Shown: one piece after another, positions 1 through 64,000 of the stretch
How positions within the stretch are numbered: position 1 is the stretch's first letter
Layout: each line of letters opens with the position of its first letter
NCBI GenBank assembly: GCA_965227295.1
Contig: OZ245742.1
Span: 4,416,001-4,480,000, forward strand
Direction of reading: 5' to 3'
DNA length: 64,000 nt
From: Leptonemataceae bacterium
GTDB taxonomy: Bacteria > Spirochaetota > Leptospiria > Leptospirales > Leptonemataceae
Notes under the pieces: generated by a model
Told to the model about the DNA's origin: nothing
Database searches by the model: none
What the model saw: the letters and a program-made list of their open reading frames with translations, nothing else
Position numbers and translations under genes: made by a program

Positions 1-1
1 C

Positions 2-421
2 GAACAAATGGACGGCCTGCTCATCGATCTCGAAGAAAAACAGAAGCAGATCCACGCCATGGGCAAACGCATCGAGGAGATGCGTGAGAGCGGCGACGAC
101 GTTCGCCAGGAACTCGAATCCCTGGTGGGCGAGGCGGACGAGAAGATGGACCGGCTCACCGCGTTCTACCAGACCGTCGACGCCCTGCTGGACGAGGCTG
201 CGCGATTTGACTCGACCGGCGCGGAGTTCTCTGAAAATCTGGCCCCGATTCAGAAAGGACGCGGCAAAGCTGCGAACGGTAAGGCACCGGTACCGGAGCA
301 CAAACGCAACGGCATCCTGAGTCTGTATTTGAATCACAAGTGGGACGCGGATCTCATCGCCGAACGCATGAAGATTGATCCGTCCGTCGTGCGGGCCGTG
401 ATTTCCAGTCACAGCAAGTAA
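2..421 (+). CDS. Hypothetical coiled-coil protein, probably 5'-truncated by the window edge
   Basis: Frame is open from the window start; heptad-rich sequence with a possible C-terminal HTH-like segment. Confidence 0.65.
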   Translation, partial: EQMDGLLIDLEEKQKQIHAMGKRIEEMRESGDDVRQELESLVGEADEKMDRLTAFYQTVDALLDEAARFDSTGAEFSENLAPIQKGRGKAANGKAPVPEHKRNGILSLYLNHKWDADLIAERMKIDPSVVRAVISSHSK

Positions 422-448
422 CAGGAAACTGTCGGACATCAAAGTAAC

Positions 449-1069
449 GTGGGAATTCTCGAACGCAAAGAACGAGAGAAGGCCGAGCGCCGTCGTTCCA
501 TCCTGTCCGCTGCCCGGGAGCTCATCCAGGAAAAGACCTTCGAAGAGATCACCATGGAGGATCTCGCCAAACGCCTGGAGCTGTCCCGGGCCACGCTCTA
601 CCTCTACTTTCGCAACAAGAGCGAGATCTACACCACCCTGCTCGTCGAAGGCATGGAAGAACTCGAACAGGGCTACGCAAAGGTTCTGGGCAAGAGCGGC
701 AAAAAACCGCTGGAGAAACTTACCGGTTTCGCCCTGGTCTTCTTTGAGTTCTACAATAAGAACCACCAGTTCTTTGACCTCATCGTCACCAAACGCCACG
801 AATTGCGCAAGGAGATCGGCGACGAAGTCCTCCAGGAACTGGAGCGCGCCGGCGAGAACGTCATTCGGCCGCTGGTAAACGTCTATGCCGAGGGCGTGGA
901 GGCCGGCGAGTTCCCGGAGTTTCCGCCGGAAAAAATGGCCTGGATGATGCGCGCCATCGCCATCGGTTTCGCCGTGGGCATTCGGGAAGGAAAGATCAAA
1001 ATGCCCGAGGATCTCCAGATCGCGCAACACCTGCTCCTCTACGGCCTGCACGGGCACAAGCACAAGTAA
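449..1069 (+). CDS. TetR/AcrR family transcriptional regulator
   Basis: N-terminal TetR HTH: ILSAARELIQEKTFEEITMEDLAKRLELSRATLYLYFRNK. Confidence 0.93.
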   Translation: MGILERKEREKAERRRSILSAARELIQEKTFEEITMEDLAKRLELSRATLYLYFRNKSEIYTTLLVEGMEELEQGYAKVLGKSGKKPLEKLTGFALVFFEFYNKNHQFFDLIVTKRHELRKEIGDEVLQELERAGENVIRPLVNVYAEGVEAGEFPEFPPEKMAWMMRAIAIGFAVGIREGKIKMPEDLQIAQHLLLYGLHGHKHK

Positions 1070-1096
1070 ACCGCGCCACGACTCAGCGCTTCCTGC

Positions 1097-1393
1097 ATGC
1101 AGTACTCCATCGGTCAGATCATCCGTCACCGTCGCTACGGCTACCGCGGCGTCGTCTTCGGCCGCGATCATACGTTCCAGCACGACGAGGCCTGGTACTG
1201 GAGCAACCGCACGCAACCGAATCGCGACCAGCCGTGGTATCACGTCCTGGTCGACGGCGCTTCGCACACTACCTACGTTGCCGAAGAAAACCTGGACGTG
1301 GACTCCGAGGACGAACCCGTGGATCATCCGCTCATCCGCCGCTTTTTTGCGGGCCGGCATGCGGGTATGTACTACGCGAACTCACTCAACTGA
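1097..1393 (+). CDS. hspQ: Heat shock protein HspQ / YccV-like hemimethylated DNA-binding protein
   Basis: Motifs IGQIIRHRRYGYRGVV, QPWYHVLVD, TYVAEENL, HPLIRRFF. Confidence 0.9.
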   Translation: MQYSIGQIIRHRRYGYRGVVFGRDHTFQHDEAWYWSNRTQPNRDQPWYHVLVDGASHTTYVAEENLDVDSEDEPVDHPLIRRFFAGRHAGMYYANSLN

Positions 1394-1406
1394 GACGGCT
1401 GCCGGC

Positions 1407-2140
1407 ACCAGCTGTACCCAAAAAAGTGTTAATGTACACTGGCCGCTACTTACGCCACGACTCGGGGCGTGCTCGAACGAATAAAACTTTCCGGTAATTC
1501 AAGAGCTGCGGTTCACGGCGTTTGTCGTGCGAATCATAAGGTAAGTTGTGAAATATTGCAGGGGTTGATTTGGCTACGGCTTTGCGGGAGTTGTGGATTT
1601 TCGTTTTGATAAGAACACTGAGTTCGACCCGGACGCTGGTTGTGCGCTTCGGCTATCGCGACGTTTCTTGCGACGAAGACGCCGTTCCGGTGCGCCCTAC
1701 CACGTCCCCCGGCATAACCTCCGTTCATCTGCTGGAACCAGCTGTACCCAAAAAAGGGTTAATGTACACTGGCCGCTACTTACGCCACGACTCGGGGCGT
1801 GCTCGAACGAATAAAACTTTCCGGTAGAGCAAGAGCTGCGGTTCGCTGCGTTGACCGGAATGAATATGAAGTATGTTGCAGCATAGTGAAGGGGATCTTT
1901 TGGCTACGGCGAAGCGGGAGTTGTGGATTTTCGTTTTGATAAGAACGCTGCGTTCGACCCGGACGTCGGTTTGTGACTCAGCAACTGTAGCGTCTATTGC
2001 GAAGAAGACGCCGTTCCGGTGCGCCGTACCACATTCCCCGGCATGACCTCCGTGGTCGCCTGGAACCAGCTGTACCCAAAAAAGTGTTAATCCAAACTGG
2101 CCTCAACTTACACCACGATTCGTGGCGTGATCGAACGAAC
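1407..2140 (+). repeat. Tandem array (about 2.2 units) of a ~330-bp non-coding repeat, family A
   Basis: GCTGTACCCAAA at 1411, 1741 and 2069; TTTGGCTACGGC at 1569 and 1899; GAAGACGCCGTTCCGGTGCGC in both full units. Confidence 0.93.
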
Positions 2141-2314
2141 CCCGTTGGAAATCGCGACACTCATTTCCAACGCTGAACGCAAGCCCCTCTACAATCTCAT
2201 CAGCAATCCGTCGCTCTCTCATCCGATGTACCAATCGATCCAAAAGACCGATGGCTGCGCCGCCCGGGACCCCTGACGCCATGTCATAAAATTTCCCCGC
2301 GCCGCCCATTTTTA

Positions 2315-2348
2315 TTGACACCGCGTCAGTGACGTGCTGTCACTGACG
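2315..2348. promoter_or_regulatory. Operator-like palindrome next to a TTGACA hexamer upstream of glpD
   Basis: TTGACA 2315-2320; perfect inverted repeat CGTCAGTGAC (2324-2333)-N5-GTCACTGACG (2339-2348). Confidence 0.55.
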
Positions 2349-2376
2349 TAGCGTCAGAATGTAGGAACTCCTACAC

Positions 2377-4065
2377 ATGGCGCGGGAGACCCGCATGGCC
2401 GCCAGAACCCAATACGCCCGCACTCAATCCCCCCGGCAGTGCCGGAGCCTCAGCCCGCTCCCCGCCACAACCTACGACGTCGTGATCATCGGCGGGGGTA
2501 TCACCGGGGCCTGGACGCTCTGGGACGCCACGCTGCGGGGGCTCAAGGCCCTGCTGGTCGAGCGGAACGACTACGCCTCGGGCACCACCCAGGCCACATC
2601 GAAGCTCATTCACGGCGGCCTGCGCTACCTCAAGAACGGTGAGATCGGACTGGTCCGGGAGTCCCTGCGCGAGCGGCGGACGCTGGCCCGGCTGGCCCCC
2701 CACGCGCTCCGGCCGGAGGCCTTTCTGTTTCCCATCTACCGCAACCGGGGCATCGGCCGCTTCAAGATGGGCGCGGCCCTCACGATCTACGACATCCTGG
2801 GCTACGACCGCAACCGCGGCGTCGACGCCGAGCACCAGCTCCCCGCCGCCCGCCATCTTTCACGCACGGAGACCCTGGCCGAGGAATCGGGTCTGGACTT
2901 CCGTGATCTCAAAGGCTCGTTCGTGTACTACGACTACGCCAACCTGAATCCGGAGCGCCTCTGCGTGGAGATCATCAGCGCCGCCCGGGAACGCGGTGCC
3001 AGGGTACGCAACTATGTAGAAGCCGGGCGCATCGAACGCCAGGCCGACGAAAGCTATGCCGTGGAAATCAACGATCGACTCAGCGGTGAGACAGCTACCG
3101 TCCGCGGTCGCACGGTGGTGAACGCCGGCGGTCCCTGGGCCGACTACCTGGATCGCCGCCTCACCGGCCGCCTGGACTATCAACACAAGACAATCATTCG
3201 TTCGAAGGGCATTCACCTGGTCACGCGGCGCTTTGTGCATGACAAAACCGTCGTCCTCATGAAAGAGGACAACACGCATCTGTTCGTCATCCCCTGGCGC
3301 GGCAAGGCGCTCATCGGCACCACGGACACGCGCTACGACCGTCATCCCGACGACTTCGCCGTCACCACCGAAGACGCACAGTCCGTGCTCGCGGACGTGA
3401 ACCGGCTCTTCCCGGACGCCGATCTCGCGCTCCACGACATCGAGTATTTTTACGGCGGCCTCCGCCCGCTCGTGGACGACGGCGGTTCTTCCTACGACGC
3501 ATCCCGGCGCACCGAGATCGTCCACCACGATGAGAACGGGCACGCCGGTTTCTTCACGGCCCTCGGCGGTAAATATACGACCAGCCGACATTTAGCCGAA
3601 CAGCTCCTGGATCGCATCTGCGAGTACCTGCCGGGTTCCTTCTCAGCCTGCACCACGGAACACACGCCCCTCCCCGGCGGCGACTTCGCGTCACTCACCG
3701 AACTTAGCGAAGATCTTGGCCGGCGATATCCGAACGTGGCGCATCGCAAGTTGCGCATTCTGGCCGGGCGTTACGGCAACGAGGCGTTTCGCATTCTGGA
3801 ACGTGCCGATTCCTCCGGCGAGGTCTGGAAACTCGACAACGGGGAGCTCTACTATCCCGAAGAGATCGACTACCTGGTGGAGCATCACGAAGTGGAAAAC
3901 ATCGGCGATCTTTTGTTCCGTCGCTCCGGCATGGGCACGGTGGGCAGGCTGCCGGAGACCGTGGAACGCAGCCTGGTCCAGCGCCTGGGCCGTCTGCGTG
4001 GTTGGAGCAAACCCGAGCAGGCCGCCGTCCGGCGCAAGTTGCGGAAACGGTACGAGTTGCAGTGA
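2377..4065 (+). CDS. glpD: FAD-dependent glycerol-3-phosphate dehydrogenase/oxidase
   Basis: DVVIIGGGITG, ASGTTQATSKLIHGGLRYL, VNAGGPWAD, GLRPLV, GGKYTTSR; the start could be 2395. Confidence 0.93.
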   Translation: MARETRMAARTQYARTQSPRQCRSLSPLPATTYDVVIIGGGITGAWTLWDATLRGLKALLVERNDYASGTTQATSKLIHGGLRYLKNGEIGLVRESLRERRTLARLAPHALRPEAFLFPIYRNRGIGRFKMGAALTIYDILGYDRNRGVDAEHQLPAARHLSRTETLAEESGLDFRDLKGSFVYYDYANLNPERLCVEIISAARERGARVRNYVEAGRIERQADESYAVEINDRLSGETATVRGRTVVNAGGPWADYLDRRLTGRLDYQHKTIIRSKGIHLVTRRFVHDKTVVLMKEDNTHLFVIPWRGKALIGTTDTRYDRHPDDFAVTTEDAQSVLADVNRLFPDADLALHDIEYFYGGLRPLVDDGGSSYDASRRTEIVHHDENGHAGFFTALGGKYTTSRHLAEQLLDRICEYLPGSFSACTTEHTPLPGGDFASLTELSEDLGRRYPNVAHRKLRILAGRYGNEAFRILERADSSGEVWKLDNGELYYPEEIDYLVEHHEVENIGDLLFRRSGMGTVGRLPETVERSLVQRLGRLRGWSKPEQAAVRRKLRKRYELQ

Positions 4066-4136
4066 ATCAAGAGCCGCGGCTTCCGGCGTCGACCGTGAGC
4101 AACAAACGTAAGTTGTACCGGGCGTCGGTTAGCAAC

Positions 4137-4454
4137 TCAACCCCCGCAACGAGTTCCGAGACTCAACCCCTTGCAATCGTGCCACACACCGCCGTGGCAG
4201 TTCAGCCGGCATTGGCCTTTCTGACAGCGACCGTGGTAGAAGTCCCATTCTTCGCAGACGCTGCGTCCGGAAAACACGCACATGCCGCGCTGCCCGCTCG
4301 CATCTTCGACGATAACCAGCCGACCGCCGGATTCGGCGCAGTGCACCGAGGCGGGATTCGGCATCTGCGCCTGGCGGGCGTCGCTGTCATTGCAACCGGC
4401 AAAAACAAAAAACAAAAGAACGGTCGCCAGGACCTGGTAACTGAACTTTAGCAT
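4137..4454 (-). CDS. DUF333-domain (putative hemolysin family) lipoprotein
   Basis: Lipobox FAGC; NPASVHC..GG..GMC..CEEWDFY motif. Confidence 0.8.
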   Translation of the reverse strand: MLKFSYQVLATVLLFFVFAGCNDSDARQAQMPNPASVHCAESGGRLVIVEDASGQRGMCVFSGRSVCEEWDFYHGRCQKGQCRLNCHGGVWHDCKGLSLGTRCGG

Positions 4455-4471
4455 ACCTTAAGCACCACCGC

Positions 4472-5008
4472 CTACATCTGGCATTTGCTGACGTCGACGT
4501 CGCGCCAGGCCCAGAAGATGAGGCCCTGGGTAATCTCGTTCTCCACTTCCAGCAGCGTAAACTTCTTCACGTCCGGCTTGAGGCGCTCGAAAACCCAACG
4601 AAACTTCATGTCCTTCTTTGAACTGAACTTACCCGAGGAGCAACCCGGAATTCCCGAAAACGAAGTCATGCGATAGCGCCGCCCCTTTTGATCCCGGAGC
4701 AACGTGCCCCCGGGATGCGTGCATGTCGAATCCAGATTACGCGTGCGAAAATAGAATATGGAGCGATTCCCACGATTGCAGATTTGCGTGAGCGTAACCT
4801 TGCCCGGGCCCGAAAGGTACGAAACGCCGACGTGACAGCACGGGCGCTCCTCTTCTTTTTTCTCCGGCGGCTTCGGATTCGTAATCGTGGCGGACAGTGA
4901 CCCGGGCGACAGCCAGTCCGAGGACACCCCGGACGCACCGAACCAGGCCGGCACGGCGGCGAGGCCCAGAAGCACGGCAATGAATCCCGGGACCAGTTTC
5001 CGGATCAT
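4472..5008 (-). CDS. Hypothetical secreted protein
   Basis: N-terminal signal peptide; start overlaps the queD stop by 4 bp. Confidence 0.7.
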   Translation of the reverse strand: MIRKLVPGFIAVLLGLAAVPAWFGASGVSSDWLSPGSLSATITNPKPPEKKEEERPCCHVGVSYLSGPGKVTLTQICNRGNRSIFYFRTRNLDSTCTHPGGTLLRDQKGRRYRMTSFSGIPGCSSGKFSSKKDMKFRWVFERLKPDVKKFTLLEVENEITQGLIFWAWRDVDVSKCQM

Positions 5009-5475
5009 GGCGATTCGACGGCCTCCGTCGGGCGAAAGATCGCGATATTTGCCGGCCCCTCGTGGATGCGAATCTCCAGAACGCGGCCTTCGTTCGCCCG
5101 GACCGTATCGCGCAGGCCGGCGTAGAACCAGCGGGCGATGTTCTCGGACGTGGGGTTCACGCCCTGAAACTCGGAGAGATCGTTAATGCAGATGTGCTCA
5201 ATCCGTTCGATGAGCCGGTCCAGGCGCTGCCGGGCATCCAGAAAATCGTAGCTGATGCCGTCGGCGCGCGTCCCCCCGCTGGCGTGCGCCAGGAAAACCT
5301 CCACCAGCCAGGAATGGCCGTGGACCGGCTCGTCCCGGCCGTCGGGGAAGTAATTGTAGAGGTAGTGCGAGGACTCGAACCGTCCCTCAATGCGCACCAT
5401 AAAACGCCCGGGGAGATCGAAGAAGCCGGAGACGTCAGCCGCCAGCTCCGGATGGGCGTCGAGTTCCATGTTCAT
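5005..5475 (-). CDS. queD: 6-carboxytetrahydropterin synthase (QueD/PTPS family)
   Basis: FESSH, HGHSW, NPTSENIARW, IHEGP motifs; start reassigned to the ATG at 5475. Confidence 0.85.
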   Translation of the reverse strand: MNMELDAHPELAADVSGFFDLPGRFMVRIEGRFESSHYLYNYFPDGRDEPVHGHSWLVEVFLAHASGGTRADGISYDFLDARQRLDRLIERIEHICINDLSEFQGVNPTSENIARWFYAGLRDTVRANEGRVLEIRIHEGPANIAIFRPTEAVESP

Positions 5476-5659
5476 ATACGATGAAAAAGTCCGGCCGCTC
5501 GCCGATGGCAAGTCCAGAATTTGTGTATGATTTTGCCTTGACGCGGGCAGGAAATGCGCTTTCTCTGAAATCGTAGATTCAACCGTCGCAGGTTTCCCGC
5601 TCCGGCTCATTATTCCGGAGGGCGATTTTTCGAAACCACGGACGGCCGGAGAATTCCAA

Positions 5660-5896
5660 ATGTCCGAAGTGCAAACCGAAACAAAAACATCCGAAAAGAA
5701 ATTCGAGCCCGGCATGACCGTCGGCGAAGCCATGAAGCTGCACCCGGAAGCCGCCCTCGTTTTTTCCAGCTATCACCTGGGCGGCTGCTCACACTGCTCC
5801 ATCAACGAAATGGAAACCATTGAGCAGGTCTGCATGGGCTACGGCGTACCCATCGATCAACTGATCGACAGCCTCAATAACCTGCTGGATGATTGA
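5660..5896 (+). CDS. DUF1858-domain small CxxC protein
   Basis: MTVGEAMKLHPEA..F..GCSHC..ETIEQVC..GVPIDQLIDSLN pattern. Confidence 0.8.
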   Translation: MSEVQTETKTSEKKFEPGMTVGEAMKLHPEAALVFSSYHLGGCSHCSINEMETIEQVCMGYGVPIDQLIDSLNNLLDD

Positions 5897-5936
5897 AACG
5901 AATTTCTAGCGGCGCTGCCGAAACCGGGGCCGCTGT

Positions 5937-7673
5937 TCAGGACCGGCCTTCCGTGCCGAGATCCTCCATCAACTGGTCCATCAATCGAATCCCCCACCCC
6001 GTAGCGCCCTTGCCCTGAGACCCGGATGGTTTGCCACGCCAGGCCGTTCCCGCAATGTCCACGTGCGCCCAGGGAATCTTAGCATCCACGAACTTCGAAA
6101 GAAAACGCATGGCCGTGACGGTCCCCGCCGGACGACCGCCGATGTTGCGCACATCCGCCGTGTCGGATTTCAACGGCGCCGTATAGGTGTCCCAGTGCGG
6201 CAGGCGCCACACCCGATCCAGTGAACGGCGGGACGCGGCTGAGATGCGCGCGTAGAGATCTTCCGACGCCGTCATCACTCCACCGGCCTCGTGGCCCAGG
6301 GCTATAATCGCGGCGCCCGTGAGCGTCGCAAAATCCATGATACACAGCGGATCATACGTCTCGCAGGCGTACGACAACACATCGCCGAGGACCAGACGTC
6401 CTTCGGCATCAGTGTTCTGAACTTCCACGGTGAGTCCATTGTAAGCCGTGTAAACGTCGCCGGGTTTAATAGCCCGGCCGTCCGGCATATTCTCCGCCAC
6501 GCCGATCAGACCAACCACCTCAATGGGCAGCTTGCGCGCGGCGGCCAGGGCCACGGCGTGCACAACCAGGGCGGAACCGCACATATCAAACTTCATCTCG
6601 TGCATCTCACCGGACGGTTTGATCGAGATGCCGCCGGTATCGAAGGTAATGCCTTTGCCCACGAGCACCAGCGGTCGCGCGGAAGCGCTCTTCACGTTCT
6701 TCGGCGGTTTGTACTCGAGGGCGATCATGCGCGGGGGAATCTCAGAGCCCTGGCCGACGGCCAGAATGCCGCCGCAGCCGAGTTTCTCCAGGGCCGGAGC
6801 GTTCCAGACCTGGATCTTCAGACCGTACTGTTTGGCCAGTTGCCGCGCATAAGTTTCGTAGTTCGCCGGATGCAGGTAGTTACCCGGCAGGGATGCAATG
6901 TAGCGCGCACCGTTCAGCAGTTCGGCAACGGCCCGACCGCGCTCGACGGCCGCGCTGAGCTTCTTGTTGTTGCCGGCGTGAAAGGCGACGTCGGTGATCT
7001 TGTTCTTCGTTGCGTCGTCCTTCTTCTGATCCTTCTTCGATTTGAGAACGTGCATGGACTCCGCGCCGATCTCCAGACACACGGCCATCTGTTGGACCAG
7101 GTCCTCTACGGTGTACGGGCCGGAGTAATCCGGAATGCCGTCGTCAGCCTCATCGTCCGCGGACTTGTTGCCCGCCTTCGACACGGCCTTCTTCTTCGAG
7201 GAAGAGGCGCCCTGTGCCGCCGTCTTTGCTCGCGGTTTCTTCTTAAAATCCAGGGCCAGGGCCGGCCCGTCATCCCGCGCGGCGTAATCGTCGATGGCCG
7301 CAGAGAGATCGTCCGGGATGACAACCTCCACAATAATGTTCTGAAAGCGCGCCAGGCGTTCGCCCAACGCCCGGAAAAGCGCCGCGCAGTTCTCCGGATG
7401 AAAACGCCCGCGCTTGCCCAGCCCGCCGAAGAGCACATTGTGTTCGGCGATGTGCAGCAGTTGATGGTCGCCGCCCTTGAATCCGCCGATCCCCCGATGG
7501 GTTTCCAGGATTTTCTTCACCGCCCCGGCGTCGCCATCGGGGAGCAGCGCGGCCATAGCATCCACGTCCTGTTCCCGAAAGACCGGAATCACGCGAATGA
7601 GGTGTTTCTTTTTATCTGCTGCGGCCTGACCGGCCTTAAACTTAAACTTTGCTGCGGGGGATACTAATTCCAT
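5937..7673 (-). CDS. pepA: Leucyl aminopeptidase (M17)
   Basis: VGKGITFDTGGISIK, MKFDMCG, NTDAEGRLVL, ATLTGA, WAHVDIAG. Confidence 0.95.
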   Translation of the reverse strand: MELVSPAAKFKFKAGQAAADKKKHLIRVIPVFREQDVDAMAALLPDGDAGAVKKILETHRGIGGFKGGDHQLLHIAEHNVLFGGLGKRGRFHPENCAALFRALGERLARFQNIIVEVVIPDDLSAAIDDYAARDDGPALALDFKKKPRAKTAAQGASSSKKKAVSKAGNKSADDEADDGIPDYSGPYTVEDLVQQMAVCLEIGAESMHVLKSKKDQKKDDATKNKITDVAFHAGNNKKLSAAVERGRAVAELLNGARYIASLPGNYLHPANYETYARQLAKQYGLKIQVWNAPALEKLGCGGILAVGQGSEIPPRMIALEYKPPKNVKSASARPLVLVGKGITFDTGGISIKPSGEMHEMKFDMCGSALVVHAVALAAARKLPIEVVGLIGVAENMPDGRAIKPGDVYTAYNGLTVEVQNTDAEGRLVLGDVLSYACETYDPLCIMDFATLTGAAIIALGHEAGGVMTASEDLYARISAASRRSLDRVWRLPHWDTYTAPLKSDTADVRNIGGRPAGTVTAMRFLSKFVDAKIPWAHVDIAGTAWRGKPSGSQGKGATGWGIRLMDQLMEDLGTEGRS

Positions 7674-7678
7674 AGTTT

Positions 7679-8149
7679 CTATTTCTTCAGAGCCTTGATG
7701 TCGGCGACGATCTCATCCACGTGGCCGTCGACCTTTACTTTTTCGTAAACGATTCGGACTTTCAACTTCTCGTCCAGGACAAACGTAGAACGGACGACGC
7801 CCATAAAGGTCTTGCCGTACATTTTCTTTTCACCGTAGACGCCGAAGAACTCGACGACCTCGTGGGACTCGTCCGCGATGAGCGGGAAGTTGAGGCCCTG
7901 CTTCTCCGCGAACTTCTGATGGGACTTCACCGAATCCACAGAGACGCCGACGACGCCGTAACCCATGCGCTTGAGCTTCGTATGATTGTCGCGAAAACTG
8001 CACGCCTCTTTCGTACATCCCGGCGTGCTGTCTTTCGGATAAAAATAGACGATCAATCCCTGCTTGCCGGCGAACTCGCTCAACTTTTTCGCGCTGCCGT
8101 CCGTGACGGTGACTTTGAAATCTTTGACCTTCTTGCCTGCTTCAATCAT
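7679..8149 (-). CDS. bcp: Peroxiredoxin BCP/PrxQ
   Basis: [20 protein letters not shown]; start reassigned to the ATG at 8149. Confidence 0.93.
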
Positions 8150-8339
8150 ATATTCTAATAATAATGGCCGCCGCCGGCGGGACAAATCTTTTCGATCCTC
8201 CCGGCATATTTCCGGCCGTTTTCCCGTGCCGCGCGGGAAAAATCCAGGCGACAGCGCAGGGACGCCTCGCTTCGTTACCAGAGAGGGCTCCGCGCGTCTC
8301 AACGAGACCGAACGCGGTAAATCTGAGAAGGAACAATCC

Positions 8340-9323
8340 ATGAGCGACGAACTAACGAGCAAAATCCATAACGTGGTGATCATCGGCAGTGGACCGGCCG
8401 GGCACACGGCGGCCATCTATGCGGCCCGGGCGAATCTCGCTCCGATCATGTTCGAAGGTTTCATGGCGGGCGGCGTGGCCGCGGGCGGCCAACTGACCAC
8501 AACCACCGATGTGGAAAACTATCCCGGCTTTCCCGAGGGCATCAGCGGCCCGGAAATGATGGATCTGTTTCGCAAACAATCGCAGCGCTTCGGCACGCAG
8601 ATCTTTACCGAGACAATTTCGAAAGTCGATCTTTCCGGGCGACCGTTTCGACTGTGGCGCGAAGGCCTGGAAGACCAGGAACCGGTACGTGCGCATTCTG
8701 TGATTATCGCCACCGGGGCGACGGCAAAGCGATTGAACCTGCCCGGCGAAGACGCTTACTGGCAAAAGGGCATCTCGGCCTGCGCGGTCTGTGACGGTGC
8801 CCTGCCCCTGTTTCGTGACGCTCCGCTCGCCGTCATCGGCGGCGGCGATTCCGCGGCGGAGGAATCCACGTACCTCACGAAGTACGGTTCGAAGGTCTAT
8901 CTCATCCACCGCCGCGACGAACTGCGTGCATCCCAGATCATGCGGGACCGGGTGTTGCAGAATCCGAAGATCGAAGTACTGTGGGATACGCAAACCCTGG
9001 AGGCCGGCGGCGACGACAGGCAGCTCAAGCAGATCAAAATCAAAAACGTAAAGAACGGCGAGACCCGGGAACTCCCGGTGAACGGGTTGTTCTATGCCAT
9101 CGGCCATAAGCCGAACACGGATCCCTTCGTCGGTCAGTTGAATCTCGACGAGGACGGCTACATCATCGTCAAACCGGGGACGACGCAAACGAACATAGAA
9201 GGCGTCTTTGCCGCCGGTGATGTTCAGGACAAGAAATACCGCCAGGCAATCACCGCGGCCGGTAGCGGATGCATGGCCGCCCTCGACGCGGAACACTGGC
9301 TGGTGGCGCAGAACCTCAATTAA
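8340..9323 (+). CDS. trxB: Thioredoxin reductase
   Basis: [38 protein letters not shown] at 8340 after GAAGGA. Confidence 0.96.
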
Positions 9324-9556
9324 ACTCGCGCATACCGAACGAGGCCGCGGCACCGGATTCGCCTAAACAAAGTCCGGGTTGTTTGCGGCCTCGCCCACGT
9401 TTTATCCACCACAAAACGTTCTCCGCTTTTACGGTACGCTTGCCGTACCGTAACGATCCCGGTGTACTTACCGCTCGCCGCGCTCATGTGACATAATGCT
9501 CGTGAGTTCCCGGCGCATAAAAAGAGACATAATCACTCACTGAATTCGTACATCGC

Positions 9557-10960
9557 ATGAACTCAAATTCGACATCCGCGGCCCTCGCGGTACAGGACGA
9601 TGCGCCCCGACAGAACTGGTCGCACATCAAGCAACAACTCAGCGCACGCATGCCCGAGGCGCTCTTCCGCACGTTCATTGAACCCCTGCGCCCGACCGAC
9701 GAAGACGACTCACGGCTCGTGCTGATCGCTCCGTCCGCCGGCTTGAAGCGTCACGTCGAGGTCCGTTACCTGCATCTCATCGAAGAGTGCCTGCGTGATA
9801 CTCCGCTCGCCGATCGCATTGACATTCGCACGCCGGAAGAAGGGGATCAGCCGATCACCGCCCGTGCTCAGGCATCGCTGCGCTCCGGTCCCTTTCACGA
9901 AAGTGAAACGGAAACGAACGCCGTGCGCCCCACACTGCCGGATGCGAAACCGCCCAGCTTTCATTTGCCGGGCCACTATCCGGCCGGCTGCAATCGCCGG
10001 GAACTGGATCTGCTCTGGCGCGGCGAACCACGCTCCGGCGTGTTCACGATCTACGGCCTGCCCGGTTCGGGAAAGACCTCCGTGGTCCGGGCCCTGGTCG
10101 AGGATCGACTGAGCCGTGGTATGAAAGCACGCTACATGACCGCCGAGGATTTCCTGACCGAATTCAGCCTCAGTTGCCGCAAGCAAGACAGCCTCACCTG
10201 GCGCGGTGAGATTCGCTCCCACGAACTCTTAATCATCGACGATTTTCAGTTTATCAAACCCCAGGCAATTCGTTCGCAGGAAGAACTCCAGTACATCGCC
10301 GATGAGTTCCTGGAACAGGGACGACTCCTGGTCCTCTGCCTGGACCGCCGCCCCGATCACGGCGGGGAAGGCAGCGGTCTCAGTCCCGGTCTGGAATCTC
10401 GCATCCGCTCCGGACATCGCCTGGAGCTGGCCTATCCGGAGCAGGCTCAACGCGAGCAGATCCTCCGCGACGCCGCGGGCGAGACCGGTCTCACGGACGA
10501 GCAACTCGCCTATCTCGCGGGCCGCATCCAGCGGGATATGCGCCGCCTGAAAGCCGCGGCACGGCGTCTCCGGCACGGCGTCTCCATGAAAGGCGGCGGC
10601 CCGGGCCTGGCCTGGGATAACGCGGAACTGGACCAACTGTGCCAGGATCTCTACACCAAACGCCCGCGAGTGGACCCGGATCGCCTCCTCCAGGCCGTGG
10701 CCGATTTCTTCCAGCTACAGACCGACGCCATCCGCGGTCCGTCCCGGGATAAAAAACATGCCCTCGCCCGGCACCTCACGGCCTATCTTTGCATTGAATA
10801 TCTTCAAATGAATCTGAAAGACACGGCCACGCTGATCGGTCGGCGGGAGCACGGGACGGTCAGCCATGCTTGCAAAAAGATTACCGGGCTACTGGAACGG
10901 GACCTCTTCTTCCACGGCCAGGTACGCGAGTTGATCGGACGGCTCTTCGCCGATTCCTGA
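9557..10960 (+). CDS. DnaA-family AAA+ protein (divergent DnaA paralog)
   Basis: Domain I-like W..IK..L..F.TFIEPL; Walker A GLPGSGKT; Walker B LIIDDFQF; domain IV-like ARHLTAYL..IGRREHGTVSHACKKI; no dnaN nearby. Confidence 0.85.
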   Translation: MNSNSTSAALAVQDDAPRQNWSHIKQQLSARMPEALFRTFIEPLRPTDEDDSRLVLIAPSAGLKRHVEVRYLHLIEECLRDTPLADRIDIRTPEEGDQPITARAQASLRSGPFHESETETNAVRPTLPDAKPPSFHLPGHYPAGCNRRELDLLWRGEPRSGVFTIYGLPGSGKTSVVRALVEDRLSRGMKARYMTAEDFLTEFSLSCRKQDSLTWRGEIRSHELLIIDDFQFIKPQAIRSQEELQYIADEFLEQGRLLVLCLDRRPDHGGEGSGLSPGLESRIRSGHRLELAYPEQAQREQILRDAAGETGLTDEQLAYLAGRIQRDMRRLKAAARRLRHGVSMKGGGPGLAWDNAELDQLCQDLYTKRPRVDPDRLLQAVADFFQLQTDAIRGPSRDKKHALARHLTAYLCIEYLQMNLKDTATLIGRREHGTVSHACKKITGLLERDLFFHGQVRELIGRLFADS

Positions 10961-11083
10961 AGCGCGACAAACGGCAAAAAACGTCCCGCCGGAGGGAAAT
11001 TCCGTCGAATTTCGGCCCGGATGGGCCATAATTTTTTGCCGGGATATTTACCCGGAGGGCCGAAATTCCGTCATACTATATGT

Positions 11084-11923
11084 ATGGAACATAATCGCCC
11101 TGCCCTCTTTTACTTTCAGACCCGCGCCCTTTCCGCGCTCTTCGGTGGCCTGCTTTTTTTTCACGCCGGCGCTTCCACGATCGCCAGCCAGCCCACGCCG
11201 CCGCGCCAGGTTCCGGCCGACGCACAGTTCGTATCCAACGGCAAGGTCTGGGTCCTCGAGAAAGACAATCGGCAGATCGTTTGGTACCAGGACGGTACGA
11301 AGAAGGCCGAGGGGGAGTACCGCCAGGGGCAGCGTGAGGGCGAGTGGGTTTTCTGGTTTCCCAACGGCAACAAGAAGGGCGAAGGCAAATTCGAAGCCAA
11401 TCTCAAAGAAGGCCCCTGGAAGCTCTATCGCAAGGGCGGCACGGTCTATGCCCAGGGCGAGTACAAACGCAACCGCCGCGAAGGTGTCTGGGAGTTCCTC
11501 TACGGCAACGGCAAGCTGGAGGCGAAGGGGCCGTACAAGGACGGGCAGAAACACGGCGAATGGGTGAACTACTACCAGGACGGTCAGGTCTTCTGGAAAG
11601 GCGCCTACAAGAACGACGACGCCGACGGCCGCTGGACCTACTACTTCGCCAACGGCAAACCGTACCAGCAGGGTAACTTCAAGAACGATCTACGCGTGGG
11701 CGAGTGGACCGTATGCATCCAGCCCGGCGGCCCCTGCGCGAAACAGAACTATCGCAGCGGCGAGACGCCCCGGACCATGCGCATTGATCCCGGTAGCGTC
11801 AGCGGGGATTCGAAGCGCCGTCCCACAGATACGAACGATCCCGGAGCCGTCCTCGATTCCCTGGACAGCGGCCCGGTGCCCGACGAGGTCCCGCCTTCCG
11901 TACGCAAGGGCTGGCAGGAATAA
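11084..11923 (+). CDS. MORN-variant repeat (YwqK-like) exported protein
   Basis: Repeated G-x-W-x-x-[YW]-x-x-NG-x-K-x-x-EG-x-Y units after an N-terminal hydrophobic segment. Confidence 0.85.
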   Translation: MEHNRPALFYFQTRALSALFGGLLFFHAGASTIASQPTPPRQVPADAQFVSNGKVWVLEKDNRQIVWYQDGTKKAEGEYRQGQREGEWVFWFPNGNKKGEGKFEANLKEGPWKLYRKGGTVYAQGEYKRNRREGVWEFLYGNGKLEAKGPYKDGQKHGEWVNYYQDGQVFWKGAYKNDDADGRWTYYFANGKPYQQGNFKNDLRVGEWTVCIQPGGPCAKQNYRSGETPRTMRIDPGSVSGDSKRRPTDTNDPGAVLDSLDSGPVPDEVPPSVRKGWQE

Positions 11924-11926
11924 GCC

Positions 11927-12262
11927 TTACTTCAGGTACTTTATTTCCCACGGGCGGCAGGCATAGGTTCGCACGGGCCGGCCGTCGTCCTCGAACTTCA
12001 GGATCTGCACAAACTGTTCGCCTTTCTTCAAGCACGCCCCGCATAGAAACGGCCGGGGCGTGAGTTCACAAAAACGGGCGTCGTAGATTTCGTAGGGGCG
12101 AACCACGGGCGCGGCGAAGACCAACACCGGCAGGCCGAGCAAGGCAAGCCCCGCGCACAACGGAAAGCTGATTCGCCGGAGCAAAACGCGCTGTTTTTGT
12201 TTGCAGTCATGCCCGCTCCGCCGTACAGGTTTTACGGCATGGATTTCCCCGACTTTCCTCAT
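11927..12262 (-). CDS. Small hypothetical exported Cys-containing protein (start uncertain)
   Basis: Fills the gap between two + strand genes; hydrophobic segment followed by CGAC. Confidence 0.45.
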
Positions 12263-13186
12263 GTGAACATTCTCGACGCGGATCAGTTTTCTCGTAAGGA
12301 CTTAGAGACCATCCTGGACTATTCGGCCCGCCTGGAACGGCTCCAGAGTTCCGGCGGGGCCTTCGGCCTCCTGGAAGGCCGGGTGCTGGCCTCACTGTTC
12401 TTCGAGTCCTCCACACGCACGCGACTCAGCTTCGAGACGGCCATGAACCGCCTCGGCGGCCGGGTCATCTCTACGGTGGGTTTTCAGTTTTCTTCGATCA
12501 GCAAAGGCGAGACACTCTACGACACCATGAAAATGATCGAAGCCTACTCGGACATTGCAGTCATCCGCCATCCGGTGGAAGGCTCCAGCCGCATCGCCTC
12601 GGCCGCGGTGGATATTCCGGTCATTAACGCCGGTGACGGCAGCGGTCAGCATCCGACCCAGGCCCTTCTCGATCTTTATACGATTTTCAAAGAGCGCGGC
12701 GGTGTAGACGGCCTGCGCGTGGCGTTCATCGGGGATTTGAAGTTCGGCCGCACGATTCACAGCCTCATCAAACTCCTGTACAACTATGACGTGGAACTGG
12801 TACTCATCTCCCCCGTGGACCTGGCCATTCCCGAGGCCTACCGGCGAGAGATGCGCAAGAACGATGTGGACTTCGACGAGACCGAGGATCTCAAAGCGAT
12901 CTGGGACTGCGACGTAGCGTACGTCACGCGCATTCAGGAAGAACGGTTCGTCGATCGCTCGGAGTATGAACGCCTGAAAAATAGCTACGTGGTAAATCGG
13001 GCCTTCGTGCAGGCCTCCCGGAAAGATACATTGATTATGCATCCCCTGCCCCGGGTCAACGAACTGAGCACCGACGTGGACGATCTGCCCAATGCCGCCT
13101 ACTTTCGCATGGCCGGCAACGGTGTCATCGTGCGCATGGCATTGCTCATGCTCTGCATGCAGGTGCCGCTGCCGCCGGCGGCATGA
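12239..13186 (+). CDS. pyrB: Aspartate carbamoyltransferase catalytic subunit
   Basis: [38 protein letters not shown]. Confidence 0.96.
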
Positions 13187-13199
13187 GGGAACAGCAAAT

Positions 13200-14090
13200 T
13201 CACGGGGCGGCGTCTTCGCCCAGCACTCGAATCAAGTCTTCCCGCGGCACCGGTTCACCACGTTGTAGACGCCGCAGCACCTCTTCGCGGCTTAGTCGAC
13301 GTTCATAAACAGTTGACGGCTGCCAGTTATTCGGAACCACCGCGTCCCCGGGTTTCACCGTTCCGCTGAGAACGCTTACCTGGGTGAATCCATCCACAAG
13401 TGCGTTGACCTTCAATCGGGCCCGATCACCGGCACCGCTAAAACCTTCACGCACGGCGTCGGCGACGCTCATGCTCGGGCTGAACGTGGCGAAAACGGCT
13501 TCGCGGCCGTCCGGACTGACATAGAGTACCACGCCCACATCCGTCTCGGCAACGTGCACCGTTTCACCGTTGACTTCGGCCGGCGGCAGCAGGCGGTGCA
13601 AACGATAGTCATCTCCGGCGAGGATGCGCCCGCCGTCCTCAAAACGCAGGAGATCCAGGGTGCTGGTCTCTTCCGCGGAACGGTCCACCTTCTCGGGCTG
13701 GAAATCCTTCACCGGCCAGAATTCCTCGCTTTCCGTATCGCTGTTGTCTCGCCAGCCGTTCGTGAAACGTTCCTGAATGAGCAGAGCCTCGGTCTTTGAG
13801 GTATCTACGTACCCGGTTCGGCGGACAAAGAACATCCGCTTACCGTTTACCAGAAGGTTCCGCCGGTGAAACTGAAAGAGAACGAAACGGTAAGGATAGT
13901 CAGCGTTACCGGGCGAGCTGATATACACCATCCGCCCGCGATCCACGTCTGCCCTGAAGCCCTCGCCGATCCAGAGGCCTTCGATGGGATACTCCGGCAA
14001 TGCCGCCGGGCCGCTCAGTTTCAGAGAACAGGATGAGACCAGGAGGGACAGCGTTCCGACGCTCAGTGCTCCGAGAATTTTTCGCCACAT
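13200..14090 (-). CDS. Hypothetical lipoprotein
   Basis: MWRKILG..LLVSSC lipobox. Confidence 0.7.
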   Translation of the reverse strand: MWRKILGALSVGTLSLLVSSCSLKLSGPAALPEYPIEGLWIGEGFRADVDRGRMVYISSPGNADYPYRFVLFQFHRRNLLVNGKRMFFVRRTGYVDTSKTEALLIQERFTNGWRDNSDTESEEFWPVKDFQPEKVDRSAEETSTLDLLRFEDGGRILAGDDYRLHRLLPPAEVNGETVHVAETDVGVVLYVSPDGREAVFATFSPSMSVADAVREGFSGAGDRARLKVNALVDGFTQVSVLSGTVKPGDAVVPNNWQPSTVYERRLSREEVLRRLQRGEPVPREDLIRVLGEDAAP

Positions 14091-14153
14091 GATTTCCACT
14101 GGTCCGCTCTGGTCAGGAGTTTCGAGCAAGAAACGGCGGAGGGGGAAAAATAA

Positions 14154-14978
14154 TTGACCAACATGCTAATCATGCGATTAGTATGCGCAGTGAAGAAAGA
14201 CTGGAACGGGAAAGAGCCACGCTACAAAATTCTGAACTGCCCGGAAGACGCGGAACTGGAGGAAATCCTGGCCGTCCTGCTGTCCACCGGCTCCGGCCGT
14301 CAGGGTGTCATGGAAGTCGCCCGGGGACTGGCCCGCCTGGCACGGCAAAACGGGGGCTTCATGAACCTGGGCCCCCTGGCTTTGACGTCGGTTCGCGGAG
14401 TGGGCCGGGCCCAGGCGGCAAGAATCCTGGCGGCCATTGAGCTGGCCCGGCGCGAAAATGCGGGGACCATCGTCCCCGGTACCAGGATCAGCCCCCGCCA
14501 GGTCGCCCGCTGGCTTCATTACCAATTAGAAGGCCGGGAGTACGAATTCTTTTTCTTGTTCAGCTTCAATCGTCACTACGGGCTCATCCAGTACCATCGC
14601 CTGGCCCGGGGATCGGCCGATGCAGTCCAGGTCTACTATCGGGACATGCTGCGCACACTACTCAACGATCGAGCCTCGGGGGCCATCATTGCGCACAATC
14701 ACCCGGAGGGCAGTGCACGTCCAGGGCACACCGATCTGGAGAGTATGGACCGCCTGAGCACACTCTTACAGGACGTGGGCATTCGTCTCCTCGATCAATA
14801 CGTGGTCGGGGAAGACGGAGTCTACTCCTGCCGCCTGGACTGCTACGTGCCTCTGGACGAACCGCTCAGCCGCGGAGAAACCGATCTGTTCCAGGCCTGG
14901 GCCACTTTCGCCCCGCAACCGGCCGGTGCGGACACGAAAATTCAATATGCAAATCCCGCGTCCGCGGCAATTCTGTAA
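14154..14978 (+). CDS. radC: RadC/JAB-domain protein
   Basis: ELEEILAVLL; HhH-like VRGVGRAQAARILAAIELARR; IIAHNHPEG..PGHTD; IRLLD. Confidence 0.85.
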   Translation: MTNMLIMRLVCAVKKDWNGKEPRYKILNCPEDAELEEILAVLLSTGSGRQGVMEVARGLARLARQNGGFMNLGPLALTSVRGVGRAQAARILAAIELARRENAGTIVPGTRISPRQVARWLHYQLEGREYEFFFLFSFNRHYGLIQYHRLARGSADAVQVYYRDMLRTLLNDRASGAIIAHNHPEGSARPGHTDLESMDRLSTLLQDVGIRLLDQYVVGEDGVYSCRLDCYVPLDEPLSRGETDLFQAWATFAPQPAGADTKIQYANPASAAIL

Positions 14979-15004
14979 CATCCTTTCATTCGCGGGCAGG
15001 AACT

Positions 15005-15922
15005 GTGGCGTACGAGTACCGAACCGGAACCTTTCAAGCACACGACGGACTGGCACTCTTCTTTCAGTGCTGGATCGCCAATCCGGACCAACCGGAGCGC
15101 AGCCTCGTCATACACCACGGACTGGGAGAACACAGTGGTCGCTACCAGCCCGTGGTGGACGCCTTCGACGGCGAAAGCGTGAACATCTTCACCTTCGACG
15201 CGCGGGGCCACGGACGCAGCCCCGGCAAACGCGGCGACATCCGGCGTTTCCTCGACCTGGTCAACGACCTCGAGTGCTTTTTCGAGTTTCTCAAAGATGA
15301 ATTCGGCGTCGTGCGGCCGATTCTCCTCGGGCATTCCATGGGCGGCCTGGTGGCTCTGGGATTTACTGTCCATCACTCGAATCAGTGGCACATCCGGGCC
15401 GTCGTTACCAGCGGAGCAGCTCTGCGCCCGCATCTGGACTTTTCACAGAAAATCAAAACCGAGGTGGGCAAGATTCTGCACGCCTTTTCGCCCGGTCTCA
15501 CCCTGCCCACGGGTCTGCCACCGACGTATCTCAGCCACGACCCCTCGGTCGCCGAGGACTACGACCGCGATCCTCTCACCCACAGCGTCATCAGCATCCG
15601 CATGGCCCTGTCCTTGATGCATGCCGGTGAAGATGTCCTGGCTCGCGCGACAAAACTCAAGATCCCGGTATTTATCACCCATGGCGACGCCGACCCCATC
15701 GTCGACGTCAACGGCTCTTTGGAATTCTATCAGCGCTGTGTCTCAAAGGATCGCGATCTACAGCTCTACCCGGGCCTCTTCCACGAAATCTACAACGAAA
15801 CCCCGGCGGAACGGGAACGGGTCCTGTCGGATCTGCGCCGCTGGGTCGTGGAACACCTCCCCGAAGCGCAGAAAATGCCGGACGAGGCCGCTGTTCTCAC
15901 TGAAACCATGAAAAAATCTTGA
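15005..15922 (+). CDS. Alpha/beta hydrolase (lysophospholipase/monoacylglycerol lipase family)
   Basis: HGLGEHSGRY, DARGHGRS, GHSMGG, HGDAD, FHE. Confidence 0.9.
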   Translation: MAYEYRTGTFQAHDGLALFFQCWIANPDQPERSLVIHHGLGEHSGRYQPVVDAFDGESVNIFTFDARGHGRSPGKRGDIRRFLDLVNDLECFFEFLKDEFGVVRPILLGHSMGGLVALGFTVHHSNQWHIRAVVTSGAALRPHLDFSQKIKTEVGKILHAFSPGLTLPTGLPPTYLSHDPSVAEDYDRDPLTHSVISIRMALSLMHAGEDVLARATKLKIPVFITHGDADPIVDVNGSLEFYQRCVSKDRDLQLYPGLFHEIYNETPAERERVLSDLRRWVVEHLPEAQKMPDEAAVLTETMKKS

Positions 15923-16027
15923 ATTCGTGGACTTTTTGTGAAAAATCTGAATTCCTTGTTGACGGATTAAGCGGCGCACAAAATCTTAGTGCATCGCACA
16001 AAAAACACCACGCGGAGATGTAACAAC

Positions 16028-16414
16028 ATGGAGAAAGTCCTTCACGATATTCTGAACGCCGGAATCGCACTGTTTCGTGCCGGCGAAGATTCTATGAACA
16101 ACGCTGTAAAAGAAGTACAGCGCACGTTCGACGAACTGAAAGAAAAAGGCGCCGCCGATTCCAGCGAAGCCGCAGTGCAACTGCGCAAAGCTCTGGACGA
16201 CATCGTCCAGCAGGCGAACGAACTCGGCTCGAAAGCCGACACCGCCTACGCGGACAGCCTCAAGCAACTGCAGGGCCTCTACGATCAGGCCATCGATCAG
16301 ATCAAAACGATTGTTCCGGAGGATCGCCTGACCGAACTCAAGGACAAAATCGAAGAACTGCGCAAAGTCATCGACGAGCGCATCAACGAAATTCGTGGCG
16401 GCGCAGCCGGCTGA
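16028..16414 (+). CDS. Hypothetical helical (phasin-like) protein
   Basis: Amphipathic helical ORF followed by an intrinsic terminator. Confidence 0.75.
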   Translation: MEKVLHDILNAGIALFRAGEDSMNNAVKEVQRTFDELKEKGAADSSEAAVQLRKALDDIVQQANELGSKADTAYADSLKQLQGLYDQAIDQIKTIVPEDRLTELKDKIEELRKVIDERINEIRGGAAG

Positions 16415-16437
16415 TTCGCAGCTTCTGTGAGTCGAAC

Positions 16438-16466
16438 AAACCCGGGCAGCCTTGCCCGGGTTTTTT
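16438..16466 (+). terminator. Intrinsic terminator
   Basis: AAACCCGGGCA-GCCT-TGCCCGGGTTTTTT. Confidence 0.85.
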
Positions 16467-16505
16467 ATTGCGCGCACCGTCGCAGGCGTCGCTTTATTAC
16501 TGCCT

Positions 16506-16931
16506 ATGAACGCTCAGCCCGACAGTTACGATGATCGCCAGGATCACATTCCTTCGCTCTCGTTGCCGGACATCGACGTCTTTCGCAACGTCTATCAGGG
16601 CAGCGACTACCGCGTGGATTTCGAGATCCCCGAATTCACCGCCGTGTGCCCTAAGACCGGCCTGCCCGACTTCGGCATCTTTTACATTTCGTACAAACCC
16701 GATGAATTCTGCCTGGAATTGAAGAGCCTCAAGGAGTACTTCACCGCGTATCGTGGCGTCGGCATCTTTCATGAAAACGTCGTCAATCGCGTGCGGGATG
16801 ATATCGTGCGCGCCTGCGCTCCGCTCTGGTTGCGCATTCATGCCGATTATAATGTACGCGGCGGCATCAAGACGCGGGTGTCCACGGCGTATCATCGCCC
16901 GGCGAGCACCGAACGAAAGCCCTCCACGTAA
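16506..16931 (+). CDS. queF: PreQ1 synthase (7-cyano-7-deazaguanine reductase)
   Basis: EFTAVCPKTGLPDF, ELKSLKEY, FHE, RGGI. Confidence 0.93.
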   Translation: MNAQPDSYDDRQDHIPSLSLPDIDVFRNVYQGSDYRVDFEIPEFTAVCPKTGLPDFGIFYISYKPDEFCLELKSLKEYFTAYRGVGIFHENVVNRVRDDIVRACAPLWLRIHADYNVRGGIKTRVSTAYHRPASTERKPST

Positions 16932-17701
16932 GTCGGGAAACGATACTCGCCGTTCAGCAGATCCTTCGCGTAGAGACTGCGCACCCGACGACCGCTCGCA
17001 GCTTCCTCACGCCAGGGACCGGGCACGGTGATGCCCAATTCGTTTTCGAGGAACGCAAAGACCTCGCGGTTCTCCGTGGGACGTTCGTCGACACCGTGCA
17101 CCACGTCGGGAACTTCGATTGCGGTGTTCTGTAGCTGCACGACCATCGCCAGGAAGAGCCGCACAAGATCGTGTACGTGAATGCGCGAAACCCAGGCGTT
17201 CCCGCTCTGTGTGCGCCGAAAGTTTCCGTCGCGAAATTGCAGGGCCACGCTGCGACCCGGCCCGTAAATACCCGCGGATCGCAGGATGCGGGCCTGCGGA
17301 TACGCTGTACGGATCTTTTCTTCCAGGCGCAGCCGGCGCTCGCCGCGCTCCTGCCCCGGCGCGGGCGGAGATGTTTCATCGTACCACTCTCCTGATTCTC
17401 CGGGCGGGAGGACCGAGGTCGAACTGACATGGACGTACGGGATCGGGCCGTGGCGTTCAAAGAGTTCGCTGATGGCTTCGTGATACGGTACCGGCGCAAG
17501 ATCGCCCGCCTCGTTCACAACTACGGCGGGTACCGTATCGAGGACGGCGGCAGGAGCTTCAACACTGTGCGCATCGTACGCTGGATAACCCGAGCGTTGG
17601 AGTTCCCCGGGACTGCGGCTGAGAAACCGGACTGTGTGTTCCGGAAAATGCGTCGCAAGATAACGCCCCGTAAAGCTTGCTCCCAGGCAGAGGATTTTCA
17701 T
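16892..17701 (-). CDS. NAD-dependent epimerase/dehydratase (atypical SDR)
   Basis: MKILCLGASFTG, HVSSTSV, LRSAGIYGPGR, SRIHVHDL. Confidence 0.85.
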   Translation of the reverse strand: MKILCLGASFTGRYLATHFPEHTVRFLSRSPGELQRSGYPAYDAHSVEAPAAVLDTVPAVVVNEAGDLAPVPYHEAISELFERHGPIPYVHVSSTSVLPPGESGEWYDETSPPAPGQERGERRLRLEEKIRTAYPQARILRSAGIYGPGRSVALQFRDGNFRRTQSGNAWVSRIHVHDLVRLFLAMVVQLQNTAIEVPDVVHGVDERPTENREVFAFLENELGITVPGPWREEAASGRRVRSLYAKDLLNGEYRFPTYVEGFRSVLAGR

Positions 17702-17710
17702 ACTGACTCC

Positions 17711-18421
17711 ATGCGGTTTGTCCTGCTCTCCGGATTGCCCGTGTTGATCGTCACAGCGCTGTCGCTCTGGCAAAGCACCGCGTTCCGGAACGATCTCGCC
17801 GGCCATATCTTGCGCAGTGGCCGCCTGGTCCTTTCCTCCGGCGACTTCATTCATCATAAAAGCGATCCGCAGCGGAACGGCAACGACGATCACGTGATCG
17901 ACGGCGATCTGGAAAGCGCGGCGGTGCTGCTGTACCCGTCTCCACATCCGCAGGGGACCTGGTTGTTGATCGATCTGGGACTGAGCCACTGGCCGGCGCC
18001 GGAGTCCGATGCAGCGCCGCGGCCGCGGAAACCGGCCTACGTTGAAATTTTTAACGGCCCGTGTACGCGCTGCGACGGGACTCGCTTTCGCAGCCATGGG
18101 CGCTGGAAGTCGGTGCGCGTGGAACTCCTGGCCCGCCGGGCTAACGTGATGGACGAGGAGTATGTGATTCCACCGGAGGAAGTCCTGTGGTCGCGATTGA
18201 TCCGTCTGCCCGACGCCCCGGGACCGGAACGCCTGGATCTCAGTGATGTGCCGCAGGCACCGCCGAGTTCGGGCTGGCCGGAGAACATGAGTTATATTCG
18301 CATTAAGTTTACCGCGCTGGATGTTTATCCGGGTGAACGCTTTGATGATCGCATTGCCCTGAGTGAGATCGTCTACGCGGACGTCGATCCGGAAAGCGGC
18401 GCGATCTTTCGTTGGGAGTGA
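17711..18421 (+). CDS. Hypothetical exported protein, possible discoidin/carbohydrate-binding-like fold
   Basis: Signal peptide; IDGDLESA and DVYPGERFDDRIALSEI motifs. Confidence 0.6.
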   Translation: MRFVLLSGLPVLIVTALSLWQSTAFRNDLAGHILRSGRLVLSSGDFIHHKSDPQRNGNDDHVIDGDLESAAVLLYPSPHPQGTWLLIDLGLSHWPAPESDAAPRPRKPAYVEIFNGPCTRCDGTRFRSHGRWKSVRVELLARRANVMDEEYVIPPEEVLWSRLIRLPDAPGPERLDLSDVPQAPPSSGWPENMSYIRIKFTALDVYPGERFDDRIALSEIVYADVDPESGAIFRWE

Positions 18422-18425
18422 TGAT

Positions 18426-19259
18426 ATGAGCAGTACCATTCGTGAAGCAGGCCACAGTCCCTTACGTTATCCGAAGGACTGGATCGTTAAACATAAGAGC
18501 GGCGACAAAATCAGCGTGCTCACCGCTTACGATGCGACGATGGCCCGATTGCTCGCGCGTTCCTCCGTGGATGCCCTGCTGGTCGGCGACTCCCTCGGCA
18601 TGGTGGTCCAGGGCCAAACGTCGACGCTCCCGGTCACGCTGGATGAAATGATCTATCACTGTAAGCTGGTCCGCCGGGGCGCACCGGGGCACTTCGTGAT
18701 CGGTGACATGCCCTTCGGCACGTATCAGTCCGGTGTGGACTCAGGGGTCGCGGCGGCCATCCGCGTAATGAAGGAGGCCGGCACCAGCGCCGTAAAGTTC
18801 GAAGGTGCCGATCCGCTCACGCTGGAAATCATACGCCGGCTGACCGCCGCCGGGGTCCCGGTAATGGGTCACACGGGTCTGACCCCGCAGAGTTATTTGA
18901 GTACCGGCGGTTTTCGCGTCCAGGGCAAAGACGAGGCCGGTGCCGGACGACTAAAAGAAGATGCGCGTAAGTTAGAAGAGGCCGGCTGTTTTTCCATGGT
19001 CCTGGAACTCGTGCCGCTGTCGCTGGGAAAAGAGATAACGGCGGCCTCGGGGATCCCCACGATCGGTATCGGGGCGGGCAACGAATGCTCCGGCCAGGTC
19101 CTGGTAATCAACGATCTCCTGGGAATGGATACGGACTTCAAACCCCGCCACGTTAAACAATACGCCGGGATGGGTCAGGCAATCATCGATGCCGCCGAAA
19201 GCTACTGCGAAGAAGTGCGCGATCGCAGCTTTCCGTCCGCGGAAAATTCCTTTCGTTGA
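18426..19259 (+). CDS. panB: 3-methyl-2-oxobutanoate hydroxymethyltransferase
   Basis: LTAYD, LVGDSLGM, DMPF, VKFEG, GHTGLTPQ, GIGAG. Confidence 0.96.
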   Translation: MSSTIREAGHSPLRYPKDWIVKHKSGDKISVLTAYDATMARLLARSSVDALLVGDSLGMVVQGQTSTLPVTLDEMIYHCKLVRRGAPGHFVIGDMPFGTYQSGVDSGVAAAIRVMKEAGTSAVKFEGADPLTLEIIRRLTAAGVPVMGHTGLTPQSYLSTGGFRVQGKDEAGAGRLKEDARKLEEAGCFSMVLELVPLSLGKEITAASGIPTIGIGAGNECSGQVLVINDLLGMDTDFKPRHVKQYAGMGQAIIDAAESYCEEVRDRSFPSAENSFR

Positions 19260-19262
19260 AAC

Positions 19263-19880
19263 TCAGGGACGCCAGTCGTTTTCGTTCCAGAGTTGGTCCG
19301 TGGAGATGCTATTCGTATTCGCGTCGTAAGAGCGCGCCGCACGTTCCATGCGCCGCCGTTCTTCCGTGCTCTTCTGGCCGGCTTCTTCCGGCGCAGTGCC
19401 GTCGCTGCGCGATTCCGCCCCCGGTACCGGCGGCATGGAACGCGTGAGCTGTTCGTACATGGCCTTGCCGAGATCAAAACCGTCGCTTTTCGCCACGGAC
19501 TTCGCGTACTCGTCGTAGAGCATATCCTCGAAGACTTCCTGTCGAAAACCACCGTGCAGAAGATTATTCTCCGGCTTCAGGTTCTTGCGCATGGACTTGA
19601 ACATCATGTTGATGAACATGGCCTCGAACTCTTCGGCGGCATCGTAGAGGCGGCGGCGCTGCGGATCGCGTTCCAGTTCGGCTTCGATGTCGACTTCCCG
19701 ACGGACCTGCCCGGAGGCGACAGTGCCCTCTTCCTGTAACACGGGAAAGTATCGTTCCAGTTCCGCGCGCTGCGGCGTGGACGCCGGGCCGACAGCGGCC
19801 TGTCCCTGCCGGGCGATTGCGGGAGGTACGTTAGCACCGGGGATGCGTGCTTTTGCTGCTTCTATGCTCAAGGGATTCAT
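19263..19880 (-). CDS. flgJ: FlgJ-type rod-binding protein (no muramidase domain)
   Basis: AEEFEAMFINMMFKSMR..FEDMLYDEYA; lies downstream of flgI. Confidence 0.85.
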   Translation of the reverse strand: MNPLSIEAAKARIPGANVPPAIARQGQAAVGPASTPQRAELERYFPVLQEEGTVASGQVRREVDIEAELERDPQRRRLYDAAEEFEAMFINMMFKSMRKNLKPENNLLHGGFRQEVFEDMLYDEYAKSVAKSDGFDLGKAMYEQLTRSMPPVPGAESRSDGTAPEEAGQKSTEERRRMERAARSYDANTNSISTDQLWNENDWRP

Positions 19881-19906
19881 TCGTTTTCTCTAATATTTGT
19901 TAATGT

Positions 19907-21049
19907 TCAGTTTACGATCAGTTCCGCGTGCAGGGCACCCGAGTCTCGCAAGGCTTCGAGGATGGCAATAACGTCCTGGACGCTGGCTCCCATCTCGTTC
20001 AGCCCTTTGACGATTTCAGCGACGTTCGTACCGGAAAATTCCTGCGTCACCGGTTTGCGCTCACCGTCACCGCCTTCCTGGCCGGGCAGATGAATTCCCA
20101 AACGCGCATCGCGCATGTCGCCGGTTACGATCAGTTCCATGCCGCCGCGGGTTACCGCCACCGGATCCACGCGAACCTCACCGCCCATCACGATCGTACC
20201 CGTACGTTCGTTGATGACGACGCGCGCGCGGTAGTCCGGCTGGATGCGCATCTGTTCCATACGCGCGATGGTTTCGACGACGTTGGCGCCCTCCGGAATC
20301 GTTACGAGTATCGAACCGCCTTCGATGACGATCTCGGCCCCTTCTAATTCCTGGGCGAGCTTTTTGCTGACGAGATCGAGAGTCGAAAAATCAAACTGCA
20401 AGAGCGACACGCGTACCCGGCGGGCGTCGGGATTCTGCGCCGGATCGTTTTGATTCGGTTCGAGCAGATTCGCCGGCACTTCGCGTTCCACAATCGCACC
20501 GTTCAACACCAGGCCGACCGTCTCACCGGTACGGCTGTAACCGCGTTCCGGACTTTTGCCGCCGGTGGTGACGACTCCCTGGGCGACGGCATAAATACTT
20601 TGATTGCCCGCCACGAGCGGCGTCTGAATCAGCACGCCGCCTTCCAGGGAACGCGCGTCCCCGATGGAAGAAACCGTGGCGTTCAAACGATCGCCCCGGC
20701 CGGCAAAGGGCGGAACCTCCGCCGTCACAATGACCGCGGCGATGTTCCGCGCGTTCAGGCCGGCGTTCTCCAGATTCTGGCCGAGACCGCCCAGTAAATT
20801 GCGAATGGATTCCGATGCGAGCTTCGAGCGCGAATCTCCACTGCCCGGCAGGCCCACCACCAGTCCGTAACCGATCAACTGGTTCGTGCGCACACCCGTG
20901 ATGCGCGCGAGATCCTTGAGACGCACGCCGTCTTTTGCGTTCGCCGGCGTTTCGGCGTTTTCTTGCTCGGGTTGCTGGGCGGCCAGGGGCAGCGCCAGCA
21001 GGGTCAGCACGGTGACTAACATGATATTATTTATAGCTAACGATCTCAC
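19907..21049 (-). CDS. flgI: Flagellar P-ring protein
   Basis: GVRTNQLIGYGLVVGLPGSGD, SSIGDARSLEGG, VVINERTGTIVMG. Confidence 0.95.
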   Translation of the reverse strand: MRSLAINNIMLVTVLTLLALPLAAQQPEQENAETPANAKDGVRLKDLARITGVRTNQLIGYGLVVGLPGSGDSRSKLASESIRNLLGGLGQNLENAGLNARNIAAVIVTAEVPPFAGRGDRLNATVSSIGDARSLEGGVLIQTPLVAGNQSIYAVAQGVVTTGGKSPERGYSRTGETVGLVLNGAIVEREVPANLLEPNQNDPAQNPDARRVRVSLLQFDFSTLDLVSKKLAQELEGAEIVIEGGSILVTIPEGANVVETIARMEQMRIQPDYRARVVINERTGTIVMGGEVRVDPVAVTRGGMELIVTGDMRDARLGIHLPGQEGGDGERKPVTQEFSGTNVAEIVKGLNEMGASVQDVIAILEALRDSGALHAELIVN

Positions 21050-21720
21050 TGCTCGCCGCCTTCTCCCAGGACACGGTTCAGATACTCCAGCAGGAGTTGC
21101 TGCTGTTCGCGCTCGGACAGTTCCGCCGACGGCACCGCCGGATCGCCGGGGTTTTCACCGGGCACGGTTTTCAGTGGGATGTCCTTGGTCTGCGGGATGG
21201 GCAGGCCCGTAACGGTGATCTGGAGGTCGGCCACGGCCTCGGAGTCGATGCGGCGACCCGGCTGAATGTCGCCGATATGTACACGGCCGCTGACCTGGAA
21301 AAGCTGGCGCGTGCGTCCGTTCTCCTGAGCCAGTAGCTTTGTACCGGTGAATGTTACGGTTTCGTTTTCCACGTCGTCGCTGACCGTGACGGCCATCCGG
21401 AAACGAATGTGGCTGTCGGATTCCACGTCCGCCGTGGTCTTATTCGTGATGCTCTTCGTGCTGTCCGCCGGCGGCAAAAACGGCGTCAGGCTCTGATCCG
21501 GAACGATCTTGATCGTGATGTCCTCGTCGGACATGTTCTCGTATTCGTAGCGAATGCGAACGGGCTCGTCCACGTTCAGTTTCAGGATGGTTCCCTGCCG
21601 CAGATTGCGGTGAGATCCATACGGATTGTGATCCTGCCAGAGATTCTGGGCGAACAGATACGGGACGGACATCACCACTACGATGAAGACCGTCAGGATT
21701 TTGTAGATGAATTCGTTCAT
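21046..21720 (-). CDS. flgH: Divergent flagellar L-ring protein
   Basis: Position between flgA and flgI; SGRVHIGDI...IDSEAVADLQI resembles the FlgH C-terminal motif. Confidence 0.7.
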   Translation of the reverse strand: MNEFIYKILTVFIVVVMSVPYLFAQNLWQDHNPYGSHRNLRQGTILKLNVDEPVRIRYEYENMSDEDITIKIVPDQSLTPFLPPADSTKSITNKTTADVESDSHIRFRMAVTVSDDVENETVTFTGTKLLAQENGRTRQLFQVSGRVHIGDIQPGRRIDSEAVADLQITVTGLPIPQTKDIPLKTVPGENPGDPAVPSAELSEREQQQLLLEYLNRVLGEGGEQ

Positions 21721-22760
21721 CGCCCTTCCCCGTGATCGTCGGATTGGTTTTTGCGATCGTAAACGACGGTGCCCTCTCCGATCACAGTGACGGTCAGCGT
21801 TTTGGAATTCCGGCCGGACGGATACAGCACGCGCACCGGAATGCGATCGCCCGGATCGCCGTTGCGAAGGGCTACCGAACGCAGTCGAAACACCATCCCC
21901 GGCCGTTGATACACCAGGCGCAACGATTGGCCGCGGCGAATCACCGGCATAAGCTGAACGTGAGAGGAGGTAAGCTCGGTGCCGGAACGCACGTCGCTCA
22001 TTACACGCCGGCCGCTCAGATCACCGGAGGCGTACTGTGCGTCCTCATGTTCCAGTTCGCGTTCTTCCAGACGATAGTCGTCTTTCGTCAGACGATGGCC
22101 GACGGGCAAATCCCGTGCGGCAACGGGAATCTTGCGTTTCTTTAAGATCGTTACCTGAATCTGGTGCCGGGCAAAGACCACGTTCTTCGACGGACTCTCG
22201 CCGACGTCCTCCGGAACGACGTCCAGGGGAATAATGCGACGCCCCGGGCTGAGCGCACCGGCACGGGAGGGCAGACGATATAGAAGGCGAACCCCCTCGG
22301 ACGGCACCGGGATCTTTACGTTGGGAGCGAGCCGCAGCACGAGGCTACCGTCGCGCTCACCGCCGGACAGCGCGTCGATTTCTTTCAGAAGCATGGCTTC
22401 CAGCGCCTGGTTATCCAGGACTCGCCCCTGCGGCACAACCCAGGTCCCCGCCCCGTAGACACGTTCGAGTTTGCCCGGCCCGTTTCCCAGACCGCGTCGC
22501 AGCTCCGCGGCCTGCACGTAACGCGGTGCGTGCAGATCACGAAAGAGCAGCTTCTCTGCGATCTGCTTCGCATCCGCGGCGGAGGATTCCGCCCCCGCTT
22601 CCACACGACCCAGGTCGCCCAGACGGACCGGCCCGGCCGGTACTTGCACCTGACTCTGGAGATAGACGGAGTACGCAAAGAGCGCCTGCGGCATCATTAA
22701 GAAAAGACCGCAGACGATCAGTACCGGAAGCGCGCGCTTATGTGAACGGGGCAAACTCAA
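21717..22760 (-). CDS. flgA: Flagellar P-ring formation chaperone
   Basis: SAF-like VAARDLPVG; IRRGQ..ALRNGDPGDRIPV; operon position. Confidence 0.85.
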   Translation of the reverse strand: MSLPRSHKRALPVLIVCGLFLMMPQALFAYSVYLQSQVQVPAGPVRLGDLGRVEAGAESSAADAKQIAEKLLFRDLHAPRYVQAAELRRGLGNGPGKLERVYGAGTWVVPQGRVLDNQALEAMLLKEIDALSGGERDGSLVLRLAPNVKIPVPSEGVRLLYRLPSRAGALSPGRRIIPLDVVPEDVGESPSKNVVFARHQIQVTILKKRKIPVAARDLPVGHRLTKDDYRLEERELEHEDAQYASGDLSGRRVMSDVRSGTELTSSHVQLMPVIRRGQSLRLVYQRPGMVFRLRSVALRNGDPGDRIPVRVLYPSGRNSKTLTVTVIGEGTVVYDRKNQSDDHGEGR

Positions 22761-22770
22761 GGTTCCTCAA

Positions 22771-23568
22771 TTATCGCTTCATTCCGATGGCGGTGCCTAA
22801 CATCGTGTCGCTGGTAGTTACGGCCTTGGAGTTCGATTCGTAGGCGCGCTGGGCGACGATCATGTTCACCATTTCTTCGACGAGCTTTACATTAGAAGTT
22901 TCCAGAAATCCCTGCAACAGACCGCCGAAGCCGTCCAGGCCCGGTGTGCCCTGAATCTCAGGACCGCTGGCCACGGTTTCTTTGAACAGGTTCTTGCCGA
23001 TGGCCTTCAGCCCGGCCGGGTTAACGAAACGATAGGTATCGATCTGCCCGATGCGCGTGGGACGAATCTCGTCGCCGATCTTGACGGAGACTTCGCCGTT
23101 TTCCGTGATCTGGAGCGTGTTGTTGATCGCCCCGGGCGGCAACGTAATGGGCGGCTCTAAGAGATAACCGTTGGAAGTTACGATCTGACGGCGGCTGTCG
23201 ATTTTGAAACTGCCGTCCCGGGTGTAACCGAAGGTGCCGTCCGGTTGCAGGATCTTGAAGAAGCCCACCTCGGAAGTGATGGCGATGTCGAACTTATTGC
23301 CCGTGCCCTGGAGGCTGCCCATCTCGAAGAGCTTTTGCGTCGCAGCGGTTTTCACACCGTGGCCGACGTAGACGCCCGTGGGAATCTCGCTCACCGCCGT
23401 GGCCGGCGTTCCGGCCAGGATCTGCTGCTGATAGACGAGATCCTCAAAGTCCACCCGGTTCTTTTTGAAGCCGTAAGTGTTTACGTTCGCCAGGTTATTG
23501 GAAATCGTATCGATGTTGTACTGCTGTGCCACCATTCCACTGGCGGCGCTCCAGAGCGATCTAAGCAT
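22771..23568 (-). CDS. flgG: Flagellar distal rod protein
   Basis: NNLANVNTYGFKK, YTRDGSF, GFLETSNV, AQRAYESNSK. Confidence 0.96.
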   Translation of the reverse strand: MLRSLWSAASGMVAQQYNIDTISNNLANVNTYGFKKNRVDFEDLVYQQQILAGTPATAVSEIPTGVYVGHGVKTAATQKLFEMGSLQGTGNKFDIAITSEVGFFKILQPDGTFGYTRDGSFKIDSRRQIVTSNGYLLEPPITLPPGAINNTLQITENGEVSVKIGDEIRPTRIGQIDTYRFVNPAGLKAIGKNLFKETVASGPEIQGTPGLDGFGGLLQGFLETSNVKLVEEMVNMIVAQRAYESNSKAVTTSDTMLGTAIGMKR

Positions 23569-23679
23569 GTTGCCGTTCTCCTGCCGATCCGCATACGACC
23601 GGCGCCGGGACGCACGCGCCCCGTCCTGTACAGGATCGGCATTTCCGGAAAAAGAATGAGTAAATCGAGGGCTGCGGGA

Positions 23680-24933
23680 CTATTTCGGCTGCCGCCGGAC
23701 GACCAGGCAGCGGTTCGTATTCGTGCCTTTTTCGTTGTTTTTAACGTCCCAGCAGTTGGCGAGCTTGGTGAACTTCTGGGTGTTGATGAAGACCTCATCG
23801 GCGACGAGCATATCTCCGCCGGAGAGACGAATCGGCAGGCGCTCCAGCAACAGTTCTTCCAGGTTCGCCACCGCTCCACCGACGACCACTTCGCCGACCT
23901 CGATCACCGCCCGGCCGCCGGGTTTCAGAACCCGGCCGAGCTCCGCCATGACCGCGGCCATAAAATCACACCACTCAACAACGTCCGGGGTGATCGTCAG
24001 TTCCGGCTCCACCCCTTCCCGGCCCAGGAACCAGGCCCGCATCCAGTTGTCGGTGAGATAATCGACCTTATCCAGAAACGGCGGCGAGGTCACCACGAGG
24101 TCCACGCTACGGGGACGCAGACCGCGGAGTTTGCGAGCATCTTCGTTTAAGTAACGATTGCGCGCGGAGACGGATCGATACTGCTCCGGCAGTGCGGTAC
24201 CCAGGTCCGTTTTCATTTTGCGAATGATGCGTTCTTTGATCCCGCGGTACTCCGGGCGTTGATTGCGCCGCACGTTATTGCGCTGCTGGGCCTCGGGTAA
24301 AATCGAAATCTGCGGAAACGAATAAACCGAAAAGAAACCTCCGGAGTGGCCGTGCAGTCGCGAAAGCGCCGTGAGGCCGATGTAGCGCAGGGCATGGTCG
24401 CGCTCTTCGAAGGGCAGCGCTTCGTTCGTCAGGACCAGGGCACGCAGCGCCGCGATTTCTTCGAGCGTCTTCGAATGAAAGAACGGCAGTAACCGTTCGC
24501 GATCGCCTTCCGGCAATTCCGGCGCCCGGCTCAAGTCCAGGGCCTGCACACGTTCGCTGAGTTCGGCCAGGGACGGAATGCGCGAGCGAGCCGATGCCAG
24601 AAAGAGCGAAACGGGGTTCAGGTCATTGTGTACGCCGCGAAAGCCCAGGAGATTCGCCTGGATCACGGTCGTCCCGCGGCCGCCGAAGGGATCCAGCACC
24701 GTCGCCGAACGAACGCCGGCATCCGTAAGATAGCGGCGAATGAAAAAGTCCGGCAGCTCCGGTTTGAACGAGGCGCGATAGCTGACGGTATAGTGGATCG
24801 GATGCATCTGCCGCTGTTTCGCGGTCCAGAGTTCGCCGGCGCTCACGCGCACCTTCGAGGCGCCGATGCGCCGCACGGCGACCTCTAAGTTTCGTTGAGT
24901 GGATGGTTGTACTCTGCTGATTGCGGCCGACAT
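23680..24933 (-). CDS. Orphan amino (N4-C/N6-A) DNA methyltransferase
   Basis: Motif I LDPFGGRGTT precedes motif IV VTSPPF; RVLKPGG; start uncertain. Confidence 0.85.
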   Translation of the reverse strand: MSAAISRVQPSTQRNLEVAVRRIGASKVRVSAGELWTAKQRQMHPIHYTVSYRASFKPELPDFFIRRYLTDAGVRSATVLDPFGGRGTTVIQANLLGFRGVHNDLNPVSLFLASARSRIPSLAELSERVQALDLSRAPELPEGDRERLLPFFHSKTLEEIAALRALVLTNEALPFEERDHALRYIGLTALSRLHGHSGGFFSVYSFPQISILPEAQQRNNVRRNQRPEYRGIKERIIRKMKTDLGTALPEQYRSVSARNRYLNEDARKLRGLRPRSVDLVVTSPPFLDKVDYLTDNWMRAWFLGREGVEPELTITPDVVEWCDFMAAVMAELGRVLKPGGRAVIEVGEVVVGGAVANLEELLLERLPIRLSGGDMLVADEVFINTQKFTKLANCWDVKNNEKGTNTNRCLVVRRQPK

Positions 24934-24987
24934 CTTCGAGATTGTCGGCGCAGCACAAGACGCAGGCGGACTTTTTTCGGATTTCAA

Positions 24988-25121
24988 CTCTTCGCGTCAG
25001 CGATACGGAGGGTTGCGCCGCCAGGCGCAATTCCGGAGCGCGAAGCGCGGAGGAACGAGCGATTAGCGAGCCCGGAGTAGCGCGGTCCTGGCCGCCTGGG
25101 CCTGGCGGCCAGGAGACGCCC
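24988..25121 (+). repeat. Palindrome-rich dispersed repeat, family B
   Basis: CTCTTCGCGTCAGCGAT...GCGCGGTCC-hairpin-GGAGACGCCC, shared with 59463-59591. Confidence 0.85.
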
Positions 25122-25296
25122 GGGTCCAATCGCTACCGCAAGAATCTACATCCGATGTGCTGTTTTCTATATATAGTCGCTCTCAGCGGATTTGAATTTT
25201 GGTACGCCCCCGAAAAAAAGTTTCTTCTGCATTTCTCAAGAGACCGATCTTGAATGTGAAGATTCTGCGTTTAGAGGTTCAAGGAGGACACTCGAA

Positions 25297-26145
25297 ATGG
25301 TCATCAATCACAATATAAGCGCGATCAACGCTCATCGTAACTTGAAGTTTAACGACTACGAAATGATGGGCGATATCGAGAAGCTGTCGTCCGGTATGCG
25401 GATCAACCGTGCCGGCGACGACGCCGCGGGTCTCGCGGTATCGGAAAAGATGCGCACCCAGGTCCACGGCCTGCGCCAGGCGACCCGGAACGCCGAAGAC
25501 GGCATTTCGTTCATTCAAACAACGGAAGGCTACTTACAGGAAACGCAGAATATGCTTCAGCGTATCCGTGTTCTGGCCGTCCAGGCCGCGAACGGCATCT
25601 ACACCGCGGAAGACCGCCAGCAAATCCAGGTGGAAATTTCCCAGCTTATCGATGAAATCGATCGCATTGCATCTCAGGCCGAGTTCAATAAGATGAAGAT
25701 GCTCACCGGCGCCTTCGCCCGTCTGAACCCGTCCGCTTCGATGTGGTTTCACATCGGCGCCAACATGCACCAGCGCGAACGTGTCTATGTAAACACCATG
25801 ACCACTGCCGCCCTGGGTCTGCGGAACCCCACCGTGCTCACGTTTATTTCGATCAGCACGCCGGACAAGGCCAACTCCGTCATCGGACTGGCGGACGACG
25901 CCCTCCGCCGCGTAAGCAAGCAACGCGCGGACCTCGGTGCTTACCAGAACCGCCTCGAACACGCGACCAAGGGACTCATGAACGCCTACGAAAACATCCA
26001 GGCGGCGGAATCCCGCATTCGCGACACCGATATGGCCGAACGCATGACGTCGTTCACCCGCTATCAGATTCTCGTGCAGGCCGCCACCGCGATGGTCGCC
26101 CAATCGAACATGCGGACGCAGACGGTCATGCAGCTCCTCCGTTAA
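25297..26145 (+). CDS. flaB: Flagellin (spirochaete FlaB core protein)
   Basis: [59 protein letters not shown]. Confidence 0.97.
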
Positions 26146-26216
26146 GTTTTAGTTTATCGCAGGATCTTTACAGGGAAAAACAATCACAACACACAGAAGT
26201 CACACACGATGACAAC

Positions 26217-26253
26217 AAAAGCCGGCGCAGGAACCTCCCCTCGCCGGCTTTTT
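26217..26253 (+). terminator. Intrinsic terminator after flaB
   Basis: AAAAGCCGGCG...CGCCGGCTTTTT. Confidence 0.8.
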
Positions 26254-26266
26254 ATTTACCATTCTT

Positions 26267-26463
26267 CTCTTCGCGTTAGCTGCTCCTCTCCGGCGTAGCG
26301 AGGGGGACGCCCCAAAAAAATTATCTGTATTTTCTTTTGGGCGTCTCCCCGCCGCCAGGCCCTGGCGGCGGGGATCGGGCTGCTACAGGCTCCGCTGCGC
26401 TTCGGTCTTCGCTACGCGAAGACTCGCGCTGGCGCGCGACCTTCCGCATCCCTGACGCGAAGA
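26267..26463. repeat. Family B inverted pair: internally deleted + copy (26267-26313) and full - copy (26339-26463)
   Basis: CTCTTCGCGTTAGC..GGGGACGCCC on +; TCTTCGCGTCAGGGAT..GGAGACGCCC on -. Confidence 0.75.
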
Positions 26464-26504
26464 ATCGTCGATTTAGAAGTTATCTTTAGTAATTTGAGCC
26501 GTCT

Positions 26505-27353
26505 TCAAAACGCGAAGCCGACACCGACCCGGCCGTTGATTTCGCGCAGGTCGCCGTCGAAGCTGTCGCCGCCACTGCTGGAACCGCCGAAGAGCGTATC
26601 GCCGGCGCCGTTGGCTACCGTGCCCTTGATCTCGTTGTTCACCCAGTCGGCTTCCGTTACAACGTAGATGTTGTCCGTGAAAAAGAAACGAAAACCCGCG
26701 CCGATCCCGTACCGTATCACGTCCAGGCGCGACGCCTGGGTCTGGCCGTAACCGGCGATACCCCGAAAGTAGAGATCGATGGCGCCGTCACCGCCGAAGG
26801 GGTGGAACGCGACGTTAAGATCACCTGCCGTAATGCGATCGAAGTCGTTGGCGCTCGTCGTCAAATACGGCCACACGTTTTCCAGGCTGGCAAACGTTCC
26901 GCGCAGCGACGGAATCAACAGGGCCGTACCGAGAAAGCCGAACTCCGCCGCCGCCGGTACGAGGCGCGCGTTCTGCGCTGAGTAGCTTTGATGAGTCGCC
27001 GACAGGCCGATGCCCAGCACGTCAAAGAGCGCGTACTCAAACGTAAGCTGACCGCCGAAGGAAGTTAGATCCGCCTCGGGGGCGTTCTGCCGCGAAATGT
27101 ATTGCAAAGCGGCGGCGCTGGTGTCACCGTTGAGCGCGGTCACCGGACCAATGGGCAAAATGCGGTTCTGATCTTTATAGAGATTGTAAACGTCGCCGCC
27201 GAAGTGGAGACCCCAGCCGGCCTTCAGGTCTAAAAGGAAACGACCTTCTTTGAAGCCCGTGGACTGGGCAAAGAGGGACGCGGGCGCGGACAGGACGGCC
27301 AGGATAACGGCCGCTAACACCAGACGGTTCGACTTTTGGAAAGAACGTAGCAT
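26505..27353 (-). CDS. Putative outer-membrane beta-barrel protein
   Basis: Signal peptide, alternating beta-strand pattern, C-terminal Phe (RVGVGFAF). Confidence 0.75.
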   Translation of the reverse strand: MLRSFQKSNRLVLAAVILAVLSAPASLFAQSTGFKEGRFLLDLKAGWGLHFGGDVYNLYKDQNRILPIGPVTALNGDTSAAALQYISRQNAPEADLTSFGGQLTFEYALFDVLGIGLSATHQSYSAQNARLVPAAAEFGFLGTALLIPSLRGTFASLENVWPYLTTSANDFDRITAGDLNVAFHPFGGDGAIDLYFRGIAGYGQTQASRLDVIRYGIGAGFRFFFTDNIYVVTEADWVNNEIKGTVANGAGDTLFGGSSSGGDSFDGDLREINGRVGVGFAF

Positions 27354-27547
27354 TGAATCCTCCTGCTCGCCGCGGCGAGCACCGGTTCCAGACCGGTATG
27401 TATGTTTCGCTGGTGTCAGACGAACAGGAGGATTCGCAGGTTCAACCGTTTTAAGGGCCGGCGCCCGTTTCCAGGACATTAGCGATTGACTCGGCTGCGC
27501 CGAGTCCTCATTGTAGGCGTGCGACTCACGCGTCTATAGCCGCCTAC

Positions 27548-28247
27548 GTTAAGCGAAATCCGGTCCTTCTATATGACCTGGTATGCGAGCCAAATATTAG
27601 CCAGTCGAGCAGCACTCCCCGAGCTTCAAAAAGATCCTTACCTCTCGAAAGGCCTCTACCGAATTCCGAAATCCATGCACATCGATGGGCTTTCCCTTTC
27701 AGAAGACTTGCTGGTAGCGAGGGAAGTAGTCTTTGCAGCGGAGACCCACGAATCCAAATGGTACTCTAAAGCCTCTTTGCCGTGGCTCTCCTACTCCTCG
27801 AACTCTCCATCCGAAAGTGTGTCCCGGATCTTAAACAACGCATCAGACTGTTTTGAGGATTCTGAGTCTGAGATTCTGCCCGCCCAGTTCTTGGAGCTAC
27901 TCCAGAATATTGCGTCCAGCAGTAGCTCTACCATCGTCTATTACACCGCTCAAATGTGGGGCGGACTATACGACAAAGAACTGGCGTTCTGCTTCGACAG
28001 TGAACTTCGAGTCTATTGCCGAATGGAAAAGAACCAGATCATAGAAGTCTCACTGGATAAGAGGACAGAAAAGGGCAAGGACAGCTCACCAATTCAGATC
28101 GCGCTGCAATTTCTCGGTCATACTCTGCAATCCAGCTACTGCGAATTTCTAAGCCGTACCTTTCCCTGGAGTACCTTTGATCTAACTGCACGTTAAGCGC
28201 TGCGAGCTCGCTTACGCTCGTGCGCGGTCGCACAACTTCGCTTTAAG
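27548..28247 (+). mobile_element. Probable orphan integron gene-cassette remnant
   Basis: GTTAAGC-GAAAT (GTTRRRY) at 27548, 25 bp before the ATG; near-complement ACTTCGCTTTAA at 28235 after the stop; no integrase in the window. Confidence 0.45.
27573..28196 (+). CDS. Hypothetical protein with atypical, lower-GC composition
   Basis: 207-aa ORF, visibly richer in A/T than its neighbours. Confidence 0.7.
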   Translation: MTWYASQILASRAALPELQKDPYLSKGLYRIPKSMHIDGLSLSEDLLVAREVVFAAETHESKWYSKASLPWLSYSSNSPSESVSRILNNASDCFEDSESEILPAQFLELLQNIASSSSSTIVYYTAQMWGGLYDKELAFCFDSELRVYCRMEKNQIIEVSLDKRTEKGKDSSPIQIALQFLGHTLQSSYCEFLSRTFPWSTFDLTAR

Positions 28248-28317
28248 ACGTACGCCAGGTGAAATTAGCCAGGGAACCCAATGCAGTACATTCATCAGAG
28301 CGCATGCGGCTGCTCGA

Positions 28318-28623
28318 CTCTTGCGCCAGGGATTGGAAGGGTCGCGAAGCGAGGGCCTGACTAAAAAGGCCGCTCAGGGATGACGGAGCGGCCGCAGACT
28401 ATCAATTCTTGCGTTAGCGATTGGAGGGGTGGGCCGAAGGCCCAGTCTCAGCCGTCTTCGGCTGAGACCGCAGCGAAGCGGAGCCCCGGGCCGCTCTCGG
28501 ACATCCTGTCCTTCGCGGCATAAGGCCATCCATGGCCAAAAAAGCGCGACCAATTCCGCCCCGCTTGTCGGGGCGGAATTCCTTCTCTTCCCCACCGAGC
28601 GCGAAGCGCGGAGGGGAACTCCC
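28318..28623 (+). repeat. Family B copies (truncated 28318-28352, extended 28406-28623) in a palindrome-dense intergenic region
   Basis: CTCTTGCGCCAGGGATTGGAAGGG; TCTTGCGTTAGCGATTGGAGGGG..GCGGAGCCCCGG..AAAGCGCG..GGGAACTCCC; several perfect hairpins. Confidence 0.7.
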
Positions 28624-28837
28624 AGGCAAGAATTACTTTACTGTAAGTTAACGTTGCGATTTTTGGCTTGAAATAACTATGGAATTAAAGCGAGACTTTT
28701 TGATGGCGACATCGTCTCCCGCGACTTATTGGTCATCCCCCGAAGCCGAAGGCACGGAATCGTCGTAGCCGATTCCTCACCCGAAGACGCGCAAGGCGCG
28801 TCGCTACCTTCAAGCCCTGGAAAGCCCTGCCTGTTAC

Positions 28838-31438
28838 TTATCCCGCTTCCACTTCTTCTTTCAACGCCAGTTGCGCCACGGCGAGCAGTGCGATGGGCAC
28901 GCTGTAGGAACTGCACGAGACATACTGCAAACCGGCGGCCCGGCAGAACTCGATGTTCTCCGGATCGGCGCCGTGCTCGCCGCACAGACCGAGCTTAATG
29001 TCCGGCCGCGTGAGCCGACCGCGGATGCTGCTGATCTTGATGAGTTCTTTCACCGGCACGCCGAGGACCTGGAAGGGATTCGCCGCCAGGAGGTCGTACT
29101 CCGTGTAGGCCGGGAAGAACGAGTTCGAATCGTCGCGGCTGAGGCCGTTGGTGGTCTGGGTAAGATCGTTCGTGCCGTAACTGAAAAACTCGGCGTAGCG
29201 CGCCAGCTCGTCCGAAAGCAGGGCCGCCGCAGGCAGCTCCACCATGGTGCCGATCTTGTACTCGACCGAGGTGCCTTCTTTTTCGAAGACGTCCGCCGCG
29301 ATCTCCGCCGCGCCGCGAACATGCTTGCCCTCGATCTTCTTGCCGTTGCGGATCATGTTCAACTCGGACGGATTCATGATCAGCGGGATCATGATTTCGG
29401 GCACGACGTTGTCGTTGCCTTCTTTCTTGAGCTTGCACGCCGCTTCCAGGATGGCGCGGATCTGCATTTCGTAGATTTCCGGATACGTGATGGCCACGCG
29501 GCAACCGCGGTGACCGAGCATGGGATTGAACTCGTGCAGGCGATCCACCTGGGCGTCGATCTCGGTGGTGTCCGGCGTAATGCCTTTGCCTTTCAGATAC
29601 TCAAGATAGTCGTTCATGACCGACTCGGTGCGCGGCAGGAACTCGTGGAGCGGCGCGTCCAGGAGACGGATGGTCACCGGATGCGGGGCCATGGTGCTGA
29701 AAAGATCGTAGAAGTCCTGGCGCTGCAGCGGCTGCAGATCGTCCAGACACTTGATGCGCGTCTCGGTGTCTTTCGCCAGGATCATTTCGCGGAAACGATT
29801 GATGCGGTCGTCGGCAAAAAACATGTGCTCCGTGCGGCACAGGCCGATGCCGTAAGCGCCCATGGTCTTCGCCACTTTGGCGTCGCGCCCCAGGTCGGCG
29901 TTGGCACGGACCACGAAGTCCGGCTTAATGAACTTCTTGATGACCTCGATGAAGTCGGTCAGCCCGTTCGTGTGGATGTCGGGGTTGATCAGCTCCGCTT
30001 TACCGAGAAAGATCGTCGGCTCCTTGTAGACCGGCACATCGAGAGTTACGTAGTCGCCTTCTTTCACGGTGACGCCGTTGAGCTCGAACTGTTTGTCGCC
30101 GTACTTGATGTCCGTGTTCACCACGCTCACCTTACCCATCGAACGCGCGACCACCGGAGCGTGGGAACTGTATCCGCCTTCCACGGAGATGACGCCCTGC
30201 CCGACCTCGATGGCCTTCACGTCTTCGGCATACGAAGCCTCGACACAGAGGACGAGCCGCGTGTCCTCGCCTTTCTGCAACGCGTCCCGATGGGCTTCCA
30301 TGAGCGCGTCCGCCGAAAAGTAGACGCGCCCCACGGCAGCACCGGGAGAACCCGCAAGACCGCCGCTCACGGACGGAATGGACGTGACCGATTCCGGATC
30401 CACGATGGGGTGCAGCAACGTTGCCAGTTGTCCCGGCGGGATCTGCTCAACGAGCCATTTGTCTTCGACGACGTTTTCTTTCATGAGATCCAGGAGCGTA
30501 CGGATGTGCGCCTGGGTGGACTTCTTGTCCTCGGCGGTCTGGTTGATGATCCAGATGTTGCCCTGCTCGACGATGAACTTCACCTCGCGCAGTTCGCGGA
30601 ACTTGTGCTCCAGCTTGCGGCCGATTTCGTTCATCTCTTTCAGGTAGGTCTCGTCCATGCCGTGAATGTCTTCGCCCTTGTTTTCCAGGGTGTAGGCCTT
30701 GCGCACGAAACTGCCCTGTAACTTAGCGTCGCCGGTGATGATGTTCCGCGTGAAGAACATGCCCACCATATCGTTCTCGCTGAGGTTGCCAAAGACCATG
30801 CCCTGCACCATGACGGAGAGGTTGTCGTCTTCGTCCAGTTCCGGGTCGTAATAACGTTTCGCCGCATGTTTGATGACGGCTTCCAGTTGCGCCATGGGAT
30901 CGTCCGGGATCCTGTCCGGGCCGATGAGCGCCTGCATTTCGTCGGCGCACTTCTGCATGTCCTCGGCAGTGCGTTCGTACTTCTTTTCGATCTCGTCGAA
31001 CTTCCCGGGCTCGATGTCGAAGAGTTTGATGCCGGCGGTACGCAAGAGGTAGCAGTACTCGAACCAGGCCGAGGCCTCCCCGATCATCTTCGCGAAGCCG
31101 GGAATGGTGACCGGAGACAGTCCGACGTTGAACACGGTCGGATAGATGGGCAGCACCAGGTTCGCGCTGCACACGACCTTCACGAGCAGCGGATTTTCCG
31201 AATCGCCGTATTTGCGGCCGATGCCTTTTTCGATGTGCGCCAGTCCCGGCGGAGCGATGCTCTTAACATCGAGGTTTTCGATCTTAGAAACAGTGCGGGA
31301 TTCGAATATGAAGCCGGGCACCACCGGCATCTTCAGTTCGGCAAGTTCCAGTGCTCGCTGCCCCCGTTTTCCGGATCGCTCCCAGACGTCCTGGTCCGAG
31401 GTGCAACCTTCCTGGCTGAACATATGAATTTGTGACAT
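28838..31438 (-). CDS. PPDK-family PEP-utilising protein with a degenerate nucleotide-binding domain
   Basis: His domain GGYSSHAPVVAR; PEP domain GLCRTEHMF, IRLLD, GTMVELP, FSYGTNDLTQ, LCGEHG; ATP-grasp motifs altered. Confidence 0.88.
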   Translation of the reverse strand: MSQIHMFSQEGCTSDQDVWERSGKRGQRALELAELKMPVVPGFIFESRTVSKIENLDVKSIAPPGLAHIEKGIGRKYGDSENPLLVKVVCSANLVLPIYPTVFNVGLSPVTIPGFAKMIGEASAWFEYCYLLRTAGIKLFDIEPGKFDEIEKKYERTAEDMQKCADEMQALIGPDRIPDDPMAQLEAVIKHAAKRYYDPELDEDDNLSVMVQGMVFGNLSENDMVGMFFTRNIITGDAKLQGSFVRKAYTLENKGEDIHGMDETYLKEMNEIGRKLEHKFRELREVKFIVEQGNIWIINQTAEDKKSTQAHIRTLLDLMKENVVEDKWLVEQIPPGQLATLLHPIVDPESVTSIPSVSGGLAGSPGAAVGRVYFSADALMEAHRDALQKGEDTRLVLCVEASYAEDVKAIEVGQGVISVEGGYSSHAPVVARSMGKVSVVNTDIKYGDKQFELNGVTVKEGDYVTLDVPVYKEPTIFLGKAELINPDIHTNGLTDFIEVIKKFIKPDFVVRANADLGRDAKVAKTMGAYGIGLCRTEHMFFADDRINRFREMILAKDTETRIKCLDDLQPLQRQDFYDLFSTMAPHPVTIRLLDAPLHEFLPRTESVMNDYLEYLKGKGITPDTTEIDAQVDRLHEFNPMLGHRGCRVAITYPEIYEMQIRAILEAACKLKKEGNDNVVPEIMIPLIMNPSELNMIRNGKKIEGKHVRGAAEIAADVFEKEGTSVEYKIGTMVELPAAALLSDELARYAEFFSYGTNDLTQTTNGLSRDDSNSFFPAYTEYDLLAANPFQVLGVPVKELIKISSIRGRLTRPDIKLGLCGEHGADPENIEFCRAAGLQYVSCSSYSVPIALLAVAQLALKEEVEAG

Positions 31439-31575
31439 GAGTAATATGACTCCGCTGAGATTTGGATGAGCGCCGTCCGGCGCATGTTTGGTCTACGGCT
31501 GCGCGCAACGGCCTTCTGGAACCGGGAACGCACAGGCGAACTATTGAAACGCACACCCGAATTGTAAACGATTTA

Positions 31576-32655
31576 TTAGGCGTTCTTCTGGTCCGTCGGT
31601 GCCACGCCGGGTTCGTAAATGGAGACGTTGTTGCGCCCGCGGTGCTTGCAGATGTAGAGCGCGTCGTCGGCGAGTTTGACGAAGTCGTCCACCTCGTTGA
31701 TGTACTGCGAGTGCAGTGGATAACTGGACACGCCTATGGATATCGTAATGTGGGCGACCTGATCACCAATGGGGATGGGGCGAGACTCGATGTTCTTACG
31801 AATGAGTTCGCCGACTTCCATGCCGCGGTCCGGGCCGGAATCGGGGAGCAACACCACGAACTCTTCGCCTCCGTAGCGGCCGGCAATGTCGTCGCTCCCG
31901 AGCTTGTGTACGGTCTCTTTGATGACGTGAGCGAGTTCTACCAGGGCCTGGTCGCCGCCCTGGTGGCCGTAGGTATTGTTTACGTTGCGAAAGAGATCAA
32001 TATCCGACATAAGCAGCGAGACTGGCTGCCCCGAGCTTCTCGCGCGCCGGAATTCTTCTTCCAGACGGGCCTTGAAGTAATCTTTAATATAGAGACCGGT
32101 GGTACCGTCGACGGTGGCCATGGTATGCAGGCGCGCGTTCTCGATGGCGATCGCCGCCTGGTTCGCCATGGTCTGAAATATTTGCAGGTCGTCCTCGTTG
32201 AAGCGGCGGCCGTCGTTTTTGTTCAGGACCTGGACCGTGCCCAGGCTGCGACGTTTTGCCAGGAGCGGCACGCACATCATCGTTTTAGTAACGAACCCGC
32301 TCTCGGAGTCGGCGCGGCTCGAAAAACGCGGATCGGACGCGGCGTCGGTCACGAGGACCGGCTCGCCCTGCTTCGCCACCCACCCGGCAATGCCCTCGCC
32401 CAGCTTCAGACGGATGTTGCGGATGGCCTCGCTCTTCTCGCCTTTGATGACGTGGAAGTAAAGTTCCTCGGCTTCTTCGTCGACCAGCATGAGACTGGAA
32501 GCCTCGGCGTCGCAGAGTTCCTTCGCCTTTTCCATGAGCGAGTCGAGCACGACGTTAAGGTCGAGGCTCGACGACAGCAGCGCGTTGATTTCGAGAACCT
32601 TGTACAGGCGCTCGTTTTCGTGACGCAGGCGCTCAATGTCGGTCGAATCCGGCAT
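31576..32655 (-). CDS. GAF-GGDEF diguanylate cyclase
   Basis: GAF domain (GEGIAGWVA, DPRF, CVPL); DIDLF..VN..YGH..GD; RYGGEEF. Confidence 0.92.
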   Translation of the reverse strand: MPDSTDIERLRHENERLYKVLEINALLSSSLDLNVVLDSLMEKAKELCDAEASSLMLVDEEAEELYFHVIKGEKSEAIRNIRLKLGEGIAGWVAKQGEPVLVTDAASDPRFSSRADSESGFVTKTMMCVPLLAKRRSLGTVQVLNKNDGRRFNEDDLQIFQTMANQAAIAIENARLHTMATVDGTTGLYIKDYFKARLEEEFRRARSSGQPVSLLMSDIDLFRNVNNTYGHQGGDQALVELAHVIKETVHKLGSDDIAGRYGGEEFVVLLPDSGPDRGMEVGELIRKNIESRPIPIGDQVAHITISIGVSSYPLHSQYINEVDDFVKLADDALYICKHRGRNNVSIYEPGVAPTDQKNA

Positions 32656-32817
32656 GGCTTCAGGTATCCGCACCCGGCGCTCGGGGGCAACTGCTTTTCC
32701 GAACCATACTCCTGACGCAAACGGAAGAACCTGCACGCCCTGCACCGTAAGCAAAAAAATCGGATAAAACGGAAAACTCCTTTAAATTCCCGCTCCACAA
32801 CTCCGTAATTTAAGAAT

Positions 32818-33288
32818 ATGGGCACGTTTGATAAAATGGATAATTTCACGGCGGACAGCCTGCAGAGCTTTCTGGGCCAGCCGCCAAAGCAGGGCATCCT
32901 CGACCGCAATCCCGAGCCGCCGTTTTCCAGCCGCCTCGACTTTGAGGCTTCCAGCAAGCAGAACCCCGACGGACAGATTCCGCGCGCCCGCACCCAGCGC
33001 GCCGAGCGTATCTCCGAGGTCCTCCGCCAGGCCGGCACCCGTCCCGGTCGCCCCGACGCGCAGCCGGACGTCCATGCCCGCGCCGTTCCGCCGACGCCGC
33101 CCGTGCCCGAAGAAATTCCCGAATCAGCCCATCCCCGCGCCCACGACATGATCATCCGCAAGCATTTGTCGGAACTCGTACAACTGCTGATCAGCGAAGG
33201 CCGCTTCGACGATCTGGCACACATTCTGAAGGATCACCGCCGCTTCATCGACGAAATGCTGGCGCTGATTGAAAGAAACAGGCAGTAG
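32818..33288 (+). CDS. Hypothetical protein
   Basis: Fills the intergenic gap; ordered helical C-terminus. Confidence 0.6.
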   Translation: MGTFDKMDNFTADSLQSFLGQPPKQGILDRNPEPPFSSRLDFEASSKQNPDGQIPRARTQRAERISEVLRQAGTRPGRPDAQPDVHARAVPPTPPVPEEIPESAHPRAHDMIIRKHLSELVQLLISEGRFDDLAHILKDHRRFIDEMLALIERNRQ

Positions 33289-33298
33289 ACGTAGACGC

Positions 33299-35959
33299 CT
33301 ACAAACTCCGCTTTTCGATTTCGCGGTCTTTGAGTTCGAGAATCCTTTTCATGGCCGGGGTGACGGCCAGGCGGGCGAGGTTATCACGGAGTTCTTTCGC
33401 CTTCGTCAGGGATTCCGTGCTACCGGACTCCTCGTACTCCAGGAGATTCGTGGAGATTTGCCGGTCCAGGATGTTGATGCGCGCGAAGTCCTTGCGATAG
33501 TGCTGCCGGGCGATTTCCCAGATGTACTCTTTGGGCTCGACGCGAGCGCGACGTCCGTCGGGTAACTCCAGCTCATCGCCCGGGAAGACCCGATCCGGAT
33601 CACGCTTGCTGGCCGCCGTGCGCGTACCGAGTCGTGCAAAACCGTTGCGCCGCGCGAGAATGTTCGCATACGTGAGGACTTCTTCGTCCGCGGCCTCGAT
33701 GTCGTCCTCGCCGGGAACTCGTTGTTCTTCCTGAAAGTTACCCGGCCCGGCCAGTTCCACGGCCCGACGCTCGGCCGCGCTGTCTCCGCGAAGCGACAGC
33801 TCGTTCGTGAAGTCCGAGCTGGCCGATGACGTGGAGATCCAGAGCACGCCGACAACCAGGAGAACCGCAACGACACCGGCGACCGCCAGGGCCGCGGTCC
33901 GGCCGATGCCGGAGTCCGCCAGACGATCCATGATGCCGCCCCCGCCGCGATTGGCCGCCACGACGCGACCGGGATTGTCCCCCGGTAAAAACGACGGCCG
34001 CCCGGCCTTCGCCTTACGAAAGCCTTCGCCGCCGGATTTCGGTCGCGGTTCCCAGCTGCGGCGTTTGGACCAGTGATTGCCGGCGCTACTGCGATCTTCT
34101 TCTTCTTCGCGAGTGTTTACGATACCTATATCGTTGAGGAAACCCTGGAAACGTTTGCGATCTTCCAGGATACGCAGGCGCTCTTCGTAGATGCGCTCCA
34201 GAAATTCGATGCAGTTCCGGAAGCCGGGCGGATCCCCGGCCTTGTCGATGCCCTTTTCCCAGGTGCGGAGTTGCTTCGCGTACGCTTTGGGGTTCGCTTC
34301 CAGATCGGCGTAGGACGGCGGCATGCGAAGTTCCACCGGTTCGTGGTGGGCCTGGCCGACGAATTGCAGCGTCGTCCGCGGGGTAAACAGAATGTGAAAC
34401 TGAGCGTCCTGGGTCCTGAGTGCCAGCCATTCGCTGTAGCGAATGCTGCGCGGATGATAGCGCTTCTGCAGTTTTTCCAGCAGGCTGCGGTGATGTTCGG
34501 TGTATGCCTGGCGATAGACCGGCAGGTGCCGCACGTATTCAAAGAGCCGGCTGAGATTGTAGAGTTCGCGGATGTTTTCTTTCGGCAACGGACGTTCGAT
34601 AAAATCGTTCAGGGCGCGGCTTAAATTCCCTTCCGTAAGATCTAAGCCGAGGTGTAACATTAGAAAATCCCGCACGGTATCGGCCAGGGGCGTCTCCGCG
34701 AAGATGTTCATGACCGTCTCGGCCAGGGCCGCCGGTTCTTCGGCTTCGTGGAAGCGATACTCCGAACTGCGGACCAGGGGCGTGGCCCGCTCGCTCAGAC
34801 GAGCGTTTTGAAAACGTTTGTCGTCGAGATCGCCCTGCATCTGCAGGCAAAGTCGTCCCTGGGCGCCTTCCAGGTCCTGCTTCGAATGGACCACCTGAAA
34901 CTCCAGGTCGTGGGGCGGACGCAGAAAGTCGAAGCTGCGGTTCTGTTTGCCGCCGCCCAGGGGAAACAGGATCTGCACCATGCGATCGGCCTGGGGACCC
35001 ATGCGATACGTAAACACGCCGTGGGAGCCGGTCTTCGATACAAAGTAGCTGATCTGTTTTGCCAGGGGCAATGCGCTGCCGTCGCCGAACGTAAAGAGCT
35101 TTGCGGCGTTGTAGATTTTTTTGAGAACAGGAACGCGCTCTTCATACGCCGCGGCGATGTAGATGCCGGCGTTGCGTTTCTGATGGTTCATGCGACGCAG
35201 GAACTCGCCCAGCCCCGCGGAGAACGGCGTGTACGATACGGCCATCTCCACGCGTTCGTGATCGACTTCCTGTTCGAACAGCGCGTAGTGCGGGTCGATG
35301 CACGGATTCAGAAAAAGGCCGCGGCCGTCGAAGTTCCAGTAGATGCACGGACGGGTCGGCGTCGGCGAGTACTCCGGGCCGAAGTAGATGAAACCTTTGC
35401 CGTCCTCGCACTTCTTGTGCCGACGGCGCATGGCCCGGGCCATGAGATCGTACTCTTTGTCGATGTCGATGCGGCCGCGCATAGCCGCCTGATGATCGTA
35501 AACCTTCGAAGTGCCGACGTTTACGACGGCATTGCCGGTTTCAAAGAACGTCGTAGTGACGCGGTTCTTTTCGTGGGCCAGGCGTACGGGTTTGTACGGC
35601 ACCGCTTCCACCGGACGGTTGCCCTCCTCCAGTTCCCGCATGCCCGTGAAAGCGTAGATCTGCTGAACGCGATCCTTGCTGCCGACGTAGCGAATGCTTT
35701 CCTCGCCCTCGTCGATCGTCGCCTGGAGCCAGGCCGTTTCGAGGCCGATGTTGATGGGATCGTTTTCTACAAGCAGAACGTTTTCGATATGCCGGAGCAC
35801 GCCGCCGGGAACGGACTTGCCCGCACCGACGCGCATGAACGGCCGCATGTCCTCACTGTGGAGGCCGGTGTAGATCACGCTCGTATCGCGGTCGATCTGA
35901 AAAACGCGGTCACTGCCGCGCAGTTCTGCGATTACCTGTTGCTTTTTATTCGCCGCCAT
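33299..35959 (-). CDS. Large membrane-anchored hypothetical protein with C-terminal LysM-like motifs
   Basis: Single TM segment (AALAVAGVVAVLLVVGVLWI); DPDRVFPGDELELP and VEPKEYIWEIARQHY resemble LysM halves. Confidence 0.75.
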   Translation of the reverse strand: MAANKKQQVIAELRGSDRVFQIDRDTSVIYTGLHSEDMRPFMRVGAGKSVPGGVLRHIENVLLVENDPINIGLETAWLQATIDEGEESIRYVGSKDRVQQIYAFTGMRELEEGNRPVEAVPYKPVRLAHEKNRVTTTFFETGNAVVNVGTSKVYDHQAAMRGRIDIDKEYDLMARAMRRRHKKCEDGKGFIYFGPEYSPTPTRPCIYWNFDGRGLFLNPCIDPHYALFEQEVDHERVEMAVSYTPFSAGLGEFLRRMNHQKRNAGIYIAAAYEERVPVLKKIYNAAKLFTFGDGSALPLAKQISYFVSKTGSHGVFTYRMGPQADRMVQILFPLGGGKQNRSFDFLRPPHDLEFQVVHSKQDLEGAQGRLCLQMQGDLDDKRFQNARLSERATPLVRSSEYRFHEAEEPAALAETVMNIFAETPLADTVRDFLMLHLGLDLTEGNLSRALNDFIERPLPKENIRELYNLSRLFEYVRHLPVYRQAYTEHHRSLLEKLQKRYHPRSIRYSEWLALRTQDAQFHILFTPRTTLQFVGQAHHEPVELRMPPSYADLEANPKAYAKQLRTWEKGIDKAGDPPGFRNCIEFLERIYEERLRILEDRKRFQGFLNDIGIVNTREEEEDRSSAGNHWSKRRSWEPRPKSGGEGFRKAKAGRPSFLPGDNPGRVVAANRGGGGIMDRLADSGIGRTAALAVAGVVAVLLVVGVLWISTSSASSDFTNELSLRGDSAAERRAVELAGPGNFQEEQRVPGEDDIEAADEEVLTYANILARRNGFARLGTRTAASKRDPDRVFPGDELELPDGRRARVEPKEYIWEIARQHYRKDFARINILDRQISTNLLEYEESGSTESLTKAKELRDNLARLAVTPAMKRILELKDREIEKRSL

Positions 35960-37208
35960 CGTTGTACTCGAAGATGTAATTGCCTAACCGGAACGAATCA
36001 CCGCGGGAAATGAGCCCGTCTTCTTTTTGTTTGATGTACTTGAAGTGGGCCTCGTCCCTGCCCGCGGGCTTCAGAATCGACTCACCCTTCACTTTCTTCG
36101 CCTTGAGGTCCACGTTCTTCGGGAGTCCCATCTGACGAATTTTCAAATCCGCACCCAGCTTGCTGCCGATGGACATCTTGCTCTTGTCCAGCTTGTCCAA
36201 ATCGAAGGAAGACTTCACCGGCTGGCCGACGTCGGCTTCATAGTAAGTGAAAGCGCCGGCCACCTTGTGACGATTCATAAACCAGCGGATGAGTATGATC
36301 AGGACACCGAGGATGAACAAGACCAACAGGACGTTCCGAATGATCGGAGCCCAGGCCCCGTAGCGCGTCTTCCACTGGACCTCGTCGACATCCTCGCTGA
36401 CCTCGGTGAGGCCGATTTCGTCGGCGGCCGCGGCTGACTCGTCTTGCGCTTCGCCGTCGTCGGCCGTGGCAGCGGCAGCGGAATCGTCCGCGGTCTCAGC
36501 TTCAGTCGCGGCAGCGTCGCCGCTCTCTGAATCGCTGGCCGGGGCCGCTTGTTTCGGTTCCGCCGATTTCTTTTTGGCCGGCTCCACGGTCTTCACTTCC
36601 GGCGAGAGTTCCTCGAGTTTCGCTTCGAGGGCCGGGTCCTTGAGTTTACCCAGGCTCACGTAGTAGATGTATGCGTTTTGCACCGGTCGGTCCCGGGTTT
36701 CGGACGGGTCTTTCAGGTCTTCGATGTTAAGTTTTTGGTCCTTTAACTCAGCCGGCGGATCGTCGCGACCGTCGGACATGATTACCACAAAGACGTTGCG
36801 GTCCTGGCTTTCCAGGCGCTCCACTTCTTCGCGGACGGACCCGACCATGCCTTTCATGAACGTATGCCGGCCCTTCGCGGCCAGGGTCTCCACGGCGCTT
36901 ACGACCCGGGCTCGATCCTCGTCGCCGTTGATTTTGTAGGAGCCGACCCGGTAGGTCTCCGTATCGAAGTTCATGAGCGTGATGGTGTCGCCGTCGTCCA
37001 CGGAACGCAGGAAGGCATCCATGCTCTGCTTGACCTTGTCGATTTTGCTCGCGTCGCCTCCCGGTCGATAGGCCATGGAACCGGAGGTATCGATCACGAG
37101 AACATAATCTTTACCGCCGCCGAAAAGGCCGCAGCCCGTCGCGAACGAGAGCGCCAGGGCGGCGCTCAGCAGGAGTCGCGAAAAATTCTTAAGTGCAATG
37201 ATTCTCAT
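35946..37208 (-). CDS. vWA-domain lipoprotein with a C-terminal TM helix and FHA-like tail
   Basis: Lipobox FATGC; MIDAS DTSGS..T..SDG; TM helix; IGSKLGADLKI..ISRGDSFRLGNY. Confidence 0.8.
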   Translation of the reverse strand: MRIIALKNFSRLLLSAALALSFATGCGLFGGGKDYVLVIDTSGSMAYRPGGDASKIDKVKQSMDAFLRSVDDGDTITLMNFDTETYRVGSYKINGDEDRARVVSAVETLAAKGRHTFMKGMVGSVREEVERLESQDRNVFVVIMSDGRDDPPAELKDQKLNIEDLKDPSETRDRPVQNAYIYYVSLGKLKDPALEAKLEELSPEVKTVEPAKKKSAEPKQAAPASDSESGDAAATEAETADDSAAAATADDGEAQDESAAAADEIGLTEVSEDVDEVQWKTRYGAWAPIIRNVLLVLFILGVLIILIRWFMNRHKVAGAFTYYEADVGQPVKSSFDLDKLDKSKMSIGSKLGADLKIRQMGLPKNVDLKAKKVKGESILKPAGRDEAHFKYIKQKEDGLISRGDSFRLGNYIFEYNDGGE

Positions 37209-37313
37209 AGGAATGCTCGGTACCGTTTTCGAATTCAGGCCAAACTCACGAGACCACAAAAGAACGATGCGACGTAATGCAGCGAAGGAGACCAGGGCCG
37301 ACGACCGACCTGG

Positions 37314-38033
37314 TCAATACTCGTTGTATTCCTTGTTGTTCTTAATGTAGTCGCGTAAGTTTAAATTCAAAGCGCCGTCGCGGTCAAGATATTCCATGAG
37401 TAAAATGTAGAACCACATCATGGTATCCGGGCCGGTTTCCACGACCTTATACCCGCCGGCGATTTCCCAGTCCTTGATGATCAGGCCCTGGCCGAGAACG
37501 CAAATCAAGTCCGTCTCCATGTTGACCGGGATTTCTTTTTCCTGAGAGATTTCGATCAGGTTCTGCTTGTGAAAGAGGAGCGAATGCTCCGAATCGTAGG
37601 CGAAGAGCAGCGAGTACATCGGAACGACATCCAGTTCGCTGACTTCGCGCTCACCGGAGTGCAGGACCTTAAGCGCCCGGGTGAGGCTCGCGTGGGTGGC
37701 CAGGTTCGCCGCGGTCAGTCCGGCTTCGATCGTAATGAACGCGTTCAACGCGTCCGCGAGGACATAACCGCCTGTAAGGTCCAGGAACTTCGCGCACCAC
37801 TTGCGATAGATCAACACGTCGCAGTCGCGATTCAGCAGGTGCTTTTTGTTTCGCACCTTGCCCGTGGCCAGCGAGATTTCCGGCGGCAGGTGATCCTTCA
37901 GGAAGGTATAGAACTCCTGAAAAAGGTTCAGGTCTTTCTTTTTCTCGGGGAGTTTGACTCCCCGTTTCCCCAGCTTTTTAGCCAGGGCCTTTTCCAGGTC
38001 GGTGCTTTGGTTGGCGAAGTACTCCGAGAACAT
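37314..38033 (-). CDS. Hypothetical protein, possibly DUF6602-like
   Basis: FLKDHLP..GKV..DCDVLIY pattern. Confidence 0.65.
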   Translation of the reverse strand: MFSEYFANQSTDLEKALAKKLGKRGVKLPEKKKDLNLFQEFYTFLKDHLPPEISLATGKVRNKKHLLNRDCDVLIYRKWCAKFLDLTGGYVLADALNAFITIEAGLTAANLATHASLTRALKVLHSGEREVSELDVVPMYSLLFAYDSEHSLLFHKQNLIEISQEKEIPVNMETDLICVLGQGLIIKDWEIAGGYKVVETGPDTMMWFYILLMEYLDRDGALNLNLRDYIKNNKEYNEY

Positions 38034-38068
38034 TCTATTTTATGATCGGCGACTTTTCCCCTCGAACG

Positions 38069-39049
38069 TCAGAAAAGATTCAGGACTTTGTTTACGTCGT
38101 GCTTCAGAAAGCTCTCGAAGCGCGAGGAAGCGCCCTCGTGCAGGTATTTCTGTAGCTTGCTGACGCCCTTGATCTCCACGCCGGCCACCTGGAAGAAGAT
38201 GAGACCGCCGTGTTTCACCTTACCCCACTTAAACAGGGTGTTCAGGTCCTGAATGAGTTCGCCCTCGTGGTAGACGATGACCTGTGAAGTATTGTAGCGG
38301 GTCTCGTAGGACTCAATGATGTTCTTCCAGGCCTCCACGTTGCCGTTGTGGAAGAGTTCGTTGGTCACCTGCACCGAGTACTTCGGCGTCATGCGCTTCT
38401 TGCCGGCCGGCGCGGCCTGCTGGGCCGGACGCGCCGCGGGCTGCGGAGCGGCGGGCTTCGGGGCCGGCGCGGGAGCCGACTGCTGGCGCGGCGGCGGAGG
38501 GGGCGGCGGAGGCGGAGCCGCACGTTCGAACTCCGGATCGCTTTCCGGCGTCTTGCCGTCGAGCATGGCGAAGAAAGCCTCAAGGGCCTTTTCGGCCGTT
38601 TCCCGTTTGTTGTTCTTCGCCCGGGCATAGACGATCATGAGTTCGTTGACCTTCACGCCGTGCAGCGAGTCCCAGTGTTCCTGCTTCGCGGGATTTACCA
38701 GGTTCACGCCGGTGGTCGGGTGATAGTAAACCACGACCAGGTCGATACCGTTCCACTTCTTAAATTGCTCGGCGATCTTGCCGAGCGCCGCGTCGTCGAC
38801 GCTGGCCTTCAGGTTGGTGGAACGATACGGAAGATCGAGTTTGTTGATGAGGATGACGCTGAGGATCGGCGGGATCTGTTCGCGCTGGATGACGTTGTTC
38901 TCCAGCAGGTCGTTCAGCAGATCGGCGAGGTTTCCGCCTTTGCTTGCGGCTTCCACCAGGTTTGTAACGTTCACAATGTGACGCAACGTCTGGTTGAACG
39001 CCTCGCGGGTTCCGAGATTCGAAAGTTCTTTTCCGGTGCTGACTGCCAT
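38069..39049 (-). CDS. CfpA-adjacent protein: N-terminal domain, Pro/Ala linker, C-terminal HPr-like domain (inferred)
   Basis: RBS GAGGAG; residues 220-308 align by eye with HPr, including His234. Confidence 0.8.
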   Translation of the reverse strand: MAVSTGKELSNLGTREAFNQTLRHIVNVTNLVEAASKGGNLADLLNDLLENNVIQREQIPPILSVILINKLDLPYRSTNLKASVDDAALGKIAEQFKKWNGIDLVVVYYHPTTGVNLVNPAKQEHWDSLHGVKVNELMIVYARAKNNKRETAEKALEAFFAMLDGKTPESDPEFERAAPPPPPPPPPRQQSAPAPAPKPAAPQPAARPAQQAAPAGKKRMTPKYSVQVTNELFHNGNVEAWKNIIESYETRYNTSQVIVYHEGELIQDLNTLFKWGKVKHGGLIFFQVAGVEIKGVSKLQKYLHEGASSRFESFLKHDVNKVLNLF

Positions 39050-39122
39050 GACTCCTCGCTTGCTCCCGGGGCCCGGGGCTGACCTATTCAGCCCCGGAGC
39101 ACGGGGAACTCAACGAAAAAAC

Positions 39123-39153
39123 AAAAAACCCGCGATCCGAAGACCGCGGGTTT
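39123..39153 (-). terminator. Intrinsic terminator after cfpA
   Basis: Minus strand AAACCCGCGGTC-TTCG-GATCGCGGGTTTTTT, with a cUUCGg loop. Confidence 0.8.
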
Positions 39154-39187
39154 GCGGGGCCGTCGCCGGCCCCTTCGAAAACTCTTC

Positions 39188-41260
39188 TCAGAGTTCTTTC
39201 AAGCCCATCTCTTTGAGTTTGTCCTCGTAAGATTTGGGCGTTACATCGGCCGAGCCTGCGACTCCGCCGGCTCCCGCCGGGGCGTCGCCGCCTCCTCCGC
39301 CACCGGACGGGGGTGCGGGCGGCGGTGGCGGAGGTGCTCCACCACCGTCGTCGTCCGGTCCCTGGTTTTGGTTCGCGGAATCGGCCGTGCTATACGCCAG
39401 AGACGCTGCGGTCTCTTTCATCTCGTCGCTGCCGAAGTTCTGATCGATATCCGCACGCATCGTAGAACGACGGCGCTTGAACGAAGCGAAGGCCGCGTCC
39501 GCGAAGCCCTGAGAGACGCCGTGGAGGAATTCGTTCAGAACGTTCGCCATGGCTTTCATCATGTATTGCTTGCGCTTGGTCGTGGTGAGGTCCACGTCCA
39601 GGAGCAGGCCGGGCTGCAGTTGATGCGGGTTGATTTCGTAGATGAAGGAGTTGAACTCTTTTTCGAGGAGATTCAACCGCTCATCGAGAACGACGCGTTC
39701 TACCGGGTTCTGGTAGCCGAACATTTCCTGGAGCATGCTCTGGAGGTAGTTCAGTTTATCGCCGACGTTCTTGATTTCGACCTGATACGTGCGATTGTTC
39801 TTCTCGACGAAGGTGCTCGCCGGATCGCGGAACTGGAGTTCGTTCCAGTGCAGTTCGTCCGGATCCTGATTGATGGCCTTGCGATCCTTCACCCACTGGC
39901 GCGGCATGAGCTTTTCGGTTAGGTCCTCGAAGTCGCCCATCTTCTTGCTGAGGCCGAGCCACTTGGACTTCCGCTTTTCGTACAGCGTATGCACGACGTC
40001 CCAGACAGCGTCCACTTCCCGGAGGAATGCGGCGATGCGGTTGTCGTAGATGCGCTTGAGTTCGCGGATCTGGTTTTGATCGAAGTAAACCAGGCGGATG
40101 GCGTAGCGCTCGTCCGGAAGCTGCGTCTCGTCCAGATCTTCGTACTCACGGATGATACACTCGCGGGCGTTCTTGTTGTTATCGCAAAACTGATAACCGA
40201 GGCGCGAGGTATCAAGGATCGAGGTCAGCGTGTTCACGGCGGTGTTGAAGCCGCGGTTCCGAATGTTCTCGTTGTCGATGATCTTCTTGATCTGCTCCCG
40301 CATGTTCAGCGGGTCGTAGTCTTCTTGATCGATCTCTGCGCGCAGGCCGTCGATTTTATCGAGGAACTTCTTGCCGAGGATGGTGTAACGACGGGAGTTC
40401 GGGTCCGAGACGTTGTCGTCGGTGAACTTCTCGACGAGCTTGATCTTCTCGAACATGATCTCGGAGTCGCTGAGCTCGGCACGACCGGAGTCCACCATCT
40501 CTTCTTTGAGCTTTTCGATCTCGCGATCGATGAGTTCGGAAATGTGCTGGGAGAGCTGCTCTTTCAGCAGGTGCTCCACGGTTACCTGATAGTGGAAGAT
40601 CCGGGAAATGAGCTCGGAGTCCAGGATGTTGATGGAGAGTTTGATGTCCGAAACGGTCTTCGGTTTGAAGGCGTTGTCCTTGAACGCGCACTTTACGATG
40701 GAGTAAGCATTCTCACCGCGAACGAAGGCGCCGATGTCCGTTTTTTGACGGAGGATGGCGTTCGTTTCGTTCTCCAGGTCGTTCATACCCCGCTGGATAT
40801 GGCCCTGAAGGTGACCGTACATGTTCACGACGGACTTCTCTAATTCACCCGTGTTGAACTTGTCGGAGCCGCCGATTTTATCCAGCAGTTCGACGATTTC
40901 TTTCGGAGTGTACCGGGCGAGGCTTTTGACTTCTTCTTTGTCGACGAAGTCGCGGACCTTTTTGACCATCTCATCTTCCACCGTTATCGCGTAACGGTTG
41001 AACATGTTCACGTATGCCTGGTTGACGTAGTTGTAGAGCTTGTCTTCGATGCTCGCCATTACGTCGACGTCTTTGACGACTTCCGGCGGCAACTTCGTCT
41101 GCGTGTACTCGGAAATGTAGCGCGCGGTCTCGTCGATGATGCGCTTCGCTTCCGCGGGTTTGTCTCGACCCTCCCACACCAATGAGGTACGCGATGCGAC
41201 CGCACTGGGAAGAACAGGATCGATTTTATTCGGGCTTTTCGGGAATTGCCCCACTGCCAT
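39188..41260 (-). CDS. cfpA: Cytoplasmic filament protein CfpA family
   Basis: 690 aa; PSAVASR, NTGELEKSVVNMYGHLQGHIQRG, ENIRNRGFNTAVN, QPGLLLDVDLT, AAFASFKRRRST match my recollection of the spirochaete CfpA family. Confidence 0.82.
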   Translation of the reverse strand: MAVGQFPKSPNKIDPVLPSAVASRTSLVWEGRDKPAEAKRIIDETARYISEYTQTKLPPEVVKDVDVMASIEDKLYNYVNQAYVNMFNRYAITVEDEMVKKVRDFVDKEEVKSLARYTPKEIVELLDKIGGSDKFNTGELEKSVVNMYGHLQGHIQRGMNDLENETNAILRQKTDIGAFVRGENAYSIVKCAFKDNAFKPKTVSDIKLSINILDSELISRIFHYQVTVEHLLKEQLSQHISELIDREIEKLKEEMVDSGRAELSDSEIMFEKIKLVEKFTDDNVSDPNSRRYTILGKKFLDKIDGLRAEIDQEDYDPLNMREQIKKIIDNENIRNRGFNTAVNTLTSILDTSRLGYQFCDNNKNARECIIREYEDLDETQLPDERYAIRLVYFDQNQIRELKRIYDNRIAAFLREVDAVWDVVHTLYEKRKSKWLGLSKKMGDFEDLTEKLMPRQWVKDRKAINQDPDELHWNELQFRDPASTFVEKNNRTYQVEIKNVGDKLNYLQSMLQEMFGYQNPVERVVLDERLNLLEKEFNSFIYEINPHQLQPGLLLDVDLTTTKRKQYMMKAMANVLNEFLHGVSQGFADAAFASFKRRRSTMRADIDQNFGSDEMKETAASLAYSTADSANQNQGPDDDGGGAPPPPPPAPPSGGGGGGDAPAGAGGVAGSADVTPKSYEDKLKEMGLKEL

Positions 41261-41542
41261 AGGATGCCTCCGACTCTAACTTAAAGGGAATTGTATTTCG
41301 TTTTCTTTTCTCTGAAACCAGGGGAACGCGTCTGTCAGGAAACGCGCAATGCGAGAGCGTGCGATGTGAGCCATAAACGACGCGGACGCATGTTTTATGA
41401 TCCTCAGACCGGCCCCTTATTTTTACAACTAAAAAAATTGCCGGTCATTTCAGCGTGCGCTTTAAAAAAATTCGACCGTTCGTTCAAGGGAACATAATCC
41501 CCGCAGGTGTGCCCTGACGTAAATCCGACATTCGGCCGGCGC

Positions 41543-42724
41543 TTACAAGAGGCGCCGTAGCAGTTCCGTAAATGAATTGGCAACCATCGCATGGCCCTGA
41601 CGGTTTAGATGGCGGTCTTTTTCATAAAAGAGCGCGACCGGCGCGGCCTGCAACGGGGGCAAAAGGTCGACGAACACAAGACTTTCGCGTTCCAGTAAAG
41701 CCGTAAAGTCACGGCGTACGCGCTCCTCCATCAATGGGGCCGCATCATCCAGCGCGAAGAAGGCTTCCATGCGCGCGAACTCCGGTTTTTTCCGACTGCG
41801 CTCCGCCTGTACTCCGGTCGGCAGGAGCAAAAAAACGGGACGTACGTTCCGACTGCGAGTTTCACGTACGACTTCTTTCAATAAGAAAGCAGCTCCGGCC
41901 GATGCCGCGGCGAAGGCGTCGTCCGCACGGAGGATGTGCGCCTGCAAATAGCCCTGGGCGAGGGCACCGGAGGATGTACGAAAGATCCGTCGCCGGACTT
42001 CTTCGCGTGTTTCGATGGGATCCAGTAACCCGAAGGCTCTGCGAAATCCGTGCACGACGTGCAGACCACGCACCGGGCGCGGCCCTTCGACCAGCGCAAA
42101 GGGCTGCACCACCCGCATGGCATCCAGGGCCGCGCGATTCCCGGCGGGATCTTCGGAAAAACCGGCGCCGTAGATTTCGGCGTAGTCGTTCCCGGTATAA
42201 AAGACAAAGACCGCGATATCCGGACGGAGTTCGGCGTGCTTCATAAACAAACGCAGTTGATGATGGAGGGCCGTTACGCCGACGCCGGCGTTGATCAGCT
42301 CCACGTCCAGGCCGGAGTCCGTTAACATTCGCTCCGCAACATTTACAAACGAATCCCGGTTGCGAACGTAACCGTCCGTATGCGAATCTCCGAAGACCAT
42401 CACCCGGTGGCGGTGAGTCGAAGCGAGCGGGGTCGGCTCATCCTCCCGAAAACCGCGGTTGTTCGTGCGGAACGTAAGCACGCCCTCCTCCGCTTCGGGC
42501 CAGGGCAGCACACGCTCGAAGTTCGGTGTATGGACGTGCCCGGCGAAGGCATCCGGCTGAAAGTAATCCCGGGTGAACCGGGCGTTTTCTTCGAGGCCGG
42601 GGTTGTAGTTTGCGAGAAATCGGAGCGTGAGTTCCGCGACTGCGAGGCCGACGAGCGCCATGAGGACGAACGCGATCGCGTAGAAGGCGATGAGTTTGCG
42701 GGGGCTGAGGGTTGGTTTGTTCAC
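41543..42724 (-). CDS. SGNH/GDSL hydrolase family (AlgX/AlgJ-like) membrane-anchored protein
   Basis: FGDSHT, NAGV, TGND, DRHLN; GTG start at 42724 chosen because it lies outside the repeat. Confidence 0.85.
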   Translation of the reverse strand: MNKPTLSPRKLIAFYAIAFVLMALVGLAVAELTLRFLANYNPGLEENARFTRDYFQPDAFAGHVHTPNFERVLPWPEAEEGVLTFRTNNRGFREDEPTPLASTHRHRVMVFGDSHTDGYVRNRDSFVNVAERMLTDSGLDVELINAGVGVTALHHQLRLFMKHAELRPDIAVFVFYTGNDYAEIYGAGFSEDPAGNRAALDAMRVVQPFALVEGPRPVRGLHVVHGFRRAFGLLDPIETREEVRRRIFRTSSGALAQGYLQAHILRADDAFAAASAGAAFLLKEVVRETRSRNVRPVFLLLPTGVQAERSRKKPEFARMEAFFALDDAAPLMEERVRRDFTALLERESLVFVDLLPPLQAAPVALFYEKDRHLNRQGHAMVANSFTELLRRLL

Positions 42725-42737
42725 GGGAAGCAGATTG

Positions 42738-42849
42738 GACTCCGAGGATCGAGGTACCGAGAACAAAGGATTGAGGGCGATCTCATCCGAACGCCATACG
42801 GGGACGACACGCCGTCCCCAAAACCCTCGGTACCTCGGCCCTCGGAGTC
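42738..42849. repeat. MITE/REP-like element with 24-bp imperfect terminal inverted repeats, family C
   Basis: GACTCCGAGGATCGAGGTACCGAG (42738-42761) / CTCGGTACCTCGGCCCTCGGAGTC (42826-42849). Confidence 0.85.
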
Positions 42850-42857
42850 AATCCATC

Positions 42858-45398
42858 TTACAAATCATCCTCGGAGAAGATATCCCCGGGGCGTTTGATG
42901 ACTTCTTCCTCGCCCGAGATTCCTCCCGGACCGAAGAGTTCTTCCAGGTTTTCGCCGGCATCCTTTGGTTGCGTGCCTGGATGAAAGAGTTCCACCCGGC
43001 GGCCGCTGCAACCGGGGCCGGGCAACATGCCCGTATTTTCGCAGATCTCCACGCGCACCAGGTTCGCTTCGGGGAATTCGAAGCGCGTGCCCTCCTCCGT
43101 GCGATGGGCCTTTTGCATGTAGCGACCCCAGACCGGCGCGGCCAGACCGCCGCCCGTCGCGCCGGCGCCGAGAGACATGGGCCGGTCGTGGCCGATGTAA
43201 ACCGCGGTCACCAGGCGCGGCGTGTAGCCGACGAACCAGGCGTTGGAATTTCGGTTGGTGGTTCCGGTCTTGCCGGCGACCGGCCATCCGCCCAGGCGCG
43301 CGGCCTTGCCCGTGCCCCGCTCAACGACGTCACGCAAAAGCGAAGTCATGATCTCGGCGGTGCCGGCCTTGAGGATACGGCGGCGCTCCACTTCGGGGCC
43401 GTTCCGGTCGCGCACGTCATAGAGGATGTTGCCCTCGGTGTCGGTGATGTGCGTGATGACGTACGGTTCCACGGCATAGCCGCCGGAAGCGAACGTGGCA
43501 TAGGCCCGCGCCATTTCGAACGGACTCACCGCGTGACTGCCCAGGGCCACCGCCGCTTCACGCGGCAGCGATCCTGCTTTCATGCGCAGGAGTTTTTCCA
43601 CGGTGGGATTGATCATGTCCGGGCCCACGCGTTCGTAGACGCGCACGGCGACGGCGTTCTTCGAAAGGGCGAGTCCGCGGCGCAGGCGGATCAAACCTTC
43701 GTAGCTGCGTGAGTAGTTCTCCGGCGAGTACTCGGAAAGATCGGCGCTCACGAAGGTCACCGGCGAATCGTCGACCAGCGTCGCCGCGGTGAGGGTGCGT
43801 TCGCCGGCCGGTTGATCCGCGGTGGAATCGATGGCCGAGGCATAGACGAGCGGCTTAAACGCGCTGCCGGGCTGACGACTGGCCTGCACGAAGCGCAACT
43901 GCTGGTTCGAAGATTTGAAACCGGATCCGCCGATGACCGCGGTAATGGCCCCGTTCTCCGGACGCAGGGTGATCAGCGCTCCTTCCACGGCCTGGGATTC
44001 TTCAATCACACGAAAGCCCTCGGCCGTGTGATGTTCCAGCGCGTTCGGCGTGTTCCAGCTTCCGGCCAGATGACCGAGCAAAAACAGTTCCGGCACCATG
44101 TCTTCTTCGAAGGCGCGCAGAAACTTCCGTTCTTCCCGGCTGATCTTGATCTTGAAGTCCGGCTGCTCGAACAAAAGGAAGCTCATGCGCTGGAGTTCGC
44201 TGTACTCGTCATCGAAGGCGTCGAAGAACCGAAACGGCGCGCGCCGACGGCGGGCGGTTTGTTCGAGGAGATACGGCGGCAGGGTTTCTTCGGCCGCGGT
44301 CTGGTGGGCGTGGTTGATCGTCGTGTAGATGCGATAGCCGCCGCTGTAGAGTCCGCGGCGAATCGCGGACGGCAGGTCCCCGCGGTCCGTAAGTTCGTCG
44401 ATCTGGCGGAGGATGTACGCCGTGGCGTAGGGATGCAGATTCAGGCGCTGGTGAAAGGCGTTGTCGTGGGGCGAACGATCCAGGACGGCGTAGAAATCCT
44501 GCTCGAGCTTGCGAAACTCCCGCTCCGCCTCGCTTACGGTGAGGTCGCCGTTTTCGACGAGTTTCTGAAAGGTAACACGAACCTTGCGCCGCGATTCCGA
44601 GGGATTCTTGAACGGCGACAGAGACTCGGGCCGCGTGGTGAGCGAAGAGATGACCGCCGCTTCGCCCCACTCCAGTTCATGGAACGGCTTCTCAAAGTAG
44701 AACTGTGACGCCGCTTCGACACCGTGGGCGCCGTGGCCCAGGTAGACCATGTTCAGATAGATTTCCATGATCTGGCGTTTGCTGTAGCGCATTTCGATGA
44801 GCAGCGACAAAAAGGCCTCACGCAGCTTGCGCACGATGTTGCGTTCGTTCGTAAGAAAACGCAGTCGCGCCACCTGCTGCGTGATTGTGGATGCGCCTTC
44901 CCGCACCGAACCCGCGAGCACATTGACCAGGGCCGCACGCAAAATGCCCTCGAAGTCGATGCCGGGATGCGAGAGGAACTTGTTGTCCTCGGTGGCAATG
45001 AAACAGCGGACGATCTTTGAGTTCATGCCCCGCGGTCCGTCGCCCTCTTCCAGTTCAATGACCCGCCGGCTCTTGCGCAGCAGCTCCGAGATCTCCATGG
45101 CCTCGCCGTCTTCGCCGACACCGTAGATGATCGACGGCTGATTGTAGCCGGAGTCGGTGTAAACCCGGTAAAAATCCGCGGGCGTGCCGCCGATCAACGC
45201 CAGGCACAAACCGCCGAGTCCCAGAGCCACCAGCGTCGCGCGCCGCAGGGCCCTGCCGTCGCTCTCGCCCCACCAGCGCGCGAATCTCAGGTTCAGCCCG
45301 TAGTAGAACGTGCGCGCGAACAACCCGGTCCGTCCCGGCGGCGTAAAGATGCTCTGCCGGTATGGATTCTCGCCTTCGGTTAACTTGTCGCTGCTCAT
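42858..45398 (-). CDS. Class A penicillin-binding protein (PBP1A)
   Basis: Transglycosylase motifs EDNKFLSHPG, GASTITQQ, RKLRE, YLN; transpeptidase motifs SAFK, SKN, KTGT. Confidence 0.95.
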   Translation of the reverse strand: MSSDKLTEGENPYRQSIFTPPGRTGLFARTFYYGLNLRFARWWGESDGRALRRATLVALGLGGLCLALIGGTPADFYRVYTDSGYNQPSIIYGVGEDGEAMEISELLRKSRRVIELEEGDGPRGMNSKIVRCFIATEDNKFLSHPGIDFEGILRAALVNVLAGSVREGASTITQQVARLRFLTNERNIVRKLREAFLSLLIEMRYSKRQIMEIYLNMVYLGHGAHGVEAASQFYFEKPFHELEWGEAAVISSLTTRPESLSPFKNPSESRRKVRVTFQKLVENGDLTVSEAEREFRKLEQDFYAVLDRSPHDNAFHQRLNLHPYATAYILRQIDELTDRGDLPSAIRRGLYSGGYRIYTTINHAHQTAAEETLPPYLLEQTARRRRAPFRFFDAFDDEYSELQRMSFLLFEQPDFKIKISREERKFLRAFEEDMVPELFLLGHLAGSWNTPNALEHHTAEGFRVIEESQAVEGALITLRPENGAITAVIGGSGFKSSNQQLRFVQASRQPGSAFKPLVYASAIDSTADQPAGERTLTAATLVDDSPVTFVSADLSEYSPENYSRSYEGLIRLRRGLALSKNAVAVRVYERVGPDMINPTVEKLLRMKAGSLPREAAVALGSHAVSPFEMARAYATFASGGYAVEPYVITHITDTEGNILYDVRDRNGPEVERRRILKAGTAEIMTSLLRDVVERGTGKAARLGGWPVAGKTGTTNRNSNAWFVGYTPRLVTAVYIGHDRPMSLGAGATGGGLAAPVWGRYMQKAHRTEEGTRFEFPEANLVRVEICENTGMLPGPGCSGRRVELFHPGTQPKDAGENLEELFGPGGISGEEEVIKRPGDIFSEDDL

Positions 45399-45428
45399 GG
45401 TTAGTACTTAGATGCCCTTGTTTCGTGA

Positions 45429-45714
45429 TTCGTGTACGCCCGGAATCTAAAGGTATGTGCGCTTAAAGTTTGGGACATATTTATTTGGGTACGGCTGGTT
45501 CCAGGCGACCACGGTTCCCGGGCCGGGGAACTGTGGGGAGCGCACCGGAACGGCGTCTTCTTCGTCGGTTCCAGCGACTCCGATTCGTTCCAGGCCGAAT
45601 TCAACATTCGTAACAAAACGAAACTCCGCAACTCTCCAGGTGCCGTACCCAAATGCTTCTTTTCTTAACTCCTGCCCACTTCTCTTCCTGTTCAAGACTT
45701 GTGCGAACCACAAC
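45429..45714 (-). repeat. Single diverged copy of family A
   Basis: Minus strand TTTGGGTACGGC..GAGTTGCGGAGTTTCGTTTTG..GAAGACGCCGTTCCGGTGCGC..CTGGAACCAGCCGTACCCAAA; perfect 13-bp inverted repeat 45483-45495/45642-45654. Confidence 0.88.
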
Positions 45715-45721
45715 ACCGTGA

Positions 45722-47077
45722 TTACTCCGGCCTGTCGCGGTGAAACGGGAACTTACCCTGCATAAAAAACGTGCGGTAGCAATACAACAAAAACGCCCAG
45801 CCCACGGCCTGGGCCATCAGACTCGCCCACGCCGCGCCGATGATGCCCTCGGTCGGATATAGAATCATGTTCAGTACGAAGCCCGCCATCATGCGCAGCC
45901 CCGCTTCGATGGCAATCAGCCGCGGCTGGTCCAGGGCGACCAGGGCCACACCCAGCGGGGCGAAGTAGATTCGCAAGATAAAGTTGGGATACAATATATA
46001 GAAGACTTTGATTGAGATCAAGAAGTCGGGCCCGAACCACTCCCGGATGAACCAGGGAAATAGCCAGAAGCCCGGCAGAAAAATCACAAAGCCCGGAATG
46101 AGCAGTTGGTAGATGCGCCGAAAAAAATCGCGGAACTGCTCCGGCGTTTCCAGCTGCGAGAAGCGCGGCAACAGAAGCGAGTTCATCGTGGCGAGCAGGA
46201 TCAAAAAGCCCTGCATGGGCAGACGGGCCGCGTTGAAGTGGCCGTTGTCGTCCGGCTCGGAGATGATCAGAACCTCCATCCAGTCCGAGACGATCGCCAT
46301 GAACGCGGCGATCATCATATACGAATTGAACTTTAAGAGCCGGCCGACCCAGGGCTTCCAGTCTTCTTTCGCGGGCCGATGCAGAAACGTGGAGGCCGGA
46401 TACAGAAAAAAGAAGAGCACAATCGAAAGATACGGCCCCAGGGCGAAGGCAAAGAGTACGTGATCGGCGCGCAGCTTGCCCCCGTGATTCACGAGAAAGA
46501 GGGCGAGCAGCAAAAAGCGAATGACGCCGACGCTCGGCAACCAGAACGAGAGCCGCGTAAATTCCTCGTGAGCAACCAGCACGGCATCCAGATACGTCAA
46601 GATCGAAAGACCGAAGCCGCCGAGGAGGATGAACCACACCAACGGCATCATGTCCGGATGCGTGGAACCGAAGAAGGCCGCCACCGTACCGAATCCGGTG
46701 ACCTCCCCGGCCAGAGCGAGAAGCGTAAGATAAGCGCCGACGAGCAGAACGGCGACGGCAAAGGCGTAGAACTTCAACTGGAGCGACGCCCGCAGAATCG
46801 AATGAAAGTTTCCCGTTTCCCCGCGACTCAACGCCGGCGCGAGAAAGCGCACGAGGGATTGTTGCAGGCCGACCTCGGCGAAGGCCTGCACGACGAAGAT
46901 GCGCGCGAGGGCCCAGGAATAAACGCCGAAGTCTTCGACGGTGAGAATGCGCGGTACGATCAGCGAATAGAGCAGCGACACCATGGGGTTCACGGCCCGC
47001 GCCGAGAACAGCAGCGCCGCGCGTCGCACATTGGGAGAAGCGAGGAACGGATAAACTTTTTCCTCTAAGAATGCCAT
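45722..47077 (-). CDS. Oligosaccharide flippase (MOP/Wzx family)
   Basis: Multi-TM protein; RILTVEDFGVYS, EVGL..SLVRF, LLPRFS, GIIGAAWA. Confidence 0.85.
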   Translation of the reverse strand: MAFLEEKVYPFLASPNVRRAALLFSARAVNPMVSLLYSLIVPRILTVEDFGVYSWALARIFVVQAFAEVGLQQSLVRFLAPALSRGETGNFHSILRASLQLKFYAFAVAVLLVGAYLTLLALAGEVTGFGTVAAFFGSTHPDMMPLVWFILLGGFGLSILTYLDAVLVAHEEFTRLSFWLPSVGVIRFLLLALFLVNHGGKLRADHVLFAFALGPYLSIVLFFFLYPASTFLHRPAKEDWKPWVGRLLKFNSYMMIAAFMAIVSDWMEVLIISEPDDNGHFNAARLPMQGFLILLATMNSLLLPRFSQLETPEQFRDFFRRIYQLLIPGFVIFLPGFWLFPWFIREWFGPDFLISIKVFYILYPNFILRIYFAPLGVALVALDQPRLIAIEAGLRMMAGFVLNMILYPTEGIIGAAWASLMAQAVGWAFLLYCYRTFFMQGKFPFHRDRPE

Positions 47078-47102
47078 AGGATGACGTTAGTGCCGAAGGC
47101 CT

Positions 47103-48104
47103 TCAGACAAACGGCTCACTGCGCTTGAGCACGCCGCCCTCGTGCACCAGGAGCTGCGCCCCGGTCTTCGTCCATACGATCGTGTAGACCCGGTGCCGAC
47201 GCTCCCCGTTTTCACGAATGAGTTCCACGCCGCGGAGCAGCGAACTCGAGTGAATGCCCGAGAGTACGATCACCCCTCCGGCCTGCACGAAATCCTTTTC
47301 GTTCAACGTACGCCCCGCGAGGCCCAGAGACTTTGTCTCCGCCCGGCTCTCATCGTTGTGCGGTTGAATGCGCCCCAGAAAACCACCACCGACTTCCCGG
47401 GCCATGAACGCGATGACCACGCCTTCCGGCGCGCCGAAGGTCCCCCATAACATATGTGTGCGACGGCTGCGACCGAGGATGACCCGAAAGGCCGAGGAGA
47501 TGCTGCCGGAATCGATCAACGAGATGCCCGCTCCCGCTTCGCGAATCTCCGCGATGAGTTTTTCGTGCCGCGGCCGATCCTGTACGACGACGCACAGTTC
47601 TTCGACGTCGTGGTCCATGGCCACGGCTACTTTTTTTAAGACGTCCGGCACCGGTGTGTCCAGATCGATCTCGCCGTTATGGATGAGATGCGCGGCGGCG
47701 GGCGGCAGCAGCATCTGCTCCATGTAAGTACCGGGAACGGCGCGCACAGTACCCGCGGGCGCGGCGAGCAGGACGACCATGGAATCCGGCAGGCCTTTCG
47801 CGAAATTGGTAGTGCACTCCAGGGGATCGACGATGAGGTCCACCGCGTTCAGGGATGCGTCGTCGGCTTTGCGGCCGAGGACCTCGCCGGAGTAGAGCAT
47901 GGGCGCCTCGTCCTTGCCGCCCTCGCCCAGGACAATGTGGAACTTAAGGTCCAGGCGGTTCAGCGCATCACGCATGCTTTCCACCGCGGCCTGATCCGCG
48001 CGATGTTTGTCGCCCTTGCCGGAATAGAACATGACCTGGCGCGCCGTGTACTCCGTGACACCGGCCAGTACATCTCCGAGTTGTTCGACTTCTTTGAGGT
48101 TCAT
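47103..48104 (-). CDS. glpX: Fructose-1,6-bisphosphatase class II
   Basis: GKGDK..ADQAAV..MR, GEG.KDEAPMLY.GE, VDPLECT, YMEQ, DRPRH, GAPEGV. Confidence 0.92.
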   Translation of the reverse strand: MNLKEVEQLGDVLAGVTEYTARQVMFYSGKGDKHRADQAAVESMRDALNRLDLKFHIVLGEGGKDEAPMLYSGEVLGRKADDASLNAVDLIVDPLECTTNFAKGLPDSMVVLLAAPAGTVRAVPGTYMEQMLLPPAAAHLIHNGEIDLDTPVPDVLKKVAVAMDHDVEELCVVVQDRPRHEKLIAEIREAGAGISLIDSGSISSAFRVILGRSRRTHMLWGTFGAPEGVVIAFMAREVGGGFLGRIQPHNDESRAETKSLGLAGRTLNEKDFVQAGGVIVLSGIHSSSLLRGVELIRENGERRHRVYTIVWTKTGAQLLVHEGGVLKRSEPFV

Positions 48105-48115
48105 AACGCTTCGAC

Positions 48116-48760
48116 TTACAGGTTGCCGTCCAGCCACAGGATTTGCACCCGGCCGAGATCCACCAGGCCGAAGAACGCCGAGTACTCCATGGTCTGGACG
48201 ACGGGATTGTTCGGACCGTGTTGAGCCGACATCCACAGACGCACCCCGGCATGTTCGTCGCTGCCCGGAATGCGAAACGTGCCCTGCAATGCAACCAGGG
48301 TTCCCCGCGTGAATCCCCGGAAGCTACCGGGGCTTTCGTCCACGCCCAGTTCCTGCGGCGGGGCCCCCGGATTCGCCGGATCTCGCTGTTGGTAGCGGCA
48401 TTGAGCATAGTCCAGCCTGGCCTCGGCATGGCCGTCCTCCGGATAATGGACGCGGTACTCGAAGGAGCAGATGTCCACGCGGTTGCTGTACTGGTACTCG
48501 ATGATTTCATCGCAACCGCCGGAGAGGGAATCGTCATCGGCAGGATAGCAGGACCGTCGGACGATGCCGGCTTCGCGGACGTTTCCATTGCGATCGATGG
48601 CGGTCAGATAGCCCGTCTTCGGGCCATCCAGGTACTCGTGGAGCAACAGAAAGGGACCGCGACTCATGGGCAGATCCGGGTCCAGGCCGCCGCACGCGGC
48701 CGATAGCAGGGCAAGCAGGAGGATCGACAGGAGTCGGGTCGCGGAGAACAGACGGTGCAT
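48116..48760 (-). CDS. Hypothetical lipoprotein
   Basis: MHRLFSATRLLSILLLALLSAAC lipobox. Confidence 0.65.
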   Translation of the reverse strand: MHRLFSATRLLSILLLALLSAACGGLDPDLPMSRGPFLLLHEYLDGPKTGYLTAIDRNGNVREAGIVRRSCYPADDDSLSGGCDEIIEYQYSNRVDICSFEYRVHYPEDGHAEARLDYAQCRYQQRDPANPGAPPQELGVDESPGSFRGFTRGTLVALQGTFRIPGSDEHAGVRLWMSAQHGPNNPVVQTMEYSAFFGLVDLGRVQILWLDGNL

Positions 48761-48870
48761 CTCGGTAAGATCCTTATCTCCTCCCGGCCTGGGGCGGCAA
48801 GGATTTCGTCGCATTTCGGGCCGGAAAATTCTGTTGCGGATCAGAGCGACGTGGGAAGAATCGAGGTTCC

Positions 48871-49737
48871 ATGAGTGAATCCGGCGCCACGGAAAACGAA
48901 GAAATGAACGATCCGAATCTGGAGCAGGTAGCACGCCTGTTCACGATTCCCATCGAGCCAGCAAAGGCCCTTGTAAAGCTTCTAATGGATACTTTCTTCC
49001 ATATAGAAGTAACGGGAGCAGAGCACATCCCCCTCGAAGGCGGCGGGATCATCATCAGCAATCATACCGACTACATCGATGTGCCGATTCAGGGCGTCCA
49101 CTGTCCGCGGAAGTGCATCTATCTGGGCAAGCAGGAGCTGTTCGAGCCGGACGCGGACATCAAGAACTTCCTGTTTCAGGACGGTTCGTTTCTGAATCTG
49201 CCGCTGTTCTTGCCGGGCAAGGTGGTCGTCGAACGCCTGCTCGAACTCTACGGCGCGCTGACCCGGGTCCAGTTAATGGAATGGGGCGGCCAGCCCATCA
49301 AGCGAGCCTTCCGGGGGGACGGGGCCCGGGACGCCGTACAGTACTACAAAGAGCTGGAAGATTATATGGTCGAGCTGTTGAAGCAGGGGAACTTCCTTTC
49401 GATCTACCCGGAAGGCACGCGGACCGAGACGGGCCTGGTCGGGCCGTTTAAGGCCCTGGCGGCGAAGCTCGCCATTCGCGCCGGTGTCCCCATCGTGCCG
49501 TCGGGCATTTCCGGTTCGTGGCGTTTCCTGAAACTCGACAGTGTCCTGTCCGGCCGCATCTTCAATACGCGCATCGTCTACAACATCGGGCAGCCCATTC
49601 TGCCGAAGGACTTTCCCGAGGGAGACCAAAAGAAGGCCGCCAAAGAACTCACGCAGATTCTCGAAAAACAGGTCTACGCCCTGATCTCGCATCCGGAACG
49701 TCGCGGCCATCCCCGCGGGCGGACGCGAGTCCTCTGA
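48871..49737 (+). CDS. plsC: 1-acyl-sn-glycerol-3-phosphate acyltransferase family
   Basis: NHTDYID and YPEGTRT motifs. Confidence 0.85.
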   Translation: MSESGATENEEMNDPNLEQVARLFTIPIEPAKALVKLLMDTFFHIEVTGAEHIPLEGGGIIISNHTDYIDVPIQGVHCPRKCIYLGKQELFEPDADIKNFLFQDGSFLNLPLFLPGKVVVERLLELYGALTRVQLMEWGGQPIKRAFRGDGARDAVQYYKELEDYMVELLKQGNFLSIYPEGTRTETGLVGPFKALAAKLAIRAGVPIVPSGISGSWRFLKLDSVLSGRIFNTRIVYNIGQPILPKDFPEGDQKKAAKELTQILEKQVYALISHPERRGHPRGRTRVL

Positions 49738-49808
49738 GCCACGGCGGCCGCTTTTATTTTTGCTATCGTGGTGCAGAGTTTCTTCCCGTCAGGTGTCGAT
49801 ATTAAACC

Positions 49809-50090
49809 ATGCGCCGCGTCGTCTTGTTGATTCTGCTCCTCGCCTCCCTGGCATATGCCGGTACGTGCGCTTCAACGGAAACACCGCCCGAAGAAAAACC
49901 GGCGCCCGTCGCGGTAACGCCGGACTCGTGTCGGGCCAGCGGCGGCAAATGGCAAATGTTCAACAACGGCTGTCTGGATCACTGCGAGTACCGCCGCGGC
50001 GAAGTGACGATCTGCACCATGGAACGTAAGATGGGCTGCTACTGCCCGGGTTCGCGTTGCTGGAACGGCCGCGGCTGCGAAGACACCTGA
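49809..50090 (+). CDS. Small secreted Cys-rich protein
   Basis: Signal peptide and 9 Cys, including C.ASGGKW..GCLDHC..GCYC..CWNG.GC. Confidence 0.7.
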   Translation: MRRVVLLILLLASLAYAGTCASTETPPEEKPAPVAVTPDSCRASGGKWQMFNNGCLDHCEYRRGEVTICTMERKMGCYCPGSRCWNGRGCEDT

Positions 50091-50094
50091 ACGT

Positions 50095-52929
50095 TCAGAA
50101 CTTGTACGTCAACGTCGCCCAATACGTGGGCTCTTCCAATGCAGGAGTGCCGTCGGAGTTATCCTGCCCGCCCGCGTTGGAGTTCATGGGCCAGAGTTCT
50201 CCGGAATTGAGCAGGTTCTTTCCGGTGAGCGTCACTTCCAGAAACTCATCGAAGCTGTAGCCGATGCCGGCGTTCAGAACGTGTTGGCCTCGCACCTCGT
50301 TGCCGAACGGCGAGTACCACACACGGTAGTATAAATAATTCACCGAGACGTCGAGCTGCTCGACGGGGTGAAAGATTACGTTCAGTCGACTCACGTTCTC
50401 CGGATACGAGCGAACATGCAGGTCGCTGTCATCGGCCAGGTACATGCCGCCCTCGAATTCGTCGTAGAGCTCCCGGGAGGCGTCCAGGACGCGCACCAGG
50501 GCATGGGACAGGCTGCCGCTTAAGTATTTTCCACTGTAACTTAACGAAAACTCCGCGCCGCCGGTACGGATCTCCCCCGGTAGATTGCGAAAGAAGAAGT
50601 AGCCGTTCCAGTCGCCGGGTTCGTCGGAGCCGATGCGCGGCATGGTGAATTCGTCCGGCTCCGCGAAGATCACGCCGACGTCCACGATGTTGCGGACCAC
50701 GTTGTAGAAAGCGACGCCGTCCACGGACCACTCGCGATTGATGATGTAACCCGCCGCCAGCTCGTAGGTGTCGATGGTCTCCGGTTTGGCCTCCGGGATG
50801 TTCCGGTAAACGTCCGCATTGCCGAAACGATCCGTCCGCGGAATTTGTGCAAACAATACCTGATCGTAGTTCTCCGTACGCAGGAGGCCGTCCTTCTGAA
50901 AACCGCCGGCGAAGGCCACACCGGGCGCGCCGCGAAAGCCCTGTTGGTACGAGGCGCGCAACCGCAGCTCCGGCAGGGCCCGCGGATTGTACAGCGCGCC
51001 GAGACGCGGCGAAACGTTGTCGCCCCAGAACGAATGCCGGTCGAATCGAAAGGCGGCGAATAGATCCAGGCTCGTCGTCAGCGAATAAAAATCTTCGAGG
51101 AACACGCTGCCCACGGTGATGCTGTCCGAGAACACGTACCGATTCTCGGAATTCACGTCCGTGTCGAGCAGGGCGTCCGAACGATTGAGGATGAAGTTGT
51201 TTCCGTTGCGATCACTCTGCCCCACGTCGTACCGGCGAAACTCCGCGCCCAGGGCGAAGCGATTCTCGGCCGGAAGTTCCTGCACGTTCAGAACCAGCGC
51301 ACCGCCGTAGCGATTCTCCCGCGTACCGCCCAAAACCAGGCCGCTGTGCGAATGCAGGATCACATCGTCCTGGGCGTAATTCGAGGACAGGCCGAGGCTC
51401 AGGTTCTCGCCGAAGTCGTGGGTATACTTCGTGGCGCCGGAGCGGACCACGTTCTGCACTTCGTTGCGATCCCGGTAAAAATTGTAGAGGTCCCGCTGCT
51501 GGTCCGCGTAGAAGCCGGTGAACGAGAAGCCGCGATAATCAATGCGTCCGGTTCCGGTGACGTTGTCGGTTTTCTTGAGTCGGGCTCCGGAGGTGGCGAC
51601 GTTCTTCGTGTTCACGAGTACGTCTCCGCCCGGAACTTCCCACAGCGGCAACTGCGCATCACCGTAGGAATCACTGCGTTCCTCGGTCGTGTTTCGCCCG
51701 CGCCGTAAATCAAGGGAGCCCTCCGCGCCCTCGTAGTCCTTGTCCTTCGCCCAGCCGCGATCGTCCAGTTTCTGGCCGGCGTAATTCGTCGTACCGAGAT
51801 ACGCGTAGGCCCGCAGCTCGGGCACCAGTTCGCCCTCGCGCCCGCCCTGAAACGAAGCATGGGAATAGCCGTCTCCGCCGACGCCGCCGGTAAGCGCAGC
51901 ACCGGAAAGCGAAGAACCGTCCCGGGTGACGACGTTGATCACACCGAGCAGGGCTCCCTGTCCCAGCGTCACCGAGCCCGGCCCGCGTATGACTTCAATG
52001 CGTTCAATGAAATTCAGATCAATGCTCTGTAAGATCGAATCCGGCGGGCCCCAGAACCACTCGGTGTTCATGTTGAATCCGTTGAGCAGCATCAAGATCT
52101 TGCTGTTGCTGTCCGGCGCGAAGCCGCGCACCGCCGCGACGACGTCGTCCTGATCTTCCACCAGAAAGAAACCGGGTACAAAGATCATCAGAGCTTCATT
52201 TAGTGTACGGGCCCCGCTCAGTCGAATCTGCCGGCGACTGATGATCGAAACGGAGGCCGGCTGCTTCTCGGCCCGGCCTTCGACTTTCGAAGCGATCGTA
52301 AGATCTGCCGCGAGAACCTTAAAGACATCCTCGGACGCCTGGTCGGCGCTTTCGGCAGGGATCGGAAATTCCGTGCCACCGACCGGAGTGTTGAGCACGT
52401 GTTCATCGATGTTCGCCCGGCGGGGGCGACGTTCCGGGTTCGCGCGCAGAGCGAGCGCGATGCGCCGCACGAAACGATCGATGCGTTCCGGATCCGGCGT
52501 GCGCAACTCTTCCCGGTCCAGTTCAATGTCGCCGAGGCTCAGATCCTCATCGGTGATATGGTAGGCGTCGATGAGATGGCCGGTGTCCGGATCGTAGATC
52601 TGGGCGTACAGGCTGAGGTTTGCCCGCGCTGAAGAACGAGAATAAGAACCGCCAACGAGAAAACGTGCGCCCTTTGCGCGGGCCTGTGCCAGTGCTTCTT
52701 CACGATTCCTGACTTCCAGGCGCAGCACGCGAAAGCCGTCCTGTTCCAGGCGTTGCTGTAGATCATTCCGAATGATTGCTCCCAGGGACGGCGGAGCAAC
52801 GGAACCGCTCAGGCCCTCGAACTCCAGCACGGCCACCGACCCTGGAGTCGTTTGCGCCGTGACTTCCGTGACGGCCGCGCCGAATATAGACCACACGCTG
52901 ATCGTACACACCGCCGCCCATCTGCGCAT
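50095..52929 (-). CDS. TonB-dependent receptor with an N-terminal extension
   Basis: Plug IERIEVIRGPGSVTLG; GKNLLN; C-terminal TLTYKF; N-terminal VAVLEFEG domain. Confidence 0.9.
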   Translation of the reverse strand: MRRWAAVCTISVWSIFGAAVTEVTAQTTPGSVAVLEFEGLSGSVAPPSLGAIIRNDLQQRLEQDGFRVLRLEVRNREEALAQARAKGARFLVGGSYSRSSARANLSLYAQIYDPDTGHLIDAYHITDEDLSLGDIELDREELRTPDPERIDRFVRRIALALRANPERRPRRANIDEHVLNTPVGGTEFPIPAESADQASEDVFKVLAADLTIASKVEGRAEKQPASVSIISRRQIRLSGARTLNEALMIFVPGFFLVEDQDDVVAAVRGFAPDSNSKILMLLNGFNMNTEWFWGPPDSILQSIDLNFIERIEVIRGPGSVTLGQGALLGVINVVTRDGSSLSGAALTGGVGGDGYSHASFQGGREGELVPELRAYAYLGTTNYAGQKLDDRGWAKDKDYEGAEGSLDLRRGRNTTEERSDSYGDAQLPLWEVPGGDVLVNTKNVATSGARLKKTDNVTGTGRIDYRGFSFTGFYADQQRDLYNFYRDRNEVQNVVRSGATKYTHDFGENLSLGLSSNYAQDDVILHSHSGLVLGGTRENRYGGALVLNVQELPAENRFALGAEFRRYDVGQSDRNGNNFILNRSDALLDTDVNSENRYVFSDSITVGSVFLEDFYSLTTSLDLFAAFRFDRHSFWGDNVSPRLGALYNPRALPELRLRASYQQGFRGAPGVAFAGGFQKDGLLRTENYDQVLFAQIPRTDRFGNADVYRNIPEAKPETIDTYELAAGYIINREWSVDGVAFYNVVRNIVDVGVIFAEPDEFTMPRIGSDEPGDWNGYFFFRNLPGEIRTGGAEFSLSYSGKYLSGSLSHALVRVLDASRELYDEFEGGMYLADDSDLHVRSYPENVSRLNVIFHPVEQLDVSVNYLYYRVWYSPFGNEVRGQHVLNAGIGYSFDEFLEVTLTGKNLLNSGELWPMNSNAGGQDNSDGTPALEEPTYWATLTYKF

Positions 52930-53027
52930 CGCGGAACTGTAAACGTTCGCAAAGATCCAGCAAGAAAAATATACTTTACGCAGGGTTTTACAGCGTCTCA
53001 ATACATGACATGCAGGTACAACGACGG

Positions 53028-54584
53028 ATGCAGCTTGCCTTTGTAGTTCTTGCAGTATTGGCAGTGTCCGTACCTGCGAGGCCCGCCGATGAAAGCCGAA
53101 TTCCGATTCTCCTGTCCACGGATTCGGATATTTATCTCGAAGGGCTTGCCGGTATACGCCTGGCCCTGGACAACGCACGACTCGAAACCGTGGAAGAATC
53201 GTACCTGAATGTTTTGCAGGCAAACGGGACCGCGGCGTTGGAACAGTACTTTCGCGCGCGCGAGGATTCCAGGCTGATCATTGCCCTGGGGCCGGCGGCG
53301 GCCCGGGCGGCATATCGTTATGCCCGGCGACCCACAGTTGTTTTCAGCATGGTCACCAGCCCGCGCCTGTTGCGTAAGGTCGCCGGCAACCGCCCGCTCT
53401 GCGGGTTGTCCATGCACGTTCCGGTGGAAGAATACTTTCGTACTCTGCGCGAGCTACAGCCCGGTGCCCGGCGGGTGCTCGCTTTTCACTCCAGTCCCGA
53501 GGGCGAGTACCTGGCCGGTGAAGGCCGCTACTTCGATCAACAGCACGGACTCATTTACGAAAGCCGTCGCATCGATGACCCGGCGGACTTCGCCGAAGCC
53601 CTGGAAACAAGCGCCACCCCGGCCGGAATCGACGCGATCTACATGACCGCCGACCCGCTCTACAACCGCACTAACTTTCGCTTACTGCAAGCTTACGCGA
53701 AACGCGAGGGCGTTGTATTGATGACCGGCTTTCGCCGCCTCGTCGATCTGGGCGCGACCTTCGGCTACAGCCCGGACTACGCCCGCCTGGGCCTGCTCAC
53801 CGGCGATCTCGCCGGGCGCATCCTCTCCGGATCCGCCGATTGCGCGACCGAAGGCGTCATTTTTCCGGAACGTTCCGATTACTTCTTTTTTCTCAACGCC
53901 GACTTTTCCCGGGAGTCCGGCATCGAACCGCCGCCGGCGCTGGTTCAGCGCGATCGATTGACCGGTCTCAGCCGGACGGGCATTCGCCTCTTCCGGCACC
54001 AAAAGTACAACTCCGCCCGCCGGGTCTTCGAGGCCATCCTGGAACAGGACGAGGGCCATCGCACGGCAGCCTACTATCTCGAACAGACCCTGGCCCGGCA
54101 GAGCGGCGGTCAACTGGCCGAACTCATGGCCCGGGCGAAGGCCGCCGAACAGCGTGGCGACCCCGGACATGCCGTGACGATCTACCGCAACGTACTGGAA
54201 CTACATCCCGGTCACGACACGGCGCAACGCGGCCTCGTGCGTTCGCGCGCGGCCCACGCCGAACAGTTCCGCCGTCAGGCGCAGGCCCTGGCGAACCGCG
54301 CACCCTACGAGGCCCTGCGCCGACTGCAAACCGCGCTGCGCATCGACCCGAATGCCGCGCAAATCCACCGCGATCTTTCGCGCCTGCGCCGGAAACTGTC
54401 GGTGTCACTGCCGACTCTTATGCAACGCGGCATCTCCGATTACGAGGCCCGGCGCTACGAGGCGGCTATCACGAACTTTGAAAACGTGCTGCTGGTGGAA
54501 CCGAACCGGCGGGCCGCCGGGGAATATCTAAGATTGTCCCGCCGAAAGTTAGATGCCATTCGACGATTGCAGAGTCAAAAGTAA
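53028..54584 (+). CDS. ABC-type substrate-binding-like protein fused to TPR repeats
   Basis: IIALG..A, PTVVFSMV, LQPGARRV, LVDLGA, GRILSG; C-terminal TPRs. Confidence 0.8.
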   Translation: MQLAFVVLAVLAVSVPARPADESRIPILLSTDSDIYLEGLAGIRLALDNARLETVEESYLNVLQANGTAALEQYFRAREDSRLIIALGPAAARAAYRYARRPTVVFSMVTSPRLLRKVAGNRPLCGLSMHVPVEEYFRTLRELQPGARRVLAFHSSPEGEYLAGEGRYFDQQHGLIYESRRIDDPADFAEALETSATPAGIDAIYMTADPLYNRTNFRLLQAYAKREGVVLMTGFRRLVDLGATFGYSPDYARLGLLTGDLAGRILSGSADCATEGVIFPERSDYFFFLNADFSRESGIEPPPALVQRDRLTGLSRTGIRLFRHQKYNSARRVFEAILEQDEGHRTAAYYLEQTLARQSGGQLAELMARAKAAEQRGDPGHAVTIYRNVLELHPGHDTAQRGLVRSRAAHAEQFRRQAQALANRAPYEALRRLQTALRIDPNAAQIHRDLSRLRRKLSVSLPTLMQRGISDYEARRYEAAITNFENVLLVEPNRRAAGEYLRLSRRKLDAIRRLQSQK

Positions 54585-54614
54585 AATCGCCGTCGCCGCC
54601 GGGCCACGGCTACC

Positions 54615-56333
54615 TCAGAAACGCAATTGCAATCCCGCCTCGTAGAACTGTTCGTCGGTACGTGTGCCGTTACGTTTCGTATCCGGATTCCCGCTTTCGA
54701 TGATGACCGGTGAACCCGCGGCGTACATCACACTGCGACGATCTTCCCGGGGGGCGTCGCGAAAGAACCAGGAAATTTCGCCGACCTCTTTGCGTTCGTC
54801 GAGGACCAGGCCGCGAATGACGAAAAAGCTCGCGGCCAGCAAAGATGCAATGCCCAGGCCCGCGCTGATGTTGGCCTTACGGAACTCGGCGTTGGCTCTG
54901 GATTCGTTTTGTTCGATGACGCTCTGCTGGTAGAGCAACAGCGGGACGCCCTGCGCGCTGAAGAGATTCGTGATCGAGAAGATCGACAGAAACGGCAGTT
55001 CCGTACGAATGCGATCGCGGATGCGGTCCGCGCGAATTTGAAAGTGGATCCAGCCGCCGTAAAAAACCAGGGAACCGATGGCCGAATAAAAACCCAGGTC
55101 GTAATAGTTCCAGTCGAGGACGGCGTAGTTCGGATCTTTATAGAACGTTTCCGTATGGCCTTCCTGCATTTCCACGTCTACGTCCCGGGACTCGCCGTTC
55201 TTTAAGATGACGCCGACGAAACGATCCACGTAACCTTCTTTCACAATGCGCAACCGATGGACGCCGGGCGGAAGATCGTCACGTTGCAGCGGCGTCTCAC
55301 CGATCAGTTCATAATTCAGGAAAACGCTCGCGCCCTCGACATCGGTCGTGACGTTCAACGCGGCCCGGTGATCTTCTCGCGGCGCGCGCACCGTGAACAC
55401 ATTGCGTTCGCCGCTGCTGATCACCGCCGTTTCACGCACGGTCTGGTAGCCGTCCTGTTCGACGCGCAGTTCGTACTCCCCCGGCAGGGCCCGCGCATCC
55501 ACCGGCGTGCGACCGAGATAGAGATCGTCCAGGTAGACCATGGCGCCGGGTTCCGGCGTGCTCACCTGCACGGGGGCCGTTTCGCCGCCGCTCACGAAGT
55601 TCCGAATGCGATTCGACGGATCATCCAGATTGCGATACGCGAACTGAATGTCGGTTTGAAACTCGAAGTTCGCGCTCTTGCCGGTGACGGCGTTGTACAT
55701 CTCAATGCGGACGATGATGGGGCCGCGCCGGGTAATGCCGCCGTCGCGGCTGACTCCGCCGCCCGCTGCATAACGATACGATCCGCTCACCAGGTAGTCG
55801 GCCTTCAGGTCCGCGGCACGTTGGTCCGGGCGGGAGCGCAGGGAGGCGGCATTGGTTTCGTCGTCCAGTTGCCGGACTTCGACATCCAGCAAAACACGTT
55901 GCCATTCGCCGGGCGGCAGGGCGCTGTTGTTTTCCCGCGTGAAACGCAGGTTCTCCCGCGGTCGCTCCGCCTCGCCGCCCTTGAGCGGCGTCACCACAAA
56001 GAGCCGGCCGGGATCTTCCGGGCGCACGTAACCGACTCCCTCGACCTTGCCGCCCAGAATCTTGATGATGCCTTCCGAAAGATAGTCGATGGTCTCGTCG
56101 CGGGTGTCATTGAGCAGCGGCAGGAAGATGAGCCGCCGCTCCTGCTCGTAGAGGGTGAAGGCCGGATCCGCCGGGTCTTCGATGGTGCGGCCGGAACCGG
56201 GGCGCGGAATATCCTGAAAGACGTTCGTGGCGCCGGAGTCGTCGGGCACATTCTGGGCCGCCGGCATCCCGGGCAACGTGACGAACATCGCGATCGTCAG
56301 AAGCAGCGCCGTAAACCGGCGAATCCTCCGCAT
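54615..56333 (-). CDS. PEGA-domain protein
   Basis: Two PEGA repeats (GAMVYLDD.YLGRTP..PGEYELRVEQDGY; GASVFLN..IGETP..PGVHRLRIVKEGY). Confidence 0.85.
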   Translation of the reverse strand: MRRIRRFTALLLTIAMFVTLPGMPAAQNVPDDSGATNVFQDIPRPGSGRTIEDPADPAFTLYEQERRLIFLPLLNDTRDETIDYLSEGIIKILGGKVEGVGYVRPEDPGRLFVVTPLKGGEAERPRENLRFTRENNSALPPGEWQRVLLDVEVRQLDDETNAASLRSRPDQRAADLKADYLVSGSYRYAAGGGVSRDGGITRRGPIIVRIEMYNAVTGKSANFEFQTDIQFAYRNLDDPSNRIRNFVSGGETAPVQVSTPEPGAMVYLDDLYLGRTPVDARALPGEYELRVEQDGYQTVRETAVISSGERNVFTVRAPREDHRAALNVTTDVEGASVFLNYELIGETPLQRDDLPPGVHRLRIVKEGYVDRFVGVILKNGESRDVDVEMQEGHTETFYKDPNYAVLDWNYYDLGFYSAIGSLVFYGGWIHFQIRADRIRDRIRTELPFLSIFSITNLFSAQGVPLLLYQQSVIEQNESRANAEFRKANISAGLGIASLLAASFFVIRGLVLDERKEVGEISWFFRDAPREDRRSVMYAAGSPVIIESGNPDTKRNGTRTDEQFYEAGLQLRF

Positions 56334-56386
56334 GGCGTGCAGTTTTTTCGGCGCGTGTCCGTGAGAAACCAAAAAACCGGGATAAA

Positions 56387-56496
56387 ACTCCGAGGACCGA
56401 GGTACCGAGGGTAGAAATCGGAGAGCTCTCATAGCCAGAACGCGTTCCGGCAAAGACAACTCTCCCAAAATTTCTCGGTACCTCGGTCCTCGGAGT
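56387..56496. repeat. Second family C element
   Basis: ACTCCGAGGACCGAGGTACCGAG / CTCGGTACCTCGGTCCTCGGAGT, a perfect 23-bp inverted repeat. Confidence 0.85.
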
Positions 56497-56503
56497 CTAT
56501 CTT

Positions 56504-59257
56504 TTATGTCGCCAGTTTTTCGGCTTCGCGCAGGCGGACCGAGAGGATCTTCGAAATCCCCGCCTCTTCCTGGGTGACACCGAAGATCGCGCCGCCTTTG
56601 GCCATGGTGAGCTTGTTGTGCGTGATGACCAGGAACTGCGTGCGCGGCGCGAAGCGTTCCAGCATGCGCAAGAAGCGACTCACGTTCGTGTCGTCCAGCG
56701 GTGCGTCGATCTCGTCGAGGAAACAGAACGGTGACGGCCGCACCAGATAGATGGCGAACATCAGCGCGATGGCGGTCATGCTCTGCTCGCCGCCGGACAG
56801 CAACGCAATGCTCGAGTTCTTTTTGCCGGGCGGTTGCACCATGATGTCCACCCCGCTGTTCATGGGGTCCTCCGGTTCCAGGAGCGACAGCGCCGCGGTG
56901 CCGCCGCCGAAGAGCGTCGTGAAGATTTCGGAGAAATTCACCTGGATGCGTTCGAAGGTGTCCCGGAACATGGCCTGGGACTGGTCGTCGATTTCTTTGA
57001 GGATGGCCAGGATGTCGCCCTTCGCGCTTTCGATATCCCCGCGCTGTTTTTCCAGCTCGTCGTGGGCCTCGGTGGCGCGTTCCAGTTCTTCGATGGCGAG
57101 GGCATTGAAGGCACCCAGGTCCTTGATCTCCTGCTGCACCCGGCGAAACTCACCGTCCTCGCGCTGACGATTGAGGTTGCGTTTCGTGGCCTCGGCCTTG
57201 AGTTCTCCCAGGGACATCTGGAAGTCGTTGTAGAGATCCTCTTCGATGCTGCTGATGGCCAGGCGGTACTGCTCGGCGTTGCGTTCCTGTTTGGAGATTT
57301 CCGGCAGGGTTTTTTCGAAGGTTTCCATTTCCCGTTTCGTTCGTTCGCGGAGCGACTGAACTTCGCTGCGGGATTTTTCGATGACCTTTTTGATTTTGTC
57401 GATGGCGGCGGACTGCTCGCGCGTGCGTTTTTGCGCGGCTTCGATTTCGCGCTTCACGTCGCGTTCCTCTTCGCCCAGGGCCGTGATGCGTTTCTCCAGA
57501 CCGCCGAATTCCTCGGTTAAGTACGTTACGCGCTCGCTGACCTCGGCAAGCTGGGACTCCAGGCTTTCACGGGCCTCAAGCGAGTTCTCTTTGCGTACCT
57601 CGGCGTCGCGGATTTGCAGTTCCAGTTCAACCTTGCGGTTCTTTTCTTTGTCGAGATCGCCGAGATGGATTTTGCGAACTTCCTGCAATCGGACAATGTC
57701 TTTCTGCAAAAACTCCCGCCGCCGGGCGAGTTCGTCCATTTCCTGGTCGAGCTGTTCCTTGCGGGCGAGTAAACCGCTGCGGTCGAAGAGCAGCGAGCGA
57801 AACTCCTGCTCAATGCTTTCGTAACGTCGAAAACTTTCTATGACGCCGTCGAGCCCCAGGGACTGGAGTTGCTGCAGGGCTTCCGGCGCTTTGTTTTCCG
57901 TAAGCAAGGCCTCGATCTCGCGGACTGTATCGGCACCGGCCTTGAGTTTGTCGACGATCTCGTCTTTGAGTCCGGCGCGGTACTCCTCGCGGCTTTCCAG
58001 CTCGCGCTTCTTGCGTTCGAGTTCCAGGATGAGGTCGTGGGTTACGGCCTTGAGTGCTTCGAGGAGCTCGGTTTGCCGCTCCTCACCGCTTAAGATTTCT
58101 TTCTGTGACGCTTCTTCCTGCTGGATCGTGGCGTCGATCTCGGTGCGCAATTGTTTGAGGCGGGCTTCGATGGCCGTGCCGGTTTCCTGCAGGCTTTCCA
58201 GGTCCGACTGCAGGTTCAGTTCGAGTTGCTTCGAACGTTCGTGTTTTTTACGCAGCTCCGCCTCGCGCTTGCGTTCTTCTTCCAGGCGGCCCTTCAACAT
58301 GCCCAGGCGTTTGCCGCGTTCCTGGCGCTCGGTATCCAGGCGTTCGAGACCGGTCTTCATGCTTTCGAGGCCGGAGAGATCCTGGTGAAAGGCGCGGTCC
58401 AGACGTTGCAGTTCTTCGAGCTGCGATTCGTTTTCGCCCTCGATCTCTTCGATGCGGCGTTCGCATTCGCGCTGACGTTCCAGGGCCTCGTCGCGTTTTT
58501 TCAACAACGCCGCGAGCTTCTCTTCGACCTTGCCGGACTTCTCTTCGAGGTCGATGTAGTTCAGGTATCTTAAGTTGCGATCGTGGACATCTAAGATTTC
58601 TTTGAGTTTGATGTAGCGCCGGGTTTTACGGGCCTGGCGCTCCAGGTTTTCCATCTCGTCCTTTTTGCCCTTGAGGATGTCCCCCAGGCGCAGGAGGTTC
58701 TGCTCGGTGTCATGCAGGCGGTCCAGGGTCTCTCTGCGCTCGGCCTTGAAACGCGAAACGCCGGCGGCCTCGTCGAGCAGGTTGCGGCGGTTCTCGGGAG
58801 AAGACTTCAGGATTTCCGAAATGCGGCCCTGCTCCATGATCGAATACGCGGACTTGCCGATGCCGGTATCCATGAAGACCCGCTCGATTTCCCGGCGGGT
58901 GGTGCGTTTGCCGTTGAGATAGTACTCGCTGCCCTGGGCGAGATAGATGCGCCGGCCGATGATGACCTCATCGGCGTCCAGCTTCAGCGTGCGGTCTTTG
59001 TTCTCGAAGTAGATTTCCACCTCGGCCATACCGCCCTGCTTGCGGTGCTCCGAGCCGAGGAAGATCACGTCCTCCATGCTTTTGCCGCGCAGGCCCTTGG
59101 CGGACTTTTCGCCGAGAACCCAGCGCACGGCGTCCAGGATGTTGGACTTGCCGCAGCCGTTCGGCCCCACGATGCACGTGATGCCTTCCTGCATGTCGAT
59201 GATCGTTTCGTCGGCGAACGACTTAAAGCCGACCATGCGTATCTTTTTGACTTTCAA
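56504..59257 (-). CDS. smc: Chromosome segregation protein SMC (short form)
   Basis: GFKSF, GPNGCGKSN, LSGGEQS, LDEIDAPLD, ITHN; TTG start at 59257 inferred. Confidence 0.92.
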   Translation of the reverse strand: MKVKKIRMVGFKSFADETIIDMQEGITCIVGPNGCGKSNILDAVRWVLGEKSAKGLRGKSMEDVIFLGSEHRKQGGMAEVEIYFENKDRTLKLDADEVIIGRRIYLAQGSEYYLNGKRTTRREIERVFMDTGIGKSAYSIMEQGRISEILKSSPENRRNLLDEAAGVSRFKAERRETLDRLHDTEQNLLRLGDILKGKKDEMENLERQARKTRRYIKLKEILDVHDRNLRYLNYIDLEEKSGKVEEKLAALLKKRDEALERQRECERRIEEIEGENESQLEELQRLDRAFHQDLSGLESMKTGLERLDTERQERGKRLGMLKGRLEEERKREAELRKKHERSKQLELNLQSDLESLQETGTAIEARLKQLRTEIDATIQQEEASQKEILSGEERQTELLEALKAVTHDLILELERKKRELESREEYRAGLKDEIVDKLKAGADTVREIEALLTENKAPEALQQLQSLGLDGVIESFRRYESIEQEFRSLLFDRSGLLARKEQLDQEMDELARRREFLQKDIVRLQEVRKIHLGDLDKEKNRKVELELQIRDAEVRKENSLEARESLESQLAEVSERVTYLTEEFGGLEKRITALGEEERDVKREIEAAQKRTREQSAAIDKIKKVIEKSRSEVQSLRERTKREMETFEKTLPEISKQERNAEQYRLAISSIEEDLYNDFQMSLGELKAEATKRNLNRQREDGEFRRVQQEIKDLGAFNALAIEELERATEAHDELEKQRGDIESAKGDILAILKEIDDQSQAMFRDTFERIQVNFSEIFTTLFGGGTAALSLLEPEDPMNSGVDIMVQPPGKKNSSIALLSGGEQSMTAIALMFAIYLVRPSPFCFLDEIDAPLDDTNVSRFLRMLERFAPRTQFLVITHNKLTMAKGGAIFGVTQEEAGISKILSVRLREAEKLAT

Positions 59258-59462
59258 TGCCCTATCCCTGTGTATATGCCGTATGGGTGGCGGATGTATG
59301 TTTGATTTGACGCCGCTTTCGATGTCTCGCGAGATGTCCCGCGCTTTGCGGATTATGTCGCGTAAGCCCTGTTCCGAGATTATGTCCCGACGCACGCCGG
59401 TCAGCCGTTTTTTGGAATCGGAGCCGCGGAAAGAATTCACGGCTTTTCCACGGACACAGAAC

Positions 59463-59591
59463 CTCTTCGCGTCAGCGATTGGAGGGGTTGCGAAGCAATT
59501 CCGGAGCGCGCAGCGCGGAGGAACGGAGGCGAAGCCGGAGCCCCGGAAAGCGCGGTCCCGGCCGCCTGGGCCTGGCGGCCGGGAGACGCCC
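59463..59591 (+). repeat. Family B repeat
   Basis: CTCTTCGCGTCAGCGATTGGAGGGG..GGCCGCCTGGGCCTGGCGGCC..GGAGACGCCC. Confidence 0.85.
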
Positions 59592-59616
59592 AAAGGAAAG
59601 TAAATTCGCACCTCGC

Positions 59617-59659
59617 CGCTACGCGGTGACTCGCGCTACGCGGTGACTCGCGCTACGCG
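59617..59659 (+). repeat. 17-bp tandem repeat, 2.5 copies
   Basis: CGCTACGCGGTGACTCG twice, then CGCTACGCG. Confidence 0.85.
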
Positions 59660-59700
59660 CGACCCTTCCAATCCCTGGCGCGAAGAACCGACTATTTCAC

Positions 59701-61545
59701 ATGACGGACCTCCTACAACGCAAACCGTACCTCGGGCGCCTCTTTCAAGACGGCGACGCCGGCCCCTTTTCCCTCGCCGTTGCGAAGAACGATGCTCCGG
59801 TCGTTCTGCATCGTGGTGGGGACCGCGAGCAGGCCCTGGCGTCGCGCCACGATCCTGGGCGGGAGATCGAGCGCCTCGTCGACACAGCACGCCTGGATAC
59901 ACTACGCGATTCGGAGATCGTGCTGATCCTGGGCCTCGGCAATCCGCTCGTCCTCGACGCGGTCAGCGCTCGCCTGGCGGACGGGCAGATCTGTCTGGCC
60001 GTGGACGCCTCGTTCGAACTCGGTCGACTGCTCTGCCGCAAACTTCCGCTCGTACAATCTTACCTGGAGCGGCCCGGCTGCCATCTGTTCCCCGGCAAGG
60101 ACTATCTGGTATCGCTGCAACACTATATCGAAGGGCTGCCCGCCGAACGACTGTCGGGCCTGCGCGTGCTCCGCCATCCGGCCTCACTGCGCCTGGCTCC
60201 GGATTTTTACGAGGGCGTCGAGGCCGACATCCGCGAAATTCTCAAGAGCAAGATGTCGGATCTCCTCACGCGCTTCGAGTTCGAGCGCACCTGGCTCAAG
60301 AACATTGTCATCAACTCCCGTCGGCTCCCGCCCCTTTCCGGAGATGATGCAGGAACTCTTACAAACGAGGAAGACCCTGCCCGCGCCACCGTGGGGCCGT
60401 TCCAGAATGCCCTGGCGAATCTGCCCGGCGTGTTGATTGCGGCCGGGCCGTCGCTGCGGGACAGCTTTGAACGCATCGCCCGGTTAAAGGAGCGGGCCTT
60501 CCTGCTCGCCTGCGATACGGCACTGAAACCGCTCATTCGCGCCGGCATCGTACCCCACGCCGTGTTGACCCTGGACGCCCAGCAACATACTCTCTTTCAC
60601 TTTCTCGGCGCCGACGGTCTCGCCGCGGCCCCCGGCGAGATTCTGTTCTTTGCCGATCTGGTCTGTCATCCGGCGGTGCTGCGGCGCGTCGAGGAGCACG
60701 CCCGCGCTATGATCTTTTCCACCACGGCCCGGGTGCAGCACCGCGCCGACGGTTCGCAGGTGCGTGAGGCGACTCCCGGTACCGAACACGCCGAAGAGAT
60801 CCACGGCCAGGTAGGTTCGGTGCAATCCGGTGGCTCGGTGGCGACGACGGGCTTCGACCTGCTGCGCAATCTCGGCTGCGATCCGATCTTGCTCATCGGC
60901 CAGGACCTGGCCTATACCGGACGGCGCATCCATTCGCCGGGCACGCATCATCAGGAACGCTGGCTTGCGGCGCTGCAACGCGATCGTTCCCTCCCGCACA
61001 TCATTGAAAGCGTGGTGCGCAAACGGCGCACGTTTCCCGTGGACGGTCTCGACGGCAGCGCGGTGCTCGGCGACTACGTGTTGAATCTGTACCGCGCCTG
61101 GTTCGAGCAATCCATCCCGGATGTTAACATTCGCGTGGTAAATCTTACGCGCGAGGGCGCGCGCATCGCCGGCGCCGATCGCCCGGCGGACATCGACGCC
61201 TTCATCGACGCCTTGCCCCCGCTCGCCGACCCGCGCGATCGTTTCGCCGGCGCGCCCCGGCCCCACGTGTTCGACCACGCCCTGAACCGGGAGTTGTACC
61301 GCGACCTGAACGCCGCCGTCCGCGCCGGGGATGCTGACGCACGCCGGGCCTTGTTCGAAAAGTACGAGTATCTGCGTCCGTTGAATCGCCGCGCCGAGGT
61401 CTACTTAAAGCGCAATCGCGAGAAGTTAGGCGAGGAGCGCGCACGAGAGCTCGCCGAGAACAACGTTCGCGACGCGCTGGAAAGTCTGGAACGCTCGCTC
61501 CGGCCGTTCTTCGCGGAATCCGCCCCCGCTCCGCCCCGCGAGTAG
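59701..61545 (+). CDS. Maf-family (DUF115/MptE-like) putative flagellin glycosyltransferase
   Basis: LGLG, AAGPSL, ACDTALK, GGSVAT, LIGQDLAY motifs. Confidence 0.85.
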   Translation: MTDLLQRKPYLGRLFQDGDAGPFSLAVAKNDAPVVLHRGGDREQALASRHDPGREIERLVDTARLDTLRDSEIVLILGLGNPLVLDAVSARLADGQICLAVDASFELGRLLCRKLPLVQSYLERPGCHLFPGKDYLVSLQHYIEGLPAERLSGLRVLRHPASLRLAPDFYEGVEADIREILKSKMSDLLTRFEFERTWLKNIVINSRRLPPLSGDDAGTLTNEEDPARATVGPFQNALANLPGVLIAAGPSLRDSFERIARLKERAFLLACDTALKPLIRAGIVPHAVLTLDAQQHTLFHFLGADGLAAAPGEILFFADLVCHPAVLRRVEEHARAMIFSTTARVQHRADGSQVREATPGTEHAEEIHGQVGSVQSGGSVATTGFDLLRNLGCDPILLIGQDLAYTGRRIHSPGTHHQERWLAALQRDRSLPHIIESVVRKRRTFPVDGLDGSAVLGDYVLNLYRAWFEQSIPDVNIRVVNLTREGARIAGADRPADIDAFIDALPPLADPRDRFAGAPRPHVFDHALNRELYRDLNAAVRAGDADARRALFEKYEYLRPLNRRAEVYLKRNREKLGEERARELAENNVRDALESLERSLRPFFAESAPAPPRE

Positions 61546-61570
61546 AGCGGGGGTGTATAGCGAGCACCCC

Positions 61571-61962
61571 GAAGGTTTTCGGTAGCTCAAGAACTGCAGT
61601 TCGTCGCGTCGGCCGTGAAAAACCGAAAGTAAGTCGCGAAACGCGCAGGGGATATTTTGGCTACGGTCCGCAGGAGTTGTGGATTTTCGTTTTGTAAGCC
61701 GCGAACCCGCACCCGCTCCGCCCCGCGGATAGAGCGGGGCTCCGGGGTGCGGGTTCGCTGGATGGATCTCTACGATGAAGACGCCGGTCCGGTGCGCCTT
61801 ACCATACTCCCCGACACAACCTCCGTTCATCTGCTGGAACCAGCTGTACCCATAAAAGCCTTAACATACACTGGCCGCAACTTACCCCACGATTCGGGAC
61901 GTGTGCGAATACCATAAACGTTTCCGGTAGTTCAAGAGCCGAGGTTCGTTGCGTCGGTCGTG
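61571..61962 (+). repeat. Family A copy (about 1.1 unit) bounded by 43-bp direct repeats
   Basis: TTTGGCTACGG at 61656; GCTGTACCCA at 61843; direct repeats 61575-61617 / 61920-61962 (35/43 identical). Confidence 0.9.
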
Positions 61963-61963
61963 T

Positions 61964-63556
61964 TTAGTCCATCCCGAGGAGCGAGCGCAGTTCTTTGGTG
62001 CGGTGATCGTGGGGACGCAGTTGTTCCAGCTCGCGGAAGGCCTCGCGGGCTTCGTCCATGCGATCCTCGTCGTGATAGATGCGCGCCGCGAGATACAGGG
62101 CGCCGGGGTTTTCGGGGCGCAGACTCAACGAACGTTTGAAGTGTTCCACGGCCAGGCCGGGGTTGCCCAGACGCCAGGCGCACTCCGACAGGATCGTATA
62201 CGAATCCGCGTTGTAGGGTTTCAGGGCGTTGTACTGGTGTAGATAGTCGATCGCCGTAGTGAAAAGTTCCGCCTGGAAGTGATACTTGCCGAGCAGAAAG
62301 AGCGTTTGCGTGTGTCGGGGAAAGATGGCCGCGGCTTCCTTTAAGATTTCGCAGGCGGCGATCAGGTCGCCCTCGTTGTGCCGACGACGGGCCGTGCGCA
62401 CAAGTTCGTTGAACTCCGCTTCCCGCTCCGAAAGCATGATCGTAATCAGCGTCAGATCGTCGGCGGCGTCGCGGCCCAGCGTAAACTTTTCGTAAAACTC
62501 CATGACGTGTTCGCAGGCAGCCTGCACGTCCATGCCGCGACTGCCTTTGATGACTTCGACGAGTTCTTCTTCGGATAGAAACTCGTCACGATCGTTGCGG
62601 GCCTCGGTGAGGCCGTCCGTGAAAACAAAGAGTTTGTCCCCGGGTTCGAGCTGCGTCTCATGATCTTCAAAGTGTTTGCCGGCGTCCGGAAACATGCCGA
62701 GCAGCGTGCCGCCGCCGGCAAGTTTCTCCACCTCGTGCGTGCGCGCCCGGTACAACAACGGCGCCGGGGCCGCCCCGTTGCTGTAGACCACCTGATTGTT
62801 CGCGTCGATGATCATGTAAAAGCCGGTGAGGTAGCCCTCTTTCTTTACGTAATGCAACAGGTCCAGGTTGACCTTCGTGAAGACTTCTTTCGGTGAATCG
62901 AGCAAATGTGCGTTGAATGAAAGTTTAGCGATGGCCGAGATCAGCGCCGCGGGAACGCCGTGGCCGGAGACGTCGCAGACCAGAAACCCCAGCTTGAGGC
63001 TGCCCAGCGTGAAGTAGTCGTAAAAATCGCCGGAGACCTCGGCCATGGGATAGAACTTCACCCAGAACCGCAGGCCCTTCCAGTCCGGAATGCGCCGGGG
63101 CACGAAACCCTTCTGGATGTTCCGGGCCATCTCCAGTTCCCGGCGGTTCATGCGGATCTGCCGCTCCAGTTCGTCGTTGGCCAGGTTGAGATAATCGACG
63201 GCGGTCAACAGATCGCGCTTTTCCTGGAGCAGGCCGGCCGAGCGTTGCAGGATTTCCTCCGTGCGCGCCTCCGGCCCGGAGTGCCCCGCCCCGCCGCTGA
63301 ACTCGCCGTCGGCAAAACTGCGTTCCAGAAAGCGCAGCATGAGATCGGCGGCGTCCAGTTCGTCGCAGAGCGCCCGTACGATGTCCCGCTCGGCCTCGAC
63401 GGTAACGCTGGTGAGTTCTTTAAGATTCAGGCAGACAGCCTTAAGGTCTTCCGGAAGTTTTTCAATGACCGCCGAAACGGCCAGACGGCCGAAACGTTCG
63501 CCCGCCGCATCCAGGACGGCCAGCAGGCGACGGGAAGGAATCTCGGGCACAGACAT
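61964..63556 (-). CDS. SpoIIE/PP2C-type phosphatase with C-terminal TPRs
   Basis: VSGDFYD, DVSGHGVPAA, FTDGLTEA, DDLT; TPR tail. Confidence 0.92.
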   Translation of the reverse strand: MSVPEIPSRRLLAVLDAAGERFGRLAVSAVIEKLPEDLKAVCLNLKELTSVTVEAERDIVRALCDELDAADLMLRFLERSFADGEFSGGAGHSGPEARTEEILQRSAGLLQEKRDLLTAVDYLNLANDELERQIRMNRRELEMARNIQKGFVPRRIPDWKGLRFWVKFYPMAEVSGDFYDYFTLGSLKLGFLVCDVSGHGVPAALISAIAKLSFNAHLLDSPKEVFTKVNLDLLHYVKKEGYLTGFYMIIDANNQVVYSNGAAPAPLLYRARTHEVEKLAGGGTLLGMFPDAGKHFEDHETQLEPGDKLFVFTDGLTEARNDRDEFLSEEELVEVIKGSRGMDVQAACEHVMEFYEKFTLGRDAADDLTLITIMLSEREAEFNELVRTARRRHNEGDLIAACEILKEAAAIFPRHTQTLFLLGKYHFQAELFTTAIDYLHQYNALKPYNADSYTILSECAWRLGNPGLAVEHFKRSLSLRPENPGALYLAARIYHDEDRMDEAREAFRELEQLRPHDHRTKELRSLLGMD

Positions 63557-63621
63557 GGACGACCGTAACTTAAGATCCGCCGGTGATCCGGCAATATCTT
63601 TCTAACGGAAATACGAAACAC

Positions 63622-64000
63622 TTACAGCGGAAAACGCTCTCCCGATTCCGGAATGTACACCTGCGCCGCGAGCCCGCGTTCGGCGTAGGCCTCGCGCAGG
63701 GCGTGCATGGCATCCGACTCGCCGTGGACCAGGAAGATCCGCTTCAGTGCATGGCGGCCGGCCAGGCCCGCGGCGAATTCCAGAAGATCGTTTCGATCGG
63801 CGTGAGCACTGAAGCCCTCGAGCGAACGCACCCGGGCATTGACCATGATCTGCTCACCGAAGATGCGGACCTTGCGCTCCCCGTCCCGCAACCGGCGCCC
63901 CAGGGTATACGGGGCCTGGAAACCCACGAGCAGGACCGAGTTCCGCACGTCCCCCAGGCCGTGAAAAAGATGATGGCGGATGCGACCGTTTTCACACATG
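63622..64000 (-). CDS. MBL/beta-CASP metallo-hydrolase (RNA-processing type), C-terminal part only
   Basis: VGFQAPYTLG, FSAHAD, LVHGE motifs. Confidence 0.88.
   Translation of the reverse strand, partial: MCENGRIRHHLFHGLGDVRNSVLLVGFQAPYTLGRRLRDGERKVRIFGEQIMVNARVRSLEGFSAHADRNDLLEFAAGLAGRHALKRIFLVHGESDAMHALREAYAERGLAAQVYIPESGERFPL

Follow-up and report, generated by a model that had tools for sequence, protein, structure and literature searches.

A conserved cfpA module of spirochaetes with a PPDK paralog and a predicted HPr-fold protein: a plausible PEP-driven phosphorelay

In spirochaetes, cfpA is part of a conserved module of three genes, in which it is accompanied by a gene of the TP0747 family and by a gene for a PPDK paralog. 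In the lineage described here the second and third genes of the module are separated by an inserted vWA anchor block and a GAF-GGDEF gene. The residues kept in the PPDK paralog and the predicted fold of the TP0747-family protein are compatible with a PEP-driven relay, in which phosphate would pass from H426 of the former to H234 of the latter, resembling Enzyme I (EI) and HPr while belonging to neither family. We regard this relay (PEP to H426 to H234) as plausible, though unproven, and put its probability at about 0.4. For the function and the control of the CfpA filament, the locus gives a concrete, testable partner pair.

Results

The locus around cfpA

The window, by which we mean the whole stretch of 64,000 nucleotides analysed, carries the eight genes of Table 1. 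The gene list and order that a preliminary description had given around cfpA were confirmed by the open reading frames together with Pfam and NCBIfam searches, and the positions of all eight were upheld. The identity of cfpA is certain: the product reaches 876.2 bits with the NF040882 equivalog model (cut-off 500), model positions 2-605 of 605 matching residues 6-611 of the 690, and 2744 of the 8000 candidates scored were related to it at E<=1e-3. The window was found to contain no genes of the PTS and none for HPr kinase, pyruvate kinase or sugar permeases, and Rfam and tRNA searches of the window found no RNA genes.

Table 1. Features of the cfpA locus in the window, in the reading order of the minus strand, with the evidence for each.
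Feature	Position	Strand	Evidence
cfpA, 690 aa	39188..41260	-	NCBIfam NF040882, 876.2 bits
Terminator-like hairpin	39126..39153	-	12-bp stem, 7 G-C pairs, T-rich tail
TP0747-family protein, 326 aa	38069..39049	-	PF27497; AF2 model with predicted HPr-fold C-domain
Conserved hypothetical, 239 aa	37314..38033	-	Sub-threshold DUF6602
vWA-domain protein	35946..37259	-	VWA_2, VWA (Pfam)
886-aa protein without family	33299..35959	-	One TM segment
156-aa ORF	32818..33288	+	Position and orientation kept in close relatives
GAF-GGDEF diguanylate cyclase	31576..32754	-	GGDEF and GAF (Pfam)
PPDK paralog, 866 aa	28838..31438	-	Pfam, NCBIfam, alignment, trees

The hairpin, located by a consensus scan, sits in the 138-nt gap behind cfpA and ahead of the 326-aa gene. 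Its stem of 12 pairs is one of the two longest in the scan, whose 24 terminator-like sites, against 18.3 +/- 4.0 in shuffles, form a class without enrichment. This strong putative terminator-like hairpin sets cfpA apart from the genes downstream, an observation that counts against the relay.

Five other genes separate the 326-aa gene from the PPDK-like gene in the clade to which the window belongs. The 239-aa protein has DUF6602 as its sole family match in Pfam (21 bits, cut-off 27), and in tblastn its relatives adjoin a vWA gene; the pair lies downstream of cfpA in close-clade loci and upstream of it in distant ones. The vWA protein (VWA_2, E 8.7e-10; VWA, E 7e-8 in Pfam), the true start of whose gene is probably the ATG at 37208, combines an N-terminus with a lipobox-like 'FATGC', an acidic linker, one TM helix and a C-terminal tail of ~100 aa. 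It had been described as a vWA/FHA-like lipoprotein; the vWA domain and the lipobox-like motif stand, and the FHA part was not recovered, the last 110 aa giving no Pfam match to FHA at E<=10. The 886-aa protein, earlier called a large TM/LysM-like protein, has a visible TM segment near residue 700-720, between a large N-terminal part and a C-terminal part of ~165 aa; no LysM was matched in its C-terminus by Pfam at E<=10, and searches of Pfam and NCBIfam assigned it to no family. In close-clade loci its relatives come after the vWA gene. The 156-aa ORF, equally without a Pfam or NCBIfam family, has relatives antisense to cfpA in 10 loci according to tblastn (L001, L002, L005, L008, L009, L015, L016, L018, L020 and L023). 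The GAF-GGDEF protein (GGDEF 132.3 bits, GAF 84.6 bits) carries a GGEEF motif and no RxxD I-site that could be seen in its sequence, and its gene lies directly ahead of the PPDK-like gene in 21 close-clade loci.

The TP0747-family protein

The 326-aa protein encoded next to cfpA consists of an N-domain (1-165; PF27497 TP_0747_N), a disordered Pro-rich linker (~166-217) and a C-domain of predicted HPr fold (218-326). PF27497 was present, by precomputed annotation, on the protein and on all 120 relatives listed, and by its sequence the protein is a member of the T. pallidum TP0747 family. AF2 models reached a pLDDT of 87.4 for the whole protein and 91.5 for the C-domain alone, the topology of the latter being b-a-b-b-a-b-a with H234 immediately ahead of helix 235-251. 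This His, whose codon lies at 38348-38350, was present in 67/67 TP0747-family sequences. A Foldseek search with the C-domain model returned HPr/Crh structures at all of ranks 1-17 (probability 0.84-1.00, TM by target 0.48-0.63), and the whole model returned two HPr chains at TM by target 0.76-0.77 and rmsd 2.5 A; the HPr fold is small and the E-values were weak, the best being 4.8e-3 and none <=1e-3. The C-domain is thus predicted to be an HPr-type open-faced b-a-b-b-a-b-a sandwich. Its invariant positions are concentrated in two segments, the His loop/helix 1 and helix 2, which in HPr form the partner-binding face. The active His of HPr is followed by A-R-P; the residues behind H234 are N-G-N.

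The term HPr-like, which the preliminary description had applied to this protein, is supported at the level of the fold, by both AF2 models, and finds no support at the level of the sequence. Residues 215-326 matched no Pfam family at all at E<=10, neither phmmer nor a profile search with the 326-aa protein found HPr chains among PDB sequences, and its NCBIfam search gave nothing for HPr. The sequence matches that the protein did give were low-complexity hits in the Pro-rich linker and one weak match to NusA (E 0.1), and they were discarded. Besides its own family, the C-domain matched only unnamed clusters in the protein atlas, below 0.9, and the N-domain had no usable match. A motif scan for an HPr gene in 80 cfpA loci and the window gave a single match, an 87-aa ORF without HPr features, which was likewise rejected.

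The PPDK paralog

The PPDK-like protein aligns collinearly over its full length with C. symbiosum PPDK (residues 23-860 to 19-871; 531.6 bits) and can be divided into a remodelled ATP-grasp domain (~1-340), a phospho-His swivel domain (~341-505) and an intact PEP/pyruvate TIM barrel (~506-860), with a Pfam PEP-utilizers_C match of 228 bits. In PPDK, residues R561, R617, E745, N768, D769 and C831 belong to the PEP/pyruvate site. All of them are in place in the alignment, as is the catalytic His (H455=H426, codon at 30161-30163; R561=R535, R617=R591, E745=E734, N768/D769=N757/D758, C831=C819), and the alignments agree with the residue numbers H426 and H234 put forward before. H426 and the PEP-site positions are invariant or nearly so in 61 clade sequences, and the catalytic His (H455 column) is retained in 58/58 cfpA-linked copies.

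The cfpA-linked PPDK-like proteins form, in the trees, a separate paralog clade. With FastTree (149 rows) their 43 rows split from the other 106 with support 100, and with IQ-TREE on the His and PEP columns only (98 rows) a single branch (SH-aLRT 100) sets exactly these 43 rows apart. Identity in the swivel domain is 28% to canonical PPDKs and 50% inside the clade; this domain has diverged and has since been conserved, in keeping with a change of partner. The N-domain is 35% identical across the clade, and the ratio of N-domain to PEP-domain identity is 0.66, compared with 0.87 for canonical PPDKs. Further residues have been lost in some deep clade members, the representative P0377 having Y for the catalytic His. 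[quoted passage not shown]

That the paralog lacks ATP-grasp residues, as originally proposed, was confirmed. Catalytic roles have reportedly been assigned, by Ye et al. in 2001, to K22, R92, D321, E323 and R337 of the ATP-grasp domain (C. symbiosum numbering). All five are replaced in the PPDK-like protein (K22 by R25, R92 by V89, D321 by E285, E323 by K287, R337 by A302), and so is the glycine-rich loop. The cfpA-linked copies share these changes in 58/58 rows, with R in the K22 column, V or A in that of R92, K or R in that of E323, and never R in that of R337. Canonical representatives (n=79), on the other hand, have K22 in 79/79, R92 in 79/79 and E or D at E323 in 79/79; D321 is present in 61 of the 79. 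Around R337 and Q335, which is also an ATP-grasp residue with an assigned role in PPDK, the MAFFT and HMMER alignments are off by one column; R337 is lost in both and the Q335 column was left unused. The role of K22 is quoted in the available text of PMC4844700. The protein also fell below the cut-offs of TIGR01828 (EC 2.7.9.1; 666.3 bits against 843.45) and of PPDK_N in Pfam (21.9 bits against 27). Basic residues of the pocket are R25, K87 and R284, each in 29/29 rows, and K/R287, in 26/29, and Q300 is retained together with many glycines. The former ATP pocket has been rebuilt with invariant basic residues, not decayed, and could still bind a phosphate compound.

Because the ATP-grasp pocket has been remodelled with new invariant basic residues, a changed yet metabolic enzyme is possible. 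It would be a PEP/pyruvate enzyme rewired to a different phosphoryl partner, such as Pi/PPi only or another nucleotide, and working without Mg-ATP chemistry; the cfpA neighbourhood would then reflect co-expression, and the TP0747-family protein would be an enzyme regulator or a filament accessory, not a phosphocarrier. The invariant R25, K87, R284 and K/R287 and the retained Q300 and glycines speak for such an enzyme, K87 lying two positions ahead of the lost R92 on the same strand, where it could point the same way. So do the 35% identity still found in the N-domain of the clade, the name 'pyruvate, phosphate dikinase' that some relatives bear in databases, and the treatment of TP0746 as a glycolytic Ppdk in the available text of PMC10013896 and PMC8525777. 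Set against this are the replacement of K22, R92 and E323 (79/79 in canonical PPDKs) and of D321 (61/79), the changed glycine-rich loop, the shortfall with the curated PPDK model (666 against 843) and the Leptonema illini orthologue, which NCBI names only 'putative PEP-binding protein'. A rewired enzyme would also leave unexplained why the gene directly upstream, at a median gap of 48.5 nt, codes for a predicted HPr fold with an invariant His. We take it as a serious rival to the relay, though on the whole a rather doubtful one.

As proposed in the preliminary description, we predicted the complex of the PPDK-like protein with the HPr-fold protein. It scored 0.48 (runs 0.48, 0.54 and 0.46), against 0.01 for the best of 3 controls, with at least 87% of contacts agreeing between runs and a partner pLDDT of at least 81. 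The score mark is reached by 116/157 solved complexes and 2/215 mismatched pairs, counts that are only rough here since our own alignments were used, and those reaching it at <=0.60 comprise only 18/157 solved complexes and both mismatches. This lends weak support to a binding of the PPDK-like protein to the 326-aa protein, and the pass may partly reflect likeness to solved EI-HPr complexes. That the score is in the weak range, and that the prediction gave no interface, weighs against the relay.

Gene order across spirochaetes

The linkage of cfpA with the 326-aa gene goes far beyond chance. In 66/71 assessable loci the 326-aa gene is directly downstream of cfpA, and in 59/80 loci the PPDK-like gene is found downstream of cfpA, directly behind the 326-aa gene in 37 and further on in 22; most of the 80 loci come from related MAGs, and the counts are not of independent events. 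These two genes lie a median of 48.5 nt apart, and no more than 100 nt in 32/38 loci. The order is kept at CfpA identities as low as 53% and in genomes whose labels place them in Leptospiria and Spirochaetia, two classes of Spirochaetota, with flanks that differ beyond the module, so that the synteny checked at the suggestion of the preliminary description is conserved well beyond this genome. In five exceptions, all from one group (L030, L032, L034, L035 and L036), cfpA has neither gene nearby, the 326-aa and PPDK-like genes being missing together; L013 and L028 have the PPDK-like gene >10 kb away, apparently on the same contig. In T. denticola, TDE0842 (cfpA), TDE0843 (hypothetical) and TDE0844 ('PPDK, putative') are co-repressed, according to the accessible part of PMC3914990. 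The ppdK-annotated gene that the preliminary description placed close to cfpA in T. pallidum is borne out by the accessible parts of PMC10013896 and PMC8525777, in which TP0746 bears the annotation Ppdk and cfpA is TP0748.

The same gene order could be a matter of inheritance and operon inertia without shared function, the filament being unrelated to the enzyme. The relatedness of most of the 80 loci, the terminator-like hairpin behind cfpA, the one lineage with cfpA alone and the five genes that separate the 326-aa and PPDK-like genes in the window's clade would all agree with this. We nevertheless think it improbable, given that the order persists to 53% CfpA identity in Leptospiria and Spirochaetia while the flanks differ, that the five exceptions lack both of the other genes, and that the T. 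denticola trio is co-regulated in the part of PMC3914990 available.

Discussion

In the relay, the PPDK paralog would convert PEP and His426 to pyruvate and His426~P, as suggested by its intact residues, and would have lost the canonical ATP/AMP-PPi half-reaction, as suggested by the replaced ones. The phosphoryl group could then pass from His426~P to the invariant His234 on the HPr-fold C-domain, a transfer with which the weak in-silico support is consistent. The gene neighbourhood further hints that the N-domain and Pro-rich linker might anchor the carrier at the CfpA ribbon or at its membrane partners, and that the PEP/pyruvate state might in this way modulate the filament system; it is likewise the evidence for the earlier link of carbon status to filament assembly. 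What survives of the PTS-like relay first proposed is the synteny, the predicted HPr fold and the weak support for the complex, and what does not is membership of the HPr and Enzyme I families by sequence. It is very improbable that the paralog is a non-catalytic pseudoenzyme, a structural or PEP-sensing filament scaffold for which the HPr-fold domain would be a mere binding module, since H426 and the checked PEP-site residues are kept in 58/58 or nearly invariant, the pattern of a retained catalytic half-reaction, and H234 is invariant, even though the nucleotide site has changed, evolution is relatively faster in the N-domain (0.66 against 0.87) and some deep clade members have lost more residues, including the catalytic His in P0377, where it is Y.

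A broader proposition, that CfpA-making spirochaetes have an Enzyme-I-independent PEP:protein phosphotransferase that controls the cytoplasmic filament or is scaffolded by it, made up of the PPDK paralog and a cryptic HPr-fold carrier of the TP0747 family, would extend to T. denticola and T. pallidum (TP0746-TP0748) by synteny, and we hold it to be conceivable though unlikely. If it is true, the 'PPDK' placed at the end of treponemal glycolysis, as its ATP-forming step, would be a different enzyme. The relay would also put in question the Ppdk annotation in metabolic reconstructions of treponemes, TP0746 being the glycolytic Ppdk in the available portions of PMC10013896 and PMC8525777. All 58 cfpA-linked copies examined are without the canonical nucleotide-site residues. 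The relay would add a third use of the PEP-utilising swivel-His machinery, beside metabolic dikinases and the PTS, with a carrier invisible to sequence searches. No paper on the function of TP0747/TDE0843, or on a link of cfpA to HPr or the PTS, was found in a search that covered the literature outside subscription journals, and the accessible text of PMC1665464 and PMC2405797 contains nothing on treponemal PPDK or cfpA.

The closest comparison is with the PTS. There, phosphate is relayed from PEP to His189 of EI and on to His15 of HPr. Enzyme I has a PEP TIM barrel and a swivel phospho-His domain homologous to those of the PPDK-like protein, the C-domain of the 326-aa protein has a predicted HPr-type fold and an invariant His just before helix 1, and the candidate enzyme and carrier genes are encoded side by side. 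However, Enzyme I has a helical HPr-binding subdomain that the PPDK-like protein lacks, the latter having instead a PPDK-type, ATP-grasp-derived N-domain of 340 residues, and the 326-aa protein differs from HPr in having no sequence similarity to it, in adding an N-domain of 165 residues and a Pro-rich linker, and in its His motif, H-N-G-N. With canonical PPDK (C. symbiosum, maize), which works by a swivelling-domain mechanism, the cfpA-linked paralog has the catalytic His and the PEP/pyruvate site in common, whereas K22, R92, D321, E323, R337 and the glycine-rich loop are changed. The order cfpA, hypothetical, 'PPDK' is the same in T. pallidum (TP0748-TP0747-TP0746) and T. denticola (TDE0842-TDE0843-TDE0844), as far as the accessible parts of the papers show, and differs from that of the window in that the latter has five further genes inserted between the second and third members; going by synteny, the Treponema PPDKs presumably belong to the remodelled clade. 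Finally, rifampin phosphotransferase offers a precedent for the re-use of the PPDK/PEPS module with a new phosphoryl acceptor, and its authors report an HPr-like subdomain in the available text of PMC4844700. That enzyme keeps the ATP-grasp site, with an essential Lys22, and has its PEP domain replaced, whereas the PPDK paralog shows the reverse, with the PEP domain retained and the ATP-grasp site changed.

Gene content around cfpA

The window has a G+C content of about 60% and is most closely related to uncultured spirochaetes of Leptospirales type. The eight genes at 28838-41260 lie as the preliminary description had placed them, seven on the minus strand and one small ORF on the plus strand, and cfpA is identified unambiguously. 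For that description's labels 'FHA-like' (vWA protein) and 'LysM-like' (886-aa protein) Pfam offers no backing, even with the limit set at E ≤ 10. None of the genes found in the 64-kb window encodes a PTS protein, HPr kinase or pyruvate kinase. The terminator-like hairpin 3' of cfpA suggests possible separate expression of cfpA from the downstream genes.

Features of the window around cfpA and in its wider surroundings
Feature	Position	Strand	Remarks
DnaA-like protein, 467 aa	9557-10960	plus	Bac_DnaA 60 bits over part of the domain; domain scores rather low
FlgI and FlgH	19907-21720	minus	FlgI (P-ring) 311 bits; weaker FlgH (L-ring) 42 bits
DNA methylase, 435 aa	23680-24987	minus	N6/N4 DNA methylase domain; between flagellar rod/ring genes and flagellin gene
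PPDK-like protein, 866 aa	28838-31438	minus	phospho-His H426
GGDEF protein, 392 aa	31576-32754	minus	GAF-GGDEF cyclase; GGEEF motif intact
886-aa protein		minus	one TM segment; without family in Pfam or NCBIfam
437-aa protein		minus	vWA domain; lipobox-like N-terminus; one later TM helix
326-aa protein (TP0747 family)	38069-39049	minus	H234 in C-domain
Terminator-like hairpin	39153-39126
cfpA	39188-41260	minus	NF040882 876.2 bits, cut-off 500
GDSL-like gene	41543-42766
Penicillin-binding protein	42858-45398	minus	class A (transglycosylase and transpeptidase)

The penicillin-binding protein gene lies upstream of cfpA in 20 of 80 loci, all in the close clade (among L001-L029; tblastn), and the GDSL-like gene between the two was found in 0 of 80. 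Genes for FlgA, a rod-binding protein and a rod protein accompany those for FlgI and FlgH. Outside Leptospira-like lineages, spirochaetes do not usually have an L-ring gene; the one here fits a Leptospirales-type affiliation. The DnaA-like gene may encode either the replication initiator or a paralog, and the window shows no clear turn of cumulative GC skew at this gene.

Linkage of cfpA with the 326-aa and PPDK-like genes

A cfpA scan of species genomes matched 518 stretches, of which 465 were confirmed and the best 80 fetched as loci. In this set, which carries both Leptospiria and Spirochaetia class labels, 71 loci extend 1200 nt or more beyond the 3' end of cfpA, and in 66 of them the 326-aa gene stands immediately 3' of it; the PPDK-like gene is found downstream in 59 of the 80. 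It directly follows the 326-aa gene in 37 of these 59, the more distant lineages, with a median gap of 48.5 nt and a gap no longer than 100 nt in 32 of 38. In the other 22, which make up the window's own clade, it is further off, with the 239-aa, vWA, 886-aa and GAF-GGDEF genes and the small reverse ORF inserted between the two. In 19 distant loci the 239-aa and vWA genes share the strand of cfpA and immediately precede it, and a TPR protein stands ahead of the pair in both loci examined (L034 and L044).

Five loci (L030, L032, L034, L035 and L036), with CfpA 63-65% identical to that of the window, have neither the 326-aa nor the PPDK-like gene in their flanks. The 239-aa and vWA genes are still upstream of cfpA in these five, and in L034, the only one scanned, ion-channel and cNMP-binding protein genes lie 3' of it. 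No PPDK-like gene is present in the 10 kb downstream of cfpA in L007, L013 and L028; for L013 and L028 an orthologue on a contig of matching length points to a gene retained but unlinked. The PPDK-like gene downstream of the TP0747-family gene in L066 (12498-13664) is only a 388-aa ORF, 1487 nt away, and may be a broken gene or a MAG assembly error.

At residues 52-212 the GGDEF protein has a GAF domain that matches the NifA GAF and also the N-terminal one in NF008283, the PtsP-type Enzyme I model (E 4.7e-16). In 21 loci a PtsP-like sensor domain would thus be encoded just before the PEP-utilising paralog.

A ppdK-annotated gene near cfpA in Treponema pallidum is named in passages of PMC8525777 and PMC10013896 (TP0746, Ppdk; TP0748, cfpA). 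Passages and Table 5 of PMC3914990 report joint repression, in Treponema denticola, of TDE0842 (cfpA), TDE0843 (hypothetical) and TDE0844 ('PPDK, putative'). The Treponema copies probably belong to the remodelled clade described next.

The PPDK-like protein and its lineage

Residues 23-860 of the PPDK-like protein are collinear, end to end, with 19-871 of the solved PPDK 2dik_A (531.6 bits). The protein stays below the cut-off of the curated PPDK model (666.3 vs 843.45), and its N-domain is barely detected by Pfam (PPDK_N, 21.9 bits). The alignment to 2dik_A retains the swivel-domain His (H455=H426) and the PEP/pyruvate-site positions R535, R591, E734, N757/D758 and C819. The loss of ATP-grasp residues noted earlier is confirmed: K22 is replaced by R25, R92 by V89, D321 by E285, E323 by K287 and R337 by A302, and the glycine-rich loop is replaced, with one residue deleted. 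The catalytic roles of the aligned residues are those reportedly assigned by Ye et al. 2001. Independently of these roles, the 79 canonical representatives have K at the K22 site, R at the R92 site and E/D at the E323 site in 79/79 each. The role of K22 is also quoted in a passage of PMC4844700. Among the cfpA-linked copies (the window plus 57 PPDK-like ORFs from the loci, each 430 aa or longer, the two shorter fragments in L061 and L066 being dropped), all 58 change K22 to R, R92 to V/A and E323 to K/R, never have R at R337, and keep the catalytic His.

Among 1.84 billion representatives, 19168 matched at E ≤ 1e-3. A FastTree was computed from 149 rows: 132 of the best 150 representatives, of length 780-1050, plus 16 locus sequences and the window. 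It split 43 rows, all cfpA-linked copies among them, from the other 106 with support 100. In order to avoid circularity, a second tree was built from the columns of the His and PEP domains only, with 98 rows (28 canonical rows drawn at random from the 79, 30 'partial' rows and all 40 'degenerate' ones), and a branch with SH-aLRT 100 again set apart exactly the same 43 rows. By these trees the remodelled proteins are a lineage and no accident. At the former ATP site, deeper members (P0373-P0391) differ yet again in their residues, and in P0377 Y replaces the catalytic His.

The clade has new invariant basic pocket residues, R25, K87 and R284 (29/29 each), with K/R at position 287 in 26 of 29; canonical PPDKs have K, S, Q and E at these four sites. 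N-domain identity within the clade is still 35%, and the swivel domain is 50% identical within it vs only 28% to canonical enzymes. The N-pocket is remodelled, not decayed. Its new basic residues make an enzyme that is rewired yet still metabolic the main rival to a phosphorelay.

Predicted HPr fold of the 326-aa protein

The label 'HPr-like' holds for the predicted fold of the 326-aa protein and not for its sequence, for which Pfam, NCBIfam and PDB gave no HPr match; the protein has its own family, PF27497 (TP_0747_N), carried by all 120 relatives listed. The AF2 model from a 74-sequence alignment (pLDDT 87.4) has an N-domain (1-165), a disordered Pro-rich linker and a C-domain whose predicted elements (strand 224-227, helix 235-251, strands 256-261 and 264-266, helix 271-274, strand 283-290, helix 296-306) follow the order of HPr. 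With the whole model, Foldseek found the HPr chains 7x7h_B and 9s8b_D (TM by target 0.76-0.77, rmsd 2.5 Å); with a C-domain-only model (pLDDT 91.5), ranks 1-17 are HPr or Crh (best E 4.8e-3, prob 0.84-1.00, TM by target 0.48-0.63). Since no Foldseek hit of these models reached E ≤ 1e-3, the resemblance is at the level of fold and of moderate strength. H234 directly precedes helix 1 in the model and is conserved in 67/67 sequences, and the invariant residues are concentrated near this His and in helix 2, which is short. The partner-binding face of HPr corresponds to these regions, the His loop/helix 1 and the second helix.

Predicted complex and proposed relay

The full PPDK-like protein was modelled with residues 215-326 of the 326-aa protein, using a separate alignment for each. 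The score was 0.48 (runs 0.48, 0.54 and 0.46) vs 0.01 for the best of three controls, and the runs share at least 87% of contacts, with a partner pLDDT of at least 81. Of 157 solved complexes in the benchmark, 116 reached the mark, as did 2 of 215 mismatched pairs; at scores ≤0.60 only 18 of the 157 did so, along with both mismatches. These counts are rough here because our own alignments were used. The pairing falls within the weak band of support; likeness to solved EI-HPr complexes could contribute to the score.

The relay first proposed, in which the PPDK-like protein is an EI-like kinase passing phosphate from PEP to the HPr-like partner, is, with the corrections made here, the best-supported reading of the cfpA/326-aa/PPDK-like module. 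The data establish that the trio is conserved, that the PEP and His sites are kept while the nucleotide site is altered, that the paralogs form a clade apart, and that the partner has a predicted HPr-type fold with an invariant His; the steps of the relay are inferred from these. The PPDK-like protein would autophosphorylate from PEP, the phosphoryl group would pass from H426 to H234, and the relay may have an effect on CfpA. No paper found in our literature search discusses a link of cfpA with PPDK, HPr or PTS, nor the function of TP0747/TDE0843. The module is proposed to resemble Enzyme I and HPr in its working, whereas the PPDK-like and 326-aa proteins belong to neither family.

Follow-up and report, generated by a model that had tools for sequence, protein, structure and literature searches.

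The locus

All coordinates given here are positions in the whole 64,000-nt stretch of DNA that was analysed (the window), and the 326-aa open reading frame (ORF) at 38069..39049 on the minus strand, which had been reported in a preliminary description and is present in the ORF list, is called the target. The gene upstream of it is cfpA (NCBIfam NF040882), so the target does lie directly downstream of cfpA, as that description held. A terminator-like hairpin (39126..39153) is placed between the cfpA stop codon and the target start; seven such hairpins occur in the region against 6.2 expected, and therefore only the position and strength of this one are notable. On the other side of the target lie two conserved neighbours and a third that accompanies it in closer relatives (Table 1), the last an 886-aa protein without a match to any Pfam or NCBIfam family. 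In this window, a gene resembling pyruvate phosphate dikinase (PPDK) is found 6.7 kb from the target, beyond four other genes.

Within the target, a Pro/Ala-rich stretch does precede M220, covering approximately residues 177-219. The linker that contains it is variable in length and sequence in the family alignment A1, with 1 of 53 columns conserved at 90% or more. The stretch 38072-38392 (minus strand) translates to a 107-aa domain beginning MTPKYSVQV, and translation likewise confirms that His234 falls at position 15 of this domain. The last residue of the target, F326, is invariant in the family alignments A1 and A2.

Table 1. Genes, predicted protein segments and other features of the window
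Feature	Position	Strand	Basis
cfpA, cytoplasmic filament protein gene, 690 aa	39188..41260	-	NCBIfam NF040882, E 1.4e-263, 876 bits, cut-off 500
Terminator-like hairpin, 12-bp stem with 7 GC pairs, loop of 4, followed by T-run	39126..39153	-	Consensus scan
Target ORF, TP_0747 family member	38069..39049	-	ORF list; identical protein P0001 labelled PF27497.1
Residues 1-72, predicted N-terminal helical region, four helices (H7-13, H15-36, H41-50, H56-70)	38834..39049	-	DSSP, full-length model
Residues 73-166, predicted HPr-like fold 1, active-site position without His	38552..38833	-	DSSP elements and VIA-align
Residues 167-219, flexible Pro/Ala-rich linker	38393..38551	-	pLDDT 51-71, no secondary structure
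Residues 220-310, predicted HPr-like fold 2 (domain of the preliminary description), very highly conserved	38120..38392	-	Model, Foldseek and VIA-align
His234 codon, directly preceding helix 1 of fold 2	38348..38350	-	Helix 1 begins at domain residue 16
Residues 311-326, predicted extra C-terminal helix (H311-325), conserved L-x-L-F end	38072..38119	-	Full-length model
239-aa protein, weak DUF6602 match, conserved neighbour	37314..38033	-	Pfam E 3.3e-4, below cut-off; homologue in 49/80 related loci
437-aa VWA-domain protein with hydrophobic segment, conserved neighbour	35946..37259	-	Pfam VWA_2 E 8.7e-10; homologue in 49/80 loci
886-aa protein, neighbour in closer relatives	33299..35959	-	Homologue in 33/80 loci
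PPDK-like paralog, 866 aa; His426 codon 30161-30163	28838..31438	-	TIGR01828 full length; Pfam PEP-utilizers, PEP-utilizers_C

Sequence comparisons and family assignment

None of the tests applied detected significant similarity in sequence between the target and HPr. A Pfam scan returned no family at E≤0.1 (with a model set that lacked PF27497), and PF00381 matched none of 43 fold-2 sequences at E≤10, which bears out the expectation that standard profiles would miss the domain. A six-frame search of the whole genome with PF00381 found a canonical HPr elsewhere as its sole match, and comparison of the target domain with this HPr gave a BLASTP E of 4.5. Probabilities from hhalign against HPr were 0.1-8% overall and 2-8% against 26 spirochaete HPrs. 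By sequence profile (PF00381 / TIGR01003), the target is thus not a member of the HPr family.

It does belong to the TP_0747 family (Pfam PF27497, TP_0747_N). The label PF27497.1 is carried by the identical protein and by all 120 homologues among the matches listed, and in the three best Atlas clusters PF27497 TP_0747_N is found on 92-98% of members. Going by its name, the Pfam entry TP_0747_N spans the N-terminal part only. Several other matches were considered and rejected: one to the NusA N-terminal domain is not significant (A1 profile, E 0.41-0.47); phmmer matches to capsid and huntingtin proteins fall on the Pro-rich linker, a low-complexity sequence; and an NCBIfam PspA match, again to the linker, reaches 22 bits against a cut-off of 850.

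Predicted structures

The domain-only AlphaFold model of residues 220-326 has a pLDDT of 91.4 and shows the order b-a-b-b-a-b-a, the beta-alpha-beta-beta-alpha-beta-alpha sandwich of HPr that the preliminary description had set as a test, plus one additional C-terminal helix. In Foldseek, HPr and Crh chains make up almost all of the best rows for this fold 2, with probabilities of up to 1.0 and TM scores of 0.54-0.67 on the matched chain (e.g. 1opd, E 4.4e-3, probability 1.0; 1ka5, rmsd 2.6). In VIA-align, HPr takes the first four places among 48,161 chains (Z 7.9, 7.4, 7.1 and 6.8, the best being slightly below the caution line of 8 for this program), with 78 of 85 residues aligned colinearly (model 2..90 versus HPr 1..85). 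Chains other than HPr start at Z 5.7, with ferredoxin-like chains and the aIF2-alpha C-terminal domain at Z 5.0-5.7.

Residues 73-166 are predicted to form a second HPr-like fold, which the preliminary description missed and which is the better match of the two. Its elements (b75-79, a86-98, b102-110, b114-118, a123-127, b137-144 and a149-163; pLDDT mostly above 90) follow the same order, and a wide VIA-align search returns the HPr chain 9s8b_C at Z 9.7 (rmsd 1.9, 82 of 85 residues aligned, model 73..166 versus chain 1..84), further HPr chains being 7ff5_A (Z 9.1), 1pch_A (8.9) and 1kkl_H (8.3); the first fold other than HPr scores about Z 5. The predicted models thus indicate that the target carries two copies of the HPr fold. 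Compared with one another by hhalign, the two reach a probability below 1%, and there is therefore no sequence trace of an internal duplication.

The HPr-like interpretation first proposed for the C-terminal domain is accordingly supported by the predicted models. The alignment by eye on which it was based shows a likeness in sequence that does not rise above chance; it is because of the predicted fold that the observation exceeds chance.

Conservation of His234 and of other HPr positions

Residue counts were taken from family representatives chosen without bias, leaving out loci that had been picked by peptide patterns containing His234. The His234 column holds His in 94 of the 106 representatives that cover it, so the lack of conservation that would have refuted the HPr-like reading is not seen. 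The site lies immediately before helix 1 and, by the aligned ranges, within one residue of HPr His15. The low-confidence hhalign register places helix 1 five residues off that of HPr, so the equivalence with His15 is drawn only from the secondary-structure register and the alignment ranges. The His is also kept, inside the same conserved motif, in two genomes from another spirochaete family. The 12 replacements fall in nine stand-alone homologues of 110-147 aa and in three full-length two-domain proteins, which have Ser, Gln or Asn instead; all five loci of stand-alone homologues that were analysed have neither a PPDK-like nor a cfpA match. Residues G236, N237, E239, A240 and W241 (99-104 of 106) are more conserved than His234 itself.

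Other hallmarks of HPr differ. The equivalent of Arg17 is missing, as had been stated: the residue two after the His is Gly236, and Gly occupies this position in 99 of 106 representatives. T271 is indeed the residue that had been equated with Ser46, but the position is not conserved (Ser 44, Thr 29 and Ala 23 of 108), a mixture that does not describe a kept acceptor site; by the secondary-structure register, the short helix is capped at its N-terminus by D268. Fold 2 as a whole is strikingly uniform, 50 of its 91 columns in A1 being at least 90% conserved. The loop after its strand 3 is the conserved L-F-K-W-G-K-V-K-H-G, which includes the conserved basic and aromatic residues F273, K274, W275, K277 and K279. 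In fold 1, the columns at the active-site place are variable and no His is found there.

Association with cfpA and a PPDK-like gene

Among 121 Spirochaetota genomes, the target family is present in 48 and cfpA in 47; the two occur together in 47 genomes, the target alone in one and cfpA alone in none. Immediately upstream of the target, cfpA is found in 72 of 80 related loci. A PPDK-like gene that scores below the cut-off for PPDK (537-740 bits) is present in 47 of the 48 target genomes, among the matches listed, and in 43 of these 47, again among the matches listed, it is the next gene downstream of the target; cfpA is adjacent in 37 of 47. Adjacency of the PPDK-like gene persists in five genomes in which cfpA is not adjacent, and in the more distant loci this gene is immediately downstream in 55 of 56. 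Additionally, Table 5 of one article lists TDE0842 (cfpA), TDE0843 and TDE0844 of Treponema denticola as jointly repressed (PMC3914990).

The 866-aa paralog encoded in the window is colinear with TIGR01828 over positions 9-864 and scores 666 bits against a cut-off of 843; it is not a canonical PPDK, as it has neither a score above this cut-off nor an intact nucleotide domain. We compared 25 such paralogs with the 248 columns that are invariant in 20 canonical PPDKs. Of the 106 such columns in the PEP/pyruvate domain, the paralogs retain 83. The nucleotide domain also has 106, but here retention falls to 19, with 61 lost, and the nucleotide loop Q-G-E-D-V-V-A-G-x-R-T-P has been deleted. All 25 paralogs (25 of 25) have the phospho-His and the invariant Cys. 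Paralogs and canonical enzymes are cleanly split in a tree (support 1.0). Two published articles treat TP0746 as the glycolytic PPDK (PMC10013896, PMC8525777).

Proposed role of the target

We propose, with a probability of roughly 0.45, that the target serves as the HPr-like member of a conserved module of three genes, cfpA, the target and the PPDK-like paralog. From gene order and co-occurrence, neither of which demonstrates binding, we infer a partnership of the target with the module, which we hold to be probable. In this role the target would have two heads. One of them, fold 2, would bind the phospho-histidine domain of the PPDK-like enzyme through the surface by which HPr contacts all of its partners, namely the loop and N-terminus of helix 1, where His234 lies, together with the loop after strand 3; the remaining half of the target would tie this pair to the CfpA filament. 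To docking through an HPr-type face of fold 2 we give slightly better than even odds. The PPDK-like enzyme may still be charged from PEP, though without a nucleotide site, and the favoured chemistry would be the passage of a phosphoryl group from His426 to His234, like that from enzyme I to HPr. Phosphorylation of His234 is put forward more tentatively and may well prove wrong. Several of the results above weigh against the proposal: the missing sequence similarity to HPr, the VIA-align score of fold 2 slightly below 8 and the ferredoxin-like scores on it, the Gly at the Arg17 place, the replacement of His234 in 12 of 106 representatives, the lack of a conserved Ser46 equivalent, the five-residue offset of helix 1, the 6.7 kb between target and PPDK-like gene in this window and the published treatment of TP0746 as a PPDK; all structures, moreover, are predictions. 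In its most general form, which is more doubtful again, the proposal would be that CfpA-building spirochaetes, treponemes included, carry a second phosphorelay without a role in sugar uptake, leading from PEP through His426 of the PPDK-like protein to His234 of a CfpA-tied tandem-HPr protein.

A rather unlikely but serious alternative is that the target is a docking adaptor only, whose two degenerate HPr folds bind CfpA filaments, the PPDK-like protein or others without phosphorylation, His234 being kept for structure or binding. Comparable regulatory, non-transport uses of HPr exist, and several of the features described above would fit: Arg17 is missing and replaced by Gly, fold 1 is without any His, His234 can be replaced in three full-length members and is less conserved than adjoining residues, the near-invariance of fold 2 is as expected for a large binding surface, and no profile picks up a phosphocarrier signature. 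Left unexplained, however, are the retention in all 25 paralogs of the phospho-His, its surrounding motif and the Cys despite the loss of the nucleotide site, and the loss of the target His mainly in stand-alone homologues (five loci without a PPDK-like match). We regard as improbable that the target is a bridge or anchor of the CfpA ribbon, its HPr likeness being a functionally meaningless consequence of a shared small alpha/beta sandwich and its PPDK-like neighbour a matter of mere conserved gene order. The near-perfect co-occurrence with cfpA and the position of cfpA directly upstream argue for such a role, the strength of the terminator-like hairpin that follows cfpA is in keeping with an accessory protein made in smaller amounts, the conserved basic and aromatic loop of fold 2 would suit it, and a 2004 paper by Izard et al., cited in PMC3398590, reportedly speaks in its title of novel bridging and anchoring components. 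Adjacency counts, however, make the link to the PPDK-like gene tighter than that to cfpA, and both separate domains have HPr as the single best fold, clear of the next.

It is very improbable that the target is a branch of the classical phosphotransferase system (PTS), in which an ordinary enzyme I or HPr would phosphorylate fold 2 and so report the PTS state to the cytoskeleton. The genome does encode enzyme I (PF05524, in a 614-aa frame), HPr and HPr kinase, but the enzyme I N-domain (PF05524) occurs in 120 of 121 Spirochaetota genomes versus 48 of 121 for the target, so there is no phyletic link; searches of the target neighbourhood with Pfam and NCBIfam found no PTS gene, and Arg17 and the HPr signature are missing. 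Least probable of all, to the point of being negligible, is a C-terminal domain of the ubiquitin-like beta-grasp type rather than an HPr-like one. This was suggested by a weak phmmer match in the PDB to the ubiquitin-like domain of hPLIC-2 (1j8c, E 0.015) and by Pfam ubiquitin, which matches 5 of 43 domain sequences (best E 0.01). We rejected it on topology, the predicted order being b-a-b-b-a-b-a versus b-b-a-b-b, and these profile matches are weak; nor do the top 50 rows of the two structure searches contain a ubiquitin-like chain, the absence of a family from such lists not excluding that family.

Significance

CfpA filaments are a cytoskeleton specific to spirochaetes, and we know of no partner protein of CfpA that has a known function. 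The target is a concrete and testable candidate for such a partner, with two predicted HPr folds and a presence in 47 of 47 cfpA-bearing genomes sampled, and it travels with a PPDK look-alike that retains only the PEP-to-histidine half of the chemistry. This pairing hints at a link between metabolism and cytoskeleton that has not been described. Cells of T. denticola that have lost cfpA are reported to become filamentous, to have condensed chromosomes and to be no longer infectious (PMC3398590).

If phosphotransfer takes place, a new PEP-dependent signalling branch would be joined to the cytoskeleton and the treponemal ‘PPDK’ would have to be read differently. Were the proposed phosphorelay true, the cell's PEP/pyruvate status would be recorded on filaments that influence division and chromosome structure, and the gene annotated as glycolytic PPDK beside cfpA would not be a normal PPDK. 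If there is no phosphotransfer, the predicted models would instead point to reuse of the HPr fold for docking, in a family beyond the reach of profile searches.

Comparison with known systems

The family of the target (PF27497) also includes the Treponema pallidum protein TP_0747 and the T. denticola protein TDE0843, both annotated as hypothetical. The same position beside cfpA is reported for TDE0842-0844 in the relevant table (PMC3914990). The literature searched contains no function, fold or HPr likeness for the TP_0747 / TDE0843 family and, in the parts covered, no mention of PF27497 or TP0747/TP_0747, with TDE0843 appearing only as a table row; among the best 15 of 43 titles on an HPr-like fold or domain, none concerns spirochaete filaments.

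As in HPr (PtsH), the fold and order of elements are predicted to be the same for both target domains, which align colinearly over nearly the whole of HPr, and in fold 2 a conserved His directly precedes helix 1, at about the place of His15 in HPr. Unlike HPr, fold 2 has a helix 1 that is about five residues longer and an extra C-terminal helix, and the target consists of two copies fused in 326 aa with a helical N-terminus. Its gene sits by cfpA and the PPDK-like gene, not by PTS genes, and the canonical HPr and HPr kinase of the genome are encoded elsewhere, separate from it.

The module resembles the enzyme I-HPr pair in that the gene for a PEP-utilising enzyme whose phospho-His domain swivels stands next to the one for a small His-bearing domain predicted to have the HPr fold. 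The paralog has lost its nucleotide site while retaining the PEP/pyruvate domain, the His and the Cys, so the chemistry left to it would be similar to that of enzyme I. Unlike enzyme I, it is colinear with PPDK over its full length, and a conserved, remodelled N-terminal domain takes the place of the HPr-binding subdomain. The pair also differs in that no sugar permease is involved and transfer in the target system is only proposed.

NPr (PtsO) and Crh are recognisable members of PF00381 by sequence, unlike the target domains. The likeness to them lies in the use of an HPr fold for regulation rather than sugar uptake, which the target would share, and both NPr (5t17) and Crh (1zvv, 1k1c) are among its structural matches.

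Predicted folds of the target

The target, a 326-aa protein encoded directly after cfpA, has 2686 homologues at E≤1e-3 in a word-indexed search (8000 candidates scored). All 120 homologues listed of these 2686 carry the precomputed Pfam label PF27497.1, a family named TP_0747_N in the ESM Atlas; the few of the 120 that have a name are ‘hypothetical protein’ entries of spirochaete MAGs. A Pfam search of the target with a model set lacking PF27497 returned no family, and PF27497 and TP0747 are mentioned in no paper found by literature search. In an excerpt of one study, TDE0843 appears only as a row of a transcriptome table, repressed along with cfpA (TDE0842) and TDE0844 (PMC3914990).

Structure prediction supports well the view that the target is a tandem of two HPr-like folds (fold 1, residues 73–166; fold 2, residues 220–310), because HPr is the single best fold for both domains. 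The full-length model, predicted from an alignment of the target family (A1; 54 of the 120 listed homologues), had a pLDDT of 84. Foldseek matched it to many HPr chains (probability 0.96–1.0, in output giving no aligned ranges), and VIA-align against 48,161 chains placed HPr on residues 73–166 in the N-terminal half: Z was 9.7 for HPr 9s8b_C (rmsd 1.9, 82/85 residues aligned), 9.1 for 7ff5_A, 8.9 for 1pch_A, 8.3 for 1kkl_H, and 6.7 for NPr 5t17. This run yields one best alignment per HPr chain, which was fold 1 each time; within it, the C-terminal domain reached only Z 5–6.6, with ferredoxin-like and other sandwiches.

Residues 220–326, for which the preliminary description had proposed an HPr fold, were modelled alone from a fold-2 domain alignment (A2; forty-three sequences, ten of them distant stand-alone homologues), with a pLDDT of 91.4 and a pTM of 0.85. 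The predicted model bears the proposal out: HPr and Crh chains fill nearly all of Foldseek's top rows, with a non-HPr row first appearing at rank 30, and the best four chains by VIA-align are all HPr (Z 7.9, 7.4, 7.1, and 6.8; rmsd 2.0–2.9; 78–81 residues aligned, with model 2..90 matched to HPr 1..85), followed by the next fold at Z 5.7.

Sequence comparison with HPr

The sequence itself had been described correctly, as M220 is preceded by a Pro/Ala-rich stretch, His234 is codon 38348–38350, and the Arg17 equivalent is missing, with Gly as the second residue past His234. The host genome encodes a canonical HPr (85 aa, adjoining an HPr kinase gene) and also enzyme I. BLASTP of the target C-terminal domain against this HPr gave E 4.5, and hhalign of A1 against it gave a probability of 0.1%. 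A spirochaete HPr profile was built from twenty-six sequences, four of thirty loci being dropped because no clean frame with the His motif was found; against it, hhalign gave 2% using the C-domain columns of A1 and 8% using the more diverse A2, colinear across fifty-seven columns (P 0.004). PF00381 at E≤10 matches none of the forty-three A2 members, in line with the earlier expectation that standard profiles might miss the domain, and ubiquitin is matched weakly by five of them. The likeness to HPr read by eye is therefore not above chance by sequence. The Arg17-equivalent column holds Gly in 99/106 representatives, and the column earlier equated with Ser46 holds Ser in 44, Thr in 29, and Ala in 23 (n=108). 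Judged from these alignments, HPr-family membership fails on sequence, Arg17, and Ser46.

Conservation of His234

In the model of residues 220–326, His234 (residue 15) immediately precedes helix 1, which begins at residue 16. Since the aligned ranges differ by one residue at their N-terminal ends, His234 is predicted to fall at or next to the HPr His15 position, given the standard numbering and element boundaries of HPr. The 120 representatives came from an exhaustive HMMER search that used the domain as query; 118 of them were aligned and 106 cover the column; loci found by peptide patterns were excluded from the count because the selecting peptides contain His234. Conservation in homologues, the check suggested earlier, favours the residue, with His in 94/106. 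The twelve exceptions are mostly stand-alone proteins (nine, of 110–147 aa), the other three being full-length with Ser, Gln, or Asn. Nearby, G236, N237, E239, A240, and W241 are kept in 99–104 of the 106. Fold 1 lacks a His around the beginning of its helix 1, where its columns are variable, and fold 2 is far more conserved (columns ≥90% conserved: 50/91 versus 13/94 in fold 1).

Five metagenome loci (63–70% G+C) each carry a stand-alone fold-2 homologue, the type of protein in which His234 is mostly replaced, and none of the five has a PPDK-like or cfpA match. At three (L112, L114, L115) the gene adjoins, or is flanked by, purH-like and ubiE-like genes.

Features of the window and of related loci (L) with stand-alone homologues
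Feature	Coordinates	Strand	Basis or remark
cfpA, upstream of target	39188..41260	-	NCBIfam NF040882, 876 bits vs cut-off 500
Terminator-like hairpin + T-run, strong	39126-39153	-	between cfpA and target
Target ORF, 326 aa	38069..39049	-	ORF list
Conserved neighbours: 239-aa (weak DUF6602), VWA with hydrophobic segment, 886-aa without family	33299-38033	-	
GAF-GGDEF diguanylate cyclase gene	31576-32754	-	between 886-aa and PPDK-like genes
PPDK-like paralog	28838..31438	-	666 bits vs cut-off 843
Stand-alone 118-aa fold-2 homologues without His	L112:5022-5378, L114:1172-1528, L115:1052-1408		contigs 67-70% G+C

Gene neighbourhood and occurrence

The hairpin follows the cfpA stop codon by 35 nt and precedes the target ATG by 77 nt, which suggests that cfpA is transcribed far above the genes behind it. 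In CfpA itself, residues 1–26 form an N-terminal peptide that hardly varies (P10, P15, A20, V21, S23, and S26 invariant in thirty-seven sequences), and residues 612–690, beyond a Pro/Gly-rich spacer, a conserved C-terminal peptide ending G-L-K-E-L; both are candidate docking peptides.

Among eighty related loci (species genomes), cfpA lies directly upstream of the target on the same strand in seventy-two, and six of the eight misses are contig ends. Homologues of the 239-aa, VWA, and 886-aa proteins occur in forty-nine, forty-nine, and thirty-three of the eighty, respectively; closer relatives have all three genes downstream of the target, and more distant ones have the 239-aa and VWA genes upstream of cfpA. 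A gene for a protein of ~860 aa, full-length colinear with pyruvate, phosphate dikinase (PPDK; 638–703 bits against an NCBIfam cut-off of 843), immediately follows the target in 55/56 more distant loci (L026–L081) and starts 5–6 kb downstream in six closer loci; in the window, the 239-aa, VWA, 886-aa, and GAF-GGDEF genes separate the two. One locus whose record is labelled as a non-spirochaete lineage, SAR324 cluster bacterium (L069), has a divergent cfpA (38% identity) and the usual order of cfpA, His-bearing target, and PPDK-like gene.

Across 121 Spirochaetota genomes (G numbers), the target is present in forty-eight and cfpA in forty-seven: both in forty-seven, the target alone in one (G048), cfpA alone in none, and neither in seventy-three. 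Canonical PPDK is widespread (1250–1465 bits). A sub-cut-off class (537–740 bits) occurs in at least forty-seven genomes among the matches listed, all forty-seven with the target; G105 (80% complete) has the target and no paralog among the matches listed. Read from coordinates, 43/47 genomes have the paralog as the next gene downstream of the target (not adjacent in G000, G076, G086, and G103), and cfpA adjoins the target in thirty-seven of forty-seven, not in eight, with two ambiguous. In G010, G011, G039, G073, and G115 the target and PPDK-like genes are adjacent with cfpA elsewhere, and the target and PPDK-like gene are therefore a tighter pair than the target and cfpA.

The PPDK-like paralog

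Twenty canonical spirochaete PPDKs, with 248 invariant columns, were compared with twenty-five paralogs. The paralogs keep 83/106 canonical-invariant columns in the PEP/pyruvate domain, 15/36 in the central domain, and 19/106 in the nucleotide domain, where sixty-one are lost and the Q-G-E-D-V-V-A-G-x-R-T-P loop is deleted. The phospho-His (His426 in the window) and the invariant, catalytic Cys are kept in 25/25; two residues before the phospho-His, the canonical Thr is Ser in nineteen, Ala in five, and Thr in one. A FastTree tree splits the two classes cleanly (support 1.0; 37% identity between them). In G102 and G015, of another spirochaete family (f16), a target with His adjoins a paralog that has the His motif but lacks G-E-D-V-V. 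From these patterns, PEP is expected to remain able to charge the paralog's His, and the nucleotide site is gone.

The paralog is the sole full-length PPDK-type gene of the host genome, in which canonical PPDK was not found; if it is not a working PPDK, the host's PEP/pyruvate step needs another enzyme. TP0746 is treated as the glycolytic PPDK in excerpts of two studies (PMC10013896, PMC8525777).

Functional interpretation

The target consistently accompanies cfpA and the PPDK paralog, and its functional reading rests on comparative genomics. That it is a pure adaptor, or alternatively a pure filament bridge, are both live rivals. The simplest mechanism using all facts would be docking of the enzyme I/HPr type with possible phosphotransfer: the remainder of the target would tie the target/paralog pair to the filament, and its fold 2 would dock the PPDK-like paralog, possibly followed by phosphotransfer to His234, as enzyme I docks with HPr.
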